Source: Minisyncoccota bacterium | Lineage (GTDB): Bacteria > Patescibacteriota > Minisyncoccia > Phycocordibacterales > XYD1-FULL-46-19 | Direction: 5' to 3' | NCBI GenBank assembly: GCA_041663165.1 | Contig: JBAZRF010000002.1 | Span: 37,043 to 101,042 of the forward strand | Length of the DNA: 64,000 bases | In this document: piece after piece, positions 1 to 64,000 of the stretch | Layout: each line of letters opens with the position of its first letter | Numbering within the stretch: position 1 is the first letter of the stretch | Program-made: the position numbers and the translations under genes | The notes under the pieces: model-generated | Seen by the model: the letters and a program-made list of their open reading frames with translations, nothing else | What the model was told of the DNA's origin: nothing | Database searches by the model: none

Positions 1-36
1 CGCGATTTTTCTCTTGTTCATAAATTTAGCCAAGAG

Positions 37-744
37 GTGGCCTATTTCGAATGCATTAACGGCATCGAGGCTAAACAATTCGAAAATATTATTGAGAATC
101 CCCGAGTTAAGGCCGTGCTTATCGGTGGTTACGACGGCGGTAACATGCCCTTATATATGAAATACTATATAGCGACAGCTGTTAACTCTTACCACAAGCC
201 GGTCGCTTTTATCTCGCACAGCGATAACGGTGTGGCGGAGATTACCGCTATCGGACGGATTGGCGAATTTGTTAAGGCGGGGGCAATTGCTTTGGGCGAC
301 ATGATCAAGGAGTCGGCTTATCAAAAATTGTGTTTTGCTGTCGGGTTGGCTGACAACTACAAGGGGATAGATGTTAAAGAAAAAGTTGAATTGGTGCGCA
401 AGATTATGCATACCAACTTGGCCGGCGAAATCTCTGACCATTTCTGCGCTCAAGGTGATGTTGTTTATAAGGGCCTATTTTGCGAACGGACTTTCTCCGA
501 TGAAGAAGTGCAGAAACTGATTATCCAAGAATCGCAGAAAGAAGAACAACCGCAAGCTGCTGTTAAGGAAGTACCGAAAGATTTGCCCAAAGAAAACAAG
601 AGCGAGATGGTAAAAGAAATAGTGAAAGAAGTTTTAGAAAACAAACAAAAGACTGCTCCGATCTCAACCCAACCAATAGTTAATAAAACTCCTGCCCCAG
701 AAAATCAGCCGAACCTGACACTGATCCCGTCCAAAACTAAGTAG
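37..744 (+). CDS. hypothetical protein with Lys/Glu/Pro-rich low-complexity C-terminal tail; GTG start, possibly N-terminally truncated by window edge
   Basis: 235-aa ORF in track; AAGAGG Shine-Dalgarno overlaps the start; no family recognised by eye. Confidence 0.35.
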   Translation: MAYFECINGIEAKQFENIIENPRVKAVLIGGYDGGNMPLYMKYYIATAVNSYHKPVAFISHSDNGVAEITAIGRIGEFVKAGAIALGDMIKESAYQKLCFAVGLADNYKGIDVKEKVELVRKIMHTNLAGEISDHFCAQGDVVYKGLFCERTFSDEEVQKLIIQESQKEEQPQAAVKEVPKDLPKENKSEMVKEIVKEVLENKQKTAPISTQPIVNKTPAPENQPNLTLIPSKTK

Positions 745-831
745 GCCACAAAAATTTGACCGAATCGCGAAAAATGTGCTAGAAATTAAATTGGAATTAT
801 TGGTATTTGGCCGGAGAGGAGGTTTGTTTCC

Positions 832-1104
832 ATGAAAGCTGCTCCTGAAGTCGGTGATTACGTGTTTCGACACGTAAGGCCAGAACATCATCTCCTCATC
901 CTCAAAAGAGATTTCACGATCGTTAGGGTCTCTCCCGATCTTGCCAGCGGAAGGTTTTATTGTCGTCTGGCGGAGGGCCATCTTTCCAAAGAGGAAACCA
1001 ACCCTGATCGGTGGGATTGTGACGTCCGCTTTTCTCTTGGGGTAGAGGGTTTTGTCAGTGAGGACGGGGAGTTTACGGTCACCAATGAGAAAGTTCTGGC
1101 TTAA
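832..1104 (+). CDS. small hypothetical protein (90 aa), orphan cassette A
   Basis: ORF with strong SD GGAGAGGAGG 8 nt upstream of ATG; TTGACC-18-TAGAAA promoter-like at 756-785; hairpin directly after stop. Confidence 0.4.
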   Translation: MKAAPEVGDYVFRHVRPEHHLLILKRDFTIVRVSPDLASGRFYCRLAEGHLSKEETNPDRWDCDVRFSLGVEGFVSEDGEFTVTNEKVLA

Positions 1105-1105
1105 A

Positions 1106-1136
1106 GCCTCCGGCGTGCGTTTGTGCGTCGGAGGCT
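1106..1136 (+). terminator. GC-rich stem-loop after ORF A (GCCTCCGGCG...CGTCGGAGGC), no clear U-run
   Basis: inverted repeat seen in sequence immediately after TAA at 1102-1104. Confidence 0.35.
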
Positions 1137-1180
1137 GTGCCATTTCCCCCTTTACCATCTCACGATAAAAAGTTAAACTT

Positions 1181-2234
1181 TTGATAAGTATGAGAAAAAA
1201 TAAGATAGTAATTCTCGGTTGTGGTGGAACAATCGCCATGATTCCCGACGAAAAAACCGGAGTTTTACGCCCGGCCCAAACTGTAACTGAAATTGTGGAG
1301 ATGGTTCCCAAGATTAAGGATCTTGTCGATGTCGAACTAGAACAGTTGTGGAACGTTGACAGTACCGAACTCACGCCAAACAATTGGAGTGTTTTGACGA
1401 CTAAAATTGCCGATCTTTTAGAAAGATATGATGGCGTTGTTGTAACTCATGGTACTGACACTATGGCCTATTCGGCAACGGCTGTTTCTCTTGGGCTTGG
1501 GAAGGGACTTAAGAAACCAGTTATTTTTACCGGCTCGCAATTGCCCCTAACCTCTTTTCGGACTGATGCCGTTACCAACCTAGAAGAAGCCGTTAATGCT
1601 ATTAACCTAGCTATTAATAATCATGTTGCCGAGGTGATGGTGGCTTTTGATAGATTCATTTTTAGGGGTAATCGAACGGTAAAAGTTAGCGAGGCTAGAT
1701 TTGGTGCTTTTAATTCGCCCGCTTACCCCCCCCCTGGCCGAGAGCACCGCCGTGGGTGTATCTTTTATTCCTGAAATTTTTAAAGCGGACGAGAAAGAGA
1801 AGCTAGACATTAAACCTAATTTTAATTCAGACATTTTAACCATTGAGTTAACCCCGGGACTTAAGCCGTCCTTCTTGCGTTTGTTAATTGACTCGGGAAC
1901 TTGCCAGGGAATATTGCTTAAGTCTCTTGGTGCCGGCAACGTACCCAGTATTGATGAATACTCTCTTATCCCGATTATTAAGCGGGCCGTTGAGTTGAAT
2001 ATTCCCGTCGTTATTACCACCAAGTTCGTTGGCGGTATGGTGCATATGGATATTTATGAGCCGGGCATGAAGGCGCTCGAGGCTGGTGCTATTCCCGCGA
2101 GAGACATGACCGACGTAGCGGCCCAAGTAAAATTTATGTGGGCGCTGGCTCAAGGCTATCGCAAACCAGAAGAATTGAGAAAAGTGATGCTGCACGACTA
2201 CGTTGGCGAGGTGACCGAATCGGAGGGAAATTAG
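1181..2234 (+). pseudogene. ansA: type I L-asparaginase, reading frame broken by +1 shift in a C9 homopolymer (two ORFs 1181-1774 and 1701-2234)
   Basis: N-part has TGGTIAM and HGTDTM asparaginase motifs. The expected continuation AFNSPAYPPLAESTAVGVSFIPE resumes in the next frame after the poly-C run at 1726-1734. Confidence 0.6.
1726..1734 (+). repeat. C9 homopolymer tract inside asparaginase gene
   Basis: direct reading of sequence gcttaccccccccctggcc. Confidence 0.9.
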
Positions 2235-2470
2235 AAAAGAAAAAGGCCATCACTGATTCGCCGCCTTTTTTGCGAGGGAGCAAGGTTATTGCTCGCCGCT
2301 AGCTAAAAGGGTCCATGGTATTCGGGCGTAACTTTTACCCCATAGGCAGGGTGTGATGGCCAATTTAAGCTTAGCTGGTTTAGTTATCTTTGACAATATT
2401 TACAAAAATGAGCCCTAACAGTTTTTATTTCATAAAACTGAAAGGGTAAATGCCTCGCCCTTACGGCTGG

Positions 2471-3340
2471 CTATTTTTGACAGGTTAGACAATAGTGAGT
2501 GCCACGGCCATTGCGCTTTATTTTTTGAATCGGGTGGCCACAGATTTTACAGGGTAGGCCGGCGCGGCCATAGACGTTAAGGTGGGGAACAAAACCTCCA
2601 CGAGAACCATCGCTTCGACGATAATTGCGGGAAGAGGTGCCCTTTTTTTGGATTGAAAGTTTTAAAACGGCAATGATTTTCTCGCGCAAGGTTTTTATTT
2701 GGGCGGGTTTGAGAGTGGCGGATTTTCGCGTTGGTAAAAGCTTGGACAAAAAACAACTCTCGTCCGCATAAATGTTGCCAATGCCGGCAATTAACGTTTG
2801 ATCCATCAAGATTTGTTTGATCGTGCGGTTTGGGTATTTTTTAAAAATATCAATTAGTGCCTCATTGGTAAAAATCTTTGATAGTGGTTCAATGCCAATA
2901 TGTTTAGTTAAGTCTTTAAGTTGTGAGTCGTCAACAAGACGTATCCAGCCAAATTTGCGTAAGTCGTTAAAGTATAAATGCGAGTCATCGGTGAATTCAA
3001 AAATAATTCTGGTGTATTTGGAAGGCTGCTTTTCTCCTAACTGTTCGTCAGGGTGACCCCCGGTGATAGCCCTGCCCGTTTTAGGCACGAAGATAAGTTG
3101 CCCAGTCATTTTGAGATGAATGGCGAGGGCCGTTGAATCAGTAAAATCTATTATTAAAATCTTAGCTCGCCGGTTAACTGATTTTATTTTTCCTCGCCTC
3201 GCCATAGCTTTAGCGAAGGCGGGAACAGACAAAGGTGCTACCGTCTTGGGCCACAGGACTTTAGCCGATTTGACCTTACTGCCAACAAGAGCTTTTCCCA
3301 GCTCTCTTTTTAAAGTCTCGACCTCGGGTAATTCGGGCAT
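2471..3340 (-). CDS. mutM: formamidopyrimidine-DNA glycosylase
   Basis: N-terminus MPELPEVE and C-terminal zinc finger CKICGHPIQKIKRNGRGTHYCLTCQK. Confidence 0.9.
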   Translation of the reverse strand: MPELPEVETLKRELGKALVGSKVKSAKVLWPKTVAPLSVPAFAKAMARRGKIKSVNRRAKILIIDFTDSTALAIHLKMTGQLIFVPKTGRAITGGHPDEQLGEKQPSKYTRIIFEFTDDSHLYFNDLRKFGWIRLVDDSQLKDLTKHIGIEPLSKIFTNEALIDIFKKYPNRTIKQILMDQTLIAGIGNIYADESCFLSKLLPTRKSATLKPAQIKTLREKIIAVLKLSIQKKGTSSRNYRRSDGSRGGFVPHLNVYGRAGLPCKICGHPIQKIKRNGRGTHYCLTCQK

Positions 3341-3508
3341 GTTTTTAGATTAGCAAAGAAAAAGGGTGAGCGCACGGGGCGCCCACCACAAGGAGTTCGA
3401 GACTATACCAAAGGTCGAAACCTCTCATCGACCTAACCCCGCATGACTGCTGATAGGCCTTTTGGTCTCATCCCGAACTTTCGTAAATATAGATAAATAT
3501 TGGAATTA

Positions 3509-4786
3509 TTACAAGCCAAGAACCTTTTCCAATTCTTCTTTCGCCACATCATAATCGCTCCAGGGAGTTTTTTTGCCGTTAGCCTCCATAATAAAAGGGT
3601 CGGTGCCTTTACCGGTGATAATTACCACTTCGCCAGCGCTCGCGAGGCGGATGGCAGAATTAATTGCTTTGCGTCGATCCATAATGATTTGAAACGGTTT
3701 GGTGATACCAGTAGTCATTTCTTTTACAATCTGTTCGGGATCTTCATCGTAAGGATCTTCGTTAGTGAGAATAATTTCATCACAAAAATCGTTGGCCACT
3801 TTGCCCATCTGTGGACGTTTCCATTTATCTCTCCCGCCGCCGGTATTGCCCAAGACGCAGATCTTTCTCTTTGTGCCCAGCGCTTCATAGGCTTTGGTGA
3901 GCGAGTCGGCGGTGTGAGCGTAATCCACAATGACATCGAAATTTTGTTTGGGGTTGCCACTAGTCACTTTTTGTAATCGGCCGGCAATCGGCTGGATAGT
4001 TTCGAGTGCTTTTTTAATATTGGTCGTTTGGACGCCGAGCGCTTGAGCCATTTTGACGGCGCCGATAATATTATAAAGATTAAATTTGCCGGTTAAAGCG
4101 GTTTCGATTTTTTCGCCGGCGATTGTTAATGACAAGCCATCTTCTTTTATTTCGTACGGCTCGGCATCGGTAGGGGAGAACTTTATCACTTTCGCTTTAG
4201 GCGCTAATGCCGCAAATTGGGCCGACTCTTTATCTTCGGCATTAATTACCAAAATTTTGTTTGGCTTTGAGGAGCCATTTAAGGCTCGCGCATATTCAAG
4301 CTTGGCCTCCAAATATTTCTCGTAAGAACCGTGTGACTCAATATGTTCAGGGGAGATATTGGTAAAAATTAGGTCGTCGAGACTGATAAATTTGTGACGG
4401 AACATTTTGGCGCCCTCAGACGTTACTTCTAGTAGGGCGAAATCACAATGGGCCGAAACGGCGCGGCGCAAAAACTTCTGCATAAACATCCGGCCGGGCA
4501 TGCTCATCTTATATAAATTACGCGTGATTTTGTCGCCAACTTTAAATTGTAGGGTCGAAGTGGTCGCAATTTTGTAACCAGCGGTTTCTAAAATCTTAGC
4601 CAAGATTTCGGTTGTACTGGTTTTACCCTTGGTGCCGGTAATGGCAATAACCTTGATCTGTCGGGAAGGGAAGCGGTAAATCAAAGCGCCGGCGAGCGCC
4701 ATTAAGTAATGATAAGCCGGCTGAAAAAAAGTAAAAATTCGGTGCGGGATAATTTTTTTAGCTAAACTCAATATTTTTTCTACCAT
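3509..4786 (-). CDS. murE: Mur ligase family, most like UDP-N-acetylmuramoyl-tripeptide ligase MurE (short form)
   Basis: P-loop ITGTKGKTST, DYAHT motif, GGGRDKWKRPQMG resembling MurE GGDRDKGKRPLMG. Confidence 0.65.
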   Translation of the reverse strand: MVEKILSLAKKIIPHRIFTFFQPAYHYLMALAGALIYRFPSRQIKVIAITGTKGKTSTTEILAKILETAGYKIATTSTLQFKVGDKITRNLYKMSMPGRMFMQKFLRRAVSAHCDFALLEVTSEGAKMFRHKFISLDDLIFTNISPEHIESHGSYEKYLEAKLEYARALNGSSKPNKILVINAEDKESAQFAALAPKAKVIKFSPTDAEPYEIKEDGLSLTIAGEKIETALTGKFNLYNIIGAVKMAQALGVQTTNIKKALETIQPIAGRLQKVTSGNPKQNFDVIVDYAHTADSLTKAYEALGTKRKICVLGNTGGGRDKWKRPQMGKVANDFCDEIILTNEDPYDEDPEQIVKEMTTGITKPFQIIMDRRKAINSAIRLASAGEVVIITGKGTDPFIMEANGKKTPWSDYDVAKEELEKVLGL

Positions 4787-4787
4787 T

Positions 4788-5369
4788 TTATTTGCGATTT
4801 TTATTACCCAAGTTTTTTAAGGCTTCTTTGATCTTGGTGCCCGTGTCGGTAATTTCGGTTGGGATATGGCGCAACGCCTCACGCGCTTCACGCGCCGAGT
4901 AGCCAAGCGCCTCCATCGCCATAATCGCTTCGGCTTCCTGATCAAGCCCTTCGTCGCCACTTTCGAGCGCGCCAATTTTATCACGCAATTCCAACACAAT
5001 CTTTTCGGCAATTTTTCGGCCGATACCCGAGACTTGGGTGAGGTAACTGGTGTTGCTTGATGAAATCGCTTTGCGCAAAGTTTCGGGCGGAGCGAGCGAG
5101 AGAATAGACAGGGCGCTCTTGGGTCCAACACCCGAGATCCCGATCAGCAACTCGAAGAAGTCTAGCTCGGCTTGGTCAATAAAGCCATATAAATCAAGGG
5201 CATCTTCACGTACGACCAAGTGAGTTAAAACAGTTACCGACTCAGGTAGTGTCTTGAGCCGGTTCGCGGTTTCCGTCGAAGTAAAAATCTTGTAGCCCAC
5301 GCCATTAACGTCCAAAATGACAAAACGCCCTTCGTGGCGGACAATCTTGCCAGTAAGTTGACCAATCAT
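4788..5369 (-). CDS. ruvA: Holliday junction DNA helicase RuvA
   Basis: MIGQLTGKIV N-terminus, HhH region, C-terminal domain after flexible linker. Confidence 0.85.
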   Translation of the reverse strand: MIGQLTGKIVRHEGRFVILDVNGVGYKIFTSTETANRLKTLPESVTVLTHLVVREDALDLYGFIDQAELDFFELLIGISGVGPKSALSILSLAPPETLRKAISSSNTSYLTQVSGIGRKIAEKIVLELRDKIGALESGDEGLDQEAEAIMAMEALGYSAREAREALRHIPTEITDTGTKIKEALKNLGNKNRK

Positions 5370-5409
5370 AAACTAATCATACAATACCGGGCCCAAAGCT
5401 CAAAACACC

Positions 5410-5438
5410 TTGCTTTTAGCGAGAAAATATCGTAAGCT
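5410..5438 (+). promoter_or_regulatory. sigma70-like promoter TTGCTT-17-TAAGCT for rpsT; predicted TSS within a few nt of ATG (near-leaderless)
   Basis: hexamers and spacing read from sequence. Confidence 0.5.
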
Positions 5439-5447
5439 ACAAGCACT

Positions 5448-5693
5448 ATGCCAATTATCAAATCAGCCAAAAAAGCGCTTCGCGGTTCAAAAACCAAAAA
5501 AGTTTTTAACGATCGCCGAGCCAAAGCGATGAAGCTTGCAATTAAAGGAGTTAAAAAATTAACTGGCGCTGCCGCCAAAACCGAACTGGCCAAGGCCTAT
5601 CAAGCTATCGACAAAGCGGCCAAGCGGGGGATTATCAAGAAGAATACCGCTGCTCGCAAAAAGTCTCGCTTAGCCAAATCAATTAAGAAGTAA
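5448..5693 (+). CDS. rpsT: 30S ribosomal protein S20
   Basis: 81 aa, MPIIKSAKKALR N-terminus, Lys/Ala-rich. Confidence 0.9.
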   Translation: MPIIKSAKKALRGSKTKKVFNDRRAKAMKLAIKGVKKLTGAAAKTELAKAYQAIDKAAKRGIIKKNTAARKKSRLAKSIKK

Positions 5694-5696
5694 ATC

Positions 5697-5726
5697 AAAA
5701 AACCGCCCAATTGGGCGGTTTTTTGA
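5697..5726. terminator. bidirectional rho-independent terminator (AAAAAACCGCCCAATTGGGCGGTTTTTT) shared by rpsT and the minus-strand tRNA-Arg operon
   Basis: perfect palindromic stem flanked by A-run and T-run. Confidence 0.85.
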
Positions 5727-5729
5727 TGT

Positions 5730-5804
5730 TGGTCCCCCCGCGAGGAATCGAACCTCGATCGCAAGCTTCGGAAGCTTGCATTCTATCCGTTGAAATACGG
5801 GGAG
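5730..5804 (-). tRNA. tRNA-Arg (anticodon CCG), CCA encoded
   Basis: manual cloverleaf: acceptor CTCCCCG/CGGGGGG, T-arm CGAGGTTCGATTCCTCG, anticodon loop TTCCGAA. Confidence 0.8.
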
Positions 5805-6009
5805 GATGGTTTAACTTTACCATATTTGTAGGGTCGTCAGGAATCTCCCGCGACTAAATATTCGGAAGGATATCTCACTCCTCGGAAACCCACGGTTTTC
5901 CGACGGTCGCTTCGCTCCCTGCCTTCCTCCACGGGAAAACAGGTGTTTTCCCGACCCCTTTCCTGTTCGATTCCTTCCTCGGTCAGCAAAAATAGCTTTG
6001 CTCTTTTTG

Positions 6010-6081
6010 TGCCCTCGGAAGGAATCGAACCTTCATTACCAGCTCCGCAAGCTAGCGTTCTATCCATTAAACTACGAGGAC
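6010..6081 (-). tRNA. tRNA-Arg (anticodon GCG as read; ACG expected in most bacteria), CCA not encoded
   Basis: acceptor GTCCTCG/CGAGGGC, anticodon stem CTAGC/GCTGG with loop TTGCGGA, T-arm GAAGGTTCGATTCCTTC. Confidence 0.7.
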
Positions 6082-6120
6082 ATCTTAATTCTCAACAGAG
6101 AGGATTCTATCACAAAAATC

Positions 6121-6597
6121 CTAAAACCCAAACGTTTCAAAGAGGCCCTCGGTGAAGGTCTCTTGGTGTTTTTCTTCTTCGCCAAATCTAAGGAGGGTTT
6201 GGCGAACCTCTTCGGGGCTTGGTCCAAAAATCGGGATATGGATATTGGGCACAAACATTCGCTGGTAGTGCAGGATTAGAGTTGGCGGCTTATTCTCCTT
6301 CGTTTCTTCTACCCAAAAAGAACGGATTTTTTCATAAGTAAATAACTCTTTATTTAATTGTACTCCTCGTTTGTCAATTTTAACCAAAATCTTAGTGTCT
6401 GCGGGGTGTCGCTCGTGGTAATAAAGAGAGAAAGCGGCCAAAACAATGACTATTGCTAAAAGCAAATTGCTAAAGATCAGAGAAATTATGGCAGCAAAAA
6501 AAGCAAGAATAATTAATCCCCAAAACCAATCCTCGCTCCGCTCGATTTCCTTGCGGCTATATGATGTCCATTCTAAAATTGGTTCGGTCATTCCCAT
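6121..6597 (-). CDS. hypothetical membrane protein (2 TM helices plus soluble domain); start moved to internal Met to avoid overlap
   Basis: ORF 6121-6696 in track; hydrophobic segment GLIILAFFAAIISLIFSNLLLAIVIVLAAF. Confidence 0.45.
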   Translation of the reverse strand: MGMTEPILEWTSYSRKEIERSEDWFWGLIILAFFAAIISLIFSNLLLAIVIVLAAFSLYYHERHPADTKILVKIDKRGVQLNKELFTYEKIRSFWVEETKENKPPTLILHYQRMFVPNIHIPIFGPSPEEVRQTLLRFGEEEKHQETFTEGLFETFGF

Positions 6598-6636
6598 AAT
6601 TATACAACCAACAATATCTATAGTAAAATCATTTTT

Positions 6637-7062
6637 ATGAAATGGTACTTTGCTTCGCGGATGAGACATCGCGAAAAACTTGCTAAAATTGCTCAATTTC
6701 TCGAGGAGAAAGGCGAAAGCGTCATTTCAGGTTGGATTCACGAGGGATCGCTTAAGCCTTACCAGGCAAATTTGGCTAAAGTCCAAACGATTGCCGGGCA
6801 ATCCATTTCCTCCTTAATTGAGGCCGACATCTTTGTCTTAATTAGTGACCCCGAAGGAACAGACATGTTTATTGAGCTGGGCGTTTGTCTTGCTAGGGAC
6901 CAGCTTTCTCCTGGGAGTGTCAAAATTTATCTTGTCGGCGAACACTCCAAGCGTTCATTAATGCAATTACACCCATCAATTATTCATGTTGCCGACCTAT
7001 GCGAACTATTTGAAAAAGAGGGTATTGATTGCCGAGACTTTCCATTTCCCAACTTAAGCTAA
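6637..7062 (+). CDS. nucleoside 2-deoxyribosyltransferase-like fold protein (tentative)
   Basis: pattern MKWYFASR...IA..LEEKGESVISGW...ADIFVLISDPEGTDMFIELGVCLA resembles the N-deoxyribosyltransferase family. Confidence 0.35.
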   Translation: MKWYFASRMRHREKLAKIAQFLEEKGESVISGWIHEGSLKPYQANLAKVQTIAGQSISSLIEADIFVLISDPEGTDMFIELGVCLARDQLSPGSVKIYLVGEHSKRSLMQLHPSIIHVADLCELFEKEGIDCRDFPFPNLS

Positions 7063-7104
7063 AAACGTTGATTTTGGTCATATTTTTGATAGTATGACAA
7101 GGCA

Positions 7105-7113
7105 GGGGGGGGG
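7105..7113 (+). repeat. G9 homopolymer tract, intergenic
   Basis: direct reading caaggcagggggggggattg. Confidence 0.9.
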
Positions 7114-7164
7114 ATTGTAATAGCCCTGTTTCTTTGAAAACTATATTTGTGGTATACTGGATGA

Positions 7165-7629
7165 GTGCCTGAGCGATATAAAAGAAATCCAAACACCAAA
7201 TGTTTTGTCTGTGGTAAAGAGATTTATCGACGACCCGTTGAATTGAAAAGAAGTAATCGGCGAGCTTTTTGCAGTAATACCTGCAACGGCATTGCTAATA
7301 GAAAAGAAAAGCCATGTGTTGTCTGTGGAAAACCCATTCAAGCAAGTCTTCATAAGATAACTTGCAGTCGGAGTTGCTCTAACACCTATCGAGCGGGGAT
7401 AAAATATAAGATTGGGCGCCCTAAAGACAATGCCTATACTCAACTAGCTCTTAAAAATAAACTTCTAAGGCTAAGAGAAAATTGTTGCGAACGATGTGGC
7501 TATAATAGAAAAGAAATATTACAGGTGCACCACAAAAATTGGAATCACAAAGAAAACACAATGGAAAATTTGGCGCTACTATGTCCAAATTGTCATTGTG
7601 AGGAGCATTACTTGTTCGGTAAAAAATAA
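7165..7629 (+). CDS. HNH endonuclease with two N-terminal Cys4 zinc ribbons; GTG start right after an extended -10 TGGTATACT (leaderless)
   Basis: C-terminal HNH motif QVHHKNWNHKENTMENLALLCPNCH; CxxC pairs at N-terminus. Confidence 0.75.
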   Translation: MPERYKRNPNTKCFVCGKEIYRRPVELKRSNRRAFCSNTCNGIANRKEKPCVVCGKPIQASLHKITCSRSCSNTYRAGIKYKIGRPKDNAYTQLALKNKLLRLRENCCERCGYNRKEILQVHHKNWNHKENTMENLALLCPNCHCEEHYLFGKK

Positions 7630-7635
7630 ATACAC

Positions 7636-7726
7636 GGAGGGGTCGCATAGTTGGTCTAGTGCGGCGCACTTGAAATGCGCTATACCTGAAAGGGTATCGT
7701 GGGTTCGAATCCCACCCCCTCCGCCA
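7636..7726 (+). tRNA. tRNA-Ser (anticodon TGA), long variable arm, CCA encoded
   Basis: acceptor GGAGGGG/CCCCTCC, anticodon stem GCGCA/TGCGC with loop CTTGAAA, T-arm GTGGGTTCGAATCCCAC. Confidence 0.85.
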
Positions 7727-7771
7727 AGACCATTTAGTATCGGAGTAAGCCCGAGAGCCATAATTACAATT

Positions 7772-8476
7772 ATGAAAGATGATGAGATAAAAAATATTCC
7801 AACCATGAAGGAATTGGAGCTTAACGCTAAGAGTTTTGAGAGAAGCAAGTTTCCTCAAAGCGCCAGGGCACTAACAATATATTCTCTAAAATTACAATAT
7901 CTCAGTAATTCAATTAATCTTTGTAAAGAAACCGAAGATTATTATTCTCTGTGTGTTCTTTTCAGATCATCACTTGAACATTATTTCAGACACCTTTATA
8001 TCTTTTCTAGAGCATTAGGAGAAAATAGTGACGAGGTCGGGGCTGAGTATTATGGAAAGTTAAAGGGGCACGAGGATTTGTGTTTTCTAAGAAGTAGTTT
8101 TTCATTAAACACAAAATTAAATGGAGAGAAGTCTACTTTTAGTTTAAAAGGCGAGGGAAATGACAACTTAGATGATGTAGCAAAGAACTTTAAAATCAAT
8201 AATATTCTTTCTTACCTAAACAAAGGAATTGGAGAGGATAAAGAAATACAAACAATATCAAAAGATTTTTTTAATAAATACTCAAGAGATTATTCTACAT
8301 TATCGTCATTTGTCCACGGGGGTCCTTATGCTGAAAAATACATGGAGATGTATTCGAAAGATAATGACGGGAAACAAAAGGACATTAAATATCTTGCTAG
8401 TGAATCAGATCTATTAACTAATAAGGCAAGAAGAAATACTTCACTTTTCATAGAAATTACAACAAATAAAGACTAA
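7772..8476 (+). CDS. AT-rich hypothetical protein (234 aa) directly 3' of tRNA-Ser; contains an Rx4H motif (FRSSLEHYF) that could indicate a HEPN/Abi-like fold
   Basis: track ORF 7496-8476 runs through the tRNA, so the real start must be the first Met after it at 7772. GC content is clearly below that of neighbouring genes. Confidence 0.5.
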   Translation: MKDDEIKNIPTMKELELNAKSFERSKFPQSARALTIYSLKLQYLSNSINLCKETEDYYSLCVLFRSSLEHYFRHLYIFSRALGENSDEVGAEYYGKLKGHEDLCFLRSSFSLNTKLNGEKSTFSLKGEGNDNLDDVAKNFKINNILSYLNKGIGEDKEIQTISKDFFNKYSRDYSTLSSFVHGGPYAEKYMEMYSKDNDGKQKDIKYLASESDLLTNKARRNTSLFIEITTNKD

Positions 8477-8590
8477 AACAGCTTGACCCGCACGCTCTGG
8501 TTTTAGGGTAAAAATATCTTTCAAAAACCATCGTGTCACTTGGGAGTGTGGGTGCCCCACTCATATGGCTCGACCTGAAGTCCTCCAGTT

Positions 8591-10123
8591 CTAAGTTTCT
8601 CGTTGTTTCTGGGGATGTTTTTTAGGCATCGCGAGACAAAATCCAGTGCTGATGGCAATGATAAATAACGAGGCCCCTACAATCCAAACGGGCTTGTCGA
8701 TAATATTGCCGTAAATGAAGAGGGGAACGCCAACAACAAAGGCAACGAGAACTCCCCAAAATACGCCACGGGCATCAAGTCTCTCCCAATACAAACTCAA
8801 AACGGTTGGTACGACCACACAGGCGGCGATCGTGTTAAAGACCCACCACAAATGTTTCAAGCCAAAGCCGGGAATATAAGTGACGGCCAAAGCGACAAGA
8901 AGTCCGAGGACTGTAATTGCCAGCATCGCTATTCGGGAATGTTTAACTCCGCGATTGTCGAGTCTTTTACCCAATTCCGTTTCGCTGGTGGTCAGAGTTT
9001 CTCCACGATCAATTTTTTGCAGGATCTCTTTTTCTTGGTCGTCGTATTTTACAACGTCGGTGACATAGAGAGAGCTAGTGGCAACAACACCCGAATCGAG
9101 GGTTGAGTAAAGAGCGCTTAATAACATGACAACGAATAAAGCCATGGCCCAAACGGGCAGGAACCTGCTGACCGTCGCTACGCCAATCATGGAGACATCA
9201 ACGCCGACGGGCAAGGTGATACCAAGGCTCGCATTAGCGGCCAAAAATCCTAAAGAAGAAAGGGCAATTGGTACAATGCCAAACATGATTGCGCCAAAAA
9301 CGAAAGAGGGGACCAGGTTACTCTTTTTGATGGCAAAAGCGCGTTGCCAATATTGTTGATCAGAAATTGCTCCGGAGATAAGGCCAATTGCCGTGACGAT
9401 GCCGAAAGAAAAAGCCACGCCCGGATCAAAAATATTTTTGAACTGACCCGACACTCCGCCCATACCCTTCACCACTTCACCCCAGCCGCCGGCCGTTGAT
9501 ATAACCCAGGGGATAACCACGGCCACTCCGACGACGATAAGAATAAATTGAATGAAATCGGTGACAAACGACGATTCTAGCCCAGAGATAAAGGCATAGA
9601 TTAAAACCGTTACCGCCATTATGAGCATAGCGTTGATTAAAGGAATACCAGTGAGAAAAGAAACCAAAGAACCACCGGCAAAAAGCTGAACTGTAACCGC
9701 CATTAGCTGGTAGAAGAAATAAGGGAAAAGATAAATTTTATGGACCTTCTCACTCCCGAGACGATATCTTATCCATTGGGGCAAAGTATAGCCGTAGGGC
9801 ATCTTTTCTCTGATTTTTGGAGCTAGGAAAATGTATAAGAGAAGGGCGACAATGTTTGGGAAGGTAAACCAAAAAATGCCCGGTAAACCCTGCTGGTAGG
9901 CCGATTGTACTGATACAAACAGGGCGGGAGCCCAGATCCAGGAAGCGGCAATACTGGCTGCCCCCAGCCACCATCTGACATTTCTTTCGGCGACGAGAAA
10001 GCCTTGAATTGAGCGGTAACGGCGCCAACGGGCAAAGAGGTAGGTAATGGCAATCATCAAAACCCCGTAAATTACGAGCAATAAATACCCTTCTTTGGGT
10101 GATAAAGCTAAAATCGTGTTCAT
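8591..10123 (-). CDS. sodium:solute symporter family transporter (SSS; PutP/PanF-like)
   Basis: 510 aa, ~13 TM helices, N-terminal region typical of SSS transporters, cytoplasmic insert before last helices. Confidence 0.7.
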   Translation of the reverse strand: MNTILALSPKEGYLLLVIYGVLMIAITYLFARWRRYRSIQGFLVAERNVRWWLGAASIAASWIWAPALFVSVQSAYQQGLPGIFWFTFPNIVALLLYIFLAPKIREKMPYGYTLPQWIRYRLGSEKVHKIYLFPYFFYQLMAVTVQLFAGGSLVSFLTGIPLINAMLIMAVTVLIYAFISGLESSFVTDFIQFILIVVGVAVVIPWVISTAGGWGEVVKGMGGVSGQFKNIFDPGVAFSFGIVTAIGLISGAISDQQYWQRAFAIKKSNLVPSFVFGAIMFGIVPIALSSLGFLAANASLGITLPVGVDVSMIGVATVSRFLPVWAMALFVVMLLSALYSTLDSGVVATSSLYVTDVVKYDDQEKEILQKIDRGETLTTSETELGKRLDNRGVKHSRIAMLAITVLGLLVALAVTYIPGFGLKHLWWVFNTIAACVVVPTVLSLYWERLDARGVFWGVLVAFVVGVPLFIYGNIIDKPVWIVGASLFIIAISTGFCLAMPKKHPQKQRET

Positions 10124-10136
10124 GGTGTTTATTTAT

Positions 10137-10165
10137 TTGACTTATAAACATGATTAGCCTATACT
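10137..10165 (+). promoter_or_regulatory. promoter TTGACT-17-TATACT for the TrmB-like regulator; TSS predicted at or next to the GTG start (leaderless)
   Basis: consensus hexamers and spacing read directly. Confidence 0.55.
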
Positions 10166-10172
10166 TTCTACA

Positions 10173-10952
10173 GTGAGTGGCCAACACCACCACTACGATA
10201 ATATGTACAAGGAAATTCTACAGGATATCGGTTTGTCGCCTAACGAGGCCAAGATTTATGAGGCCCTTTTAACTTTGGGGCTAGCAACGGTTCCGGCCAT
10301 TGCCGCCCAAACCGGTGTCCATAAACGCAATATCTATGACACCATCCCTCGTCTTTTAAAGAAGGGGCTGATTTATCAAGATGTTGGCACCCGGGAGAGT
10401 CGTTATTATGTGATTGAACCTAATAAATTAAATGATCTTATTTGGGAAAAGGACAGTAAATTGAAAAGTATTTTGCCGGCCATGTCGGCCCAATTTAAGA
10501 AAAATGCGACCAAAGAGGCTGTTTATATTTATCGCGGGGTTGAAGGCTTTAAAAATTATCTACGGGATATTCTAAAAGTTGGCGAAGACGTTTATTTTAT
10601 CGGGGCCAAGGGTGGCTGGTTTGATCAGGACCTCCAGCCCTTTATTCAGAAGTTTTTAAGGGAAGCCAAGAAAAAGGGGATTAAATATCATCATATTTTT
10701 GATGCTGAAGTGAAAAAACTAGCACCCGAAATCGTTGCCGAGCTGGGTAAACCTTACAAATTTTTACCGACGGGGTACTCTAGTACGGGGGCGATAGATA
10801 TTTTTGGCGACCATATTGTTACTTTTTCTGGTCTAAGTCTCAAAGATATTACTGAGGATGTAACGTTGGTTGTTATCATTAATCAAGAGCTAGCCGATTG
10901 CTACCGAACTTGGTTTCAATTTATTTGGGACCATTGTTCCCCTCAGCTTTAA
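10173..10952 (+). CDS. TrmB-family transcriptional regulator (sugar-sensing type), divergent from SSS transporter
   Basis: N-terminal HTH EAKIYEALLTLGLATVPAIAAQTGVHKRNIYDTIPRLLKKGLI typical of TrmB; alternative ATG start at 10203. Confidence 0.65.
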   Translation: MSGQHHHYDNMYKEILQDIGLSPNEAKIYEALLTLGLATVPAIAAQTGVHKRNIYDTIPRLLKKGLIYQDVGTRESRYYVIEPNKLNDLIWEKDSKLKSILPAMSAQFKKNATKEAVYIYRGVEGFKNYLRDILKVGEDVYFIGAKGGWFDQDLQPFIQKFLREAKKKGIKYHHIFDAEVKKLAPEIVAELGKPYKFLPTGYSSTGAIDIFGDHIVTFSGLSLKDITEDVTLVVIINQELADCYRTWFQFIWDHCSPQL

Positions 10953-11032
10953 AATGCTAATTTGATAATTAATCTGATATACTTGAAGAGGGAAGGGATC
11001 TTTAGGCCTAATTGCTAAACGGAGGACAGGAT

Positions 11033-11299
11033 ATGAAAAAAGAGAAGGGACCTTACCGGCTGAAGGTAAAGCTCGGGGTGTATGAGGAGGGGAGTCTTCA
11101 TACAAACAGAAACACGGTTTGGCTTGATCCTGTCCCAGAGGCGCGGGAAAAAGCATGGGACCGAGCCGCCCAGGAGCTCTCTCGTCTGTGGCTGGAGGCC
11201 GAATACGATCTCATCGCCGTCGTTCTTGAGGAACGAGTGGACGACGGGGGATGGGTCTCGGTCTGGCGTGGTCAAATGAAGAAGCTTCGGTCGCCCTGA
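11033..11299 (+). CDS. small hypothetical protein (88 aa), orphan cassette B
   Basis: SD GGAGGA 6 nt before ATG; GC content higher than flanks. Confidence 0.4.
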   Translation: MKKEKGPYRLKVKLGVYEEGSLHTNRNTVWLDPVPEAREKAWDRAAQELSRLWLEAEYDLIAVVLEERVDDGGWVSVWRGQMKKLRSP

Positions 11300-11349
11300 T
11301 CGGGGCTTTTCAATTTGCTTTTTAAGTTATTACTAATAGAATGTACGAA

Positions 11350-11748
11350 ATGCGTTATCTAGGAATCGATTATGGTAATCGTAAAGTCGGGCTCGCAATT
11401 TCGGATGAGGCGGGGAGTTTTGCTTTTCCTTATCAGGTGATTAAAAATGAGGGCGTCGACAAATTGGTGGGGCAGATTGAAAAAATTTGTGATAACGAGG
11501 GAATCGGGATAATTGTGTTGGGGGAGTCGCTTGATTTATCGGGCGAGGCCAATCCGATCCAAAAAGACATTTCGGTTTTTAAAGAAAAGTTGGAAAAAGA
11601 AGCGGGGAGAGAAGTCGTTTTGCAAAAAGAATTTTTTACCACACGAGAGGCTCGGCGAGTCATTGATGAAAACGGAACGGACTCTGAAACAGATGCGCGA
11701 GCGGCAGCGTTGATTTTGAAATCATATTTAGATCGGGGCCAGCATTAG
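11350..11748 (+). CDS. ruvX: Holliday junction resolvase-like protein / pre-16S rRNA nuclease YqgF
   Basis: MRYLGIDYGNRKVGLAISD N-terminus characteristic of RuvX/YqgF. Confidence 0.8.
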   Translation: MRYLGIDYGNRKVGLAISDEAGSFAFPYQVIKNEGVDKLVGQIEKICDNEGIGIIVLGESLDLSGEANPIQKDISVFKEKLEKEAGREVVLQKEFFTTREARRVIDENGTDSETDARAAALILKSYLDRGQH

Positions 11749-11849
11749 TATCTGAAAAGTCCTCGGTTCTCCTCAATCTGCGATTTCGGCCAGACATTTT
11801 CATCTACTAAAGCTGGCCCCTCTCGCCATCTTGGATTATAATTAAAGAG

Positions 11850-12950
11850 ATGAAGCAAGATCTCCTGCTTAAATTTTTCCCCGTACCAAAATATCTAACT
11901 CAGCCGGCGGTCGGCATGGATATCTCTGACCGGTCAATTAAATTTATGGAGCTTAAATATAAAGACGGGGAATTTTCCCTTGGTCGTTTTGGTGAGAGAG
12001 AAATCCCGGCTGGGGTGATTGAGGGGGGAGAGTTAAAGGAGATAAACCAGCTCGTCGCAATTCTTGGGGAATTAAAAAATAAATTTAATCTAGATAATGT
12101 TTTTATTTCTCTTCCCGATGATAAGGCCTATACCATTAATCTAGTCTTGCCGCCGATGAAGTTGTCGGAAATCCGAGGGAGTATCGAATTGCAACTTGAA
12201 GAGCATATACCCTTGCCGGTGGAAGACGTGGTTTTTGACTACGATTTAGTTCCCCCCTTAAAGGAAGGGGGAAAAATAGAAGTCGGAGTTTTCGTTCTCC
12301 CTAGAGAGATGGCCAAATCTTACCTCGAGGTCTTTTCTCGTGTCGGTCTAAATATTTTGGCAATTGAGACTCAAAGTGAGGCTTTAGCTCGGGCCCTTAT
12401 CTCTCCCGAAAATCTTTCAACTACGGCGATTGTCGATATTGGCCGCAGCCATACCGCTACCTTTTTGATTAAGAATGGAGTTGTAACGGCAGCGGCCGCT
12501 GTCCCCGTTGGTGGAGAGGCGATTACCACCAGCTTAGAAAGAAATCTTAAAATTGATTTTACTCAAGCAGAAAAACTAAAAACAGAAAAAGGGCTGTCTC
12601 GAGCAGCTGAAAACAAGGAGGCCTTTTTTGCGGCTATCCCCGTTGTCTCCGCGATTAAGGATGAAATCGAACGGAGAATTAATTTTTGGCTTGAGTATAA
12701 AGACGAAGGCGAATTGTCCTCCGCTCGGACCAAAGAGCTAAAACAAATTATTCTTTGTGGCGGACAATCAACCTTGCCTGGTTTTGCTGAGTATCTTGAA
12801 ATATACTTAAAAAGGCCGGTAGTTTTGGGCAATCCCTGGCTCAAAGTTTTTTCCTCGGGGCAAGTGGTTTTTCTTTTAAAATTTAATGAGGCTCTCCGTT
12901 ACTCAACTGCTATTGGTCTAGCTTTGCGAAATTTTACTAAATTAAATTAA
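11850..12950 (+). CDS. pilM: type IV pilus assembly ATPase-like protein PilM
   Basis: actin-like fold signature; followed by PilN/PilO-like genes in operon. Confidence 0.7.
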   Translation: MKQDLLLKFFPVPKYLTQPAVGMDISDRSIKFMELKYKDGEFSLGRFGEREIPAGVIEGGELKEINQLVAILGELKNKFNLDNVFISLPDDKAYTINLVLPPMKLSEIRGSIELQLEEHIPLPVEDVVFDYDLVPPLKEGGKIEVGVFVLPREMAKSYLEVFSRVGLNILAIETQSEALARALISPENLSTTAIVDIGRSHTATFLIKNGVVTAAAAVPVGGEAITTSLERNLKIDFTQAEKLKTEKGLSRAAENKEAFFAAIPVVSAIKDEIERRINFWLEYKDEGELSSARTKELKQIILCGGQSTLPGFAEYLEIYLKRPVVLGNPWLKVFSSGQVVFLLKFNEALRYSTAIGLALRNFTKLN

Positions 12951-12955
12951 TTACC

Positions 12956-13495
12956 GTGGCTAATCTTTTAACCAACGAAGCAAAACGTAACTTTCAAAAA
13001 GATTTTTTGAATCGTAAATTGGTAATTGTCGGTTTGGCCATCGGATTATTGTTAGTGGTTACAATAATTGTTCTGGGTTCTCTTCAGGTTAGCTTATTTA
13101 TTAGAACAAGCAAAATAACAAAAGTTCCTTCGGTAACGAGAAACGAAACGAAAAATGCGATGAGGTCGAGCGACTTAACATTATTAATAAAAAAGACAGA
13201 AGATCAGATAAAGATTGCCAATAGTTATTGGTCGGAGACTCCAGTCTCGGCCATGATGGCAGAAATTCTCAATCTTAAGCCCAAGGATATCAAGATTTCT
13301 GGATTTGCCGTTGAGCGGGTAGAAGTGGGCGAAAAAACAAAATTGTCTATCTCTGGCTCCGCCGGTGGCCGTGTTGGGCTAGTCAATTATGTTAATTTAT
13401 TGCGTCAGGATAAGTTTTTTTCTCGAGTTGATTTGCCGGTTGAGAGTTTAATTAGTGATCAGGGTGGACGATTTATTATTAATTTAGAAAAATGA
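12956..13495 (+). CDS. pilN: PilN-like inner membrane pilus assembly protein
   Basis: single N-terminal TM helix after short cytoplasmic segment; position after pilM. Confidence 0.55.
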   Translation: MANLLTNEAKRNFQKDFLNRKLVIVGLAIGLLLVVTIIVLGSLQVSLFIRTSKITKVPSVTRNETKNAMRSSDLTLLIKKTEDQIKIANSYWSETPVSAMMAEILNLKPKDIKISGFAVERVEVGEKTKLSISGSAGGRVGLVNYVNLLRQDKFFSRVDLPVESLISDQGGRFIINLEK

Positions 13496-13998
13496 TCAGT
13501 CATTCACGAAAAGTTTTTTATTTAATTTTAGGAGTAGATATTCTCTTACTCATTTCTATCGGTTTTTTAGTCTGGCAAATTAAAGAGCGAGAGGTCGAAT
13601 CGGTCAACGCCTTGGCCCAGGCTTCTCTCCCTGAACCCTCCGAAGAAGATTCGGCCGTTGATTCTTGGTCAAAACTTGAGCCACAAATTGCTACCCTCGA
13701 TAGTTATTTTCTCTCGGCCAGCACCACGGTTGAATTTCTTGAGCGGCTTGAGAGTGTTGCAAAATTGACGAAAATTAACCTCAAAATTAATCAGGCAGAA
13801 GCCAAGGATAATCTTCGTTTAAATTTTTCAACCGAGGGCAGTTTTTCGGCGATAAATCAGTTTTCGGTGCTTCTTGAGAAGTTTCCTTATATCCTTCGGC
13901 TCGAACGACTAGATTTGCGAGCGGGAGAGAAAGGCTCTTGGAAGGGAGATTTTGTCATTAGGGTAATTACACAGAATGATTCAATCAGTTCGCCATAA
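13492..13998 (+). CDS. pilO: PilO-like pilus assembly protein
   Basis: N-terminal TM helix, coiled-coil region; 4-nt overlap with pilN. Confidence 0.5.
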   Translation: MISHSRKVFYLILGVDILLLISIGFLVWQIKEREVESVNALAQASLPEPSEEDSAVDSWSKLEPQIATLDSYFLSASTTVEFLERLESVAKLTKINLKINQAEAKDNLRLNFSTEGSFSAINQFSVLLEKFPYILRLERLDLRAGEKGSWKGDFVIRVITQNDSISSP

Positions 13999-14302
13999 AA
14001 AATTAGTTATGAAAAGTTTGTTTGAAAAATTAAAAAACATGACTCGCGGCGTAACTTTTTTTTGGCGGACGCTAATTATAATATTTTTTGTGAGTCTAAT
14101 CATTGTCTCTATTGGCTGTGCCATTTTTTGGATTAATGTCGAGCAGGGTTTAGACTCCCCGGTTATTGAAGGTGGGGTAAAAAAGAGTAAGACTTTTAGC
14201 GCTGACAGTCTTAATCAAGTCTTAGAAAAAATAAAGGCTCGATCGATCGAATCAGCGAGCACCACTGACGGCTCAACTAATCTCATTGATCCGTCTCTCT
14301 AA
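13976..14302 (+). CDS. small membrane protein, last gene of the pilMNO cluster
   Basis: TM helix TLIIIFFVSLIIVSIGCAIFWI; overlaps the pilO 3' end. Confidence 0.4.
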   Translation: MIQSVRHKKLVMKSLFEKLKNMTRGVTFFWRTLIIIFFVSLIIVSIGCAIFWINVEQGLDSPVIEGGVKKSKTFSADSLNQVLEKIKARSIESASTTDGSTNLIDPSL

Positions 14303-14368
14303 TTTTGGCTTGCACGGCGCTTGCCGGTCGTAGCCTTGGCGAAGATCGGAAGCTTTAGCGAAGTAGTG

Positions 14369-14440
14369 TGCCCTCAGTAGGAATCGAACCTACATCAGCG
14401 GCTTAGAAGTCCGCAGTTTTATCCATTAAACTATGAGGGC
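14369..14440 (-). tRNA. tRNA-Arg (anticodon TCT), CCA not encoded
   Basis: acceptor GCCCTCA/TGAGGGC, anticodon stem GCGGA with loop CTTCTAA, T-arm GTAGGTTCGATTCCTAC. Confidence 0.8.
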
Positions 14441-14745
14441 TTTTTTGTTTTCCCGAAACATTTATATTGTGCGTACGTCTTTTTCCTGTGACAATTTGCG
14501 CATCTTATTTCACATTTGCTGATTTCTGCTAATACTGATTCCCAAGAATAGTGACCAGATAACATTTTGGCAACAGTTTTAAACTTACTCTTTGGATTGG
14601 TGTGGTCAAACTCTAAGACGATTGGATCATTTTCTCCACAATCAACACAAGACTTAGAAGAGAGAAATCCTAATAATTCTTCGCGCACCTTTATGCGATG
14701 TTTCTTTTGTGCTTTATATAAATCCTCTCTATGTTTATAAGGCAT
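14431..14745 (-). CDS. small HNH endonuclease; 3' end overlaps the tRNA-Arg(TCT) 5' end by 10 nt
   Basis: CVDCGENDPIVLEFDHTNPKSK...CANCHRKKT HNH/zinc-finger motif. Confidence 0.65.
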   Translation of the reverse strand: MPYKHREDLYKAQKKHRIKVREELLGFLSSKSCVDCGENDPIVLEFDHTNPKSKFKTVAKMLSGHYSWESVLAEISKCEIRCANCHRKKTYAQYKCFGKTKKPS

Positions 14746-14807
14746 AAAGGGATTATATCACAAAGTTCTAACCTTTTCCGTAAAACTCTATTTATCTTTG
14801 TGGATAG

Positions 14808-14880
14808 TGGGCGCTAAGGGACTCGAACCCCTGACCTTCTCCGTGTAAAGGAGTTGCTCTACCAACTGAGCTAAGCGCCC
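14808..14880 (-). tRNA. tRNA-Val (anticodon TAC)
   Basis: acceptor GGGCGCT/AGCGCCC, anticodon loop TTTACAC, T-arm AGGGGTTCGAGTCCCTT. Confidence 0.8.
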
Positions 14881-14921
14881 TTGCCGTCCTTAATTTATAC
14901 TATAAAATAGGGCTTGAATCA

Positions 14922-15743
14922 ATGAAGGCTGATATTCCAATCATTTTTGAAGACGCCAACATTTTGGTAATCAATAAGCCGGCCGGGCTTACGGTGCATG
15001 GAGATGGATTTGGTAAGCAGGAAACGCTAGTGGATTGGCTGATGAAAAAATATCCGGAGATTGAGGGAGTGGGTGAGGAGATGGAGCCGTCGACCCCACT
15101 TCGCCATGGCTTCGTGGGGCAAAGGATCAAAAAGCCGGGGATTATCCATCGGCTAGATAAAGAGACGAGCGGGGTGATGATTGTTGCCAAAACGCAGGAA
15201 GCTTTTTTGTTTTTCAAAAAACAATTTCAAAATCACGAGGTTAAAAAGATTTATCGAGCGATTTTATCGGGCCACGTCAATTTCCCGGTCGGGGAGGAAA
15301 AGGTTTTAAATTGGCCGATTGGCCGGAGCTCTAATGATCCGCGAATCAGAGTTGCCCGAAGCGGAGGCAAGGGCAAATTACGCGAGGCGGTCACCATTTT
15401 TCGCCTGTTAGAAAATATTTGTTCAAATTACGCCTTGGTGGAGGCCGAGCCCAAGAGCGGGCGGACCCACCAGCTCCGAGCTCATTTTAAAGCCTATAAT
15501 CATCCAATTATTGGTGATAGTTTGTATAATCCAAATAACAATGGCGAGGGGGCGATTGAGCGAACGGCGCTTCACGCTTTTAGCTTGACTGTTAAATTGC
15601 CCTGCTTCGTTGCCAACTCCGCCGAGGCTTCGTTGGCCAAGAAAACTACGCAGGGTGAAGCTAAGGGAGAAGAAATGACTTTTGTTGCTCCCTTAGCTTC
15701 AGATTTCGAGGCTGCGCTTGAAAAACTTAAAGCTTCGTGTTAA
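14922..15743 (+). CDS. RluA-family pseudouridine synthase (RluD/RluC-like)
   Basis: catalytic motif HRLDKETSGVMIVAK. Confidence 0.75.
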   Translation: MKADIPIIFEDANILVINKPAGLTVHGDGFGKQETLVDWLMKKYPEIEGVGEEMEPSTPLRHGFVGQRIKKPGIIHRLDKETSGVMIVAKTQEAFLFFKKQFQNHEVKKIYRAILSGHVNFPVGEEKVLNWPIGRSSNDPRIRVARSGGKGKLREAVTIFRLLENICSNYALVEAEPKSGRTHQLRAHFKAYNHPIIGDSLYNPNNNGEGAIERTALHAFSLTVKLPCFVANSAEASLAKKTTQGEAKGEEMTFVAPLASDFEAALEKLKASC

Positions 15744-15756
15744 ACTGCCTCGCGTT

Positions 15757-16233
15757 ATGGTGAAAGTTTCAGAATTCAAAATTTCTCCTGTTGATATGGC
15801 TAAACGCCAAAAGTTGGGCATCAAGGCCGGCTTTACCGTGCGGGTTTGGCAGAAGGTGCCTGAAAAGGATGGCAAGTTTCGTCTGCAGGCCTACGAGGGC
15901 TTGGTGATTGCTTGCAAGCATGGCGAGGATGCCGGCGCGACCTTTACTGTTCGCCGAGTGGCTTCGGGTGTTGGCATGGAGAAAATTTTTCCTCTTTACT
16001 CGCCAATGATTGATAAGATTGAAATTTTGCGCGAAGTTAAAGTTCGCCGTTCAAAATTATATTATATTCGCGACAAAGCCGCTCGTGAGATTCGCCGTCG
16101 GATGCGCAAGATTGTGGCCGGCAAGCGCGAGCCGGATGAGCTGGTTGAACAGGTCACGGCTGGTATCGAGATCGAGCCAGTTATCGAAGAGGTTCCCGAG
16201 GAAGTAGTGGCTGTAGCGGAGACTAAAGAATAA
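15757..16233 (+). CDS. rplS: 50S ribosomal protein L19 with acidic C-terminal extension
   Basis: GFTVRVWQKV...FEGLVIA...FTVRRVASGVGMEKIFPLYSPMIDKIEI matches the L19 core. Confidence 0.85.
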   Translation: MVKVSEFKISPVDMAKRQKLGIKAGFTVRVWQKVPEKDGKFRLQAYEGLVIACKHGEDAGATFTVRRVASGVGMEKIFPLYSPMIDKIEILREVKVRRSKLYYIRDKAAREIRRRMRKIVAGKREPDELVEQVTAGIEIEPVIEEVPEEVVAVAETKE

Positions 16234-16250
16234 AAAACAAATTCAAAAAG

Positions 16251-16277
16251 AAAAAACCAGGTCAGCCTGGTTTTTTC
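16251..16277 (+). terminator. rho-independent terminator after rplS (AAAAACCAGG-TCAG-CCTGGTTTTTT)
   Basis: stem plus T-run. Confidence 0.8.
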
Positions 16278-16283
16278 TTTTTG

Positions 16284-16367
16284 TGCGCGGGAGAGGACTC
16301 GAACCTCCACACCATTGCTGGCTCTACCACCTCAAGGTAGCGCGTCTACCAATTTCGCCACCCGCGC
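16284..16367 (-). tRNA. tRNA-Leu (anticodon GAG), long variable arm
   Basis: acceptor GCGCGGG/CCCGCGC, anticodon stem CTACC/GGTAG with loop TTGAGGT. Confidence 0.8.
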
Positions 16368-16414
16368 AGATAGCTAGATAATAAGCCCAAAATGCTCATT
16401 TGGCAACATTTTGC

Positions 16415-16442
16415 TTGACTTTATGGTTTTTTGTATTACAAT
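16415..16442 (+). promoter_or_regulatory. near-consensus promoter TTGACT-16-TACAAT for orphan ORF C
   Basis: hexamers read from sequence; SD GGAGG 6 nt before ATG at 16477. Confidence 0.6.
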
Positions 16443-16476
16443 CACAGTGGGTTTTGTAACGTCGTGGAGGTCTGAG

Positions 16477-16848
16477 ATGAAAAGGTCTAATGGAGTGAAT
16501 GGCGGGTCTTGCAGTCCGAGCGGGTCTGACAAGAATGCCACCTACGAGGTGAGTTTTTGGTGCGGTGGTCATCGCACCAAAGATTCCACTATTACCGTTG
16601 TGGTGAGTCTGGATGAAATCAGGCGCTATGCTCTGGAGTGTATTAGGGGCCTGATTGATTCCAGAAGTCAGGATCTCGTTGGGGCTGTTAGGTTCCAGTC
16701 CGGACACGTCTCTCTTGCCATACCATTTACCGCAGAGGATACTAAGTCCTTTGTCATTGAAAAGGCAAGAGCGCATAAGGACTTTCCGCAAGAAGCGCGG
16801 GATTTGGGTTCTGACGTTGAAATCCGCGTCGCCAAACTTCTTGTGTGA
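16477..16848 (+). CDS. small hypothetical protein (123 aa), orphan cassette C
   Basis: own promoter, SD and terminator; no recognisable family. Confidence 0.5.
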   Translation: MKRSNGVNGGSCSPSGSDKNATYEVSFWCGGHRTKDSTITVVVSLDEIRRYALECIRGLIDSRSQDLVGAVRFQSGHVSLAIPFTAEDTKSFVIEKARAHKDFPQEARDLGSDVEIRVAKLLV

Positions 16849-16863
16849 AAACATCCCTTGCCC

Positions 16864-16900
16864 GCGCGCCCTTACCCAAAGGGCGCGCTTCCATTTTTCT
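16864..16900 (+). terminator. terminator GCGCGCCC-TTACCCAAA-GGGCGCGC followed by T-rich tract
   Basis: perfect 8-bp GC stem. Confidence 0.75.
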
Positions 16901-16923
16901 CATTTTTATGTTACAAATTAAAC

Positions 16924-17475
16924 ATGCTTTATACGGGCAAAGGCGATAAGGGGCAAACCAAGCTCTATCATTGTGATCAAAAGCTTTCAAAGAGCTCATT
17001 GATCGCTGAGGCTTTGGGAGCGCTCGACGAGATCAATTCGCTTTTGGGTTGGTGTAAAACAAAAATTGAATCCAGCTACATTGTTGTGGCTAAACAAAAT
17101 TTGCCAACGATTTTAGAAGAAACTCAAAACAGCCTTTTTTCTGTCCAGGCCGAGTTGGCTGGTGCGCCCAAAAAACTTTCCAAAACGGCGATTACCAAAA
17201 TTGAGGCCCTAATTAAAGTAATTGATAAAGAATTACCACCAATCAAAAGCTTCATCATCCCCGGGGGAACTGAGCTGTCAGCCATGCTCGATGTGGCGCG
17301 CACGGTGGCGCGGGGGGCGGAGAGACAAGTCGTGGCGGTTGCCGAAATTGGTGATATTAAGTTACAATCAACTACGCTCGCTTACCTAAATCGTCTTTCT
17401 AGTTTATTATATGCTTTAGCCCGTTTGGTAAACCATCGGGCGGGGATAGTGGAAAGAAAGCCCGAGTACAAATAG
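16924..17475 (+). CDS. PduO-type ATP:cob(I)alamin adenosyltransferase family protein
   Basis: MLYTGKGDKGQT N-terminus typical of PduO-type ATR (PF01923). Confidence 0.7.
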   Translation: MLYTGKGDKGQTKLYHCDQKLSKSSLIAEALGALDEINSLLGWCKTKIESSYIVVAKQNLPTILEETQNSLFSVQAELAGAPKKLSKTAITKIEALIKVIDKELPPIKSFIIPGGTELSAMLDVARTVARGAERQVVAVAEIGDIKLQSTTLAYLNRLSSLLYALARLVNHRAGIVERKPEYK

Positions 17476-17492
17476 TCAGGGCAGAACAACAT

Positions 17493-17565
17493 GGTGCCTA
17501 TAGTGTAATGGTTAGCACTAGAGTTTGTGGAACTCTCAGTTCGGGTTCGAATCCCGATAGGCACC
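17493..17565 (+). tRNA. tRNA-His (anticodon GTG) with encoded G-1
   Basis: G-1 pairs with discriminator C73; anticodon stem AGAGT/ACTCT with loop TTGTGGA; T-arm TCGGGTTCGAATCCCGA. Confidence 0.8.
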
Positions 17566-17590
17566 CTCGCACCAAACGCAGTTCCCTCTA

Positions 17591-17619
17591 ATGACTTTTA
17601 AATTCTACCTTGGTATACT
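17591..17619 (+). promoter_or_regulatory. promoter ATGACT-17-TATACT with extended TGG; TSS predicted at the ATG of the 367-aa gene (leaderless)
   Basis: sequence reading; the same TGGTATACT element sits upstream of the HNH gene at 7150. Confidence 0.45.
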
Positions 17620-17625
17620 TTCGGG

Positions 17626-18729
17626 ATGAGAGAGACAGCAGAACCCGAAGTCTCAACGGGTGGTAAAAAAAAGCAAGACAATAAGGATATTATTGTTGAG
17701 AGAAAAAATCTCAGGGAAAATCATATAGATATAGAGGGTCGTGACATGCTCATTGCTTTTAATGAACCCTCCTTCAAATTTTCTAAGAAAAATTTAAAAG
17801 AGGCCGATTTAGACTCTAAGCTAAACGCACGCTTAGTTAGTTATTTTTTACCCATGGTTGAAGTTGCCCGAAAACAGGAGAGACGTCCAAGGATGTTTGT
17901 GGTGAGCGGCTTAAATATGGCTTTGAAATGGAATGCAAAAAATGATCACCAGAAGAAGATAATGGCAATTAATAACAATTTAAAGTTTGATTTTCTTAAG
18001 AGTTTTTTTGAAAAGTTCTTCCCCGATGATTTTTCCATTATAGAATATGTTGTTGCTCAAGATCCTATAAAAATTTCAGAGAATAAATTAATGGGTCTTT
18101 GGAACGTGTTAGAAAGAAAATATCCAAAGGAGATAGGGGAGACGAGACTCTCCTTGGCAAAATACAAAAAATCAAGACTTTTTGGGAATAAAGAATTATC
18201 AGATGAAGCTATTTCCTTCGTTAATTCCAGGGACGATGATTTAATTAATGCTTTCAAGTATGCTATTTCGCACCTTTTTGCTATGGGGGATATTAATTTT
18301 GAAGGAAACAATATCCATAATCCTGTTGGTTATTTGACCGTTGGTGGCTCTAAGGAAAAAACATTTAATACAATCAGAAAACTAGCTCTTGAAGTTCTTC
18401 GAGATGTGGCAGAAATAGTTTTTGAAAGGGAAGTCATTTATACTGACAACTTAAGAATGATTGTAGAGGCAGAAAATAAAGCACCTGTCCCATATAACGG
18501 ATATTTTCAATCTATCGGCGGTAAGACAAAGTTATTAGAAGTTACTTATGAGAACAATAAGTCTTTGGACTTTTATGGTGAACATGAACAATTAAAATCA
18601 GATACGGATTATATTTATAGCTTTATTCCGCGACAAGAATATGAAAGATTTTGGAACGACCACCGTGACCGATATTTAAAACTGAAGAGGCGTTACCAAG
18701 AGGCGTATGATCTCAAAGAAGACTTCTAA
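17626..18729 (+). CDS. AT-rich hypothetical protein (367 aa), no recognisable domain, first gene of the islet 3' of tRNA-His
   Basis: long ORF with GC clearly below neighbours; leaderless promoter. Confidence 0.55.
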   Translation: MRETAEPEVSTGGKKKQDNKDIIVERKNLRENHIDIEGRDMLIAFNEPSFKFSKKNLKEADLDSKLNARLVSYFLPMVEVARKQERRPRMFVVSGLNMALKWNAKNDHQKKIMAINNNLKFDFLKSFFEKFFPDDFSIIEYVVAQDPIKISENKLMGLWNVLERKYPKEIGETRLSLAKYKKSRLFGNKELSDEAISFVNSRDDDLINAFKYAISHLFAMGDINFEGNNIHNPVGYLTVGGSKEKTFNTIRKLALEVLRDVAEIVFEREVIYTDNLRMIVEAENKAPVPYNGYFQSIGGKTKLLEVTYENNKSLDFYGEHEQLKSDTDYIYSFIPRQEYERFWNDHRDRYLKLKRRYQEAYDLKEDF

Positions 18730-18965
18730 TTTGTATTAAAGTCTAAGCGGTCGGGTAAAACACGGAGGTATAAATTGTTGCATTATCTAACCTCCGAAAA
18801 TAGTCCAAACTTCGTTTACTACGGCACCCAAAAATAACGAGCCAAATGAAATTTGGCGGCTATATTTTTGGAGTGTGTCCGCATGGGCGCACCTCGTCGC
18901 TTGTTTCCTCAACAATTCTCTTATTCCAAGGTGACTTTTAAGTCCTGGTCTGATAGGATTTTTGT

Positions 18966-19475
18966 ATGTCTATGTCACATAAAATTACAAAAACGATAAA
19001 GTCCGAAATGAATGAAAATTTTTCGCCACAGGTGGCCAGATTGGCAGCTAAAGAAGAGAAAACTCATGACTGGGCTTGTCGTTTTTTGGATTCGCCCGGG
19101 GGTAATCAAAACATGGCTAAGGGTATGAGAAGGAGATTTGAGTCGGGCGAGGTTTATTGGCTCGGACCCATTAATTTCCCTCTCCATGAGCTAACCCGTT
19201 GTTGCGGGCCGGAAAAAGGCATTGAATATCCAGAGACAGAGAAAATATGGATAGGAAAGTTGGGCAAATTAAGGAGGGCAATCAAAGAGGGCGAGAAATT
19301 CCCAGTTATTATTGTAAATCCACGACCATGGCCAATTTTGTCTATTCGTGACGGTAATCATCGCTATGAAGCTCTTTGTTTAGAAAAAAAGAAAAAATAT
19401 TGGACCCTCTTCTGGTTTGATAATAAAAAGGACGAACAAAAATTTAAAAGAAAGTACAGGGATTTAGTTAAGTAA
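18966..19475 (+). CDS. ParB/Srx-like nuclease domain protein (DGNHR motif)
   Basis: VIIVNPRPWPILSIRDGNHRYEAL resembles the ParB N-terminal/sulfiredoxin fold core; start codon uncertain (several in-frame Met). Confidence 0.45.
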   Translation: MSMSHKITKTIKSEMNENFSPQVARLAAKEEKTHDWACRFLDSPGGNQNMAKGMRRRFESGEVYWLGPINFPLHELTRCCGPEKGIEYPETEKIWIGKLGKLRRAIKEGEKFPVIIVNPRPWPILSIRDGNHRYEALCLEKKKKYWTLFWFDNKKDEQKFKRKYRDLVK

Positions 19476-19485
19476 AAGTTTCAAT

Positions 19486-20205
19486 ATGAAAAATTGTTAT
19501 AATTACAAGTTTGGCATTTCGCAAAAAGGGGATGGGCAAATGAAGGTCTATCCTGATAATGCTGATCTTGTTTTGCAAAATCGTCAAAAGTTTTTCGCCA
19601 CGTTAGGTCTGGATGCCAGCAATATGGTTCTGGCTGGGTTGGTTCACGGCGACAATATTGTGGTGGTTGGCAAAGAAAATATTGGTCAGAAAATTGAAAA
19701 CACCGATGGCCTAATAACTAAAGAGCCTGGTGTTATTTTAACTATCACGGTTGCCGACTGTCTGCCTGTATACTTTTTTGACAAAAGTAAAAAAGTGACC
19801 GGCTTAGCTCATGCTGGTTGGCGCGGAGTTAAGCAGAATATTGTTTCTCTGATGCTAAGTAAAATTCAGTCTGAATTTGCATCAGACCCCGCTGATGTTG
19901 AGGTAAATATTGGTCCCCATATTAGAAATTGTCATTTTGAAATTAAAGATGATGTTGCCGAACAATTTGCTAATTATTCAGAATCTATTATCAAGGAAGG
20001 TAACTCTATCAAACTGGACCTTTCGGCTATTGTAAAAAAACAACTAGAGAATGCCGGGGTCAGGCCTGACAATGTAACCATTAGTGATGAATGTACTTAT
20101 TGTCTGAATCAGAAATATTATTCTTTTCGTCGTGATCGTCCAGAAAGGGTTGAAGCAATGGTGGCGTATGCGGTAATGGGTGACTTTTTGTCTTGGCCCT
20201 GTTAA
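19486..20205 (+). CDS. pgeF: YfiH/PgeF-family purine nucleoside phosphorylase / peptidoglycan editing factor (DUF152)
   Basis: ADCLPV and HAGWRG motifs. Confidence 0.75.
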   Translation: MKNCYNYKFGISQKGDGQMKVYPDNADLVLQNRQKFFATLGLDASNMVLAGLVHGDNIVVVGKENIGQKIENTDGLITKEPGVILTITVADCLPVYFFDKSKKVTGLAHAGWRGVKQNIVSLMLSKIQSEFASDPADVEVNIGPHIRNCHFEIKDDVAEQFANYSESIIKEGNSIKLDLSAIVKKQLENAGVRPDNVTISDECTYCLNQKYYSFRRDRPERVEAMVAYAVMGDFLSWPC

Positions 20206-20215
20206 AATTTTAATA

Positions 20216-20746
20216 ATGTTTGGTAAACATGTATTGACCGGTGGGCTTGGGGTGGGTAAGAGCACTCTTATTGATATCTTGGCCCTGAGAGGTTACAAGA
20301 TTGTGCCAGAGGCAGCCAAGATGATTATAGAGGAACAACAGGCGGGAGATGGCAACATTTTTCCCTGGACGGACCTATCTAAGTTTCAAGAACTGGTGGC
20401 CGAACGACAAATTGATAATGAGGAGAGGGTCCATGACGGGCTAATTTTTTTAGATCGGGGAATTATTGACGGCTATGCTTACTGCCGTTTTGGTAATGTG
20501 CCTGTTCCGGTCAAAATTTCGAATCTGGCCAGGGGCCGCTACAATAAGGTATTTTTGTTGGAGCCTTTGCCTAATTATGAAAATGATTCAATTAGGAAGG
20601 AGACTTTTAAATTCCAAACAGCTATTCACGAGGCCATAAAAAAATCATACGAGGAGTTCGGGTATGATATCTGCGAGGTGCCCGTTTTGAACCCCGAAGA
20701 AAGAGTTAACTTTGTTCTCGGCCAATTAGATCAATGTGATTATTGA
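20216..20746 (+). CDS. small P-loop NTPase (NadR/AAA_28-like predicted kinase)
   Basis: Walker A GGLGVGKST. Confidence 0.5.
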   Translation: MFGKHVLTGGLGVGKSTLIDILALRGYKIVPEAAKMIIEEQQAGDGNIFPWTDLSKFQELVAERQIDNEERVHDGLIFLDRGIIDGYAYCRFGNVPVPVKISNLARGRYNKVFLLEPLPNYENDSIRKETFKFQTAIHEAIKKSYEEFGYDICEVPVLNPEERVNFVLGQLDQCDY

Positions 20747-20771
20747 GCTAGGGCGTGGTAGAATTTTGGGT

Positions 20772-22046
20772 ATGAACGTTCTAATCATTGGGAGTGGTGG
20801 GCGAGAGCACGCGCTTGGTTGGAAGTTAAGACAATCACCAAAGATAAACAATCTCTATTTTTCGCCTGGCAACGGTGGCACCTCTTCGCTGGGTCGTAAT
20901 ATCGAACTAAATAATAGAGATCACCGGCAATTAATCGCTTGGATAAAAGAAAATCACATCGACCTAGTTATTATTGGTCCCGATCAATATCTGGCAGAGG
21001 GACTGACCGATATTTTATTAAAAAATGGGATTAAAGTTTTTGGTCCGATAAAAAAAGCGGCGGAGATAGAGTGGTCAAAATCTTTTGCCAAGCGGTTTAT
21101 GGTGGAGGAGGGAATACCGACCGCCGCTTTTGCAACCTTTACCAATGTCAAGAAGGCCTTAGCCTATGTCAAAGGTCAAAAACTTCCGATCGTGATAAAG
21201 GCAGACGGTCTTGCCCTAGGGAAAGGGGTTATTATTGCGGGCAATATTTCTGAAGCCAACACCGCGCTAATCGACATGATGGAGAAAGGAAAGTACGGAG
21301 CTGCCGGTTGTTCGGTTGTTATTGAAGAATACTTAGAAGGAAGAGAAATTTCGATACATGCCTTTTGCGACGGGGAAACAACGGTCCTGTTTCCGGCCTC
21401 TCAAGATCATAAAAGAATTTACGATAACGACAAAGGTCCCAATACCGGTGGGATGGGAACAATCGCGCCCTTGCCATGGGTAACGCCGGCCCTGATGAAA
21501 GAAATTGATAAAAAAATTATCAGGCCAACAATTGCCGGGCTAAATAAACATAACCGAAAATTCGTCGGAGTTTTGTTCCCCGGTATTATGGTTACTAAAG
21601 ACGGACCCAAGGTGATTGAATTTAACGCTCGATTCGGAGATCCCGAAACCCAGTCATACATGCGCCTGCTCTCAACCGATTTACTAGATATTTTAATTGC
21701 TTGCGTTGAAGGACGACTCTCTGATGTGAAAATCAAATGGCATAATCGTTTTGCCTGCGCAGTAGTTTTGGCCTCTGGCGGTTATCCCGGGAAATATAAA
21801 AAGGGAATCTCAATTAGGGGAGTTGATAAGGCAGGGGGAGGGGAGATAGTGCTATTTCATGCTGGTACGAAAAAAGTTAAAAACCAGTTTGTTACCAATG
21901 GAGGTCGCGTTCTCAACGTGGCGGCTACTGGCGCTAGTTTAACCGAGGCTCTAAATAAGGCCTATCAAGCCATCAAAAAGCTAGATTTTAAAGGTATGCA
22001 GTTTAGGCGGGATATTGGCAAGAAATCTTTGTTTGGAAAACGATAA
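20772..22046 (+). CDS. purD: phosphoribosylamine--glycine ligase
   Basis: MNVLIIGSGGREHAL N-terminus, ATP-grasp domain. Confidence 0.9.
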   Translation: MNVLIIGSGGREHALGWKLRQSPKINNLYFSPGNGGTSSLGRNIELNNRDHRQLIAWIKENHIDLVIIGPDQYLAEGLTDILLKNGIKVFGPIKKAAEIEWSKSFAKRFMVEEGIPTAAFATFTNVKKALAYVKGQKLPIVIKADGLALGKGVIIAGNISEANTALIDMMEKGKYGAAGCSVVIEEYLEGREISIHAFCDGETTVLFPASQDHKRIYDNDKGPNTGGMGTIAPLPWVTPALMKEIDKKIIRPTIAGLNKHNRKFVGVLFPGIMVTKDGPKVIEFNARFGDPETQSYMRLLSTDLLDILIACVEGRLSDVKIKWHNRFACAVVLASGGYPGKYKKGISIRGVDKAGGGEIVLFHAGTKKVKNQFVTNGGRVLNVAATGASLTEALNKAYQAIKKLDFKGMQFRRDIGKKSLFGKR

Positions 22047-22105
22047 GCTTGGGTTCTAGGTATCCACGAAATGACTTTTTAATTTTCGCTTGGTAGACTA
22101 TTGGT

Positions 22106-22648
22106 ATGGATAACGGAGAAAGAGAATCTGCGTCTTATTCCCAGCGCCGGTCTCGTTTGGGGATTGTTTTTGCCGTCCTGTTGCCGGTTTACATTTTTTT
22201 GATGCTGAGCGGAGATATCTGGTCCCACTTTATGAGTAATGACCTCTGTTATCGTTATTTAGGCTGTAATTCCGACTTTTTTGGCTATGATGGGTTAGTT
22301 CATTTTTTAAGCGGGGTCATCATTGCCCTGGCGGTGGTTTTGACTGAGCGTCGTTATTTAGAACGAACGATTAATATCAACAAACAATGGCTGCGAGCAC
22401 TGATGATTATGGGCATAGCGGCTTTAATTGGTATTGTCTGGGAAATCTTAGAATTTTCCTACGATCACTTTAAGATGGATTTCCTCCATTTTAATCTGAT
22501 TCACCCTAATATTTTAGCTCAGCCCAATAATACCGATACGGTCGGCGATCTTACCCTTGGTCTCCTTGGCGCGCTGGCCACGATTTGCCTTTTGAATCTT
22601 TATTACTGGCTTAAATATTGGCGATATTTGCCAAGACGGGTTAATTAA
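22106..22648 (+). CDS. hypothetical membrane protein (4-5 TM)
   Basis: hydrophobicity pattern only. Confidence 0.4.
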   Translation: MDNGERESASYSQRRSRLGIVFAVLLPVYIFLMLSGDIWSHFMSNDLCYRYLGCNSDFFGYDGLVHFLSGVIIALAVVLTERRYLERTININKQWLRALMIMGIAALIGIVWEILEFSYDHFKMDFLHFNLIHPNILAQPNNTDTVGDLTLGLLGALATICLLNLYYWLKYWRYLPRRVN

Positions 22649-22671
22649 AATTTTTTTGTTATAATTATCTC

Positions 22672-23097
22672 ATGAAATACAGTGAGTTTTTAGAATCTCT
22701 TACCGGCTGTCCTTTTTGCGAAAACAAAAATGAAGCAATCTGTGATGAAGGAACGGCTTATTTAACTTATGCTCTAGCCCCTTACCATCCAGATCACCTG
22801 TTGATTATTACTAAACGGCACCTCGATCATTTTTTAGATCTAAATGAATCAGAATGGAAAGATGTCGAATTATTGCAAAAGAAAGGGATGATGCTTCTAA
22901 AGAAGCTGGGCTATAAAAACGTTTCAATTTTGGTTCGTGAGGGCGACAGCTCAGGCAAAAGTGTTTCTCATCTCCATTATCATCTTATTCCCAACATTAA
23001 TCTGGGAAATACCGATCATAGCGGCGCCGATCGAATGATTTTGACCTCCGGCGAAGTGGAGAGCGAAATAAAAAGGTTAAAAGAAGCCCTGGTTTAA
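22672..23097 (+). CDS. HIT-family hydrolase
   Basis: histidine triad HLHYHLIP plus N-terminal CxxC. Confidence 0.7.
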   Translation: MKYSEFLESLTGCPFCENKNEAICDEGTAYLTYALAPYHPDHLLIITKRHLDHFLDLNESEWKDVELLQKKGMMLLKKLGYKNVSILVREGDSSGKSVSHLHYHLIPNINLGNTDHSGADRMILTSGEVESEIKRLKEALV

Positions 23098-23113
23098 AGT
23101 AGATCACAATAAT

Positions 23114-23752
23114 ATGGATAAAATAAAAAACAATTATAAGAATCTTGATCGAGCCTTTGTCCACTCGCTCTTAATGGCTATTTTGCTTTTCGCGATAAGT
23201 TTAACTTTAAATTATTTTACTAGTGCCTATGCGACGGCGCGCGCCGGCGGACCGGTCGGCGATCTAATTTTAGACAATATCCCTACTTTTAATCTTGATT
23301 GGCTATTTGCCTATGGCCCGATTTTCTTCTGGCTAGTGATAGCTATTTTTGTTCTCCGAGAACCTAAAACTTTACCTTTTTCCATCAAGGCGATTGCCAT
23401 GTTTGTTGTTATTAGATCAATTTTTGTAACCCTGACTCATTTGGGCGTTTCCCTTGAAGCTATCCAAACCGAAGTCCCTCTTAATTTTATTGAAAGATTA
23501 TCTTACGGAGGAGACCTCTTTTTTTCCGGCCATACGGGAATGCCATTTTTAATGGCTCTAATTTTTTGGAAAAACAAATATCTACGGATTTTTTGTATTG
23601 TCTCTGCCGTCTTTTTTGGCGCCGTTGTCTTAATGGTTCATCGGCACTATTCAATTGATGTTTTTGCCGCTTTCTTTATTACCTACACCATTCATCACTT
23701 AGCCGAAACCTTTTTTAAAAAAGACCGACAGCTTTTCTACCGGGCCGATTGA
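23114..23752 (+). CDS. PAP2-superfamily membrane protein (sphingomyelin-synthase-like PAP2_C)
   Basis: SGHTGMPFL and HRHYSIDV motifs. Confidence 0.55.
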   Translation: MDKIKNNYKNLDRAFVHSLLMAILLFAISLTLNYFTSAYATARAGGPVGDLILDNIPTFNLDWLFAYGPIFFWLVIAIFVLREPKTLPFSIKAIAMFVVIRSIFVTLTHLGVSLEAIQTEVPLNFIERLSYGGDLFFSGHTGMPFLMALIFWKNKYLRIFCIVSAVFFGAVVLMVHRHYSIDVFAAFFITYTIHHLAETFFKKDRQLFYRAD

Positions 23753-24873
23753 TAACCGCCCGGGACGCCACGAGGGGAGAGAACGATTTGCCACAATTGG
23801 TTTGATCGAGAGCGAAAAGTGCCAGCGCAGCAAAGTAGATAATAGCGCCACATACGATAAAATTTCTCGCTGTAATTCTTCTTGACATCTGGCCAAGCCT
23901 TCTCGAAATTAGCGTGCCAGGCCATCAGTGTTTTGTCGTAATCGGCACTGAAATTATGCACATCTTCAACCACGAAGAGTCCTTCGACACAGTTGGTGAT
24001 TTGTTTGAGCGAAGGGAGCATACCGTTAGGAAAGATATATTTAGCAATCCAGGGATCAGTGTTACTTCCAGATCTCAAACTGCCAATCGTGTGAAGTAGA
24101 AAAAGTCCTTCCGGCTTGAGGCACTTTCTAACTGTCTTCATGTAGGTGTGGTAATTTTTCACTCCGACGTGTTCAAACATGCCAACCGAAACGACATGAT
24201 CGAATTTTTCTTTTAAATCGCGATAATCCATTACGCGAAATTCAATTGGCAAACCGGCGCAAAGCTCGCTGGCCAATTTTGCCTGCTCTTTCGAGACAGT
24301 AATTCCCACGACAGAAACACCATAATTTTTGGCGGCATGACGGGCCAAACCGCCCCAACCGCAACCGATATCTAAAATTTTTTGGCCGGGTTTTAAGTTC
24401 AGCTTGCGGCAAATTAGGTCATATTTGTCTTCTTGAGCCTCGTCTAAATTATCGGCATCCTTCCAATAGCCGCAACTATAGGCCAAGCTTTTACCGAGCA
24501 TGGGGACAAAAAGATCATTGCCGGTGTCGTAATGTTTTTCGCCCACCTCAAAAGCCCGTTTAATGGCCTGGAGATTAAGCACTTTAGCCTTAACATAATC
24601 GGCGATAACCGGTAAAGATAAACCCAGGCGCTTATAAATATCCTCAAGCGACAAAACGCGGTAGAAGAACTGGTCTAGGGCCTCACAATCCCACCAGCCA
24701 TCCATATAAGCCTCGCCCAGACCAAGCGATCCCTCAGCCTTAACGCGTTTATAAAGCTTCTCGTTTTTAATCTGTGGATCCCACGGATTGGGGCCATCTA
24801 AGACAACGCCCGATGGCTCAATAACTTTGTTAGCCCATTGTTTAGTATTAAACATATGATAATATCGTAACAT
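23737..24873 (-). CDS. cfa: cyclopropane-fatty-acyl-phospholipid synthase
   Basis: SAM motif ILDIGCGWGG, VGMFEHVG. Confidence 0.85.
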   Translation of the reverse strand: MLRYYHMFNTKQWANKVIEPSGVVLDGPNPWDPQIKNEKLYKRVKAEGSLGLGEAYMDGWWDCEALDQFFYRVLSLEDIYKRLGLSLPVIADYVKAKVLNLQAIKRAFEVGEKHYDTGNDLFVPMLGKSLAYSCGYWKDADNLDEAQEDKYDLICRKLNLKPGQKILDIGCGWGGLARHAAKNYGVSVVGITVSKEQAKLASELCAGLPIEFRVMDYRDLKEKFDHVVSVGMFEHVGVKNYHTYMKTVRKCLKPEGLFLLHTIGSLRSGSNTDPWIAKYIFPNGMLPSLKQITNCVEGLFVVEDVHNFSADYDKTLMAWHANFEKAWPDVKKNYSEKFYRMWRYYLLCCAGTFRSRSNQLWQIVLSPRGVPGGYQSAR

Positions 24874-24910
24874 GGATACTAATTATGGCAAGGTGAGCAA
24901 CTAATCTCAA

Positions 24911-25531
24911 TTGTGTGTAATCTGTTATACTAATATCGTGTTTGATTTAGTTTTAATCATTAAAACAGTCGGCTACCTGGGCCTGTTTGGGATTATCTTT
25001 GCCGAATCAGGCCTGTTTTTTGGTTTCTTTTTGCCGGGTGACAGTTTAATTTTTACGGCGGGTTTTTTAGCCTCACAAAATTATCTCAATATCTGGTTAT
25101 TGTTAGTCATTTTATTTATTGCCGCCGTTTTAGGCGACAATGTTGGTTATTGGTTTGGGGCCAAAGTGGGGCCAATGATTTTTGCCAAAGAAGACTCGCG
25201 TTTTTTTAAAAAAGAATATGTCAATCGCGCCCATGATTTTTTTGAGAAATATGGTGGCAAAAGTTTGATCTTGGCGCGCTTTATGCCGGTGGTGCGCACC
25301 TTCGTGCCGATTGTGGCTGGGGTAGGGAAGATGAATTATCAAAAGTTTTTCTTTTTCAACATCCTCGGCGGACTGCTCTGGACCTTTGGGCTGACTTTGG
25401 CTGGTTACTACCTTGGTCGCGTAATTCCCAATGTTGACCAATATATTATTCCGATCGTCATACTCATTATCTTTTTATCGATTTTGCCCGGGTTGGTTCA
25501 TCTTCTAAAAAATTATTCAAAGAAAAAATAA
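24911..25531 (+). CDS. DedA-family membrane protein
   Basis: GYLGLFGIIFAESGLFFGFFLPGDSLIF. Confidence 0.8.
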   Translation: MCVICYTNIVFDLVLIIKTVGYLGLFGIIFAESGLFFGFFLPGDSLIFTAGFLASQNYLNIWLLLVILFIAAVLGDNVGYWFGAKVGPMIFAKEDSRFFKKEYVNRAHDFFEKYGGKSLILARFMPVVRTFVPIVAGVGKMNYQKFFFFNILGGLLWTFGLTLAGYYLGRVIPNVDQYIIPIVILIIFLSILPGLVHLLKNYSKKK

Positions 25532-25540
25532 AAATGGGAA

Positions 25541-25568
25541 AGGGCGCGCTTGAGGCTTAACGCGCCCT
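25541..25568 (-). terminator. hairpin AGGGCGCG-12nt-CGCGCCCT immediately 3' of ORF E; U-run follows on the minus strand
   Basis: perfect 8-bp stem read from sequence. Confidence 0.7.
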
Positions 25569-26015
25569 CTACTTGCCAAAGGATCTCCTGATCAAGCCGG
25601 AGTTCCTTGAGACGGATACTCCGACCAGGGCGACCCAGCTTGCATCCTCTCTCGGGTGAGAACATCTTGGGTCGAGAACGAATTCTCCGTTGTCCCAGCT
25701 CTCGAGTCTTTGCCCGTTAGGGTAGCAACAGCGCCAGGCCAGCGGACCTTCCAGAATCTGGCTTATCACCAGCTTCGAAAGACTTTCTCCAAAGCAGGCG
25801 ATCCTGCCATTATTGGCGAAGGTAAGGATGGCCTTTGCCTTTCCCGGCAGACCCAGCTCGGCAAGTTTGTCATTCAGGTATGAAAGCGCGAGCTGGACCC
25901 TTTCCTTGCCGCGCCCGTGGTGCCCATTACTGGCTTCCACCATTTGTTTCTTGTGTGCCACCCCGGCCTCTCGGGGCGTTGTCCCTTGGGGGTTTCTGTG
26001 TCTGATTTTCATCAC
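25569..26015 (-). CDS. GC-rich hypothetical protein (148 aa), orphan cassette E, probably cotranscribed with the upstream HAD hydrolase
   Basis: SD AAGGAGGG 5 nt before GTG-ATG start; GC content clearly above flanks. Confidence 0.5.
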   Translation of the reverse strand: MMKIRHRNPQGTTPREAGVAHKKQMVEASNGHHGRGKERVQLALSYLNDKLAELGLPGKAKAILTFANNGRIACFGESLSKLVISQILEGPLAWRCCYPNGQRLESWDNGEFVLDPRCSHPREDASWVALVGVSVSRNSGLIRRSFGK

Positions 26016-26048
26016 AGTTACCCTCCTTTCCGTTACTAGCCTAACACA

Positions 26049-26747
26049 TTAATTAATCCTGTAAATTACATCTTTGCGCTCGACGATAACAGGCCACTTA
26101 TTAAGCTTGGCGTAGCGATAAAGTTTTTCGTTAGGGTTGAAGCAAATTGGTTTCTCCACCGTTTCAAGCATAGAGATATCGTCGGCTGTGTCGCCAACGG
26201 CGATAGATCCCTCTTGGGTTAGGTTTTCTTTTTCCATGGCGCGATGGATAATATTAGCTTTGTTGGCAATCAAGTGTTCATCAACCATTAAGCCGGTAAA
26301 GCGGTCGCCGGGACCAAGCTCATAAAAACGGCCATAGACTTTGTCAAAACCTAGTTCGCGACAAAAGCTATCGAGTACGCCTTTGGGCGAGCCGGAAATG
26401 GCCAGCAAAAAGTAGCCACGTTTTTTTAAATTGCGAACCAGCTCCCGGGTATAAACATAAGTGCGATTCTTTTTTTCATCAATCAATTTGTGGACGACAT
26501 CGACAAAGTCACCGTAATAAACCCCCTTAATGTTTTTGGTAAAGGCCTCAACCACGGCGCCAATATATTTTTCATAACTATCTTCGCGGTCGAGCCAACG
26601 GCGAAAAGGGGATTCGTAGTGGTTGCGCGCCTCGGGCGGAAAGAGCTCGGCTTTGATCAATTCCTCAACCAACTCAATCAATAGGCTCGAACGAAAAATC
26701 GTTCCATCCACATCAAACGCGGCGAATTTTTGTGGCTGACTACCCAT
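26049..26747 (-). CDS. HAD-superfamily hydrolase (phosphoserine phosphatase-like subfamily IB)
   Basis: motif I FDVDGT, motif III/IV GDTADD. Confidence 0.7.
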   Translation of the reverse strand: MGSQPQKFAAFDVDGTIFRSSLLIELVEELIKAELFPPEARNHYESPFRRWLDREDSYEKYIGAVVEAFTKNIKGVYYGDFVDVVHKLIDEKKNRTYVYTRELVRNLKKRGYFLLAISGSPKGVLDSFCRELGFDKVYGRFYELGPGDRFTGLMVDEHLIANKANIIHRAMEKENLTQEGSIAVGDTADDISMLETVEKPICFNPNEKLYRYAKLNKWPVIVERKDVIYRIN

Positions 26748-26784
26748 GCCTAGATGATATCATAAAATTTGCTATAATAGCTCA

Positions 26785-27267
26785 ATGCGCCAAAAAGCCG
26801 AGATTTTAATCCAAAAATATGTCATTGCGGCTATTTATCTGCAGGTTTGGGCGGGAACTTTAGGTAGCCTGTATTTCAGTCAAGTCATGAATCTGCCTCC
26901 CTGCTCGCTTTGTATTATCCAGCGCGGTTTGATGTATCCGTTAATTTTAATCATGGGTGTTGGACTATGGAAAAAAGATCGCTGGCTACCTTATTATGTC
27001 TTACCTTTCTCCATTTTGGGGCTAATTGTCTCTGGCTACCACAATTTGCTTGTTTGGCATCTCGCTCCGGCTGACCTGATTGTTTGTTCGGTCCAATTAC
27101 CCTGTACGATCCAAGAATTTGCTCTCCTTGGCTTTATTACCATCCCCTTGATGTCGTTTATCGCCTTTTTGATTATAACGCTTGGGATGATTGTTTACAC
27201 CAAGCTAACTCATAAACTTAAGGGCCCAAACCAGAGCTCCTTTCGGCTTGATGAGGCTCAAATTTGA
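26785..27267 (+). CDS. DsbB/BdbC-family disulfide bond formation protein
   Basis: PCSLCIIQR in first periplasmic loop, 4 TM. Confidence 0.65.
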   Translation: MRQKAEILIQKYVIAAIYLQVWAGTLGSLYFSQVMNLPPCSLCIIQRGLMYPLILIMGVGLWKKDRWLPYYVLPFSILGLIVSGYHNLLVWHLAPADLIVCSVQLPCTIQEFALLGFITIPLMSFIAFLIITLGMIVYTKLTHKLKGPNQSSFRLDEAQI

Positions 27268-27364
27268 CCCCACTTGACTATTTTGAGCAAGGGTATAAGA
27301 TTAGGTTATTAGGGCCCGACGGGGCTTTTTTAAATACCAAGATTAGGGTGTACAATACAATCAT

Positions 27365-27550
27365 ATGAACCGTTTACTTAATTATTTCAAAGACACCAGG
27401 AGCGAGATGAATCATGTTAGCTGGCCGACTCGCGAACAGACAATTAATTTTACCGTGATTGTGCTCGGTTTCTCGGTGTTAATCGGTCTTTTGCTCGGGG
27501 TTTTTGACTTTGCCTTTAGTGATCTCTTAAAAATCTTTATTTTGAAATAA
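27365..27550 (+). CDS. secE: preprotein translocase subunit SecE
   Basis: 61 aa single-TM protein immediately upstream of nusG. Confidence 0.75.
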   Translation: MNRLLNYFKDTRSEMNHVSWPTREQTINFTVIVLGFSVLIGLLLGVFDFAFSDLLKIFILK

Positions 27551-27556
27551 GTATTT

Positions 27557-28102
27557 ATGGCCAAACAAGAATTAGATCAAGGGCGCAATTGGTACGCGAT
27601 CCACACCTATTCCGGTTATGAAAACGCGGTGGCGCGTAATCTTAAGCAGCGCATCGAGTCGCTTGGCATGGAGGATAAGATTTTTAATGTGCTGGTGCCG
27701 ACCGAAAAAAAAGTGGTGATTAAGGGTGGCAAGCGGGTAACGGTTGAGGAAAAAATCTATCAGGGCTACGTGCTCGTTGACATGGTAGTGACCGATGATT
27801 CTTGGTACGTCGTGCGTAATACGCCACGAGTAACCGGCTTTATCGGTTCAGGAGTAATCCCGGTTCCGCTTGAGAAGGCCGAAGTCGATGCCCTCTTTGT
27901 TAAAATGAGCGACGAGACGGTTAAACACACTATCAACTTGATCAAGGGTGAGCCGGTGCAGATTGTTGATGGGCCGTTTAAGGATTTTGAGGGCAAGGTT
28001 AACGAAACTGATGAGGCTCGAGGTAAGGTCAAGGTTCTGGTTTCGATGTTCGGTCGCGAAACTCCCGTCGAACTCGATTTCTTGCAAGTTAAGAAGATAT
28101 AA
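27557..28102 (+). CDS. nusG: transcription termination/antitermination factor NusG
   Basis: NGN domain WYAIHTYSGYENAV, C-terminal KOW motif. Confidence 0.9.
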   Translation: MAKQELDQGRNWYAIHTYSGYENAVARNLKQRIESLGMEDKIFNVLVPTEKKVVIKGGKRVTVEEKIYQGYVLVDMVVTDDSWYVVRNTPRVTGFIGSGVIPVPLEKAEVDALFVKMSDETVKHTINLIKGEPVQIVDGPFKDFEGKVNETDEARGKVKVLVSMFGRETPVELDFLQVKKI

Positions 28103-28122
28103 GGTAAATTAACAACACATTT

Positions 28123-28548
28123 ATGGCAGTAAAAAAAGTAGAAAAGAAAATAAAATTACAGATTCCCGCTGGTAAAGCAACACCGGCACCGCCCGTTGGT
28201 ACCGCTTTGGGTCCGGCCGGGGTTAATATCGGTGACTTTGTGCAGAAGTTTAATGCTGCGACGGCGCAGATGATCGGTGATATTATCCCGGTGGAGATTT
28301 CGGTTTATGCTGACCGTAGTTTCGACTTTGTCCTTAAAACGCCACCAGCTGCTAATTTGCTGATGAAACAAGCGGGGATTGAGAAAGGTTCTGGTAAAAA
28401 TACTCTAAGCAAGGCTGGTAAAGTAACCAAAGACCAAGTTCGTAAAGTGGCCGAGCAAAAGATGCCTGATCTTAATACCACCGATGTTGAAGCGGCCATG
28501 CGCATGGTTGAAGGCACCGCCCGATCGATGGGTTTGGAGGTTAAGTAA
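28123..28548 (+). CDS. rplK: 50S ribosomal protein L11
   Basis: [22 protein letters not shown]. Confidence 0.9.
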
Positions 28549-28580
28549 ATAGTTAATAAAAAGTGGATAATTTACGAAAA

Positions 28581-28604
28581 AGACGGGTAAAACCCCGTTT
28601 TTTC
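28581..28604 (+). terminator. terminator after rplK (ACGGG-TAAAAC-CCCGT TTTTT)
   Basis: stem and T-run. Confidence 0.6.
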
Positions 28605-28637
28605 GTTGTTTGGAACTAAACTTGTATAATAGGAACT

Positions 28638-29126
28638 ATGGCCGAAAAACACACCCGCCCGTCTTGGGACGAATATTTCAGGGATATTGCCCGAACGGTA
28701 GCCGAACGCGCCACTTGCGATCGTGGTCGTAGCGGTTGCGTCATTGTTCTTGATAAACAGATTTTAGTTACTGGTTACGTTGGTTCACCCAAAGGCTTGC
28801 CCCATTGCGACGATGTCGGCCATCAAATGCGGACGGTCACTTATGAAGATGGCCATCAAAGCCAACACTGCGTCCGCACTGCTCATGCCGAACAAAATGC
28901 CATTTGCCAGGCCGCCAAAGAAGGTGTCCCGATCAACGGCGCGACCATGTATTGCAAAATGACACCCTGTGCCGCTTGTGCCAAAATGATTATTAATTCT
29001 GGAATTAAACGCGTTGTTTGCGAGAAAAAATATCATGCCGGCGCGGAAAGTGAAACCATGTTTAAAGAGGCGGGTATTATGATCGATTTTTTTGAGGATA
29101 AAGTTGAACAATATAAAAACCAATAA
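28638..29126 (+). CDS. dCMP deaminase (ComEB-like)
   Basis: HAEQNAI zinc motif and PCAACAK. Confidence 0.85.
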   Translation: MAEKHTRPSWDEYFRDIARTVAERATCDRGRSGCVIVLDKQILVTGYVGSPKGLPHCDDVGHQMRTVTYEDGHQSQHCVRTAHAEQNAICQAAKEGVPINGATMYCKMTPCAACAKMIINSGIKRVVCEKKYHAGAESETMFKEAGIMIDFFEDKVEQYKNQ

Positions 29127-29128
29127 CT

Positions 29129-29680
29129 ATGATTATTGGCATTACGGGGACATTGGGGGCAGGCAAGGGGACAGTGGTTGAGTATTTAAAAAAGAAAGAT
29201 TTTAGGCATTACTCTGTCACCGCTTTTATTACTGACGAAATAATCAGGCGGGGCTTGCCTGTCAACCGTGACAACATGATATTGGTGGCCAATGACCTGC
29301 GCGCCGAGTATGGCTCAGCTTATATTGTCGAAAAATTGTACGAGCGAGCTAGTGTTAATGGTGGCGATTCCGTTATTGAATCAATTCGAACCGTTGGTGA
29401 AGTAGATGCCCTTAAAGAGAAAATCGGTTTTTATTTGTTTGCCGTTAATGCTGAAATGAAGACGCGCTATGATCGTATTGTAAAACGAGCAGGAGAAAAA
29501 GATTCGGTTACTTTTGAGCAATTTGCTGAGCAGGAGAAACAAGAAATGACCTCAACTGATCCCAATAAACAAAATTTAGCCGAGTGTATTCGTCGGGCGG
29601 ATTATTTAATCAATAATGATGGAACAATTGAAGATTTAAATAATCAGGTCGAAAAGATATTACAAAAGATATCAACTTAA
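29129..29680 (+). CDS. P-loop nucleotide kinase (dNMP-kinase/AAA_18-like)
   Basis: Walker A IIGITGTLGAGKGT; 2-nt gap from deaminase. Confidence 0.5.
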   Translation: MIIGITGTLGAGKGTVVEYLKKKDFRHYSVTAFITDEIIRRGLPVNRDNMILVANDLRAEYGSAYIVEKLYERASVNGGDSVIESIRTVGEVDALKEKIGFYLFAVNAEMKTRYDRIVKRAGEKDSVTFEQFAEQEKQEMTSTDPNKQNLAECIRRADYLINNDGTIEDLNNQVEKILQKIST

Positions 29681-29682
29681 AT

Positions 29683-30255
29683 ATGCGTTTGGCAGTTATT
29701 GGTCCACAAAATACGGGTAAATCCACTTTTATCCAAGACTTTGTTAAAACCTTTCCCCAATACTTGACGCCAGTTGAAAGTTATCGGGACGTTATTAAGC
29801 AAAAGAAATTAGCCGTTAATCAACAAACTAGTGAAATCGCTCAAAAGATTATTAGAGATTTTTTGTTTGACCAGATTTGCCATAATCGCGAATCGAATAT
29901 TCTTTTTGATCGCTGCGTGATTGATAATTACGTTTATTCATTGTCCCTTTACGAGAAAAAACAAGCGAGCCTCGAGTTTTTGAACGAGACTTTTGATTTA
30001 GCGATCAAGCAGCTCGAATTTCTTGATGGGATAATCTTTATCCCATCGTCGGTCTCGGTTAAATTGGTCAACGGCGAGCTGCGCGATATCGAGACAAAGT
30101 ACATCGACGAAATAAATCGCTTCTTTATCAAAACCCTTTTCCTTCTGCATAAGTATCGTCCGATTGAAGTTTTTGTTATTTCGGGCGATCGTCGAGAACG
30201 GTTAAAGTTGGCCCGAGATATTTTTCGCTTCATGAATTATCGCCTGCGATTGTAA
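29683..30255 (+). CDS. P-loop kinase, deoxynucleoside-kinase-like
   Basis: Walker A VIGPQNTGKST, FDRCVIDNYVY reminiscent of the dNK ERS motif. Confidence 0.45.
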   Translation: MRLAVIGPQNTGKSTFIQDFVKTFPQYLTPVESYRDVIKQKKLAVNQQTSEIAQKIIRDFLFDQICHNRESNILFDRCVIDNYVYSLSLYEKKQASLEFLNETFDLAIKQLEFLDGIIFIPSSVSVKLVNGELRDIETKYIDEINRFFIKTLFLLHKYRPIEVFVISGDRRERLKLARDIFRFMNYRLRL

Positions 30256-30286
30256 TTTGTCATCCCGTGTAGTTTAATAAGCAAAC

Positions 30287-31492
30287 ATGAAAGATAAACA
30301 AATCGCCAAATTAATTAAGGCTGAGGAAAAGAGGCAAAAGGGCACTATCAACCTTACCGCTTCGGAGAATTATGTGTCGAGAGATGTTCTTGGGGCACTA
30401 GGTTCAATCTTGGTTAATAAATATGCCGAGGGCTATTCAGCGGCCCGTTATTATTATGGCACAAAAATTATTGATCAGATTGAAAGTTTGTGTAAAGAGC
30501 GAGCGCTAAAGCTTTTTAAACTTAGGCCCTCGGAGTGGGCGGTCAATGTGCAGCCGCTCTCTGGCTCACCGGCGAATGTGGCGGTGTATTTGGCGCTCGT
30601 GCCACCGGGCGGAAAAATTATGGGTATGGCCCTCGATCAGGGTGGGCACTTAACGCATGGACACAAAGTTTCGATTACCGGTAAATTTTGGATACCGGCA
30701 CCCTATTACGTTGATAAAAAAACTGAGCAGCTTGATTATGATGAGATAAAAAGGATTGCTCTGAAAGAGCAGCCAAATATTATTGTGGCCGGCTTTACGG
30801 CTTATCCGCGCAAAATTGATTGGCAAAAATTTCGCGAGATTGCGGACGCGGTGGTATACCCTGACGGCAGGCAAGGTGCCTATTTGATGGTCGACATGTC
30901 ACATATTGCTGGTCTGGTGGCTGGTGGAGTGCACCTATCGCCGTTCCCGTATGCTGATATCGTGACGACGACAACTCACAAAACCTTGCGTGGGCCGCGC
31001 GCCGGTTTGATTTTCTCGCGCATTGATAGTCGGGAGTTAAGTAAAAAGATCGATAGGGCGGTTTTTCCGGGTCTTCAGGGCGGGCCACATGCTAATCAGA
31101 TCGCTTCGGTCTCCGTAGCCTTAGCCGAGGCTAGCCGGCCAGAATTTAAAAAATATGCCAAACAAATCATTGCTAATAATAAAACTTTGGCCGCTGAATT
31201 AAAAAAACGTGGCTGGCGTCTTGTCTCGGGCGGAACGGATAATCATTTATTGCTGGTGGATGTCGCCGGCTCAACTGACGGTAAAATGACTGGTAAGATA
31301 GCCGGCGAGAGATTAGAAAAAGAGGGGATCATTGTTAATAAAAATACCATTCCATTTGACACACGAACACCTGCCGATCCGTCAGGCATAAGACTGGGCA
31401 CCGCGGCCGAAACGACGCGGGGTAAAAAAGAAAAAGACATGATTAAAATTGCTGAACGAATCGATAAAATTTTGCGAAAAAATAGGGGATGA
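30287..31492 (+). CDS. glyA: serine hydroxymethyltransferase
   Basis: PLP lysine motif TTTTHKTLRGPRAG. Confidence 0.9.
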   Translation: MKDKQIAKLIKAEEKRQKGTINLTASENYVSRDVLGALGSILVNKYAEGYSAARYYYGTKIIDQIESLCKERALKLFKLRPSEWAVNVQPLSGSPANVAVYLALVPPGGKIMGMALDQGGHLTHGHKVSITGKFWIPAPYYVDKKTEQLDYDEIKRIALKEQPNIIVAGFTAYPRKIDWQKFREIADAVVYPDGRQGAYLMVDMSHIAGLVAGGVHLSPFPYADIVTTTTHKTLRGPRAGLIFSRIDSRELSKKIDRAVFPGLQGGPHANQIASVSVALAEASRPEFKKYAKQIIANNKTLAAELKKRGWRLVSGGTDNHLLLVDVAGSTDGKMTGKIAGERLEKEGIIVNKNTIPFDTRTPADPSGIRLGTAAETTRGKKEKDMIKIAERIDKILRKNRG

Positions 31493-31914
31493 AAATAAAA
31501 ATCAAGAAACTAGACCGCGAAGCCAGGATTCCCAGCTATGCCCATCCGGGCGATGCCGGGATGGACTTCTTTGCTCTGGAAGATATGATTTTGGAGTCAG
31601 GCAAACGCGGGCGCATTAAAACTGGTATTGCTTTGGAAATTCCCAATGGTTTCGTTGGCCTGGTCTGGGATAAAAGTGGGCTCTCAACTAATCAGGGACT
31701 TAAAACTTTAGCCGGGGTAGTTGACGCTGGTTATCGGGGTGAAGTCCAGATTGGTATGATAAATTTATCGACTGAGACCTATTCCATAAAAAAACATGAC
31801 AAAGTTGCCCAGATGCTGATTCAACCGATTGAGTTACCCGATTTGGAGGAGGTAGCAGAACTAAGCGATACTAGTCGCGGGGCCGGTGGTTTTGGCAGTA
31901 CCGGTAAAAAGTAG
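31489..31914 (+). CDS. dut: dUTP diphosphatase
   Basis: dUTPase motifs AGYRGEV, RGAGGFGSTG. Confidence 0.85.
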   Translation: MKIKIKKLDREARIPSYAHPGDAGMDFFALEDMILESGKRGRIKTGIALEIPNGFVGLVWDKSGLSTNQGLKTLAGVVDAGYRGEVQIGMINLSTETYSIKKHDKVAQMLIQPIELPDLEEVAELSDTSRGAGGFGSTGKK

Positions 31915-31927
31915 TAAAATATTGAGT

Positions 31928-32713
31928 ATGGGCCGGCAAGCCAAAATTGTTATCACGGCAATTGTTTTGATTTTGGCGATAATCGTCGGCTGGCGGTTAT
32001 TAACTTGCGGATCCTGCCGTTCGGTGGTGGCCAAAGTTCCCTTAAGTGCAAAAAGTAAAAATATGGAAAAAGTAAGTTTAGTTACAATTGATAATATAAA
32101 AATTGCCAGCGATTATTATCCAGCCGAAGGAGAGAAGGGGATAATCTTGGTTCATCAATTTGGCCGAGATAAAAATTCTTGGGGCGATTTGCCAGCATTA
32201 TTGCAAAAAGCCGAGCTGTCGGTTTTAGCGATTGATCTGCGCGGACATGGCGAGAGCGACCTGGAATATCAAAATTTTACCGACCTTGATTTTAATAATA
32301 TGGCTTTTGACCTTGAGGCCGGGCAAACTTATCTCAAACAGCAGGGTAAGACCAGCGTTGATTTAATTGGTTCAAGTATTGGCGCCAATTTGAGTTTGAT
32401 CGAAAAAGGAAAGAATCCGCCGACTGGCGGAGGTTTTGCTAAGGTCGTGGCCCTAAGTCCGGGCTTGAATTTTAAAGGCCTAGATGCCGAGAAGGGCTCC
32501 AAGGCAATTGCGGCCCAAAGTTTAAAAAATAAGGAGGTTTTACTAATCGCCTCAGCCGATGATGTTTATAGCTATGATAGTTTGGGAATACTAGAAAAAA
32601 TTATTGATGGCGCTGGCGAATTATTAACTTATCAAACCGGCGGTCATGGCGTTGCTCTTTTCTCCTCACAATCTGAGCTTAAAACCAAAATTATCAATTT
32701 TTTAAATAATTAA
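31928..32713 (+). CDS. alpha/beta hydrolase with N-terminal membrane anchor
   Basis: GxSxG nucleophile elbow GSSIGAN, HGESD. Confidence 0.6.
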   Translation: MGRQAKIVITAIVLILAIIVGWRLLTCGSCRSVVAKVPLSAKSKNMEKVSLVTIDNIKIASDYYPAEGEKGIILVHQFGRDKNSWGDLPALLQKAELSVLAIDLRGHGESDLEYQNFTDLDFNNMAFDLEAGQTYLKQQGKTSVDLIGSSIGANLSLIEKGKNPPTGGGFAKVVALSPGLNFKGLDAEKGSKAIAAQSLKNKEVLLIASADDVYSYDSLGILEKIIDGAGELLTYQTGGHGVALFSSQSELKTKIINFLNN

Positions 32714-32715
32714 TC

Positions 32716-33468
32716 ATGAAAAACTGGCTAAAGATCATAATTTTTATTATCATTTTTACTCTTGTCTTTTGGTTGCTTCGCGGCGAGGAGGGGCTTCTTA
32801 TTTCTAGTTTGCCATTATTAATGGCCGATGTCGGCGGTTTAGGCTGGCTTTACTCAACTATTGGATTGATTTTCACCTTAATGGCCGCCTTCGTTATCGT
32901 CTATGAGGCGGAGCGCTGGTCTAGCTTAAACGAAGCGGTAAATAATGAAATTAGCGCCATCGGGGAGTTGATTATTTGGTCTAAGAATTTTTCAACCGAG
33001 GCTCAAGCTAAACTGACTAAAGGTCTGAGAGACTATATTAATTTGGTTGCTAAGGACGAATGGGAGAAGAGCCGAAACGGTCAAAAGAGTGCCAAAATTG
33101 ATAAACCTTTAACCGAGCTCAATCAGGCGATTGTCTCAATTGCCAAAGAATCGCCCGAAATGTCTGACCAGTCCTTTGATTTGTTCAGTGAGATTCTTAA
33201 TACCCGAGCTGATCGCATCCACTTCAGTCTCTTGCATACGCCCAGAATCATCATCAACACGCTCGTTTTCTCTGACATCATGTTAATCGTCTTTTCTCTT
33301 TTTGTCGGTGTTCAGGATATTGCTCTGGCTTATCTATTTGAACTAGGGATCGCGATTCTCGGCTTTGTTGTTTATTTGGTGGTCATTGATCTTGATAGCC
33401 CCCTTAAGCCGGGCGGTTGGCACTTAACGACTGATGATTATAAAGAATTACTAAACCATTTGGTTTAG
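32716..33468 (+). CDS. hypothetical membrane protein (DUF4239-like)
   Basis: N- and C-terminal TM segments flanking a soluble domain. Confidence 0.4.
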   Translation: MKNWLKIIIFIIIFTLVFWLLRGEEGLLISSLPLLMADVGGLGWLYSTIGLIFTLMAAFVIVYEAERWSSLNEAVNNEISAIGELIIWSKNFSTEAQAKLTKGLRDYINLVAKDEWEKSRNGQKSAKIDKPLTELNQAIVSIAKESPEMSDQSFDLFSEILNTRADRIHFSLLHTPRIIINTLVFSDIMLIVFSLFVGVQDIALAYLFELGIAILGFVVYLVVIDLDSPLKPGGWHLTTDDYKELLNHLV

Positions 33469-33493
33469 TGGCTGGAGGTGCTAGGATAGAAAA

Positions 33494-35251
33494 ATGGCTA
33501 ATGACTGGCTAATTAAAGAAATAACTAATGCGGTTAAAGCTCTCGGCTTGGAATTAGGAGGGGACAAGATCAGGCTCGAACACCCATCCGACTTATCTTT
33601 GGGTGATTTTTCAACCAACGTGGCAATGTTGGCCGCCTCCCAAAATAGGACTAAGCCACAAGAGTTGTCTGAACAAATCAAAAACAAAATTCTAGAGGCC
33701 AAAAACCCTAACCTGCGAGATGCCCGGGTCGCTGGCCCAGGCTTCATTAATTTTTATTTGGCAGATGAATTTTTTGCCAATTCGCTCAAAGAAATTTTAG
33801 CGAACGCTGGCACTTTTGGCCAAATCAAAATTCTCGCGGGCCAAAAGATAATGGTGGAATATACCGACACTAATCCGTTTAAAGAATTTCATATTGGCCA
33901 TTTAATGAGTAATACGGTAGGTGAGGCACTGGCCAGGCTTTTGGCTGGCAATGGCGCTGATGTTAAGCGTGCTTGTTATCAGGGCGATGTCGGGATGAAT
34001 GTGGCCAAGGCTTTATGGGGGATGTTTAAGCTCGAAAAAGAATTGCCCAAAGAAGAAGATTCTTTGGTTGCCAAGATAAAATTTTTAGGCCGAGCTTACG
34101 CGCTAGGGGCGACCGAATATGAAGAGGGGAGTGATAATGCTAAGGAGGGAATAGTAATTATCAATAAAAAGATTTATAAGAGGAGCGATCCAAAACTTAA
34201 CGAACTTTACGATCTCGGTCGGCGCTGGAGTTTGGAGCAATTCGAAACAATTTACGAGCGCTTGGGCACCAAATTCGACTTCAATTTTTTTGAAAGTGAG
34301 ATTTGGCCAATTGGCCAAAAAATGGTTGAGGACGGATTAGCTAAAGGAATTTTTGAGAAAAGTGATGGTGCCATTGTCTTTCGCGGTGAACAGCATAATC
34401 CCAAATTGCATACCCGCGTCTTTATTAATTCTGAAGGGCTGCCAACTTATGAGGCCAAAGATTTGGGTCTAGCCAAAATTAAAAACGAGAAATATCCTTT
34501 TGATCTGTCTGTCTCGATTACTGGCCATGAGCAGGACGGTTATTTTCAGGTTGTGATCGAGGCCATGAAGCAAGTTTTGCCGGACATTGAATCAAAGATT
34601 AAACATCTCTCTCACGGTTTACTCAAATTGCCGACGGGCAAAATGTCTAGCCGGGCCGGCAACATCATAACGGCCGAATCACTGATTGACGATGTTAGGG
34701 GAAAAGTTTTGGCGAAAATTAAAGATCGCGAGTTTGGCGCTGGTGAAAAAAACGAAATAGCCGAGGGTGTTGCCATTGGGGCAATTAAGTATTCGATTTT
34801 GAAACAGTCGATCGGCAAAGATATTGTTTTTGATTTTGATAAATCACTATCGTTTGAGGGCGACTCGGGGCCCTATCTCCAATATGCTTACACGCGAGCG
34901 CTATCGGTTCTCAAAAAAGCCGAGGCAGTTTCGAAGTCGGACTTCGATGAGCCTGAAGTCCAACTTCAGAAATTGCCAGCCGAAACTTCGAAAGAAGCCT
35001 CAATTTCTGGTCTCGAAAAAATATTGTATCAACTTCCTGAAATTACCGAACGGGCTTATAACGAACTGGCGCCACAATATCTTGTTTCTTACCTGATCGA
35101 AGTCGCTGGCGCCTTTAACTCTTTTTACGCCCAAAACCAAATTATCGGCAGTGACGATGAAGCCTATCTTCTCGCTCTCACTCGTGCCACCTCAATCGTC
35201 CTCAAAAACGGCCTAAATCTACTTGGCATTCCAGTGCTAGAGAAAATGTAA
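33494..35251 (+). CDS. argS: arginine--tRNA ligase
   Basis: KMSSRAGN (KMSKS-equivalent), anticodon-binding C-terminus. Confidence 0.9.
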   Translation: MANDWLIKEITNAVKALGLELGGDKIRLEHPSDLSLGDFSTNVAMLAASQNRTKPQELSEQIKNKILEAKNPNLRDARVAGPGFINFYLADEFFANSLKEILANAGTFGQIKILAGQKIMVEYTDTNPFKEFHIGHLMSNTVGEALARLLAGNGADVKRACYQGDVGMNVAKALWGMFKLEKELPKEEDSLVAKIKFLGRAYALGATEYEEGSDNAKEGIVIINKKIYKRSDPKLNELYDLGRRWSLEQFETIYERLGTKFDFNFFESEIWPIGQKMVEDGLAKGIFEKSDGAIVFRGEQHNPKLHTRVFINSEGLPTYEAKDLGLAKIKNEKYPFDLSVSITGHEQDGYFQVVIEAMKQVLPDIESKIKHLSHGLLKLPTGKMSSRAGNIITAESLIDDVRGKVLAKIKDREFGAGEKNEIAEGVAIGAIKYSILKQSIGKDIVFDFDKSLSFEGDSGPYLQYAYTRALSVLKKAEAVSKSDFDEPEVQLQKLPAETSKEASISGLEKILYQLPEITERAYNELAPQYLVSYLIEVAGAFNSFYAQNQIIGSDDEAYLLALTRATSIVLKNGLNLLGIPVLEKM

Positions 35252-35292
35252 AATTTGTAAATATCCTTATTTTACGGTAAATTAGGAGGATA

Positions 35293-38200
35293 ATGGCTGA
35301 AGAAACCTCGGAGGTAAAAAAATCAGAGATTGCGCAAAAAGAGGAGAAGATCCTCAAATTTTGGCAGGATAATAAAATTTTTGAAAAAACCCTAACCAAG
35401 GAGGCGCCCAAGGGTGAATTCGTTTTTTATGACGGTCCGCCGTTTGCCACCGGCACGCCCCATTATGGTCATATTTTGGCGAGCGCCATTAAGGATGCTA
35501 TTCCGCGCTATAAAACAATGAGTGGCTATCACGTGCCTCGACGTTGGGGCTGGGATTGTCACGGCCTGCCAATTGAGAACATTGCCGAAAAAGATCTAAA
35601 AATTTCGGGTAAAAAGCAAATTGAAGAAATTGGCGTCAAGGAGTTTAACGAGCACGCCAGGAGCAAGGTCCTCGAGTACATTGGCGAATGGCAAAAAACC
35701 GTCGATCGCATGGGTCGCTGGGTTGATTTTGAGGGATCATACAAAACGATGGATAACTCCTATATGGAGTCGGTGTGGTGGGCGATTAAACAATTTAATG
35801 ACCAGGGTCTTTTGTATGAGGGCACGCGGGTTTTGCCCTATTGTCCGCGCTGCGAAACGCCCATCGCCAATTCCGAAATCGCGATGGACAATAGTTATAA
35901 AGATATTAAAGATATCTCGGTTACGGTTGAGTTTGAACTAGCTGACGAACCGGGGACTTTTGTTTTGGCGTGGACCACAACACCTTGGACTTTGCCGGGC
36001 AATGTCGCCCTAGCGATTAATCCAGGTATTCTTTATGTCGAAGTAGAAGGGGAAGTATCGGGTAATAAATATATTTTAGCCAAATCTCGAGTTGAGACGG
36101 TCTTTAAAAATAATTTTAAAATTCTCAGAGAATTTGTTGGCCAAGATTTAATTGGCAAAAAATATAAAGCGCTTTTTAATTATTATGTTGACGATAAAAA
36201 ATTAGAGAACCGAGAAAAGGGCTGGCAAATTTATAGTGCCGATTTTGTGACGACCGAAGATGGCACGGGGGTAGTTCATATCGCGCCGGCTTTTGGTGAG
36301 GACGATATGGCCTTGGCCAAGAAGGAGAAATTGCCAATTATTTGGCATGTTGACGGCACCGGACGATTTAAACCGGAGGTTAAAGATTTTGCTGGCGACT
36401 TGGTCAAGCCCAAAGATGATCTGGCTGGTTCACCAGCTGGCCACTTAATCACTGATATTAAGGTGGTCAAATATCTGGAGGATCATAGTTTGCTTTTCGA
36501 CCAAGCTAAAATCACGCACTCCTACCCCCACTGTTTTCGGTGCGAGACCCCACTTTATTATTATGCTATCCCGGCTTGGTTTGTGGACATCCAAAAAGTT
36601 AAAGCCGATATCTTAAATCTCAACGAGCAAAAGATAACTTGGATTCCCGAGCATTTAAAACGCGGCCGCTTTCATAATAGCGTCGAGAGCGCTCCGGATT
36701 GGAATATCTCGCGCAATCGTTATTGGGCGACGCCTTTGCCAATTTGGAAGTGCCAGCAATGTCCAGAAATAAAAATCATTGGTTCGCTCGAAAATCTAGC
36801 TGATAATCAAAAAAAATCTGACAATAAGTATTGGGCGATGCGCCATGGTGAAGCTGAGAGTAATGTAAAGAATTTAATTAGTGCTGATCCGATTCTCGAA
36901 GATAAGCTAACCGCTAAAGGTAAGGATGAAGTCAAAGAATCAGCCCAAAAATTGAAGGGAGAAAAAATCAATCTGATCATCTCTTCGGATTTTGTGCGAA
37001 CAAAAGAAACGGCTAAAATTGTTGCTGGTGAGTTGGGGCTCAAGTCGGAGCAAGTTATTTTTGACGAGCGTCTGCGCGAGATAAATCCCGGTGATTTTGC
37101 CGGTCAGACCTGGAAAGAATACAACACGGCTTTTGGTTCGCGCGCCAATCGTATAAATGGGCATTTGTCGACTGGCGGAGAAAATTATAATGATATTCGT
37201 CGGCGAGTGATGGCAGCGATTTATGAGTTTGATCAAAAGTATCAGGATCAAAAGATTTTGATTATTAGCCATGGTTTGCCCCTATTTATGTTCCAAGCGA
37301 CAACCCAATTTTTAACGGATGAAGGTGTCGCTAAGGCGCCACGACGAGGAACAGATTTTACTACTGGCGAGGCGCGATCAATTAACTTTTTCCCTGTGCC
37401 GCATAACGATAATTTTGAATTAGATTTACATCGTCCCTATATCGACGAAGTTAAGTTGATTTGTACCTGTGGTGGCGAAATGAAGCGGATTATCGAAGTG
37501 GTAGATTGCTGGCTCGAGTCAGGCTCAATGCCTTTTGCCGCTAACAACTATCCCTTTAGGGAACAAAAGGTTTTTGACCCAATCAAAAAAGTCGGTTTCC
37601 CGGCCCAATTTATTGCCGAGTATATCGCCCAAACCAGAACTTGGTTTTATTATATGCTGACGGTTTCAGCCATTCTCTTTAAGGAGACATCATTTGAAAA
37701 TGTCGTTACCACGGGCACGGTTCTGGCCGAGAATGGGCAAAAAATGTCCAAACACTTAAATAATTTTCCTGATCCTTGGCTAATGTTTGATAAATATGGC
37801 GTTGATGCTTTGCGTCTATATCTATTGTCCTCACCCCTGATGAAAGCCGAAGATCTTAATTTCTCTGAAAAGGGTGTCGTCGATATCGGTCGGAGAGTCG
37901 TGTCCCGGCTCTTAAATGTCTTATCTTTTTACAAAATGTATGTAGATGGGGGTGTTCTCGAAGAGAGACCTCGGGCTCATTTGGGGACTCGCCTCGACAA
38001 CACGGCAAATATTTTAGATAAATGGATTTTGGCTCGACTCAGTACTACGATTAGTCAGGTAACGGAGTCTCTTGATCATTACGAAATTGACCGTTCGGTT
38101 TGGCCGGTTGATGACTTCATTGATGACCTCTCGACTTGGTACTTGCGCCGGTCGCGCGACCGTTTTAAGGAGGGGGGAAAAGATCGCGACGAAGCCATCG

Positions 38201-38847
38201 CCACAATTCATTTTGTCTTAATGGCGACAGCCAAATTATTAGCGCCAGTTGCTCCATTTGTGGCCGAGATGGTTTATCAAGAATTAAAGACTGAAGTCGA
38301 TTCGGAAAGTGTTCATCTTGCCTCTTGGCCGAATTTTTCTTTCCCCGAAGCCGAGACCCTGTTGGCTGATATGCAAAAAGTTCGAGAGATCGTATCGCTA
38401 GGCCTAGAATTTCGCCAGGCCACTAAAATTAAGGTACGTCAGCCGCTGGCGGAGCTTTTAATCCGGGACAATTATTTGGAAAATAAAGAGGAGTATCTCG
38501 GTTTAATTAAAGATGAGCTTAATGTTAAGGCGGTTAATTTCAAATCGGAGATTGAGGATGATGTTTGGTTAGATACTGAAATTACGAGTGATTTGCAGGC
38601 CGAGGGGGCGGTGCGGGAACTTATTCGCCAGGTTCAAGAGATGCGAAAAGCTGAGGGCTTGGCGCCAGGCGAAAAAATTAATTTGGTCATTGAAGCTGAT
38701 AATAATAGTCGGGAGCTGCTGCGTCGATTCGAGGCGGAATTTAAATTAGGAACAACGACGCAAAAAGTTGATTATGCCGTTGTTGGCGAGAGCGATACAA
38801 TTTGGGCAGGCGAGCGGCCGTTCAAAATAAAAATCATTAAACTCTAA
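35293..38847 (+). CDS. ileS: isoleucine--tRNA ligase, type 2, carrying an internal histidine-phosphatase domain insertion
   Basis: HIGH motif PHYGH, KMSKS motif KMSKH, WNISRNRYWATPLPIW; 1184 aa. Confidence 0.9.
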   Translation: MAEETSEVKKSEIAQKEEKILKFWQDNKIFEKTLTKEAPKGEFVFYDGPPFATGTPHYGHILASAIKDAIPRYKTMSGYHVPRRWGWDCHGLPIENIAEKDLKISGKKQIEEIGVKEFNEHARSKVLEYIGEWQKTVDRMGRWVDFEGSYKTMDNSYMESVWWAIKQFNDQGLLYEGTRVLPYCPRCETPIANSEIAMDNSYKDIKDISVTVEFELADEPGTFVLAWTTTPWTLPGNVALAINPGILYVEVEGEVSGNKYILAKSRVETVFKNNFKILREFVGQDLIGKKYKALFNYYVDDKKLENREKGWQIYSADFVTTEDGTGVVHIAPAFGEDDMALAKKEKLPIIWHVDGTGRFKPEVKDFAGDLVKPKDDLAGSPAGHLITDIKVVKYLEDHSLLFDQAKITHSYPHCFRCETPLYYYAIPAWFVDIQKVKADILNLNEQKITWIPEHLKRGRFHNSVESAPDWNISRNRYWATPLPIWKCQQCPEIKIIGSLENLADNQKKSDNKYWAMRHGEAESNVKNLISADPILEDKLTAKGKDEVKESAQKLKGEKINLIISSDFVRTKETAKIVAGELGLKSEQVIFDERLREINPGDFAGQTWKEYNTAFGSRANRINGHLSTGGENYNDIRRRVMAAIYEFDQKYQDQKILIISHGLPLFMFQATTQFLTDEGVAKAPRRGTDFTTGEARSINFFPVPHNDNFELDLHRPYIDEVKLICTCGGEMKRIIEVVDCWLESGSMPFAANNYPFREQKVFDPIKKVGFPAQFIAEYIAQTRTWFYYMLTVSAILFKETSFENVVTTGTVLAENGQKMSKHLNNFPDPWLMFDKYGVDALRLYLLSSPLMKAEDLNFSEKGVVDIGRRVVSRLLNVLSFYKMYVDGGVLEERPRAHLGTRLDNTANILDKWILARLSTTISQVTESLDHYEIDRSVWPVDDFIDDLSTWYLRRSRDRFKEGGKDRDEAIATIHFVLMATAKLLAPVAPFVAEMVYQELKTEVDSESVHLASWPNFSFPEAETLLADMQKVREIVSLGLEFRQATKIKVRQPLAELLIRDNYLENKEEYLGLIKDELNVKAVNFKSEIEDDVWLDTEITSDLQAEGAVRELIRQVQEMRKAEGLAPGEKINLVIEADNNSRELLRRFEAEFKLGTTTQKVDYAVVGESDTIWAGERPFKIKIIKL
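36814..37392 (+). other. inserted histidine phosphatase (phosphoglycerate-mutase-like) domain within ileS, between the IGSLENL segment and DLHRPYID
   Basis: RHGEAESN catalytic motif plus second His in LIISHGLPL. Canonical type-2 IleRS has only ~30 aa at this position. Confidence 0.65.
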
Positions 38848-38851
38848 GCCT

Positions 38852-39439
38852 ATGGCTTATCGCCATTACGATACCGAAGGTTTAATCATTAGCCACCGCA
38901 ATTTAGGCGAGGCAAATCGTCTGTATCAGATCTTAACTCTCGATTTTGGCTTAATCAACGTTCTTGCTCAGGGCGTGCGTCATGATCGATCAAAGTTGCG
39001 CCACCATCTCGAAAATTTCTCTTTCGCTCGTTTGATTTTGGTGCGCGGTCGAGAGTTTTGGCGCGTTGTGGGGGCCAATGATCTTAATTTGCCGGGCAAG
39101 CCTTCGAGGGAGATCCTGTCTTTTTTAAAAAAGATTTCTCTTGTTTTGCAACGTTTGATCCATGGAGAAGAGACAAATTCTCCTATTTATCAAGACTTAA
39201 AACAGGCTTCCTTGCTGCTTGGGGACGGTGACTCACAAGCTAAAGATTGTCTTGTCGACCTAGAGATCTTTATTATGGTTCGTATTTTGATAAAGCTTGG
39301 ATACTTAGTCCCCCTGCCCGAATTAAAAAATATTTTTTCACCGCCAACCTTCTCGTGGCTCGAGGTCGGCAAAGTTAAGGATTTCAAATCTCTGCTAATA
39401 AAACAAATCAATCAGGCCTTAGAAGTTACCCAGCTATAA
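38852..39439 (+). CDS. recO: DNA repair protein RecO (short form)
   Basis: N-terminal OB-fold pattern EGLIISHRNLGEANRLYQILTLDFG. Confidence 0.55.
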   Translation: MAYRHYDTEGLIISHRNLGEANRLYQILTLDFGLINVLAQGVRHDRSKLRHHLENFSFARLILVRGREFWRVVGANDLNLPGKPSREILSFLKKISLVLQRLIHGEETNSPIYQDLKQASLLLGDGDSQAKDCLVDLEIFIMVRILIKLGYLVPLPELKNIFSPPTFSWLEVGKVKDFKSLLIKQINQALEVTQL

Positions 39440-39470
39440 CGTTTTTATTCTTTATGTTATTATTCTAGCA

Positions 39471-41402
39471 ATGGATGACTCCAATAAACCTGAACAATTA
39501 AGCAGCCTAGACAAATTTAAAAGACGCCTTGAGCGTAGAGATGGGGATCAATCCAGCTTTAAATCTACCCTTTTACCCCCCAAAGATTTTAAGGTTAGTA
39601 ATGATTGGGCCGAGGATCAATTTACGGCCGTTGATCATGGACCAGCTATCGCCAAAAGGACAAATACTTTTCTCTGGCGTTTGTTTTGGGGCTCCTCTTT
39701 CTTTTTTTTGGTGACCGTCGCTATAGCAATTTACGCTCTGTTTTTCAGCACCAACGTTATTTCTGGCAATAATATCGACCTCTTGGTTAAAGGGCCAGCT
39801 CAAATTCGTTCCGGCGACGAGCTTAACTTGCAGACAACAATTGTTAATAAAAATAAAGCTATCTTGAACTCGGTCAACCTGGTCTTTAGTTATCCGTCGG
39901 GAACGATGGATCCGCTCTCTCCCAATCAAGAATTGCCTATTTGGCGCGAAAAATTAAATGATCTAAACCCCGGCCAAACTATAGATGTTGCCAGCCGGGC
40001 CGTTGTTTTTGGTGGACAAAATACTACTCGGGAAATCAAAATTGTTTTAGAGTATCGAATTCCAGACTCTAACGCGCTTTTCACCAAGGAGAAAATTTAT
40101 ACCGTAACGATCGGATCATCCTCTCTTGACTTAGCCCTAAAAATGCCGACTGAAACTAATATTGGCAAAGAATTCACGGGGACCCTACGGGTTGTTTCTA
40201 ATGCGCAGAGTCTTTTGCGTAATTGTACGATTCGCTTTGAATGGCCGGAAGGTTTTGTTTTTAAAACCGCCGACCCGGCACCCTCGGAAAGCGATAACGC
40301 TTGGTTTCTTGGAGATCTTGTCCCGGGGATGGAAAAAGAAATTAATTTTACCGGAACCTTGTCTGGCCAAAGCGGCGACGTTAAACCATTTAAAGTTTTA
40401 GCGGGGTTAGCCTCGAATGGGGGGAAGGACCAAATGACGCTTGAATATGGCAATCTTTTTCAAACGATTAATCTAAGAAAAGATTTTGTTTCTGCCGACA
40501 TTTTCTTGGTTGATAAAAATGGCAATAACCCAATTGTTTTTCCTGGCGGGATTTTATCTGGCTATGTCAGCTGGTTTAACAATTTGGATGACAAAATTGT
40601 TGACGGCTCTTTTAATTTAAGATTACAAGGAGATTTAATTGACAAAAGAACGGTTCAGGCTAGTTCTGGCTTTTACAACTCAATAGACAACACCATTTCA
40701 TGGGATGAGAGAATTCTTCCGAGTCTTAAAGAAATTTTTCCTAACGGCGAGGGACAAACAAATTTCAAGTTCGACCTTTCTCCTTTGCTGGGGTCAGTAA
40801 ATTCTAAAAGTCAGGAAATAAACTTAAAACTTACTTTTCGAGGAACGAGAGTCATTGGCGAAAATCAAACCGAAGAAGTCGTTACTCAATCAGAAAAAAC
40901 TGTAAAAATTAGCACCTTGGCTAAATTTGTGGCAAATGGTGTCTATCACACCGGCCCTTTCAAAAATACCGGCCCCCTCCCTCCCAAGGTGGGGCAAGAG
41001 ACAACTTACACGATTAACTGGGTCGTGACGAACACAATAAATGATCTAGGGGATGTTGTCGTGCGAACAATTTTGCCGCCCGCTACTAAGTGGCTCAGTC
41101 TAGTCTCTCCCCTTGACGAAAAAGTTGTTTACAATCAAACTAACGGGGAGGTGGTTTGGAATTTGGGTAAGGTTGCTGCCGGTACCGGAGATAGCTCGCC
41201 GGCCAGACAAGTTTCTTTCCAAATCTCTTTACTCCCCAGCCTGAGTCATGTTGGGAAAGCTTTTGATTTGACAGGCCGAACAACTTTTGATGGTAAAGAT
41301 CTCTACACTGGTGCCGTGATTTCTCAGGAGACCCCTCCTGTTTCAACAATGCTCCTGACCGACCCGAATTTTGTTATCGGACAAGAAATAGTCACTGAAT
41401 AA
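39471..41402 (+). CDS. membrane-anchored cell-surface protein with repeated beta-sandwich (DUF11-like) domains
   Basis: single TM after charged N-terminus; repeated motifs such as TINWVVTNTINDLGDVVV. Confidence 0.45.
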   Translation: MDDSNKPEQLSSLDKFKRRLERRDGDQSSFKSTLLPPKDFKVSNDWAEDQFTAVDHGPAIAKRTNTFLWRLFWGSSFFFLVTVAIAIYALFFSTNVISGNNIDLLVKGPAQIRSGDELNLQTTIVNKNKAILNSVNLVFSYPSGTMDPLSPNQELPIWREKLNDLNPGQTIDVASRAVVFGGQNTTREIKIVLEYRIPDSNALFTKEKIYTVTIGSSSLDLALKMPTETNIGKEFTGTLRVVSNAQSLLRNCTIRFEWPEGFVFKTADPAPSESDNAWFLGDLVPGMEKEINFTGTLSGQSGDVKPFKVLAGLASNGGKDQMTLEYGNLFQTINLRKDFVSADIFLVDKNGNNPIVFPGGILSGYVSWFNNLDDKIVDGSFNLRLQGDLIDKRTVQASSGFYNSIDNTISWDERILPSLKEIFPNGEGQTNFKFDLSPLLGSVNSKSQEINLKLTFRGTRVIGENQTEEVVTQSEKTVKISTLAKFVANGVYHTGPFKNTGPLPPKVGQETTYTINWVVTNTINDLGDVVVRTILPPATKWLSLVSPLDEKVVYNQTNGEVVWNLGKVAAGTGDSSPARQVSFQISLLPSLSHVGKAFDLTGRTTFDGKDLYTGAVISQETPPVSTMLLTDPNFVIGQEIVTE

Positions 41403-41409
41403 AAATTTT

Positions 41410-42759
41410 ATGGCTGAAAAAAATAAAAATGAATTAATGGAAAAAATTGTCTCGCTTTGCAAGCGTCGCGGGTTTATTTTCCCTGGTTCGGAAATTTATG
41501 GCGGATTATCGGGTATTTATGATTACGGTCCACTTGGTGTTGAGTTGCGTCATAATCTTAAGCAATATTTTTGGGATAAATTTATTGGTGAGCGCGAAGA
41601 TGTTTATGGCCTTTCCGCGGCGATTCTAATGCCCGCGCGGGTCTGGGAGGCCTCGGGCCATACGGAGCTTTTTACTGATCCACTGGTGGAGTGCAAAATT
41701 TGCCATGAGCGCGTGCGCGCTGATCAGCCAGAAGCAATTATCGATCACGAGGCCAAACATAAAGAAAAAGTTGATTGGTCCGAACCAAGCATCTTTAATC
41801 TTTTAGTTGGTACCAAACTCGGCGCCTCAGAAAAAAGCGCCACGGATGTTAATTTGCGGGGTGAGATTACTCAAGGCGTGCATGTTAATTTTAAAAATGT
41901 TCTTGATTCGATGCATCCCAAGATTCCGTTTGGTGTTGGTCAAATCGGCAAGGCTTTTCGCAACGAAATTACTCCGCGTGATTTTCTGTTTCGTCAGCGT
42001 GAATTTGAACAAATGGAATTGCAGTTCTATGTCCGGCCTAATGAAGCAGAGGGGGATAAGTGGTACTCATACTGGAAGCAATTTGCTTTTGATTGGTATC
42101 TCAACCTAGGTTTTAAGAAAGAGAATTTGCGCTGGCGTCAGCACGAACCTGATGAATTGGCGCATTATGCCAAAGACGCCTGGGATATCGAATACAATGT
42201 TCTCGGTCTTGGCTGGAAAGAGGGGATGGGCGTTCATCATCGCCAAGACTGGGATTTAAGACGTCATTCCGAATATTCAAAAATCGATTTATCATATTAC
42301 GACGAAGCGACAAAAGAAAAATTTATTCCCTGGGATATTGAATGCTCGGGTGGAGTAGACCGTGCCGTTCTCTTTCTATTGCTTGAGGCCTATACTGAAG
42401 ATGAACTGGGCGGGGAGCCAAGAAGTTATCTAAAATTTAATTATCAAATGGCGCCAATCAAAGTGGCGGTGTTTCCCTTGCTTAAAAATAAGCCAGAACT
42501 GGTGGCTAAAGCGCAAACGGTTTACCAGACTCTAAAGAAAGAAATTAAACAAGTTGCTTTTGACGATAACGGCAATATTGGCAAACGCTATCGTCGACAG
42601 GACGAGATTGGTACGCCCTATTGTGTTACCATCGATTTCGACACTCTCGGTGAGAATTCTGACCTTCTCGACACAGTTACTGTTCGTGACCGTGATACTG
42701 GCGAACAGCAACGTCTCAGGACTGCCGATTTGCTGGAGTTTTTCAAGGCCAAGGCTTAA
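41410..42759 (+). CDS. glyQS: glycine--tRNA ligase (alpha2 homodimeric type)
   Basis: class II motifs, GSEIYGGLSGIYDYGPLG. Confidence 0.9.
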   Translation: MAEKNKNELMEKIVSLCKRRGFIFPGSEIYGGLSGIYDYGPLGVELRHNLKQYFWDKFIGEREDVYGLSAAILMPARVWEASGHTELFTDPLVECKICHERVRADQPEAIIDHEAKHKEKVDWSEPSIFNLLVGTKLGASEKSATDVNLRGEITQGVHVNFKNVLDSMHPKIPFGVGQIGKAFRNEITPRDFLFRQREFEQMELQFYVRPNEAEGDKWYSYWKQFAFDWYLNLGFKKENLRWRQHEPDELAHYAKDAWDIEYNVLGLGWKEGMGVHHRQDWDLRRHSEYSKIDLSYYDEATKEKFIPWDIECSGGVDRAVLFLLLEAYTEDELGGEPRSYLKFNYQMAPIKVAVFPLLKNKPELVAKAQTVYQTLKKEIKQVAFDDNGNIGKRYRRQDEIGTPYCVTIDFDTLGENSDLLDTVTVRDRDTGEQQRLRTADLLEFFKAKA

Positions 42760-42797
42760 CTTTACTTATCTCGTAAAATATGTTACTGTAGCGGGAC

Positions 42798-44072
42798 ATG
42801 AGTTGCCGCTTAACTAAATTGAAGAATGGGGTGACGATTTTGACGGTTCCGCAGCCGGAAGCTTTGTCGGTCTCGGTAATGATTCTGGCTGATGCCGGGT
42901 CTAAAGACGAGAATGAGAAAAATTCGGGCATCTCTCATTTTTTAGAGCACATGGGTTTTAAGGGGACAGTTCGTCGACCCCGGACGATGGACCTCTCGAG
43001 CGAATTTGACGCTCTTGGTGCCAGTTATAATGCCTTTACCGTTCATGACTCAACGGCCTACTATGTTACCGTCATTCCCGATAAGATCGAGCCTGCCGTT
43101 GATCTCTTGGCGGATATGTATCTCCACTCGACTTACCCTGAAGAAGAGTTGTCTAAAGAGCGCGGGGTTATCATTGAAGAGATCAAACTTTATGAGGATC
43201 AGCCGACCTCTTTTGTTTGGGATGTCTTTTCCAAATTAGCCTATGCCGGTACGTCGGCCGGACGGCTCATTATTGGAGATCGCGAAACTGTCTCAAATAT
43301 TACTCGCGAGAACCTTTTGGCCTATCGGGATAAACATTATTCAGCCACTGCCACCATTGTTATTGTTGTGGGTAATTTTGACGAGGAATCGATGGTTAAG
43401 TTATTAAGTGAAAAATTTTCTTCTTTGCTTACGGGTGAGAAAAAAAATATTAAAGCTGTGACCGAAGACCAAGCTGAACCTCGAATTGAATTATCGGTGC
43501 GTCCGATTGAACAAAGTCACATTGTTCTCGGCTTTAAGTCGGTTAGTTTGTTTGATGATCGGTTTTATCCTCTAACTGTTTTGGCCAGTGTCTTAGGTGG
43601 GGGTATGAGTTCCCGTTTGTTTCAAAAAATTCGCGAAGAATTGGGTGCAGCCTATTATATTGGCGCCGGCCAGTTTTCGCATATGGACCATGGTTACCTT
43701 GCTGTTTATTCCGGTGTGGACGCCCCAAAGCTTAACTTGGTTGTCGGCGCCATAATGGACGAAATTAAAAAAATAAAAACTGAAATTATTTCGGAGGCAG
43801 AACTTCGTCGAGTTAAAGATCGTCTTGTTGGTAATTTGTTTTTGGGTCTTGAAACGCCGTCTGATCAAACATATTTTTATGGCGAGCAAGCGATTTTGCG
43901 AGAAGAAATTTTGTCGCTTAAACAATATGTCGAAAAGATTCGGGCGGTAACCGCCGAGGAGCTCAAGACGCTTGCTGAAGAGATTTTTCAGCCGGCTCAC
44001 TTAAGCTTGGCGATCGTTGGTCCAGACTGTCCGTTGGAGGAGATTAAAGGTATAATTAACTCTGCAGAGTAA
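42798..44072 (+). CDS. M16-family zinc peptidase (insulinase-like)
   Basis: inverted zinc motif HFLEH. Confidence 0.8.
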   Translation: MSCRLTKLKNGVTILTVPQPEALSVSVMILADAGSKDENEKNSGISHFLEHMGFKGTVRRPRTMDLSSEFDALGASYNAFTVHDSTAYYVTVIPDKIEPAVDLLADMYLHSTYPEEELSKERGVIIEEIKLYEDQPTSFVWDVFSKLAYAGTSAGRLIIGDRETVSNITRENLLAYRDKHYSATATIVIVVGNFDEESMVKLLSEKFSSLLTGEKKNIKAVTEDQAEPRIELSVRPIEQSHIVLGFKSVSLFDDRFYPLTVLASVLGGGMSSRLFQKIREELGAAYYIGAGQFSHMDHGYLAVYSGVDAPKLNLVVGAIMDEIKKIKTEIISEAELRRVKDRLVGNLFLGLETPSDQTYFYGEQAILREEILSLKQYVEKIRAVTAEELKTLAEEIFQPAHLSLAIVGPDCPLEEIKGIINSAE

Positions 44073-44081
44073 ACGTAGTAA

Positions 44082-45125
44082 ATGGAAGAGATAAAAAATA
44101 TCAGAATAAACATTAACTCAGGGACCATTATTAAGGCGCTTATCGTCTTGGCTGTGGCTTGGGCGGTATATGTATTGCGTGGTACGGTCTTGGTTTTGTT
44201 AACCGCGGTCGTTATCGCTTCGGCTGTTGATCCGGCTGCCAGTTGGTTTGTTAAATATAAAATTCCGCGCGTTTTTGCCGTTCTCTTGGTTTATGTTATC
44301 GCCCTCTCAATTATTATCGGAACGTTGTTTTTCTTTCTTCCCCCGCTTTTCGAAGATTTCTCAGATATCGCCTTTAAAATTCCTGCCCAGATTAATTCTT
44401 TAATAAATGATAATCCTACCTGGAGTACGGCCGTCTCAATGTTCGGTAACTTTTCGACTAAATTTTCAGTCCAAGACATTGTCGGTTCCAGCTTATTCAA
44501 CTCATCTTTGCCCAAAAATGCCATTGAATTAACGAGGTCCATTTTCTCAAGCATTTTTGATTTTATCTTGATTGTCGTTATCTCTTTTTATCTGGCGGTT
44601 CAAAAAAATGGTGTTGAGAACTTTTTGCGCATAATCATCCCCTCACGACAAGAAGAATACATCATTAGTCTTTGGAATCGAACTGAGGCCAAAATTGGCC
44701 GCTGGATGCAGGGCCAATTACTCTTGGCCGTGATTATTGGCCCACTGGTCTTTCTCGGGCTAACCCTTTTCCAAGTAAAATATGCCTTGACCCTGGCAAT
44801 TGTTGCTTCGGTTTTTGAAATCATCCCTATTTTTGGCCCAATTCTGTCGGCGGTGCCAGCTGTTATTTTTGGTTTTGGTGACAGCGTCACCCTCGGCTTG
44901 ATCTTGATTGGGTTCTACTTAATAATTCATCAATTCGAAAACCATTTACTTTACCCCCTGGTGGTCAAAAAAATTATTGGCGTTAACCCGTTAATTGTTA
45001 TTATTTCCTTGATTGTTGGCTATGAGCTAGTTGGCTTTTTGGGAATTATTTTGGCCGTTCCGTTGGCCACCCTATTGATGGAGTTAATTGGTGATCTTGA
45101 AAAGCGAAAACATCCTAATGCCTAA
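44082..45125 (+). CDS. AI-2E family transporter (UPF0118, PerM/YdiK-like)
   Basis: 8 TM, conserved C-terminal IIHQFENHLLYPLVV region. Confidence 0.7.
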   Translation: MEEIKNIRININSGTIIKALIVLAVAWAVYVLRGTVLVLLTAVVIASAVDPAASWFVKYKIPRVFAVLLVYVIALSIIIGTLFFFLPPLFEDFSDIAFKIPAQINSLINDNPTWSTAVSMFGNFSTKFSVQDIVGSSLFNSSLPKNAIELTRSIFSSIFDFILIVVISFYLAVQKNGVENFLRIIIPSRQEEYIISLWNRTEAKIGRWMQGQLLLAVIIGPLVFLGLTLFQVKYALTLAIVASVFEIIPIFGPILSAVPAVIFGFGDSVTLGLILIGFYLIIHQFENHLLYPLVVKKIIGVNPLIVIISLIVGYELVGFLGIILAVPLATLLMELIGDLEKRKHPNA

Positions 45126-46548
45126 ACCGTTTTATATCACTACCACTTTGCCCTATGTTAACGCTCCGCTTCATCTGGGGCATGCGCTTGAGTTCGTGCG
45201 CGCCGATGCTATTGCTCGATACAAAAAACTGGCCGGTTTTGATGTTTATTTCAATACCGGTACCGATGAGCATGGCAAAAAAAATTACGACAAGGCGCTT
45301 GAGAAAGGATTAAGCCCTCAGGAATTTGTTGATCAAGGGTTTGCTACTTTTCAAGACCAACTGAAAATGTTTGGGGTGAGCGCCGATATCCATTTTGTTC
45401 GAACGACTGATGCGCACCACAAATTAGCCGCCCAAGAATTTTGGCGGCGAGTGCGAGATAACGGCTACATTTACAAAAAAAATTATCAGGCTAAATATTG
45501 CGTTGGTTGTGAAAGTGAAAAAACTGATTCTGAACTAAACGACCAGGGCGAATGCCTCTTGCACCCAGGCCGACCACTCGAGCTTATTGACGAAGAAAAT
45601 TATTTTTTTAAGTACTCGGCTTTTGGCGACAAGTTGCTAAAGTTTTATGGCGAGCATCCCAATTTCGTTGTTCCGGACTGGCGCTTGAATGAAATAAAAA
45701 ATTTCGTGACCGGTGGCTTGCAAGATTTTTCGATCTCTCGCCTTAAGGCAAAAATGCCCTGGGGGATAGCCGTGCCCGATGACCCGGATCACGTGATGTA
45801 TGTGTGGTTTGACGCTCTCGTTGACTATATCTCAACCTTAGGTTGGCCCGACAGTTTAGAGAATTTTGAAAAATACTGGGTGGATGGAACGCCGACGCAA
45901 TATTGTGGTAAAGACAATAATCGTTTTCAGTCGGCAATGTGGCAAGCGATGCTCTTGGCCGCGGGGTTGCCTAATTCTCACCAGATTATTGTTAATGGCT
46001 TCATTACTGGCGAAGGGGGAGTGCGCATGTCTAAAACCTTGGGCAATGTTATTGACCCTCGCGATATTGCCAAAGAGTATGGCACCGATGCCCTTCGCTA
46101 TTTTCTACTAAGAGAGGTAAACAGCTTTGAAGATAGTCCGTTTACGATTGAACGATTTAAAGAGACCTACAATGCCGGTTTGGCTAATGGCGTTGGTAAT
46201 TTGACGAATAGAATAATGAAAATGGCTGAAACTAACCTTGACGGGCCAGTTGGAGTTGATAGTGTTGGCTATAGATTTCCTGATTATGTAAACGAATTAA
46301 TGGACCAATTCAGAATTGATCTAGCGATGAATTATGTCTGGGCTAAAATTGCCGAGCTAGATCGCGAGATTCAAGAAAAAAAACCATGGGAATCGAAAGA
46401 CAAAGAAGTTATTAAGAACTTGGCCTTGAATCTTTATCGAATCGGCTGTCTACTCAAACCCTTTATGCCAGAAACAGCAGAAAAAATTATTGAAGCTACT
46501 AGAAATAATAAAATGCCTGAAGTCCCGCTCTTTTTGCGCAAAGACTAA
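45118..46548 (+). CDS. metG: methionine--tRNA ligase (short form)
   Basis: HLGHALE (HIGH) and KMSKTLGN (KMSKS). Confidence 0.9.
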   Translation: MPKPFYITTTLPYVNAPLHLGHALEFVRADAIARYKKLAGFDVYFNTGTDEHGKKNYDKALEKGLSPQEFVDQGFATFQDQLKMFGVSADIHFVRTTDAHHKLAAQEFWRRVRDNGYIYKKNYQAKYCVGCESEKTDSELNDQGECLLHPGRPLELIDEENYFFKYSAFGDKLLKFYGEHPNFVVPDWRLNEIKNFVTGGLQDFSISRLKAKMPWGIAVPDDPDHVMYVWFDALVDYISTLGWPDSLENFEKYWVDGTPTQYCGKDNNRFQSAMWQAMLLAAGLPNSHQIIVNGFITGEGGVRMSKTLGNVIDPRDIAKEYGTDALRYFLLREVNSFEDSPFTIERFKETYNAGLANGVGNLTNRIMKMAETNLDGPVGVDSVGYRFPDYVNELMDQFRIDLAMNYVWAKIAELDREIQEKKPWESKDKEVIKNLALNLYRIGCLLKPFMPETAEKIIEATRNNKMPEVPLFLRKD

Positions 46549-46549
46549 A

Positions 46550-47371
46550 ATGATTCCGAAGTTTTTTGACGCGCATACCCACTTAAATATGCAGTTTGAA
46601 CAAGACTGGCAGGAGGTGGGCAAGCGGACAATTGAAAGTGGCACCTGGTTTGTAAATGTTGGCGCTGATGAAAAGTCGTCTAGGTTGGCACTTGAACAAG
46701 TCAAAGAACTTGATGGCGGATCTTGGTGCACCGTAGGTATTCATCCGACCGAAGGAAACGAGAGCGATTTTGAAGTAATAAAAGAATTGGCCAAAAATGA
46801 GAAGGTTGTGGCGATTGGCGAGTGCGGTTTGGAGTATTTTAAAATTGATGATGAAGAAGTAAAAAAGAGACAGTGCGAACTTTTTATTAAGCATATTGAC
46901 CTGGCGCTTGAGGTGGGGAAGCCGTTGATGATTCACTGTCGAGCTAGTTTGAATAATACGGCCGACAATCGCGGGAGCGCCGGCGTCATTGATGCCCACG
47001 AAGATGTGCTAGAAATTTTAAAGGAGTATAAGTCTCAAGTCGGGGATAAATTGCAATTTATCATGCACTTTTTTACGGGCACCTTAGAAGTGGCCAATAA
47101 ATTTGTTGAACTAGGTGGTCGTTTTTCATTTAATGGCGTAATTACCTTCACCAATCAATATGACGAAGTGATAAAAAACATTCCGCTTGATCGAATCCTG
47201 TCCGAAACCGATGCTCCATTCGTGGCGCCGGTACCGCATCGCGGCGAGCGCAACGAACCGGCCTATGTGCAATTTGTCGCTGAACACATCGCCGAATTGC
47301 GCTCCGAACCGCATGGACAGGTTTTAGCGGCTTTAGTTAAAAATGCCGAAAGATTTTACTCGCTAGGCTAA
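46550..47371 (+). CDS. tatD: TatD-family metal-dependent hydrolase
   Basis: FDAHTHL N-terminal motif. Confidence 0.8.
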   Translation: MIPKFFDAHTHLNMQFEQDWQEVGKRTIESGTWFVNVGADEKSSRLALEQVKELDGGSWCTVGIHPTEGNESDFEVIKELAKNEKVVAIGECGLEYFKIDDEEVKKRQCELFIKHIDLALEVGKPLMIHCRASLNNTADNRGSAGVIDAHEDVLEILKEYKSQVGDKLQFIMHFFTGTLEVANKFVELGGRFSFNGVITFTNQYDEVIKNIPLDRILSETDAPFVAPVPHRGERNEPAYVQFVAEHIAELRSEPHGQVLAALVKNAERFYSLG

Positions 47372-47472
47372 AAATCCCTACCCCTAGACAGATTACAAAA
47401 ACCGTGCTAGTAATGTGACCAGAAAAAAACAGGAGGAAACGGCCTCTTGTTCTGTTGAAAAGGAGAGACATC

Positions 47473-48120
47473 ATGTGGTGGCAGAAGGTTCTTGGCTGGG
47501 TTGTCTACCTGGCCGTAATCGGTGTAATGGTGGTCGTGATCAACGCCTTTGCTATCGCCGGGCATCCTGGATGGCCGACTGAGGACGTTTGGGCGGCGGT
47601 AGTATTTATGACTATTCTCTCGGCGATTGCCGGAGTGGTCATGGTTGTGCTCGGCTGGCACGGAAGGTTCGTGCTCGGCCGGACGATATGTCCCGAAGAG
47701 GTGGTGGTCGACAGTACTGGCAATATAACTCTGGTCGGCAGCTCGTGGATCTGGATCTGGCAAAGGCTCAGTTGCCATATCTACAAGATGAAGGGCCAGA
47801 CCTTCTCTTTGAGACTCAAGCCGGTGACGGTCGCTGGTGGCCCGAAGCTTCGCGAGCTTCGTTACTGGGTCACAATCAGTCCGGTCGTTGACGGTCGTCT
47901 CAAGGACCTTCTTGGTTCGCAGTTCCCCGATTGGCAGCGCGAGGCAAAGAGAATGTTATACGATATGAACGAAGAGCTTTGCCGTAATCTTGGGAAGTTC
48001 TTCAACCCCTTGCGCGAAGAACAGCAGCAAGAGTTCTTCGCGCTCGTCTCGGCCTGGCTTGCCGGGAAACTCTCGCCCGGCCTTAGGTGTGAGAAGGCCC
48101 GATTTGGCCTGTTCTCCTGA
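47473..48120 (+). CDS. GC-rich hypothetical membrane protein (2 N-terminal TM + soluble domain), orphan cassette D
   Basis: SD AGGAGA 6 nt before ATG; ~58% GC; hairpin terminator directly after. Confidence 0.5.
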   Translation: MWWQKVLGWVVYLAVIGVMVVVINAFAIAGHPGWPTEDVWAAVVFMTILSAIAGVVMVVLGWHGRFVLGRTICPEEVVVDSTGNITLVGSSWIWIWQRLSCHIYKMKGQTFSLRLKPVTVAGGPKLRELRYWVTISPVVDGRLKDLLGSQFPDWQREAKRMLYDMNEELCRNLGKFFNPLREEQQQEFFALVSAWLAGKLSPGLRCEKARFGLFS

Positions 48121-48139
48121 TCGAGTTTCTGGGAATCAA

Positions 48140-48182
48140 CCCTCCCCGACAGAGCCCTGTCGCGGAGGGTTTTGTCGTTTTA
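48140..48182 (+). terminator. terminator CCCTCCCCGACAG-AGCC-CTGTCGCGGAGGG then TTTTGTCGTTTT
   Basis: 13-bp stem with one mismatch plus T-rich tail. Confidence 0.7.
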
Positions 48183-48190
48183 TTTACCCG

Positions 48191-48219
48191 TTGACTCTTA
48201 AGGAAAAACCTGATAACAT
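48191..48219 (+). promoter_or_regulatory. promoter TTGACT-17-TAACAT with extended TG for rpsF-ssb-rpsR
   Basis: sequence reading. Confidence 0.55.
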
Positions 48220-48229
48220 TAGCCCTGTT

Positions 48230-48733
48230 ATGGATAATGTGGATGAGCGAAAAATTTACGAGTTGGGGTACCTATTGGTGCCTTATTTGCCAGCTGAAAG
48301 CGTGGCCAAATCCGTTGAAGACCTAATTAAGTCTCAGATTGAATCATCGGGGGGAGAAATCACTACTGCCCTAGAACCGGTGATGACCCGTTTAGCTTAT
48401 ATCATAACCAAGGTTATTAATAATAAACACACCAAATTTTCTGATGCCTATTTTGGCGCTTTGCGCTTTAAGGTCTCGAGTGAGGCAGTAAAGAAACTAG
48501 AAGCTAATTGGAAAAAAGATGATAATCTTATCCGTTTTCTATTGATCTCAATGCCCAAGGGCTCGGAGAATATTGTTGCCCCCAAACGGGTGTTTGCCCG
48601 TCGCGAGGACAAACCGTTTGAGATTGAACGTCTTATACCCGACAAAGAGGAGGAGAAAGTGGTTCTGTCAGCCGAAGAGTTAGATAAGGAGATTGATAAG
48701 GAAATTGATAAATTAGTCGAGCCTGTCGCTTAA
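48230..48733 (+). CDS. rpsF: 30S ribosomal protein S6 with acidic C-terminal tail
   Basis: S6 fold pattern YELGYLLVPYL...GGEI...LAY; upstream part of track ORF 47990 is an artifact. Confidence 0.75.
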   Translation: MDNVDERKIYELGYLLVPYLPAESVAKSVEDLIKSQIESSGGEITTALEPVMTRLAYIITKVINNKHTKFSDAYFGALRFKVSSEAVKKLEANWKKDDNLIRFLLISMPKGSENIVAPKRVFARREDKPFEIERLIPDKEEEKVVLSAEELDKEIDKEIDKLVEPVA

Positions 48734-48736
48734 ATC

Positions 48737-49219
48737 ATGTATTTAAATAAAGCTTTTATTCTTGGTAACTTAACTCGTGATCCTGAGAAGCGAGCCTTGC
48801 CCAGTGGTGCCGCTGTCACCAGTTTTTCGATTGCGACCACGCGTGTTTATAAGGATAAGAATGGGGTTAAGCAAGAGGACACACAATATCACAACATTGT
48901 CGCTTTTGGTCCGCAGGCTGAGACGATTGCTCAATATATGAAAAAGGGGAGTTCGATTTTAGTTGAAGGACGAATCCAGACACGCAGTTGGGATGCGCCG
49001 GATGGCACAAAAAAGTATCGTACCGAAATTGTTGTTGACGCCTTTCAGTTCGGACCAAAGCGGGACGGCTCGATAAGCTCACCCCAAACCGGTGGTTATG
49101 AACCAAGCGGGGGAGTAAGCTCAGCCGGAGCAACAAAGAATCCCGTCAGCCAGCTACCCGAATTAGAGACCATTCAGTATCCCGAAGAAGAAATTAATCC
49201 TGACGATATCCCATTCTAA
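48737..49219 (+). CDS. ssb: single-stranded DNA-binding protein
   Basis: OB-fold core, C-terminal DDIPF tail. Confidence 0.9.
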   Translation: MYLNKAFILGNLTRDPEKRALPSGAAVTSFSIATTRVYKDKNGVKQEDTQYHNIVAFGPQAETIAQYMKKGSSILVEGRIQTRSWDAPDGTKKYRTEIVVDAFQFGPKRDGSISSPQTGGYEPSGGVSSAGATKNPVSQLPELETIQYPEEEINPDDIPF

Positions 49220-49235
49220 ATTTTAAATAAATATT

Positions 49236-49460
49236 ATGATGATCAAAAAAACAAATAGCCTTCGCCAATGTCAGTTTTGTACCAACAACGTTAAGGGTGT
49301 GGACTATAAGGATGTGGAATTATTGAAGAACTATCTTGATACCCACATGCGCATCAGTAAACATCGCAAGACTGGTGTCTGTGCCAAACATCAGCGTTCT
49401 CTCGGCACCGCCATCAAGCGCGCTCGCACCCTCGGTCTCTTGCCTTACTTGGCCGGCTAA
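49236..49460 (+). CDS. rpsR: 30S ribosomal protein S18
   Basis: CQFC, VDYKDVELLKNY, ISKHRKTG. Confidence 0.9.
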   Translation: MMIKKTNSLRQCQFCTNNVKGVDYKDVELLKNYLDTHMRISKHRKTGVCAKHQRSLGTAIKRARTLGLLPYLAG

Positions 49461-49494
49461 AGGCGTTCGGCCTACGTTCAGTTAAACAACACAG

Positions 49495-49520
49495 AAAACC
49501 GTTCCCGCGAACGGTTTTCT
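49495..49520 (+). terminator. terminator AAAACCGTTC-CCGC-GAACGGTTTT after rpsR
   Basis: perfect 10-bp stem. Confidence 0.8.
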
Positions 49521-49653
49521 TACGCTCCGCGACGGCCATTTCGCCGTAGTTTTTCGCTACGCTCAAAACTTTTACAACGGCGAAAACCATGCTGGCCGTA
49601 GCTCCGCGAGGTTGTTTAACTGAACAAGGCCTCGCTTGGTTGCAAATCACAAT

Positions 49654-49681
49654 TTGACGTATATTCTCTTTTTGTTAAAAT
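49654..49681 (+). promoter_or_regulatory. promoter P1 TTGACG-16-TAAAAT in gene-free region
   Basis: hexamers and spacing read directly. Confidence 0.45.
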
Positions 49682-49826
49682 GAAATCAGAAGGAATCGAC
49701 GCACCTGTTAAAGTTTAACAACGATTCCGATGGCCAATCCTTTTCATAAGGATAAGCCCACAAAAGAAACATCGTCCCGCTTGGCTTGGCCAGGGGACGG
49801 TTGTTTTATTTATCCACAACCACCCC

Positions 49827-49854
49827 TTGACGGTTGTTTTGGTTTTGCTAAGAT
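49827..49854 (+). promoter_or_regulatory. promoter P2 TTGACG-16-TAAGAT
   Basis: same architecture as P1, 173 nt downstream. Confidence 0.45.
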
Positions 49855-49860
49855 GTAATC

Positions 49861-50107
49861 AGGTCTTGTACACATCGTGTGGTTTGACAAAAAGCTTTCG
49901 ACTCTTCGAACTGATTGTTACACGGATCCTTGCCATCTTGCAGGAGGCCGCGCACCGAGTGCACGCATCGTCGCCGATACAATCCCTGGCACGGGGAAAC
50001 CAATCTCGTTCGACAGAACGCCGACCGACGCCGTAGCTTCTCGTCACTTCCACTTCGCATTGCCACCCCAAGGTTCGTCCCGGGTGGTTTCGCTTTGAAT
50101 TTTTTTC
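49861..50107 (+). ncRNA. candidate GC-rich small RNA transcribed from P2 and ending at hairpin CCACCC...GGGTGG plus T-tract; function unknown
   Basis: no ORF with SD; open frames on both strands typical of GC-rich non-coding sequence; flanked by promoter and terminator-like signals. Confidence 0.3.
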
Positions 50108-50320
50108 ACCTTGTTTTTTGAATAACTAAGTGTTAAAAGATAAGTAGAAGCTGGCAGATGTTTCTGCCGGCAAATGAACACGGCCATAGCGAGCCGCTAC
50201 CTTACGAAAGGAGAAATCGCGATGGGAATAGACAAGTTACACCTGCACTTCGAGAGAGGAGCAAAAAATTTTCGCTGGAAAATTTTAAGGCGAGGTTTTT
50301 AAGCGGGAGCAACCGAGCGC

Positions 50321-50890
50321 CTAGTTAACTCGTTCCACATACTCTCCCGTATCAGTATTGATTCGTAAGACGTCGCCCTCGTTAACAAACATCGGGACGT
50401 TGACAGTGAAGCCGGTTTCGACTGTCACTTGTTTAAGCCCGCCTTGGACGGTGTTGCCCTTAACGGCTGGGGCCGCTTCAGTTACTTTAAGTTCAACCTT
50501 GATCGGCACCTCAACGCCGATAATTTTATCTTGAAAAGAAATAAGATCGACAACGGTGTTTTGTTTAACAAAATGGATTTGCTCGCCAACCTGCTCACTG
50601 TCGAGCTCAAAGCGTTTGCCCGGATCCTTTTCTTCGCAGAACCAATACTTGCCCTTGGTCTCATAAAGATATTTTATTTTACGCTTCTCCAGCTCGGCCT
50701 CTTCGGCTTTCTCGCTTTGGTGAAAAGAAATTTCCATTACTTTGCCGGTGAGCAGATTCTTCATTTTGACGGCGTTAACCGGCTTGCGCTGTTGTTTGCG
50801 AAAGACATGCGAGGTCAGAACCACAAAAGGGGACCCATCATAGACGATAACTTTTCGCTCTTTAATTTCGTTATATTCTAACATACCCAA
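50321..50890 (-). CDS. efp: elongation factor P
   Basis: KPGKGQAF-equivalent region, three OB domains; probable start at MLEYNE. Confidence 0.85.
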   Translation of the reverse strand: MGMLEYNEIKERKVIVYDGSPFVVLTSHVFRKQQRKPVNAVKMKNLLTGKVMEISFHQSEKAEEAELEKRKIKYLYETKGKYWFCEEKDPGKRFELDSEQVGEQIHFVKQNTVVDLISFQDKIIGVEVPIKVELKVTEAAPAVKGNTVQGGLKQVTVETGFTVNVPMFVNEGDVLRINTDTGEYVERVN

Positions 50891-50923
50891 AAATCCTAAC
50901 TTAAATTAGCCATTTACGCAACT

Positions 50924-51982
50924 TTACTCTTCTTCCTCTGAACCCTCTTCGGCTGGTTGGCCCGAGAGGAGCGGTTTTAATTTCGCCAATAATTCTTCTT
51001 TTAACTCCGGCTTCTCTCGTAGGTATGCTCGGGCGGCATCATAACCGCGCCCCAGCTTAATTTCATGGCTGGCTTTGTTGTCGGGAGTATATGAGTAAGA
51101 AGCGCCAGATTTATGAATTAAACTATATTTCTCGCCTAACGCGAGCAGCTCGCCTTCGGGCGAGATGCCCTCGTTGTAAAGAAGATCAAATTCGGCCTGA
51201 CGAAAAGGAGCAGCAATTTTGTTTTTGACCACTTTCACCCGAATGCGTCCGCCAATCACTTCCTCACCCTTTTTAATTTGGGCGATACGACGCACATCCA
51301 TGCGCACGGAGGAGTAGAATTTAAGGGCTTTGCCTCCCGGTGTTGTTTCGGGATTGCCAAACATCACCCCGATTTGCATGCGGATTTGATTAATAAAAAT
51401 GACTACCGTTTTACTTTTATCAACAATTGAGGTCATTTTGCGCAGAGCTTGCGACATCATGCGAGCTTGCTTGCCAACATGGTAATCGCCAACATCACCC
51501 TCAATTTCATCCTTAGGGGTTAAGGCAGCAACAGAATCAATAACAACAACGTCAATTTTACCCGAGCGGATTAAACTCTCGGCAATATCTAGGGCTTGTT
51601 CGCCATAGTCTGGCTGAGAAATTAGTAATTCTTCAGTTTTGACACCACGTTTTTTCGAATATTCAGGATCAAGGGCGTGTTCGGCATCGATGAAGGCGCA
51701 AATACCACCCTTCTTTTGTGCTTGGGCGACAATGTGAAGAGCGAGCGTGGTTTTGCCGGACGACTCGGGCCCAAAAATTTCAATGACCCGTCCCCGGGGG
51801 ACACCGCCAATACCAAGGGCTGCGTCGAGGGCTAATGAACCGGTCGGGATGGCATCGATACCTACGTGAGGTTTATCGCCAAGCTTCATAATTGACTCGT
51901 CGCCAAACTTGCTCTGAATCGCGCGAATGGTATCAGCGATATTTGTTCCGGTTTCTTTACTTGCCTTTGGTTTTTTTGCCAT
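50924..51982 (-). CDS. recA: recombinase RecA
   Basis: Walker [31 protein letters not shown]. Confidence 0.95.
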
Positions 51983-52006
51983 AGTTCTTGCCCCGCCGTG
52001 GCGGGA

Positions 52007-52369
52007 TTAATTTAACGTTGTTAATTGTAATTTTTTAGTTATTTGCCGGCCAAATTGATCGCGGGCGATAATTTCTAAGAGATTATAACCGCTCGCCAAG
52101 AGATATTGCTCATTAAAATTACCCTCTTCGTCGGTAAAAATCTTTTTTCCGTTTAAATAAATCTGGCTAATTCGCTCAGCTCGGCCCTTAACATTGACCA
52201 AGTTCTTTTTTATCGTTGCCCCGTCACTCGGGGAAACAATGGTTATTTCCGGGCCAGTTAAAAAATTCTTTAATTTTAATCCCGAGTAACCAATAATTAG
52301 TAAAACAACCAAACTAACTATCAGTGGTTTTATAATACAACGATAATCTTTTTTCCTTGACATCATCAT
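52007..52369 (-). CDS. small membrane-anchored hypothetical protein downstream of ftsK
   Basis: N-terminal TM then beta-rich domain. Confidence 0.4.
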   Translation of the reverse strand: MMMSRKKDYRCIIKPLIVSLVVLLIIGYSGLKLKNFLTGPEITIVSPSDGATIKKNLVNVKGRAERISQIYLNGKKIFTDEEGNFNEQYLLASGYNLLEIIARDQFGRQITKKLQLTTLN

Positions 52370-54645
52370 GGGGCAAAATTGTTAACGCCATTAGTTTCCT
52401 TATCAATCTGGGCGCCATAAACCTCGCGCGGTTTGGCTCCTGATCCGGCACCGATTACCCCATGTTCTTCGAGCATGTCTAAAAGGCGAGCGGCCCGCGC
52501 ATAGCCGACCTTAAGTTTTCGTTGGAGATATGAGGCCGAGGCCTTACCCGCTTCCATCACGGCGGCACGGGCATCCTCGTAGAGGTCATCGTCGGCGCCG
52601 TTATCACCAAAATCTTCGGTAAAGAGGGCTTTGCCATTGCCAACAGACCCACTGCCGCTCGCGATGGCTTCTTCGGCGCTTAGGTTTAAGTCGCTCGGTA
52701 AATTGTCGGCGTATTGATCAGCTAAATAATTAACGACTTTTTTGAGTTCCTCTTCAGTAATAAAAGAGGACTGAAGGCGAACGGGCTTGGACATTTCGCC
52801 AGAGATATAAAGCATATCGCCAGCGCCAAGCAATTTTTCGGCTCCAGCGGCATCCAAAATGGTTCGTGAGTCGATCTGTGAGGCCACTTGCATAGCGATA
52901 CGAGAAGGGATATTGGCCTTAATTAGGCCGGTAATGACCTCAACCGACGGCCGTTGGGTCGAAAGGAGCAAGTGGATGCCCACGGCCCGAGACATCTGGG
53001 CAAGCCTAACGATGGCCGCTTCTAATTCGCGCGGATAAGAGGTCATAATATCGGCCAATTCATCGATAATAACAATAATGTAGGGCATGGTTTCTACCTG
53101 ATCAATCTCATCCCCTTCAGTTTTCTTAGTAGTTGAGGCTGCTGTTTTAGCTAAGATATTTTTGTGATAAGACTGAATGTCACGCACGGCCTCGGCTTCC
53201 AGGATGTCGTAACGGCGATCCATTTCTTTGGCCAGCCAGCGTAAGGCAGCAATCGCTTTTTTGGGATCAGTGATGACTGGCGTGAGCAAGTGAGGAATGC
53301 GATTGTATAGAGTTAGCTCAACGCGCTTTGGGTCAATCATGATAAAACGCAATTGATCGGGCGGGTTGCGATAAAGGAGAGAATTGATAATCGCGTGGAT
53401 GGTAACTGACTTACCTGAACCGGTCGCGCCGGCAATCAACATGTGTGGCGCTTTCGCTAAATTGGCGTAACGCGGAGCGCCGGTAATGTCTCGGCCCAGG
53501 GCGGCAAAGAGGGGATGATGGCTTTCCAGATATTCGACTGTCGACAAGAGTGAAGCCAGGCGGATAATCGCCTTAACTTTATTGGGAACTTCAATACCAA
53601 CCAATGACTTTCCGGGAATTGGGGCCTCAATGCGGAGAGGGTGAGCGGCCAACGAAAGCGATAAATCGTTTTGTAGGGCAACAATTCGTGAAAGCTTGAC
53701 GCCCTCGGCCGGCTTTAGGGCATAGCGAGTGACCGTTGGCCCAATCGAGACTTCGTCCATTTCCACCGGAATGCCAAAATTGGCCAGAGTCCTCTTGATA
53801 ATATTGGCATTGGCTTTGATGTCGCCAGCATTAGGTTTACCGCTGTCTTGTTCAAGCAGAGAAATTGGCGGAGGAACAAAAGCGCCAGTCTTAGATTTTC
53901 GACCAAAGAAGGGAAAAACACCCAATAAGCTGTCGCCGTTTTTGTCTTTAATATTTTCTCTATTTTTATCCTCATCTTTTTTGTTTGTCTCAACAGATTT
54001 CTCGGCTGTTTCTTTTTCCCCGGCATTTTCTCCGTTGATTTTAAGCTCTTTTTCTTTACTGAGAATTTCTTTGGCTGATTCGCCGGTCGATGAACGATAA
54101 AATATTTTTCGCCACAAAGCGATACCTAAAATTTTATGAGTATCAAAGGCGACAATCAACGAGACCAAGATTATTGCTCCGAGAAAGACGAGACTGGCAT
54201 AATAAGCAAAATAATTAAGAAGAGGAGTAGAAATTAATAATCCCACCAGTCCACCTGTCTCTGGTTTGAAAAGAATGCTCGCCATTCCTAGAACGGCAAT
54301 TAAAAAGAAGAAACCGCTTATTGCCCTAGTTGCTACCAGTCCAACCTTAATTGAACGCAAAAGAATGACTCCCCAAAATAATAGAATGATCGGTATTAAT
54401 AAAAAACCGGCGCCAAAAAGTTTATCCAAGATCTGATAAGTTAATTGGCCCGCTGGTCCGCCAGTGTTAAACTTAGCCAAAATAAAAAAGATAGCCAAAG
54501 CAAAACACAGAACAGCCAAGATTGCCCGCTTAGTTTCGGCTTTCAAATACTCGGTCCTTGGTTTTTGGAGAGAGTTTTTGTTTTCCGGACGCCCACGTTT
54601 CCTTTTGGGCCCTTGACCATTCCTTTCGTTATTATTTAATGCCAT
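52366..54645 (-). CDS. ftsK: DNA translocase FtsK/SpoIIIE
   Basis: N-terminal TM helices, Walker A GATGSGKS, C-terminal gamma winged helix. Confidence 0.9.
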   Translation of the reverse strand: MALNNNERNGQGPKRKRGRPENKNSLQKPRTEYLKAETKRAILAVLCFALAIFFILAKFNTGGPAGQLTYQILDKLFGAGFLLIPIILLFWGVILLRSIKVGLVATRAISGFFFLIAVLGMASILFKPETGGLVGLLISTPLLNYFAYYASLVFLGAIILVSLIVAFDTHKILGIALWRKIFYRSSTGESAKEILSKEKELKINGENAGEKETAEKSVETNKKDEDKNRENIKDKNGDSLLGVFPFFGRKSKTGAFVPPPISLLEQDSGKPNAGDIKANANIIKRTLANFGIPVEMDEVSIGPTVTRYALKPAEGVKLSRIVALQNDLSLSLAAHPLRIEAPIPGKSLVGIEVPNKVKAIIRLASLLSTVEYLESHHPLFAALGRDITGAPRYANLAKAPHMLIAGATGSGKSVTIHAIINSLLYRNPPDQLRFIMIDPKRVELTLYNRIPHLLTPVITDPKKAIAALRWLAKEMDRRYDILEAEAVRDIQSYHKNILAKTAASTTKKTEGDEIDQVETMPYIIVIIDELADIMTSYPRELEAAIVRLAQMSRAVGIHLLLSTQRPSVEVITGLIKANIPSRIAMQVASQIDSRTILDAAGAEKLLGAGDMLYISGEMSKPVRLQSSFITEEELKKVVNYLADQYADNLPSDLNLSAEEAIASGSGSVGNGKALFTEDFGDNGADDDLYEDARAAVMEAGKASASYLQRKLKVGYARAARLLDMLEEHGVIGAGSGAKPREVYGAQIDKETNGVNNFAP

Positions 54646-54727
54646 TTATTCTAAGATTATAACAAGACAAGCCTCAATTTAAAAACTTTGTTAGCTAAGA
54701 GTTAAAACGACTGCCAGGGGAGGGGTA

Positions 54728-54756
54728 TTGGACATTTGCCCAAACCGGTATATAAT
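54728..54756 (+). promoter_or_regulatory. consensus promoter TTGGAC-17-TATAAT for the 54800 gene
   Basis: sequence reading. Confidence 0.55.
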
Positions 54757-54799
54757 AAGAGACAACGGAATAATTAAGACGTAAAGGACAAGATATAAG

Positions 54800-55522
54800 A
54801 TGGATGAACAAAAGGACAATCAAATAAAGGACGATTGGTATTTGTCTCTAAAAGTTCAAAAGCTCACCCAGGCTGTCTATTTGGTGACCTCACTTATTAG
54901 TGATAATGAACCAATAAAATGGCGCCTTCGTGAAGAAGCCCTTGACATCCTATCGGACACGACTCTAAGTCATGATCATCATGTTTCTCCTCTTTATAAA
55001 TTACCCGGCCTTGAAACAGTATTGCTTAAGGTCAACCATCTCTTGTCATTTTTGGAGGTGTCCTTAGCAGCTAATTTTGTCTCAGAGATGAATCTGGTTT
55101 TGCTAAAGAAAGAATATCTGATACTCAAGCAATCTCTTGAAGAAAAGGCTAAAGAAAACAATGTTGGGCGGCTTCTCGAACTTTCTCCGTTGGATCAAAT
55201 TTTGCCTAATAATAGTTCTAATAACTCCCGATTAAATTCGCAAACCCTGTCCGATAGGCACAATTTGGTAGGGAAAAAACAGGTTGAATACCTAAAAATA
55301 AACCGTCTTCCCCACAAGAATCGTGACCTGGCTAAAGATTCTAGACGATCAATAATTCTCGACTTTCTCAAGGGAAAAGACTGGACTTCCATAAAGGACA
55401 TTACCGAAGCGGTTGATGGTTGTAGTGCCAAAACGATCCAAAGAGAACTGGCTGATCTGGTTCAAAAAGGGGTCCTAAAAAAGAAGGGGGATCGTCGTTG
55501 GAGCCGTTATCTTTTGGCTTAA
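54800..55522 (+). CDS. hypothetical protein with C-terminal winged-helix DNA-binding domain
   Basis: C-terminal SIKDITEAVDGCSAKTIQRELADLVQKGVL HTH-like. Confidence 0.45.
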   Translation: MDEQKDNQIKDDWYLSLKVQKLTQAVYLVTSLISDNEPIKWRLREEALDILSDTTLSHDHHVSPLYKLPGLETVLLKVNHLLSFLEVSLAANFVSEMNLVLLKKEYLILKQSLEEKAKENNVGRLLELSPLDQILPNNSSNNSRLNSQTLSDRHNLVGKKQVEYLKINRLPHKNRDLAKDSRRSIILDFLKGKDWTSIKDITEAVDGCSAKTIQRELADLVQKGVLKKKGDRRWSRYLLA

Positions 55523-55552
55523 ATTTTGTTCAAGGGGCCAAGCCTTAAAAAT

Positions 55553-55581
55553 TTGACCAAAAATGCTTTTTGGTATAGAAT
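55553..55581 (+). promoter_or_regulatory. promoter TTGACC-17-TAGAAT starting a ~320-nt leader of the surface protein gene; second candidate TTGTTT-17-TATAAT at 55631-55659
   Basis: sequence reading. Confidence 0.5.
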
Positions 55582-55904
55582 GCGAGCACCTGTTTTGGGG
55601 TAGAAAAATAGTTATCCACAAACACTTTTTTGTTTCCGTCGAGACGGGGGAGTATAATGTTGAACGAGGGTCGTTGACAACCGAATATTCTTTTTACGGT
55701 TTAAAAACGATCTGTTAATTATTGGTAAAATTGTTTCGCTGAAGGCTGGTCGATAAGCTTTATCGAAACGCTCTGTTGTGCCTCTCGTTGTCAACAGGTA
55801 GCTAGTAATAATTTTCTTTATTATTTACCTGTTGGCGTCGAGGTGTACGAACCAACAAATTATTAGCGATTACAAGTTTAGTATTATTAAGTAAATTATT
55901 AATC

Positions 55905-57953
55905 ATGAAAAAGTTAGTTTTTGTTCTCGGACTTGTTGCGGTTTTTGCTCTCGTTAGTGTAGCCAGCGCGGCTACCCTGGAGGAGCAAATCGCCGCTTTG
56001 CAGGCGCAACTTGCTGCCTTGCAAGGAGGTACAGCCGTTACTGCTAGTTCTATCCCGACCATTACTAAGACTTTGACTGTCGGTAGCAAGGGTGACGAGG
56101 TCACTGCCCTTCAGCAATATCTTATTGATGAAGGTTTGCTCGCGATTGATGCCCCGACCGGTTACTTTGGTGCTTTAACCAAAGCGGCTGTTGTCGAGTG
56201 GCAGAAGGCCAATGATGTTAGCCCGGCTTCCGGTCTCTTTGGACCGATCAGCCGCGCGGCATTAGAGGCATTAGCCGAAGCTACCCCGGTTGTTGTTGGT
56301 ACTTTGCCAGCTGGTTGTACTTCAGCAGTTGGCTTTAGCACTACCACGGGTGTTGCTTGCAACACTGCTTCTGCTTTGCCAGCCGGTTGTACTTCAGCAG
56401 TTGGCTTTAGCCCGACTACTGGCGTTTCTTGCGCTAGCGGTACCGCTGGTCCTACTGGTATCACTACCCCAGGAGTTGAAGGTAGCTTAACTGTTACCGC
56501 CAACCCAACCCCAGGCGCTGGTTTAACCATTCGCTCTGGAGATGCTCAGGTACCGGTCTTGGGTCTCAAACTTGAGGCTCAGACATCTGACATCGCTGTC
56601 CAACGAGTTAAAGTCGATTTGGGTACAAGCTCTATTTTCTACAATAAATTGTTCAAAACAATTTATTTGATGGATGGTAGTACGGTTGTTGCTCAATCTG
56701 CTCTTAATTCGTCAACTGTTGTTAAGGATGGTACGAATTACTTCGTTACCTTAACCGGTTTCAACTCGATTGTTTCTAAGGGCGGGACTAAAGTTTTGAC
56801 TTTGGCCTTAGATGCTCAAAATACCATTGATAGTTCTTACAATGGTGTCAGCACCTACGGTCTCCTTGTTCCGATTGATGGCGTTCGCGGTGTTGACGGC
56901 GCTGGTCTGACCGAAACTGGTCCGGCCTCTTCCGTTCCGGCTGCCCGCCGAACCGTTGTTCTTCAAGGTAGCGCCTTGATTGACTCTGCGACCCTTAAGA
57001 TCTCAACGAATTCAGGCAATCCCCAGGCTCAATCTGTTATCGCCTCTGATGGTACTGGCAACAACGAGAAAGATGGTGTTACCTTCTTAGTATTCAATGC
57101 GGCTGCAGCTAAGGATGCTATCACCATTACTGATCTTGTCGCCTCTATCTCGAAGACTGGCGCTGGTGCCGCAACTGCGACCACCGCGTACTTGATGGAT
57201 GGTTCTAATACGGTTGGTTCGGCTACTGTTGATACCACCGATGGCTCCATTCTTTTCTCGGACATCAATTACACGATTCCTGCTAATACCACCAAGGTCC
57301 TAACCTTGAAGGCTGATATTAGGAGTGCTAATCCGACCGTTGCTGTCTTAACGTCTTCGACTACTGGTGCCGCTATCACTGCTGAGAATTCAGACGGAAC
57401 GCCGATTGTTCCGACTGGCACAGCGGTTGGCGAAGCCATGTCTATTACCTCAGCTGGTACAGGAATCAGCTTGGTTAGCAAGACTCTTGCTTCCGACAAC
57501 TCACAGGCCAATCCGACAACCGGAGTTAGCACGACAACCTATACCGCTACCTTCGTTGTTGACGTAACGGCGGCTGGATCCAATTTGCAATTGGGCAAGC
57601 AAGCTTCTACTAGTCCGATCTTTGCTTCCTCTACAACCTACTTCAAGATCTACAGTGGAGACACGGCGACCGCGATTGTCCCATCCGTATCCAATATTGC
57701 CTTTACTTCAAATGTATCAGGCACTACGGTTACTGTGGGCGATGGTAACACCGAAAGGGTTACTGTGACCGTGACCTTTAATGGTCGTGCAACTGACGGA
57801 ACTCTGCAGACCACTACTGGCAGTGCTTACTCCGTTGGTATGGAAGGACTTAGATTTATTCCTGAGGGTGTTGGCGCTCTAACCGTTTCCAACTTCATGG
57901 CTGGAAATAGCGCTTGGAGAACCAATGCTGTTACCCAGATCTCTCAGGACTAA
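55905..57953 (+). CDS. secreted GC-rich cell-surface protein: signal peptide, peptidoglycan-binding domain, tandem 24-aa repeat, long Thr/Ser/Ala/Gly-rich beta domain
   Basis: signal peptide MKKLVFVLGLVAVFALVSVASA; PG_binding_1-like GDEVTALQQYL...GYFGALTKAAVVEWQ. Confidence 0.65.
   Translation: MKKLVFVLGLVAVFALVSVASAATLEEQIAALQAQLAALQGGTAVTASSIPTITKTLTVGSKGDEVTALQQYLIDEGLLAIDAPTGYFGALTKAAVVEWQKANDVSPASGLFGPISRAALEALAEATPVVVGTLPAGCTSAVGFSTTTGVACNTASALPAGCTSAVGFSPTTGVSCASGTAGPTGITTPGVEGSLTVTANPTPGAGLTIRSGDAQVPVLGLKLEAQTSDIAVQRVKVDLGTSSIFYNKLFKTIYLMDGSTVVAQSALNSSTVVKDGTNYFVTLTGFNSIVSKGGTKVLTLALDAQNTIDSSYNGVSTYGLLVPIDGVRGVDGAGLTETGPASSVPAARRTVVLQGSALIDSATLKISTNSGNPQAQSVIASDGTGNNEKDGVTFLVFNAAAAKDAITITDLVASISKTGAGAATATTAYLMDGSNTVGSATVDTTDGSILFSDINYTIPANTTKVLTLKADIRSANPTVAVLTSSTTGAAITAENSDGTPIVPTGTAVGEAMSITSAGTGISLVSKTLASDNSQANPTTGVSTTTYTATFVVDVTAAGSNLQLGKQASTSPIFASSTTYFKIYSGDTATAIVPSVSNIAFTSNVSGTTVTVGDGNTERVTVTVTFNGRATDGTLQTTTGSAYSVGMEGLRFIPEGVGALTVSNFMAGNSAWRTNAVTQISQD
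56304..56411 (+). repeat. in-frame tandem repeat, 72-nt period (LPAGCTSAVGFS...), two copies, 35/36 nt identical cores
   Basis: direct comparison of 56304-56339 with 56376-56411. Confidence 0.8.
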
Positions 57954-58100
57954 TCTTTCTCCCCGTGTGTCTAGCCTAACGTTTTTTACTTAAGCTATGG
58001 CACAACAAAAAACCGCCCTTCGGGGCGGTTTTTTGTTGTGGATGAAGAACTCGTCAAAAATTCAAAATTCATTTATACTTTAAAGTAATAAAAAGAGAAG

Positions 58101-59093
58101 ATGGCTGATGACAAAGAAAAAAAAGTGGTGAGTGGTGTAAGCGGCCTAAGTGTCATGATTGGGCTAATGATTCTGTTTGCTTTTTGGCTAACCAATAACG
58201 GACCAAGTGGTATTAAAAATCAAAATAATCATAATGGTTTGTCGAAGCCAGTAAAAGAGGCCCCGGTAAAAGTGGCTCCGGTAAAAAGTCGCAATAATTC
58301 TGTTTCTAGCCAAGGGCAAGAGGAAAGCTTCAGTCCCTATAATGGAGAGGTCAGTCTTGGTTCGGGGACAGCGAGATCTTCTTATCAGCCGAGTCAAGAA
58401 TATATAACTTTGTCTGCCAGCGGTAATGATCTGCCGATTGACATCGGCGGGTGGACCTTAAAAAATGGACGCGATAAGCAATTACTTGTTGTCTCCGGCA
58501 ATACCGTTCGTCAGGCGTCGACGGCAGTAAAAATTCCCAGTATCGGCATTGCTCTTTATGATCCGTATCATCCACAAAACAATCGTCGAGTGCCAATTGC
58601 TCTTAAGTCTGGAGATCGGGCCATTATCACCACGGGTTTGGGGCCGGTTTTGGACGGACTAACGATAAGAGATAACTTTAAGATAAACAAATGCCTAGGT
58701 TATCTTGAGGATGATAACAGCTATCGAGCCTATCCCAGCTTAAGATCCCAATGCCCCTCTCCTGACGATGTTCCTGGGGTTAGTTACTTAGATAATGTTT
58801 GTTATGATTTTGTTCGGTCGCTTCGACCCTGCCATACACCCAAAGATGTTTATGTTAAAGACGACGGTTATTGTTTGGATGGCAATTGCAAATTAAGTTC
58901 GTACTGCCAAGATTTTGCCCAAAATAATTATAATTTTAACGCCTGTTTTATTAGATATTCAAGAGATGAAGACTTCGTTGGCGCTGAGTGGCGTATTTTC
59001 TTAAATCAAACCTGGGAGCTGTGGGCTGATCGTCGCGAAACAATCTCCCTCTACGATAATAAGGGTCTTTTGGTTGACGAAATTTCCTACTAA
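58101..59093 (+). CDS. membrane-anchored protein with lamin-tail domain (LTD) and Cys-rich C-terminal domain
   Basis: TM near N-terminus; LTD-like ITLSASGNDLPIDIGGWTLKNG. Confidence 0.5.
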   Translation: MADDKEKKVVSGVSGLSVMIGLMILFAFWLTNNGPSGIKNQNNHNGLSKPVKEAPVKVAPVKSRNNSVSSQGQEESFSPYNGEVSLGSGTARSSYQPSQEYITLSASGNDLPIDIGGWTLKNGRDKQLLVVSGNTVRQASTAVKIPSIGIALYDPYHPQNNRRVPIALKSGDRAIITTGLGPVLDGLTIRDNFKINKCLGYLEDDNSYRAYPSLRSQCPSPDDVPGVSYLDNVCYDFVRSLRPCHTPKDVYVKDDGYCLDGNCKLSSYCQDFAQNNYNFNACFIRYSRDEDFVGAEWRIFLNQTWELWADRRETISLYDNKGLLVDEISY

Positions 59094-59113
59094 TGGCGTT
59101 GCTTGGCCGGAAA

Positions 59114-60202
59114 ATGAAAAAAATAATCCTGCTGGCTTTCTTTGTTTCGCTCTTGCCTAACTTGGCTTTGGCGGCCCTAATAAATATCAATACGGCCAGT
59201 TCTGTGGAATTAGAGAAGATAACCGGCGTTGGCACGGTGATTGCCGGTCTGATTGTCGACTATCGAAATGCCAACGGCCCTTTTAAAACGATTGAAGAAA
59301 TAAAAAACGTTAATAGAATAGGTGACGCCACTTTTTTGAAAATGAAGAGCGAGATAACGGTTGACTCGAACGATGTCCCAATCGAGCCGGCGATAAATTC
59401 TGATCTGACAAACTCGGGCAATAGTGATAACAATGTCAGTCGCGACTCCTCGGTTCATACTGGTGAAACCGATTTGAGTGACTATCAAAACGAATCTTTT
59501 AAGATTGGCGCCGGACGAGAACGCTTGGCGACCGTGCGAACGCCAATCTTATTTTCCGCGTCACAAAACAAGAAAGGGAAAGATGTTAATTACTTTGTCT
59601 GGAGTTTCGGCGATGGGACTAACGCCACTGGCGCTAAAGTTTATCACACCTATCAATTTCCCGGCCACTACAACGTTGTGCTTAATGGCCTGATTGACAG
59701 TGGAGAGGGGGCGGTCGCTCGAACGGCCGTGTTGGTAACTGAGCCCGAAATCAAAATTACCGCGGTTGATCCGGCGATTGGCTATGTTGAGATAACAAAT
59801 AATGGCGATGAAGAGCAAAATCTGAATAGCTGGGCTTTGCGAGCGGTTAAAAATGAATACACTTTTCCCCTTGATACAATTGTTAGCCCTAAGGCGGCAA
59901 TAAAAGTTCCGCTTAAAGTGCTCGGTTTGGTCGATCAAAATATTCAAGAAATCACTCTGGTTTATCCCGATGGGGGAGTGGCTAGCGGGGCTAGCTTGCA
60001 AAATGATCAAAACCAACTTTTGATCGCCGACCTGAAAAAACAATTGGCAAAGATGAAGTGGCAATTAGCTGAAAATAGCAATAACATTGACACCCTTAGA
60101 GCTAATCCCCAAAGAAGTTTAGTCTCAAAACCTAACCATGTGGTAGTATTAGCTAAGAAGCTTGGTTGGTTCGAGAAAATAAAAAATGCGTTATTTAAAT
60201 AA
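59114..60202 (+). CDS. ComEA-like helix-hairpin-helix DNA-binding protein fused to PKD and lamin-tail domains
   Basis: signal/anchor; HhH INTASSVELEKITGVGTVIAGLIVDYRNANGPF; PKD-like WSFGDGTNATGAKVYHTYQFPGHY; LTD ITAVDPAIGYVEITNNGDEEQNL. Confidence 0.6.
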   Translation: MKKIILLAFFVSLLPNLALAALININTASSVELEKITGVGTVIAGLIVDYRNANGPFKTIEEIKNVNRIGDATFLKMKSEITVDSNDVPIEPAINSDLTNSGNSDNNVSRDSSVHTGETDLSDYQNESFKIGAGRERLATVRTPILFSASQNKKGKDVNYFVWSFGDGTNATGAKVYHTYQFPGHYNVVLNGLIDSGEGAVARTAVLVTEPEIKITAVDPAIGYVEITNNGDEEQNLNSWALRAVKNEYTFPLDTIVSPKAAIKVPLKVLGLVDQNIQEITLVYPDGGVASGASLQNDQNQLLIADLKKQLAKMKWQLAENSNNIDTLRANPQRSLVSKPNHVVVLAKKLGWFEKIKNALFK

Positions 60203-60344
60203 TAATTTTTGGCGAATGATAATCGGCTTAGCCGTTGTCTTAATTATGGGGATTGCTTTTCTGGCTGCTTGCCAAATTTATGGTAACAATAATTCTAATC
60301 CCGAAAATTATGTTGCCGGCTCAAAAGGGGAGCAATAGTTCGAT

Positions 60345-60465
60345 TTGACTATCCTATTATTTGTGCTAAGCTGGAGATAACCGGAGAAAGTAGGCATCCA
60401 TAAGTCCTGCCGAGGTCGAAACACGGTTATTTAGCCGTTTTAATTTTTTTCAAAATTAAAAAAAT
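60345..60465 (+). promoter_or_regulatory. rplJ promoter (TTGACT-16-TAAGCT) and structured L10 leader ending in an attenuator-like hairpin plus T-run
   Basis: sequence reading; ribosomal-protein L10 leaders are a known autoregulatory class. Confidence 0.4.
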
Positions 60466-60966
60466 ATGGCCATTACTAAGAAACAAAAATCCGAGATCAT
60501 CGACAAGGTTAAAGAAATTGTCAAAAAAGGCAAAACTATTGTCTTTGTCAATTTTCATGGCTTGACGGTGGCCGGTGTTAACGAATTGCGCCGCAGTCTG
60601 CGTGCCAAGGGCGTTGGCTATTATGTTGCCAAGAAAACCCTGATTAAGCGGGCTTTTGACGGCTCGCCAATTACTGGCGCTTTGCCCGAGCTCGATGGTG
60701 AGGTCGCTGTTGCTTATAGTGAAGACGCGCTGTTGCCAGTGAAAGAGATTTACGATTTTCACAAGAAAAATACCGAGGTAATCAAAATTATCGGTGGTGT
60801 TTTTGAGGGAGCTTATGCCGATATGGAGAAAATGCTCGCCTTGGCGAAAATTCCGTCGCGCGAAGTTTTGCTTGGCCAATTCGTTAATGTGATCAACTCG
60901 CCGATCCAAGGTTTGGTAGTTGCGCTTGATGCGATTGCTAAACAAAAGGAGGGTATTACTAATTAA
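60466..60966 (+). CDS. rplJ: 50S ribosomal protein L10
   Basis: [17 protein letters not shown], position before rplL. Confidence 0.9.
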
Positions 60967-60977
60967 TAAAAACTACT

Positions 60978-61391
60978 ATGGACGAAAATCAAAAAGTAGA
61001 AGAGAGTAAAAAGGACGTGGCAGTACCAGCCAAGTTCAAAGATATTGTCGAGAAAATCGAAAAAATGTCAGTGTTAGAACTTAATGAGCTCGTAAAATTA
61101 TTCGAAGAGAAATTTGGTGTCTCAGCTCAAGCGACAGTGGTTGCTGGTGGCGCTCCTGCTGGGGAGGCGGCCGAGGCTAAGGATAGCTTTACTGTTACCC
61201 TAACGGCCGCCGGTGATCAGAAGGTTCAAGTCATCAAAGCGGTCAAAGATAAGCTTGGCTTAGGTCTAAAAGAGGCCAAGGACTTGGTTGACGCCGCTCC
61301 GTCGGTTCTTAAGGCTGAAGCCAAGAAGGAAGAAGCCGATGAAATCAAGACCGCCGTTGAAGCCGCTGGCGGGAAAGTGGAGGTCAAATAG
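60978..61391 (+). CDS. rplL: 50S ribosomal protein L7/L12
   Basis: Ala/Glu-rich hinge, C-terminal KEAKDLVD...GGKVEVK. Confidence 0.95.
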
Positions 61392-61410
61392 CAAAAAAAT
61401 TGCTTTTAAC

Positions 61411-61437
61411 AAAAAAGCCCTTATAAGGGCTTTTTTG
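61411..61437 (+). terminator. terminator AAAAAAGCCCTTATAAGGGCTTTTTT after rplL
   Basis: palindrome plus T-run. Confidence 0.85.
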
Positions 61438-61473
61438 TTTGACGGCGGGGGCAAAGCTTGGTAATTTGGGGGT

Positions 61474-62094
61474 ATGGAAGTATTGCCAAAATTGTTCGGG
61501 AGTCGGGAACGGGTCAAATTGCTGAAGCTATTTCTATATAATCAAGACCTCTTTTTCTCTCAGGCTGATATTACCAAACGAACTAAAATTAGGACTTCAA
61601 TTTTGAAGCGCGAACTCGAACTTTTTGAGGAGATTGGTTTTGTGGTTGCTAAGAAATTAGTGGTTACTCCAGTCCCTGTTGGGAAAAAGAAAGCAATTAC
61701 CAAAGGAGCCTCGAAAGGCAAGGTTTGGTCTCTCAGTCAGGATTTCTTCTACCTAGAACACTTGCGCTCAATGTTTAATGTTGATTTTTTGGCGAGTCAT
61801 AGTGAGCTAGCTGAACGTTTTAAAAATTGTGGAAAAATTAAATTGGTTGTTTTGTCAGGCCTGTTCATGCCAAATGGGGGAACTAGGGCCGACTTGTTAA
61901 TTGTTGGCGATGACTTACGGCGGGGAGTAATTGAGGGGATTATTTCAACGATCGAATCTGAGTTGGGCCGTGAATTGGTCTATGCCATTTTAGATACTCG
62001 CGACTACTATTACCGTTTCGAGACTAGCGATCGTTTTGTCCGGGATGTTATGGATTATCCTCATCGCCGGCTAATTGATAAGTTTGACGCTTAA
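61474..62094 (+). CDS. hypothetical protein with N-terminal winged-helix DNA-binding domain
   Basis: SRERVKLLKLFLYNQDLFFSQADITKRTKIRTSILKRELELFEEIGFV. Confidence 0.4.
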   Translation: MEVLPKLFGSRERVKLLKLFLYNQDLFFSQADITKRTKIRTSILKRELELFEEIGFVVAKKLVVTPVPVGKKKAITKGASKGKVWSLSQDFFYLEHLRSMFNVDFLASHSELAERFKNCGKIKLVVLSGLFMPNGGTRADLLIVGDDLRRGVIEGIISTIESELGRELVYAILDTRDYYYRFETSDRFVRDVMDYPHRRLIDKFDA

Positions 62095-62237
62095 TTACCC
62101 CCCCAAAAGGCAGTTTTTAGCCATATTTTAAGCAAACTTTCCACAAAAAGTGCTTAAATTGTTAGGCAAGGGGGCCTGGTTGTGCTAAAATGGCTCTTAT
62201 TATCAAAGGTCATTATTAAATAAAATTTTAAAAAATT

Positions 62238-62936
62238 ATGTTAGTTGAAAGTTGGAGTCAGGCTTTGGCCGGTTCTTTTCAAGGCCTAGCGAGCGGTATT
62301 GTTGCCTATGTACCGAATATTATTATCGCTATCATTCTCTTCGTTATTGGTTGGGTAGTTGGCGATGCCATTGGCATGTGGATTGCCAAGATTGTGCGAG
62401 CCATCAAGATTGATAAGGTCTTGGAGAAATTGGATCTGCATGTTCTTATGCAAAGAGCCGGTTATCGCTTAGATACTGGCCTCTTTTTGGGAACGCTGGT
62501 CAAGTGGTTTGTTATCCTTGGCTTTTTAGTCGCGGCGTTAGATGTTTTACAGTTAGAACAGATTAATGCTTTCTTGCGTGATGTATTAACCTATATCCCG
62601 CGCGTGATTATCGCCACCTTGATCTTGATCATTGCTGCGATTGTCGCTGACGTCTTGCAAAAGATTGTTGTCGCTTCCGCTAAGGCCGCTGCCGTTTCCT
62701 CGGCTGAACTGTTTGGCGGGATCACCAAATGGCTCATCTGGATCTTCGCTTTTGTCATGGCGCTTGAGCAGCTTGGTTTGGTTGGTCCGTTCCTCCAAAT
62801 CTTCATGACGGGGATCGTTGCCACCATTACCATTGCCGTTGGCTTGTCCTTCGGTTTGGGCGGTAAGGATGCGGCCCAGGGTTTCATCAACCGTTTACGG
62901 GGCGATATTTCTGGCCGAGACCATCTAGCTAAGTAA
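62238..62936 (+). CDS. membrane protein with conserved TM-helix repeats (mechanosensitive-channel-associated type, PF05552-like)
   Basis: repeated amphipathic/TM helices with Gly-rich turns. Confidence 0.45.
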   Translation: MLVESWSQALAGSFQGLASGIVAYVPNIIIAIILFVIGWVVGDAIGMWIAKIVRAIKIDKVLEKLDLHVLMQRAGYRLDTGLFLGTLVKWFVILGFLVAALDVLQLEQINAFLRDVLTYIPRVIIATLILIIAAIVADVLQKIVVASAKAAAVSSAELFGGITKWLIWIFAFVMALEQLGLVGPFLQIFMTGIVATITIAVGLSFGLGGKDAAQGFINRLRGDISGRDHLAK

Positions 62937-62961
62937 TTTAAAAGGCCTAAATCAGGGCTCA

Positions 62962-63003
62962 AACCCGCCGTCAAGGTATCCACCTTGACGGCGGGTTCTT
63001 TTC
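62962..63003 (+). terminator. strong terminator: 15-bp perfect stem AACCCGCCGTCAAGG...CCTTGACGGCGGGTT plus CTTTTCG
   Basis: sequence reading. Confidence 0.85.
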
Positions 63004-63092
63004 GTATATAATAGGGAGGTCGGTATGAATAGAGAAATTAACCCTAAAATCAAGCGGCCAAGATAGCTCGGTTTTTCGAGCCGTCCCAGAAC

Positions 63093-63117
63093 CCGCTTGG
63101 CCAAAGCGGTTTTTTTG
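63093..63117 (+). terminator. second terminator CCGCTTGG-CCAAAGCGG TTTTTTT, 90 nt downstream of the first
   Basis: sequence reading. Confidence 0.7.
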
Positions 63118-63289
63118 ATAGAAAATTCCAATCTTTGACAACTGAATTCCAGTACGACAATTATATTCCAATTGTTGGGGTCTTTGAATTGTCGGAGCTG
63201 GGTAGGTAGAAAGCTGTATGTTCAAACACGAAAGTGTAAGAGCAAATAGAGAAATAATTAAGAAAATGGTTTTTAAGTTTCCTGTTAGG

Positions 63290-64000
<711 letters not shown>

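Follow-up and report, generated by a model that had tools for sequence, protein, structure and literature searches.

A complete branch-1 histidine phosphatase lies in the CP3 zinc-knuckle loop of a type-2 isoleucyl-tRNA synthetase of the Patescibacteria

The window analyzed here is a stretch of 64,000 nucleotides from a Minisyncoccota bacterium, a member of the CPR/Paceibacteria with a tiny genome. It contains a conserved argS-ileS-recO block, in which argS lies directly upstream of ileS and a recO-like gene forms the downstream end. Among the GTDB loci with enough downstream sequence, recO follows in 53 of 66. The three genes are the following:

33494 to 35251, forward strand: argS, encoding ArgRS (Pfam Arg_tRNA_synt_N, tRNA-synt_1d and DALR_1)
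35293 to 38847, forward strand: ileS, encoding a type-2 isoleucyl-tRNA synthetase (IleRS) of 1184 amino acids with a nested phosphatase, in a single uninterrupted open reading frame
38852 to 39439, forward strand: recO-like gene (Pfam RecO_N)

The ileS product passes the NCBIfam equivalog cut-off for IleRS (TIGR00392, 851.6 bits against 621.4), and its nearest PDB entry is IleRS2 of Priestia megaterium (8C8U, E=3.8e-208). It belongs to the type-2, eukaryote-like enzymes; yeast 7D5C follows at 1.4e-202, and matches to type-1 enzymes are weaker (7.1e-81 for S. aureus 1FFY and 6.6e-82 for IleRS1 8C9E). Over its whole length, the synthetase body can be aligned with 8C8U and with the yeast and Candida enzymes (7D5C, 6LDK; E=3.8e-208 to 1e-202), which share with the fusion protein the HIGH, KMSKS and editing motifs and the cysteines of the CP core. 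Membership of the mupirocin-resistance enzymes MupA/MupB (NF000257 and NF000258, 664 and 724.5 bits against 1900) and of the IleRS family with a GNAT domain (NF040702, 281.6 bits against 1999) was rejected. Within the gene, the elements of the synthetase are located as follows:

35461 to 35472, forward strand: HIGH signature, H57-Y-G-H60 (H57 and H60 invariant in 120 homologues)
35974 to 35991, forward strand: threonine-rich motif TTTPWT of the editing domain (CP1), residues 228 to 233 (T228 to T230, W232 and T233 invariant in our alignment A2)
36751 to 36762, forward strand: first cysteine pair of the CP3 zinc knuckle, C487-Q-Q-C490
37462 to 37470, forward strand: second cysteine pair of the CP3 zinc knuckle, C724-T-C726
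37741 to 37755, forward strand: KMSKS-type loop, K817-M-S-K-H821 (K817 and K820 invariant)

A second editing motif, GTG.VH, is kept across the family around residues 324 to 329, so that the HIGH, KMSKS and CP1 editing signatures of an IleRS are all present. The four knuckle cysteines (487, 490, 724 and 726) occur together in 100 of the 120 homologues and are jointly absent in the other 20; for the name CP3 and the zinc motif we follow the description of T. thermophilus IleRS (PMC7191050). An AF2 model of the full-length fusion reached a pLDDT of 90.1 and a pTM of 0.84.

This zinc knuckle encloses a second protein. In the alignment with 8C8U, residue 493 of the query corresponds to residue 465 and residue 707 to residue 483, leaving 17 residues there against 213 here, and in insert-less IleRS of sister lineages the spacing from GS..EL to DLH is about 8 residues. 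From these two comparisons the insert is placed at residues ~503 to 709, in exchange for a loop of 8 to 17 residues. The original prediction was of a PGAM-like histidine phosphatase domain, with its catalytic residues, inside an otherwise intact IleRS, and Pfam, TIGR00392, the 8C8U alignment and residue conservation bear this out. The phosphatase motifs that it quoted (RHG at 517 to 519, N524, and SHG with H660) are there, and HIGH and KMSKH (817 to 821) are intact, as it had said. The span it gave, 36814 to 37392, does equal codons 508 to 700 of one open reading frame, but the insert is slightly wider. Two details had to be corrected: the normal spacing, thought to be some 30 residues, is 8 to 17 in the nearest relatives, and the site is not the catalytic core proper but the zinc-knuckle loop of CP3, a peripheral subdomain. 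The RHG/SHG segment is also no ordinary IleRS element, since insert-less relatives show only the loop of ~8 residues at this place. The features of the insert are these:

36799 to 37419, forward strand: inserted module, residues ~503 to 709, with N-linker, complete histidine phosphatase and C-linker (alignments to 8C8U and to the insert-less IleRS L083, L086 and L090)
36832 to 37290, forward strand: His_Phos_1 match (Pfam PF00300), residues 514 to 666
36841 to 36849, forward strand: RHG motif, with R517, nucleophile H518 and G519 (R and H in 120/120 homologues, G in 117/120)
36862 to 36864, forward strand: N524 of the phosphate pocket (118/120)
36997 to 36999, forward strand: R569, second phosphate-binding arginine (120/120)
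37078 to 37080, forward strand: E596, predicted general acid (119 Glu and 1 Asp among 120), aligned with the Glu of the RLrEi motif of PhoE
37270 to 37272, forward strand: H660, second catalytic histidine, in SHG (120/120)
37399 to 37407, forward strand: C-terminal linker motif P703-H704-N705 (P in 118/120, H in 110/120, N in 113/120)

The PF00300 match scores 103.5 bits in the whole protein (E=1.5e-29) and 108.4 bits with the insert alone, against a cut-off of 21.7, and it cuts the tRNA-synt_1 match in two. Free-standing relatives cover the profile of the domain nearly entirely, from positions ~4-6 to ~192-195 of 197, which indicates that a whole protein is inserted. Its GC content (0.39 to 0.45) is not distinct from that of the remaining gene. 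The linkers are conserved as well: N511 is kept, the PHN motif is confined to insert-bearing IleRS and absent from insert-less ones, and the linkers are modeled with a pLDDT of 90 to 93. We are practically certain that the nested domain is real and conserved.

The insert has the alpha/beta fold of the dPGM/PhoE type and the complete residue set of branch 1 (RHG, two arginines, asparagine, glutamate and the second histidine), aligned with the motifs of PhoE. The CP3 zinc-knuckle loop of this type-2 IleRS holds a whole branch-1 histidine phosphatase that resembles PhoE, PspA and CobC. Among enzymes of solved structure, it comes nearest to phosphatases of small molecules (PhoE, PspA, GpgP, the HFP of the riboflavin pathway and CobC). 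The broad-specificity PhoE/YhfR of Geobacillus stearothermophilus (1EBB, 1H2E) is only 24 to 26% identical to the insert; PhoE is free-standing, whereas the insert sits within a synthetase, to which dedicated linkers (N511 and PHN) join it. Other relatives are PspA/iPSP1 of Hydrogenobacter thermophilus (4IJ5), the alpha-ribazole phosphatase CobC (6NRU, 6E4B) and mycobacterial glucosyl-3-phosphoglycerate phosphatase (6S2Q). No threshold of a characterized subfamily is reached. The NCBIfam equivalog models of CobC (TIGR03162, 79.6 to 81.4 bits against 162.9) and of the PspA-type phosphoserine phosphatase (NF045917, 55.2 to 59.9 bits against 350) stay below their cut-offs, and there is no basis for transferring the substrates of PspA, CobC or GpgP. 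We would have called the domain a dPGM if it had passed a subfamily cut-off and had ~230 to 250 residues with a C-terminal tail, but the scores are too low (TIGR01258, 27.2 bits against 81.7; NF038349, 70.6 to 75.4 against 225; PRK01295, 42 to 47 against 316) and the classical dPGM models align to the N-terminal ~100 residues only of a domain of ~195.

The residues predicted to be catalytic are kept while the rest of the domain changes. The fusion proteins are 48 to 77% identical, with a mean pairwise identity of 40% for the insert and 59% for the synthetase, so the phosphatase diverges faster than its host. Judging from this conservation, together with synteny and recurrent fusion, purifying selection has probably kept the phosphatase as an enzyme, and it is quite likely to be catalytically active.

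A chimeric contig, or two genes joined by a frame error, would be the trivial explanation, and we consider its probability negligible. The reading frame is uninterrupted, and the CP3 insert is present in 120/120 of the best database homologues (NCBI, JGI, ENA and Logan assemblies, with contigs of up to 719 kb). The same architecture was found in 80/80 of the best GTDB loci, including the 693-kb RAAC4_OD1_1 contig, and each of these 80 loci has only one phosphatase match, the insert itself. With the E-values, these counts exclude chance and the misassembly that the original prediction had named as a risk. The module is matched by at least 540 loci from the species representatives of GTDB; the fusion is clade-wide and is already present, unremarked, in the sequence databases. 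In the literature that we could search, we found no report of an IleRS-phosphatase fusion or of related terms, in agreement with the original prediction. A word-index search with the insert alone returned only free-standing proteins of ~190 residues and missed the query protein itself, a limitation of the tool; the fusions were recovered with the full-length query and an exhaustive profile search.

In sister lineages, the same syntenic block has the phosphatase as a gene of its own (189 to 195 codons), with argS on one side of it and an ileS without insert on the other. The free-standing genes P0008, P0011, P0159 and P0181 are separated from ileS by anything between a 10-nt overlap and a 7-nt gap. 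There is thus an either/or pattern within one syntenic block, in which the phosphatase is either inserted in IleRS or its neighbor. Of the more distant free-standing relatives, one is coupled to a ROK sugar kinase and lies beside a HAD hydrolase and GlmS, and another is flanked by unannotated genes. A neighbor-joining tree of 175 domain copies is star-like. In a rough neighbor-joining tree of the IleRS cores, insert-less enzymes appear at two positions among insert-bearing ones, a placement that is only suggestive as to whether insertion or excision took place.

The module is not restricted to CP3. In other IleRS it occupies three further sites or stands in tandem; tandem arrays of up to 3 to 4 copies occur. 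CP3 and the sites A2 and B are loops of the catalytic domain, and site C is the junction to the anticodon domain; copies at A2, B and C have all their catalytic residues intact. These variant sites were assigned by direct reading of the flanking motifs, as pairwise MAFFT mapping was noisy. In the Gracilibacteria/Peregrinibacteria, the module lies in the homologous CP3 loop of ValRS (70 of 119 hits), and two sites are used in this synthetase against four in IleRS. Within the ValRS family, 25 of the 70 proteins are without any full RHNREH copy, and in some the Glu, the second His or both are gone. These losses may partly be alignment errors, but they hint at a binding or structural role in the ValRS lineage. 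The CP loops of CPR ValRS also host PF04480 and PF00216, so structural permissiveness contributes to the pattern. Among the 150 best representatives, not counting a few unclassified fragments or extended proteins, the hosts of the checked fusions are IleRS (including fragments), ValRS, ArgRS (one C-terminal fusion) and Sua5/YrdC (one case). The fusions to ArgRS and to Sua5 were each seen only once, which weakens their support for a coupling to aminoacyl-tRNA synthetases.

What may the phosphatase do? The original prediction had offered a nucleotide, a 2',3'-cyclic or 3'-phosphate RNA end, or a regulatory alarmone as possible substrates. From the conservation, synteny and recurrent fusion we infer that it is tied to class Ia synthetases and not randomly parked; the comparative context supports such a functional tie in general, and coupling to synthetase activity seems to us somewhat more probable than independence. 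IleRS, ValRS, ArgRS and Sua5 all convert ATP into AMP and PPi. The explanation that we favor overall, and in which we have about even confidence, is a bifunctional IleRS-phosphatase acting on a small molecule of the adenylate-forming site. The domain would use a phospho-histidine cycle with H518 as the nucleophile, R517, R569, N524 and H660 forming the phosphate pocket, and E596 as the general acid, to cleave the terminal phosphate from a small diffusible phosphorylated molecule made or bound at that site. A diffusible substrate fits better than a geometry-dependent one because position and copy number vary. The likeliest single candidate would be pyrophosphate, with a nucleotide by-product as the alternative, and a phosphatase that is tethered, or co-translated as a separate gene, could pull amino-acid activation forward in cells with a minimal metabolism. 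That the substrate is indeed PPi we consider rather improbable. We know of no branch-1 histidine phosphatase that is an inorganic pyrophosphatase, and the insert, a His_Phos_1 domain, has no homology to family I, family II or membrane pyrophosphatases. At least one Parcubacterium has been drawn with an H+-PPase (PMC5220378), which counts against the PPi reading. A tblastn search with E. coli Ppa of the window and 94 loci, 1.05 Mb in all, gave 0 hits where only about 1 to 2 would be expected, so that the count weighs neither for nor against PPi.

Alternatively, the insert may be an ordinary metabolite phosphatase (phosphoserine, sugar-phosphate or broad-specificity) without mechanistic link to aminoacylation, which streamlined CPR genomes merged into permissive CP loops of essential, constitutive genes to secure its expression and retention. 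This is the less likely case, yet one to be taken seriously: the nearest solved enzymes and the relative coupled to the ROK kinase near the HAD hydrolase and GlmS speak for it, CP3 is structurally variable among IleRS (PMC7191050), CPR ValRS take other inserts, and the variety of insertion sites implies that the domain does without an exact geometry. Random parking should, however, strike many kinds of hosts, and the module has landed repeatedly in the few that were found, IleRS and ValRS above all, or otherwise adjoins ileS. All these hosts handle tRNA or a tRNA-modification intermediate, and this would suit an enzyme that strips a 3'-phosphate (or an opened 2',3'-cyclic phosphate) or another phosphate off damaged tRNA for recharging. 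Three of the sites being catalytic-domain loops is consistent with that idea, as is the similarity, below the NCBIfam cut-off (70 to 73 bits against 326), to the phosphatase half of the RNase H/acid phosphatase PRK07238. We nevertheless think an RNA substrate unlikely. To our knowledge, no branch-1 histidine phosphatase acts on RNA ends, the helical cap is typical of small-molecule enzymes, the domain resembles PhoE and PspA more than the open-site protein phosphatases, and neither 3 to 4 tandem copies nor locations far from the acceptor end (site C and the ArgRS C terminus) fit a geometry-dependent substrate well.

The two remaining explanations have very little probability in our view. In a regulatory role like that of SixA, PGAM5 or Sts, the domain would dephosphorylate His, Ser, Thr or Tyr of the synthetase or a partner, for example undoing inhibition by a toxin kinase. 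SixA (TIGR00249) is a short protein of ~155 residues without the cap region that the inserted domain carries; its cut-off is not reached, with only 136 residues aligned, and no kinase was seen in the conserved neighborhood of ileS. Hardly more probable is a fold that serves only as a structural spacer, oligomerization surface or phosphate-binding site with catalysis irrelevant. The ValRS copies that lost the Glu and/or second His kept the RH..R pocket, and the conserved, confidently modeled linkers suggest rigid docking, but all six catalytic positions are kept in 118 to 120 of the 120 IleRS despite 60% divergence elsewhere in the domain, and the IleRS copies at the other three sites are all intact.

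A broader and more tentative proposal is that one class Ia synthetase per lineage of the Patescibacteria/CPR recruits a dedicated phosphatase as an integral, so far unrecognized accessory activity of aminoacylation: IleRS in Paceibacteria, ValRS in Gracilibacteria/Peregrinibacteria and a co-translated neighbor gene in some sisters. The activity could be that of a PPi/nucleotide phosphohydrolase replacing or supplementing the canonical pyrophosphatase, or of a tRNA-end phosphatase. If true, this would add a new functional class of synthetase accessory domain. Few enzymes have been studied as intensively as the aminoacyl-tRNA synthetases, whose accessory domains have time and again revealed new biology, such as editing, signaling and resistance. 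Here, an apparently active second enzyme sits within catalytic-domain insertions of an essential synthetase in hundreds of species from the bacterial radiation that is understood least. That it turns up again in ValRS, in several positions, as tandem copies and as a closely linked neighbor makes an unusually strong comparative case for a functional partnership, one that has apparently gone unexamined. The fusion is also a concrete and cloneable starting point for learning how ultra-small cells with minimal metabolism handle the energetics of charging tRNA, or its quality control, and natural insertions in the CP3 loop could guide synthetase engineering.

Synthetases and phosphatases with extra domains are known, but the arrangement differs. 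The phosphatase half of MutT1 takes the terminal phosphate off a nucleoside diphosphate. MutT1 (Nudix plus histidine phosphatase; 3FJY, 9CXX) and mycobacterial PRK07238 (Rv2228c type) likewise join His_Phos_1 to a nucleotide or RNA enzyme; these are end-to-end fusions with other partners, whereas the present domain interrupts a loop of an aminoacyl-tRNA synthetase. The catalogued ileS_w_GNAT family is also an IleRS with an extra enzyme domain, but the accessory domain is an N-acetyltransferase. The leucine-specific domain of LeuRS is a lineage-variable CP insertion. The variable CP insertions of class Ia synthetases, such as CP3 of IleRS, are, like the present one, placed in a connective-peptide loop of the Rossmann fold that differs from lineage to lineage (PMC7191050). 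Known CP3 elements have ~60 residues and are non-enzymatic, and in 8C8U and the yeast and Candida enzymes, 17 residues or a small CP3 element stand at this place; the module described here has 207 and is a complete second enzyme.

In the databases, the fusion proteins are mostly labeled only 'class I tRNA ligase family protein', and some are labeled as isoleucyl-tRNA synthetase. An antisense open reading frame at 36940 to 37272 on the reverse strand was treated as a mechanical one within the conserved coding region.

A complete histidine-phosphatase fold with a conserved catalytic apparatus is nested in CP3, one of the connective-peptide (CP) subdomains, of an otherwise intact isoleucyl-tRNA synthetase (IleRS). 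The original prediction had placed such a domain at 36814-37392, and this span corresponds to codons 508-700 of one unbroken ORF, over whose insert the GC content shows no discontinuity. In Pfam, His_Phos_1 (PF00300) matches residues 514-666 (E=1.5e-29; 103.5 bits against a cut-off of 21.7) and divides the class I synthetase catalytic family match into two halves. The protein also passes the IleRS equivalog TIGR00392 of NCBIfam (851.6 bits against 621.4). The motifs expected for both enzymes are in place, with RHG at 517-519, N524 and an SHG containing H660 in the phosphatase, and HYGH at 57-60 and KMSKH at 817-821 in the synthetase. The window features concerned are as follows.

Window features of the argS-ileS-recO block
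33494-35251: argS, immediately before ileS
35293-38847 (+): ileS with the insert, a single unbroken reading frame, 1184 aa
36751-36762 and 37462-37470: cysteine pairs of CP3 in ileS, from their co-conservation in fusion IleRS
36799-37419 (+): inserted module, residues ~503-709, from alignments to 8C8U and to insert-less sister IleRS
38852-39439: recO, after the insert-bearing ileS

Among solved structures, Priestia megaterium IleRS2 (8C8U, E=3.8e-208) comes closest. As type-1 IleRS, such as that of S. aureus (1FFY, 7e-81), match far more weakly, the window enzyme belongs to the type-2, eukaryote-like IleRS. Residues 493 and 707 of the window protein pair with residues 465 and 483 of 8C8U, so that 213 residues stand where 8C8U has 17. 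In insert-less IleRS of sister lineages, only ~8 residues separate the conserved GS..EL and DLH(R/K), and the normal spacing is therefore shorter than the ~30 residues assumed originally. Under the naming used for the Candida IleRS structure, this region is CP3, which is reported to vary in topology between IleRS lineages and to contain a Zn-binding motif in Thermus thermophilus (PMC7191050). In the window protein a CxxC pair (C487, C490) precedes the module and a CxC pair (C724, C726) follows it. All four cysteines are jointly present in 100 of 120 fusion IleRS and jointly absent in the other 20, so some lineages can do without Zn binding at the base of the insert. Linker residues N511 (120/120) and P703-H704-N705 (110-118/120) are conserved only among insert-bearing IleRS. 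AlphaFold2 gave a pLDDT of 93.5 and a pTM of 0.91 for the domain alone, and 90.1 and 0.84 for the full-length protein, with the linker blocks at 90-93. By all sequence and fold criteria tested, the protein is both a type-2 IleRS and a carrier of His_Phos_1. It is not a member of the MupA/B or GNAT-bearing IleRS families. An antisense ORF of 110 aa (36940-37272, minus strand) within the phosphatase-coding region was taken as a mechanical ORF.

A profile built from 23 inserts matched PhoE/YhfR of G. stearothermophilus best (1EBB/1H2E, 2.6e-24), followed by the histidine-phosphatase-type phosphoserine phosphatase of H. thermophilus (4IJ5) and CobC (6NRU, 6E4B). The NCBIfam thresholds for dPGM, CobC, PspA, GpmB and SixA were all missed, and membership in these subfamilies was rejected. 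Judged from these sequence matches, the insert is a branch-1 histidine phosphatase of the short, PhoE-like type and is not a phosphoglycerate mutase. In an alignment of 120 fusion proteins, which share 48-77% identity with the window protein, R517, H518, R569 and H660 never vary, nor do G543, S565, E630 and R638; N524 is kept in 118, and position 596 is Glu in 119 and Asp in one. With the catalytic residues invariant or nearly so, and mean pairwise identity at 40% within the insert versus 59% across the remaining protein, the pattern bears the mark of purifying selection on the predicted catalysis in a domain that otherwise evolves fast.

The fusion is widespread in this part of the bacterial tree. 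All 120 best matches to the full window protein, drawn from NCBI, JGI, ENA and Logan assemblies on contigs of up to 719 kb, combine PF00300 with IleRS domains, and they carry names such as Paceibacterota, Nomura-, Zambryski- and Taylorbacteria. Scanning one genome for each GTDB species by pattern, we counted at least 540 loci with a gene for a relative of the module. All of the best 80 encode IleRS with the CP3 insert; Lloyd-, Campbell-, Vogel- and Kaiserbacteria, 'Minisyncoccia' and the 693-kb RAAC4_OD1_1 contig are among them. When 1.84 billion cluster representatives were searched exhaustively with a profile, 407 matched at E<=1e-30.

The same phosphatase also exists as a free-standing protein. 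In the window the gene order is argS, ileS with the insert, recO, a DUF11 protein, a class II aaRS, peptidase M16 and an AI-2E transporter. Among the best 80 GTDB loci, argS lies immediately upstream in 45 of 64 and recO downstream in 53 of 66 with enough sequence. In the same syntenic block at other loci (L083-L091 and L098; for example, L086 7001-7582), a free-standing phosphatase gene lies between argS and an insert-less ileS (931-981 aa), joined to the latter by a 10-nt overlap or a gap of 1-7 nt, and a small ORF, recO, a large surface protein, a class II aaRS and peptidase M16 follow. The nearest such relatives (P0008, P0011, P0159 and P0181; 189-195 aa) are 33-41% identical to the insert. 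Because free-standing relatives cover profile positions ~4-6 to ~192-195 of 197, an entire protein is spliced into IleRS. The insert and the tightly linked free gene have a complementary distribution. They are alternative states, as each insert-bearing locus among the best 80 has a single phosphatase match and ileS is insert-less where the gene is free. A more distant free-standing relative (P0247, L097 583-2164) overlaps a gene for a ROK-family sugar kinase at that gene's end, with a HAD hydrolase and GlmS nearby. This is a sugar-phosphate setting that has no relation to ileS. Another such relative has unannotated genes on either side.

Fusion to IleRS and valyl-tRNA synthetase (ValRS) is recurrent and position independent, and ArgRS and Sua5 are rare hosts. 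The ArgRS, Sua5 and four-copy ValRS cases come from one or two contigs each. In IleRS, three sites beyond the CP3 loop were assigned by reading flanking motifs.

Other host proteins and insertion sites
L081 6001-8070: ArgRS with C-terminal His_Phos_1, 689 aa; recO follows directly, and ileS is absent from its usual slot between them
L082 977-2140: Sua5/YrdC (threonylcarbamoyl-AMP synthase) with phosphatase, on a single 3.7-kb contig
L093/L094 366-3851: N-terminal part of ValRS with four phosphatase copies (P0137); a stop codon, then a new ORF 10 nt later
IleRS site A2: second Cys pair replaced, before MKRIPEVLDCWFESG
IleRS site B: between ...SGSMPYA..HYPF and FPADFIAEG.DQTRGWFY
IleRS site C: junction to the anticodon-binding domain

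All A2, B and C copies keep the full catalytic set, and tandem copies occur in CP3 of IleRS. The P0164 family, with insertions at B and C, is found on contigs of up to 1.06 Mb in a lineage with purA, DAHP synthase and SufBD. At L082 the phosphatase follows the Sua5/YrdC domain in place of the usual SUA5 C-terminal domain. Of 119 ValRS matches (P0293-P0411), 70 carry the module, in Gracilibacteria, Peregrinibacteria and relatives. Each has one to three copies, mostly in the homologous CP3 loop between WWGH(R/Q)IPVWY and DTLDTWFSS, and in some proteins one copy lies at a CP2-like site. Paceibacterial ValRS in this set lack the module, and, judging from equal contig size only, an insert-less ValRS and an insert-bearing IleRS probably share one 439,541-bp contig. 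At least one intact catalytic copy is present in 45 of the 70; the other 25, with substitutions at the Glu and/or second His, may be pseudo-enzymes. P0137 may represent a ValRS in two pieces, a frameshift or, given a contig coverage of ~2x, an error.

Two trees were built from distances by neighbor joining and are in effect unrooted. The one of 175 domain copies has a star-like shape, with most free-standing copies, along with the ArgRS-fused copy, in a single clade and variant-site copies clustering separately. In a rough tree of IleRS cores, insert-less enzymes appear at two places among insert-bearing ones, which hints at more than one transition between the two states.

We infer that the predicted phosphatase is active and has a role tied to its host enzymes. 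The strongest rival explanation, which we regard as unlikely, is that streamlined genomes have merged an unrelated housekeeping phosphatase into CP loops that are permissive. Some CPR ValRS (P0316, P0351 and P0325) also host PF04480 (DUF559, endonuclease-like) and PF00216 (HU-type DNA binding), and this suggests that, in CPR synthetases, the CP loops are hot-spots for insertions in general. IleRS, ValRS, ArgRS and Sua5 have in common ATP-dependent adenylate formation, release of PPi and AMP, and a link to tRNA. This shared chemistry, the variable placement and the fact that the nearest structural relatives are small-molecule phosphatases together favor a tethered phosphohydrolase. That insertion points vary, that copies occur in tandem and that a separate, cotranslated protein is viable all point to proximity or stoichiometry, not a precise channel, and to a small diffusible substrate. 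The tethered phosphatase would remove the terminal phosphate from a by-product of amino acid activation. PPi would be the most attractive substrate, as its removal would pull activation forward, and we rate it as quite unlikely to be the actual one; a nucleotide would be the alternative.

To our knowledge, CP3 elements described so far are small and non-enzymatic. The only catalogued precedent that we found for an extra enzyme domain in IleRS is NCBIfam ileS_w_GNAT, where the domain is a GNAT and not a phosphatase. A full-text literature search found no paper mentioning the fusion, in agreement with the original prediction. The sequences have been public for years, most of them under the generic label 'class I tRNA ligase family protein', some under isoleucyl-tRNA synthetase. 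The window protein is an aminoacyl-tRNA synthetase with an accessory domain, for which the comparative pattern is unusually strong.

Elsewhere in the window, a serine hydroxymethyltransferase gene (30287-31492) lies upstream of the argS-ileS block, and seven tRNA genes are dispersed on both strands across ~12 kb (5733-17565). A 23S rRNA gene extends past the window end, so that only its 5' part is contained (63283-64000). Since no 16S rRNA gene is found in the 63 kb upstream of it, the rRNA genes appear to be unlinked here.

Follow-up and report, generated by a model that had tools for sequence, protein, structure and literature searches.

Bacteria of the CPR, or Patescibacteria, have tiny genomes with almost no non-coding space, and a long stretch without genes in such a genome raises the question of what it is for. 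The DNA discussed here comes from an ultra-small CPR (Paceibacteria) bacterium, and the stretch that was analysed, in the following called the window, is 64,000 nucleotides long. Its largest ORF-free gap (49461-50320, 860 nt) lies between rpsR and efp, which converge on it. An earlier sequence-only reading of the same DNA had pointed out that this is very long for a space between convergent genes and had named the locus as a candidate for small RNAs; Pfam confirms the gene identities that it gave. The left boundary is rpsR, encoding ribosomal protein S18 (49236-49460, plus strand; PF01084, E 3e-20), the final gene of an rpsF-ssb-rpsR operon in which the synteny of ssb and S6 is kept in every related locus. 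The right boundary is efp, encoding elongation factor P (50321-50890, minus strand), whose product has all three EF-P domains (PF09285, PF08207 and PF01132). The position shows no sign of a replication origin or terminus at 49-50 kb, as GC skew is positive over the whole window without a switch. We think that the gap is probably a small-RNA island made of independent promoter-to-terminator units, here called M1 and M2, with a branched hairpin (M0) to their left and a remainder (M3) to their right. The argument is built on predicted promoters, terminators and folds, on homologues, on an absent coding signal and on relative rates of change, all read from DNA, and these suggest that the units are transcribed. 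The RNAs may be trans-acting, through base pairing or through binding to a protein. As these genomes are so small, and as promoters, terminators and a covarying fold are conserved here, the 860-nt gap is therefore among the few concrete places in which RNA-based regulation can be looked for in such bacteria. A literature search found no paper on regulatory RNAs of CPR/Patescibacteria in the library searched.

The gap could be protein-coding after all, either as a dying gene or with very small ORFs as its products. Most of the material for this reading lies in M2, which had been described as open in several frames on both strands, and five ORFs of 68-73 aa do cover it in both directions. It had also been said that no start is preceded by a Shine-Dalgarno sequence. 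This is nearly true, but there are two exceptions: AGGAGG (49941-49946) lies 11 nt upstream of a GTG (49959) that opens an unconserved 25-codon frame, and AAAGGAG lies 8 nt upstream of the ATG of a 26-codon ORF (50222-50302). Against a coding function, Pfam and PADLOC scans of eight ORFs gave no matches, five joined ORF translations found nothing at E<=0.1 among 5.8 billion proteins, tblastx between M2 copies shows no preferred frame, and the short ORFs behind Shine-Dalgarno sequences have no counterpart in any homologous unit. The residual similarity to known proteins that marks the translation of a decayed gene is thus missing in these searches, and the idea of a decayed GC-rich cassette, which had been offered as an alternative to an RNA, loses its ground. 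The gap has no conserved coding frame, as is the case for small RNA genes. For M2 the coding reading is largely refuted, and for the locus we regard a decayed or very small coding cassette as very improbable. A type I toxin-antitoxin system, which would need a short hydrophobic toxin ORF and an antisense RNA overlapping it, was also considered and rejected: the short ORFs with Shine-Dalgarno sequences are hydrophilic and basic and unconserved, and a promoter scan found no minus-strand promoter in the gap.

If the gap encodes RNA, this could still be one of the universal RNAs (RNase P RNA, 6S, SRP RNA or tmRNA) in a form so divergent in CPR bacteria that Rfam models miss it. The size range of the units fits 6S or SRP, and a weak match to ACAGAAC had been noted before. 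The cmscan search that had been proposed as a check speaks against this. With Rfam 15, which also covers riboswitches and ribosomal-protein leaders, no family reaches its gathering score in 49400-50400, and relaxing the cutoff to E<=10 adds just four chance-level matches of 10-17 bits; the homologous gaps of the related loci L001-L003 give nothing, ten pattern-matched contigs give nothing relevant, and ARAGORN finds no tmRNA. The units are also missing from half of the close relatives, and M2 copies cannot be aligned between species, which is incompatible with an essential and universally conserved RNA. A divergent universal RNA is thus extremely improbable, and the earlier view that this is not an obvious known RNA holds for the window as well as for the homologous loci. 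Integron attC sites, retrons, CRISPR/TIGR arrays, group II introns and IS guide RNAs were considered and dropped because their partner genes or repeats are absent and Rfam is empty. Judged by its predicted features, this is a new lineage-restricted small-RNA locus that matches no catalogued RNA family.

Bacterial small RNAs encoded by independent genes have promoters of their own, and for both units a sigma-70-like one is predicted. The sequence-only reading had placed two promoters of the same architecture at 49654 and 49827; these positions are right, and both promoters have in addition a TG-extended -10. The M1 promoter is TTGACG-16-TAAAAT (49654-49681, plus strand; TG at 49673-49674) with 10 of 12 consensus matches, and the M2 promoter, recovered by the promoter scan, is TTGACG-16-TAAGAT (49827-49854, plus strand; TG at 49846-49847). 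They have a 17-mer, TGNTANRATGNAATCAG, in common that is found nowhere else in the window (expected 0.07). In a scan of 49200-50600 there are 3 promoter-like sites, compared to 1.2 +/- 1.4 in shuffles. The -10 element is found at a fixed distance in all copies of the units, eight of M1 and four of M2.

M1 is well supported as a conserved, lineage-restricted small RNA on the evidence of its predicted fold and its homologues. It is about 125 nt long (49687-49813, plus strand) and consists of a hairpin P1 (49692-49728), a hairpin P2 (49732-49758), an A-rich linker (49759-49772) and a terminator hairpin with U-tract (49766-49813). The extended -10 promoter just past rpsR would start transcription at about CAGAAGG, and the RNA would fold into P1 and P2. 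The A-rich stretch that follows would combine with a GC stem and the U-tract into a terminator working in both directions, so that it would also end the converging efp transcript. The hairpins GGAATCG/CGATTCC and GTCCC/GGGAC, which had already been seen in this transcript, are real, and 49687-49813 folds with a z-score of -4.2. The same transcript had been called GC-rich, which it is not, because its GC content is 45%. There are eight copies of M1 in seven related Paceibacteria lineages, each directly downstream of rpsR. Two covariance models, R1 and R2, find it in L174, L003, L168, L169/L171, L001 and L002, and nowhere else among about 100 loci. All eight copies have TGnTAnAnT 7-8 nt upstream of the RNA start, and all copies end in an intrinsic terminator with GC stem and U-tract, as expected for a small RNA gene. 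When the trimmed transcripts of six copies are folded singly, the shape of P1, P2 and terminator is identical, and the fold z-scores of four copies range from -4.2 to -6.7.

The covariation analysis that had been called for points in the same direction: 13 of 34 pairs are changed on both sides, a count from eight related sequences in an alignment fitted to the structure. In this model-fitted alignment 73.9% of cells are paired, compared to 35-48% when the partners are slid, and in 500 shuffles the observed paired percentage is never reached and the covariation score only once. In every pair tested the identity of M1 is higher than third-codon identity in efp (0.83 vs 0.56, 0.82 vs 0.64, and 0.65 vs 0.53). 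By this comparison of sequences, change in M1 is slower than at synonymous sites. About half of the lineages in the clade, those in which rpsR and efp abut, lack M1, which is therefore dispensable. It is a new RNA family that can be tested. A base-pairing regulator would have a conserved single-stranded seed complementary to its target mRNAs; duplex prediction for M1 against the starts of rpsF, ssb, rpsR, efp and recA in seven lineages gave no consistent interaction. Two other leads were dismissed. A conserved peptide, MTWQNRR..., can be read from M1 in L001 and L002, but L003 has no start codon for it, the window and L174 do not have the sequence, and the lengths differ. A 16-nt match of the linker to 14696-14711 is same-sense, not antisense, and has an E of 0.045.

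It is worth asking whether the M1 sequence matters as RNA at all. The unit could work only in cis, as a structured 3' untranslated region with a two-way terminator that rpsR and efp share; its RNA sequence would then be irrelevant, and the promoters would serve to direct transcription into the efp-recA operon that is antisense to it or collides with its own, the terminators being adjustable gates. The geometry in three of the lineages fits this. In L174, L003 and L168, M1 starts 1-9 nt past the rpsR stop and its terminator adjoins the efp stop. An A-rich run followed by a stem and a U-tract is a two-way terminator, and this alone accounts for the A-rich "linker". Every unit is oriented toward efp, and the sequence-neutral body of M2 described below fits a role for transcription itself. 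However, P1 and P2 are maintained through compensatory changes, something that a terminator would not require, and the conserved terminator at the end of each unit would stop such interference. M1 of the window also has a full promoter of its own and is split from rpsR by a strong terminator at 49493-49520. We regard a purely cis-acting role as quite improbable. The arrangement in the three lineages has parallels among small RNAs derived from 3' ends that have their own promoter in or just after the upstream gene, such as DapZ and MicL: M1 starts there just after the stop codon, it uses the terminator of the operon, and its -35-like TTGCCT is formed by the codons for the C-terminal Leu-Pro-Tyr of S18. 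The window copy differs from this type in that M0 and the strong terminator separate it from rpsR, and in that its promoter is complete and intergenic.

M2 would be a second non-coding unit with the same design as M1, and its control region has an additional layer. A putative DnaA-binding site, the perfect consensus box TTATCCACA (49810-49818, plus strand), precedes the inferred M2 start by about 50 to 42 nt. It is followed by a terminator-like hairpin, CAACC (49817-49821) and GGTTG (49832-49836) with a T-rich run (49817-49847, plus strand), and the -35 hexamer of the M2 promoter sits in the loop and the 3' arm of this hairpin. Neither the perfect box nor the -35 within a covarying hairpin had been reported by the sequence-only reading. 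All M2 copies have the same order of elements, namely DnaA box, covarying hairpin, T-tract, extended -10 and AATCAG. The module with its invariant box is present in the window, in L001, in L002 (two copies) and in L169-171. In all six sequenced copies the box is unchanged while the adjoining stem varies and keeps its complementarity, as CAACC/GGTTG, AGCCCTC/GAGGGCT, AACCCC/GGGGTT or GGCCCC/GGGGTT depending on the lineage. Over 53 nt the four M2 copies of the module are 75-98% identical; the corresponding DNA identities of efp, recA and rpsR are 68-78% for the window against the others and 83-90% for L001 against L002. In L169-171 the module drives M1 directly, which makes M1 and M2 sibling cassettes with a common promoter type.

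A promoter under DnaA control has a box matching TTATNCACA beside it, and the putative site here is of this kind, with a single box per promoter and no cluster. In the predicted control region of M2, the DnaA box would be followed by a terminator hairpin, which would shield the unit from transcription coming from upstream, and this by the extended -10. DnaA may bind the box and so tie the output of M2, and that of M1 in L169-171, to the state of the replication initiator. Promoters regulated through DnaA boxes are known from the dnaA autoregulation type and from the DnaA regulon of B. subtilis. As in those, a perfect 9-mer lies just upstream of the -35 region and is invariant amid changing neighbours; the differences are that there is one box rather than a cluster and that a non-coding unit lies downstream. 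Small-RNA families are not known to be under the control of DnaA. With its invariant box, the shared module offers a way to test whether replication control and non-coding transcription are linked.

The M2 transcript itself (type A, 49858-50106, plus strand) would be about 245-250 nt long, with the start placed from the position of the -10. The earlier estimate of about 250 nt was correct in length; its GC content of about 60% was too high, the values being 53% overall and 58% for the core (49900-50099). As in M1, the 5' start is AATCAG. Including the window there are four copies in three genomes, namely two in L002 and one in L001 besides our own. The RNA would have a conserved 5' end, a closing helix and a terminator that frame a core free to change. 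The closing helix is conserved in both type A copies (window and L002a) and is formed by two islands. The one on the 5' side, GTGTGGTTTGACAAAAAGCTT (49877-49897, plus strand), is kept in L002a as well and is complementary to the one on the 3' side, ACGCCGTAGCTTCTCGTCACTTCCAC (50028-50053, plus strand), of whose first 22 nt 18 are identical to L002a. The duplex energy of the helix is -13.0 kcal/mol in the window, where 10 of 500 shuffles are as good, and -19.6 in L002a, where none of 500 is. Outside the islands the M2 bodies of the window and L002a cannot be aligned. The terminator (50062-50106, plus strand) was expected at CCACCC...GGGTGG and a T-tract, and the hairpin is there (50063-50068 with 50082-50087); the T runs that follow are interrupted and reach to 50106. 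It was missed by a simple terminator scan because its loop is longer than 8 nt. A GC-rich hairpin with a T-rich tail ends all four M2 copies, the window copy being the one with interrupted T runs and a long loop. The other three read (A/G)CCGCCC...GGGCGG, from which the window differs by a double change from G-C to A-U.

The folding of the M2 core is less uniform. In the window the plus strand does not fold better than shuffles (z +0.58), and the other copies have z-scores of -1.8 to -3.9, with -2.4 and -3.9 for the two of type B, L001 and L002b. These two share invariant blocks of up to 19 nt. Of the 12 pairs of the L002b fold that are changed on both sides in L001, 8 are still paired there, and in the reverse reading this is true of 5 of 10, although these counts come from few sequences. 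Between L001 and L002 the identity of the M2 bodies is 0.57-0.60, with a synonymous identity of 0.56, and between the window and the others it is near random. On these alignments the divergence of the M2 bodies is close to that of synonymous sites. As a unit M2 is real, and the function of its RNA is uncertain.

Such drift leads to the question of whether the locus is anything more than debris at an insertion site. The space between two essential operons could be a safe landing place where hairpin-rich pieces and others that look like terminators and promoters have gathered, perhaps brought in by small mobile elements, perhaps through insertions nested in an ancestral palindromic terminator. 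Such pieces may be transcribed, but their RNAs would be functionless. The site is indeed highly variable and an insertion hotspot, a point that had escaped the sequence-only reading: rpsR and efp abut in about half of the close relatives, with gaps of just 0-17 nt in many of them, and in more distant relatives unrelated protein genes occupy the site. Extra ORFs around the operon (47455-48120 in the window, in L176 and in the L007 gap) show no mutual similarity. In the window as well as in L002 the two ends of the gap are complementary to each other, with arms of 58 nt in L002. The last 214 nt ahead of the efp stop (M3, 50107-50320, plus strand) contain hairpins and the 26-codon ORF, fold with z-scores of -3.1 on the plus and -1.8 on the minus strand, and have no homologue in any locus.

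M0 could also be counted among such pieces. It is a branched hairpin of 177 nt directly 3' of the rpsR stop (49461-49637, plus strand; MFE -83.4 kcal/mol, z -8.7), which had gone unreported before. Its outer stems pair 49461-49490 with 49611-49637 and enclose a second long hairpin and the two-way intrinsic terminator of rpsR, AGAAAACCGTTC-CCGC-GAACGGTTTTCT (49493-49520), with a perfect 12-bp stem and A and T runs on either side. Perfect 15-nt inverted repeats (49476-49490 and 49611-49625) extend into longer stems, as in elements with terminal inverted repeats. The left 95 nt are 95.8% identical to L166/L167, where the flanking genes have 77-82%. In these respects M0, but no other part of the locus, resembles the miniature inverted-repeat elements that form long RNA hairpins with promoters or terminators, such as the Correia elements of Neisseria and ERIC and BIME of enterobacteria. 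It has their length of about 150-180 nt, perfect terminal inverted repeats, extreme predicted hairpin stability, a place right after a gene, and near-identity between genomes that are otherwise about 80% identical. Unlike these elements, it is a single copy in 64 kb without a clear target-site duplication, and its copy in L002 (76% identical, with compensatory changes) has diverged in step with the genome.

Miniature elements are also found in multiple dispersed copies, and blastn of the gap against the 64-kb window finds no second copy of any part of it. A distant blastn search of phage and plasmid collections gave no match. When the viral collection was scanned by DNA pattern, a phage promoter matched once, by chance, and nothing matched the M1 loop. 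A metagenome scan with the pattern of DnaA box plus promoter returned 83 stretches, of which two are true: L121 comes from the strain of the window itself (99.95% identity), and L089 is the contig of L001. Both this strain (contig Ga0172379_10131962) and the L001 organism (Ga0172379_10001850) are present in JGI metagenome Ga0172379. The module was thus found in this clade only. Debris would also not explain why the promoter, fold and compensatory changes of M1 are kept over seven lineages at a rate of change below that of synonymous sites, or why the conservation of the M2 module equals or exceeds that of coding DNA. Altogether we find accumulated debris unlikely, if still worth keeping in mind, and prefer the small-RNA island. 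The locus shows fast gain, rearrangement and loss of units between two essential operons. Even if the units should prove inert, the locus would be a record of an insertion hotspot and of how compactly terminators and promoters are combined in such genomes.

Within the small-RNA island, the relation of M1 and M2 is reminiscent of sibling small RNAs on one regulator-controlled promoter, such as the streptococcal csRNAs (CiaR), Qrr1-5 in Vibrio and LhrC1-5 in Listeria. In both cases the short non-coding units come several at a time, often as tandem units between genes, and each has its own promoter and intrinsic terminator; the promoters are near-identical and have the site of one regulator, which here would be the invariant putative box. 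The known siblings keep a common seed or body, whereas the bodies here cannot be aligned and conservation is limited to 5' end, closing helix and terminator; the presumed regulator would be DnaA. One could go further and see in the DnaA box, terminator and extended -10 a portable switch for interchangeable cassettes (M1, M2 type A and M2 type B) that have a fixed frame of 5' end, closing helix and terminator around a freely diversifying core. The output would then be tied to the replication initiator, or alternatively the cores may be under diversifying selection, for example against phages or host cells. This extension is speculative, and we think it rather improbable as it stands. DnaA boxes do not cluster within the window, which has only one other perfect box, at 55612, and this one likewise lies 41 nt upstream of a -10.

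The convergent genes rpsR (S18; 49236-49460, + strand) and efp (EF-P; 50321-50890, - strand), both assigned by Pfam, are the last genes of the rpsF-ssb-rpsR and recA-efp operons. As the sequence-only reading had stated, 860 nt lie between them (49461-50320), and this gap is the longest ORF-free stretch of the 64-kb window. Judged by comparative sequence analysis, it would best be read as a lineage-restricted small-RNA island, whose successive parts are called M0, M1, M2 and M3. The gap sequence has no second copy elsewhere in the window and no relative in the phage and plasmid collections. Both promoters proposed earlier are present, TTGACG-16-TAAAAT at 49654-49681 and TTGACG-16-TAAGAT at 49827-49854. 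Each has a TG-extended -10, and the two have in common a 17-mer (TGNTANRATGNAATCAG), in the region of the -10 and the start site, that the window contains nowhere else (0.07 expected).

M1 (49687-49813) is well supported by sequence comparison as a new structured RNA gene. It consists of a P1 hairpin, a P2 hairpin, an A-rich linker and a terminator hairpin with a U-tract, and the hairpin-rich RNA that had been expected from the first promoter indeed folds well (z -3.9 to -4.2). Covariance models built here found eight copies in seven lineages among ca. 100 loci, and no other match. In every copy TGnTAnAnT precedes CAGAAGG or GACAGG by 7-8 nt, and in L174, L003 and L168 the last S18 codons form the -35-like TTGCCT. 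When the trimmed transcripts of six copies are folded singly, the three hairpins recur in each, with z of -4.2 to -6.7 for four of the six, and P2 comes in at least five different sequence solutions. In an alignment of eight related sequences, fitted to the covariance model, 73.9% of cells pair vs 35-48% with slid partners, both sides have changed in 13 of 34 pairs, and the observed paired percentage was matched by 0 of 500 shuffles and the covariation score by 1 of 500. M1 is more conserved than the third-codon positions of efp in each compared pair (0.83 vs 0.56, 0.82 vs 0.64, 0.65 vs 0.53). After the insertion debris discussed with M2, the next rival is that the locus acts only in cis, by terminating transcription or by sending antisense transcription into efp. 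The GC stem, with the A-rich linker on one side and the U-tract on the other, could terminate transcription from either direction, and where M1 is the sole gap content it would also have to end efp.

In ca. 100 related loci gathered via EF-P, the recA-efp / rpsR-ssb arrangement is conserved and the gap content is variable. The genes abut (gap 0-17 nt) in L004, L005, L006, L009, L172/173, L175, L177 and L178/179, and a 65-nt hairpin is found between them in L176. M1 alone occupies the gap in L174, L003 and L168 (138-156 nt), M1 directly behind the promoter module of M2 in L169-171 (198 nt), the left part of M0 alone in L166/167 (165 nt), and ORF-free modules in L001 and L002 (741 and 1198 nt), while L007 and more distant genomes have unrelated protein genes. 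These genes are assorted and mutually unrelated in L007 (4562-5452), L014, L017, L019, L022, L037 and L039, and include a 210-aa membrane-like ORF in L007 and an AAA-type kinase-like ORF in L017 and L019. Since a rough EF-P and S18 tree places M1-bearing lineages in two subclades, mixed with empty ones, and M1 sequence types track this tree (the window with L174, L003 with L168, L001 with L002), we infer that M1 is an old element, repeatedly lost, at an insertion-tolerant site. The rpsF-ssb-rpsR operon seems to be flanked by a further variable insertion point at 47455-48120 (+), where a GC-rich (54-57%) ORF of 221 aa, with membrane segments predicted and no Pfam match, lies between a TatD-like gene (46490-47371) and rpsF. 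TatD directly adjoins S6 in L169, L172 and L177 without an intervening ORF, and in L176 this place is taken by an unrelated ORF of 205 aa.

M0 (49461-49637) directly follows the rpsR stop as a 177-nt branched hairpin (z -8.7) with perfect 15-nt inverted repeats, and the rpsR terminator lies inside it. A full, diverged copy with compensatory changes is present in L002. Identity to L166/L167 is 95.8% over the left 95 nt of M0 but only 77-82% in the flanking genes, and this difference suggests either recent exchange or very strong constraint on that part. The ends of the L002 gap (4562-5759, 1198 nt from efp to rpsR) are inverted copies over ca. 58 nt, terminator hairpin included, and the L002 modules look like insertions into a single long palindrome that served as a two-way terminator.

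M2 (about 49858-50106) occurs in four copies, a tandem pair in L002 (L002a and L002b) and single copies in the window and in L001. They have in common a 53-nt module of TTATCCACA, a hairpin, a T-rich run, an extended -10 and GTAATCAG. Module identity is 75-98%, conservation at least equal to that of neighbouring genes, and the hairpin stem differs in sequence per lineage with complementarity kept. In L169-171 M1 itself would be under this module's direct control. The terminator hairpins are homologous too, CCACCC/GGGTGG in the window being a compensatory double change from the CCGCCC/GGGCGG of the other three. As a promoter-to-terminator unit M2 is real, conserved and built like M1, but the function of its RNA itself is uncertain.

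Under the main rival, most of the island apart from M1 would be debris from tolerated insertions. Body identity between L001 and L002b (0.57-0.60) is the same as at efp third positions (0.56), the window body has near-random identity to the other copies, and CGCATC is the only 6-mer common to all four. Folding z is -1.8, -2.4 and -3.9 for three copies, and +0.58 for the window transcript (+ strand), no better than shuffled sequence. Local constraint does appear to exist on sequence grounds. Two islands, one 5' (49877-49897) and one 3' (50028-50053), are kept in the two type A copies (window and L002a) and are mutually complementary in both genomes, with a duplex of -13.0 kcal/mol in the window (10 of 500 shuffles equally good) and -19.6 kcal/mol in L002a (0 of 500). 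The two type B copies (L001 and L002b) have invariant blocks of up to 19 nt, and in these two copies doubly changed pairs are still paired in 8 of 12 cases when the L002b fold is read in L001, and in 5 of 10 in reverse.

The second RNA had been described as ca. 250 nt long with ca. 60% GC; the length holds (ca. 245 nt), but GC is 53% overall and ca. 58% in the core only. It is open in several frames, as noted earlier, with five overlapping ORFs of 68-73 aa. The claim that it has no SD-preceded start is nearly right, except that a GTG opening a 25-codon frame has AGGAGG 11 nt ahead of it. A better SD with an ATG opens a 26-codon ORF (MGIDKLHLHFERGAKNFRWKILRRGF) at 50222-50302 (+), with AAAGGAG 8 nt upstream, in M3 (50107-50320), the remainder of the gap before efp. 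Neither M3 nor this ORF has a homologue among the related loci, and the ORF may either encode a genuine small protein or be open by chance. The alternative of a decayed cassette found no coding signal in its favour: eight ORFs gave no match in Pfam and PADLOC, the five M2 ORF translations, joined, gave none among 5.8 billion proteins at E<=0.1, tblastx between homologous units scored equally weakly across all frames, and the short SD-preceded ORFs lack a counterpart in other loci. The sequence-only reading saw no obvious known RNA, and Rfam 15 agrees, with no match to the gap at gathering score or E<=10 and none in the homologous gaps of the related L001, L002 and L003; ARAGORN found no tmRNA. 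Coding and known-RNA explanations are largely excluded.

TTATCCACA in the M2 module is the DnaA-box consensus, and its simplest reading is a putative regulatory box. Only two perfect sites exist in the window, both in ORF-free gaps, on the same strand as a promoter and 39-41 nt upstream of its -10, and GC skew gives neither an origin nor a terminus signal at the rpsR-efp gap. The other site (55612-55620) is 41 nt upstream of a TATAAT (55653), in a second long ORF-free gap (55523-55904; 382 nt, 36% GC) with promoter-like sites, preceding a gene whose product has a peptidoglycan-binding domain. A terminator-plus-promoter layout matching the M2 module is also seen in a small promoter-to-terminator unit upstream of 23S rRNA (62962-63115), which has a 16-bp hairpin whose 3' arm includes a TTGACG -35, then TATAAT, then GGGAGG with a 13-codon ORF, and lastly a terminator (63093-63109). 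The 23S rRNA gene itself begins at 63283-64000, and as no 16S gene lies upstream of it anywhere in the window, the rRNA genes appear unlinked.
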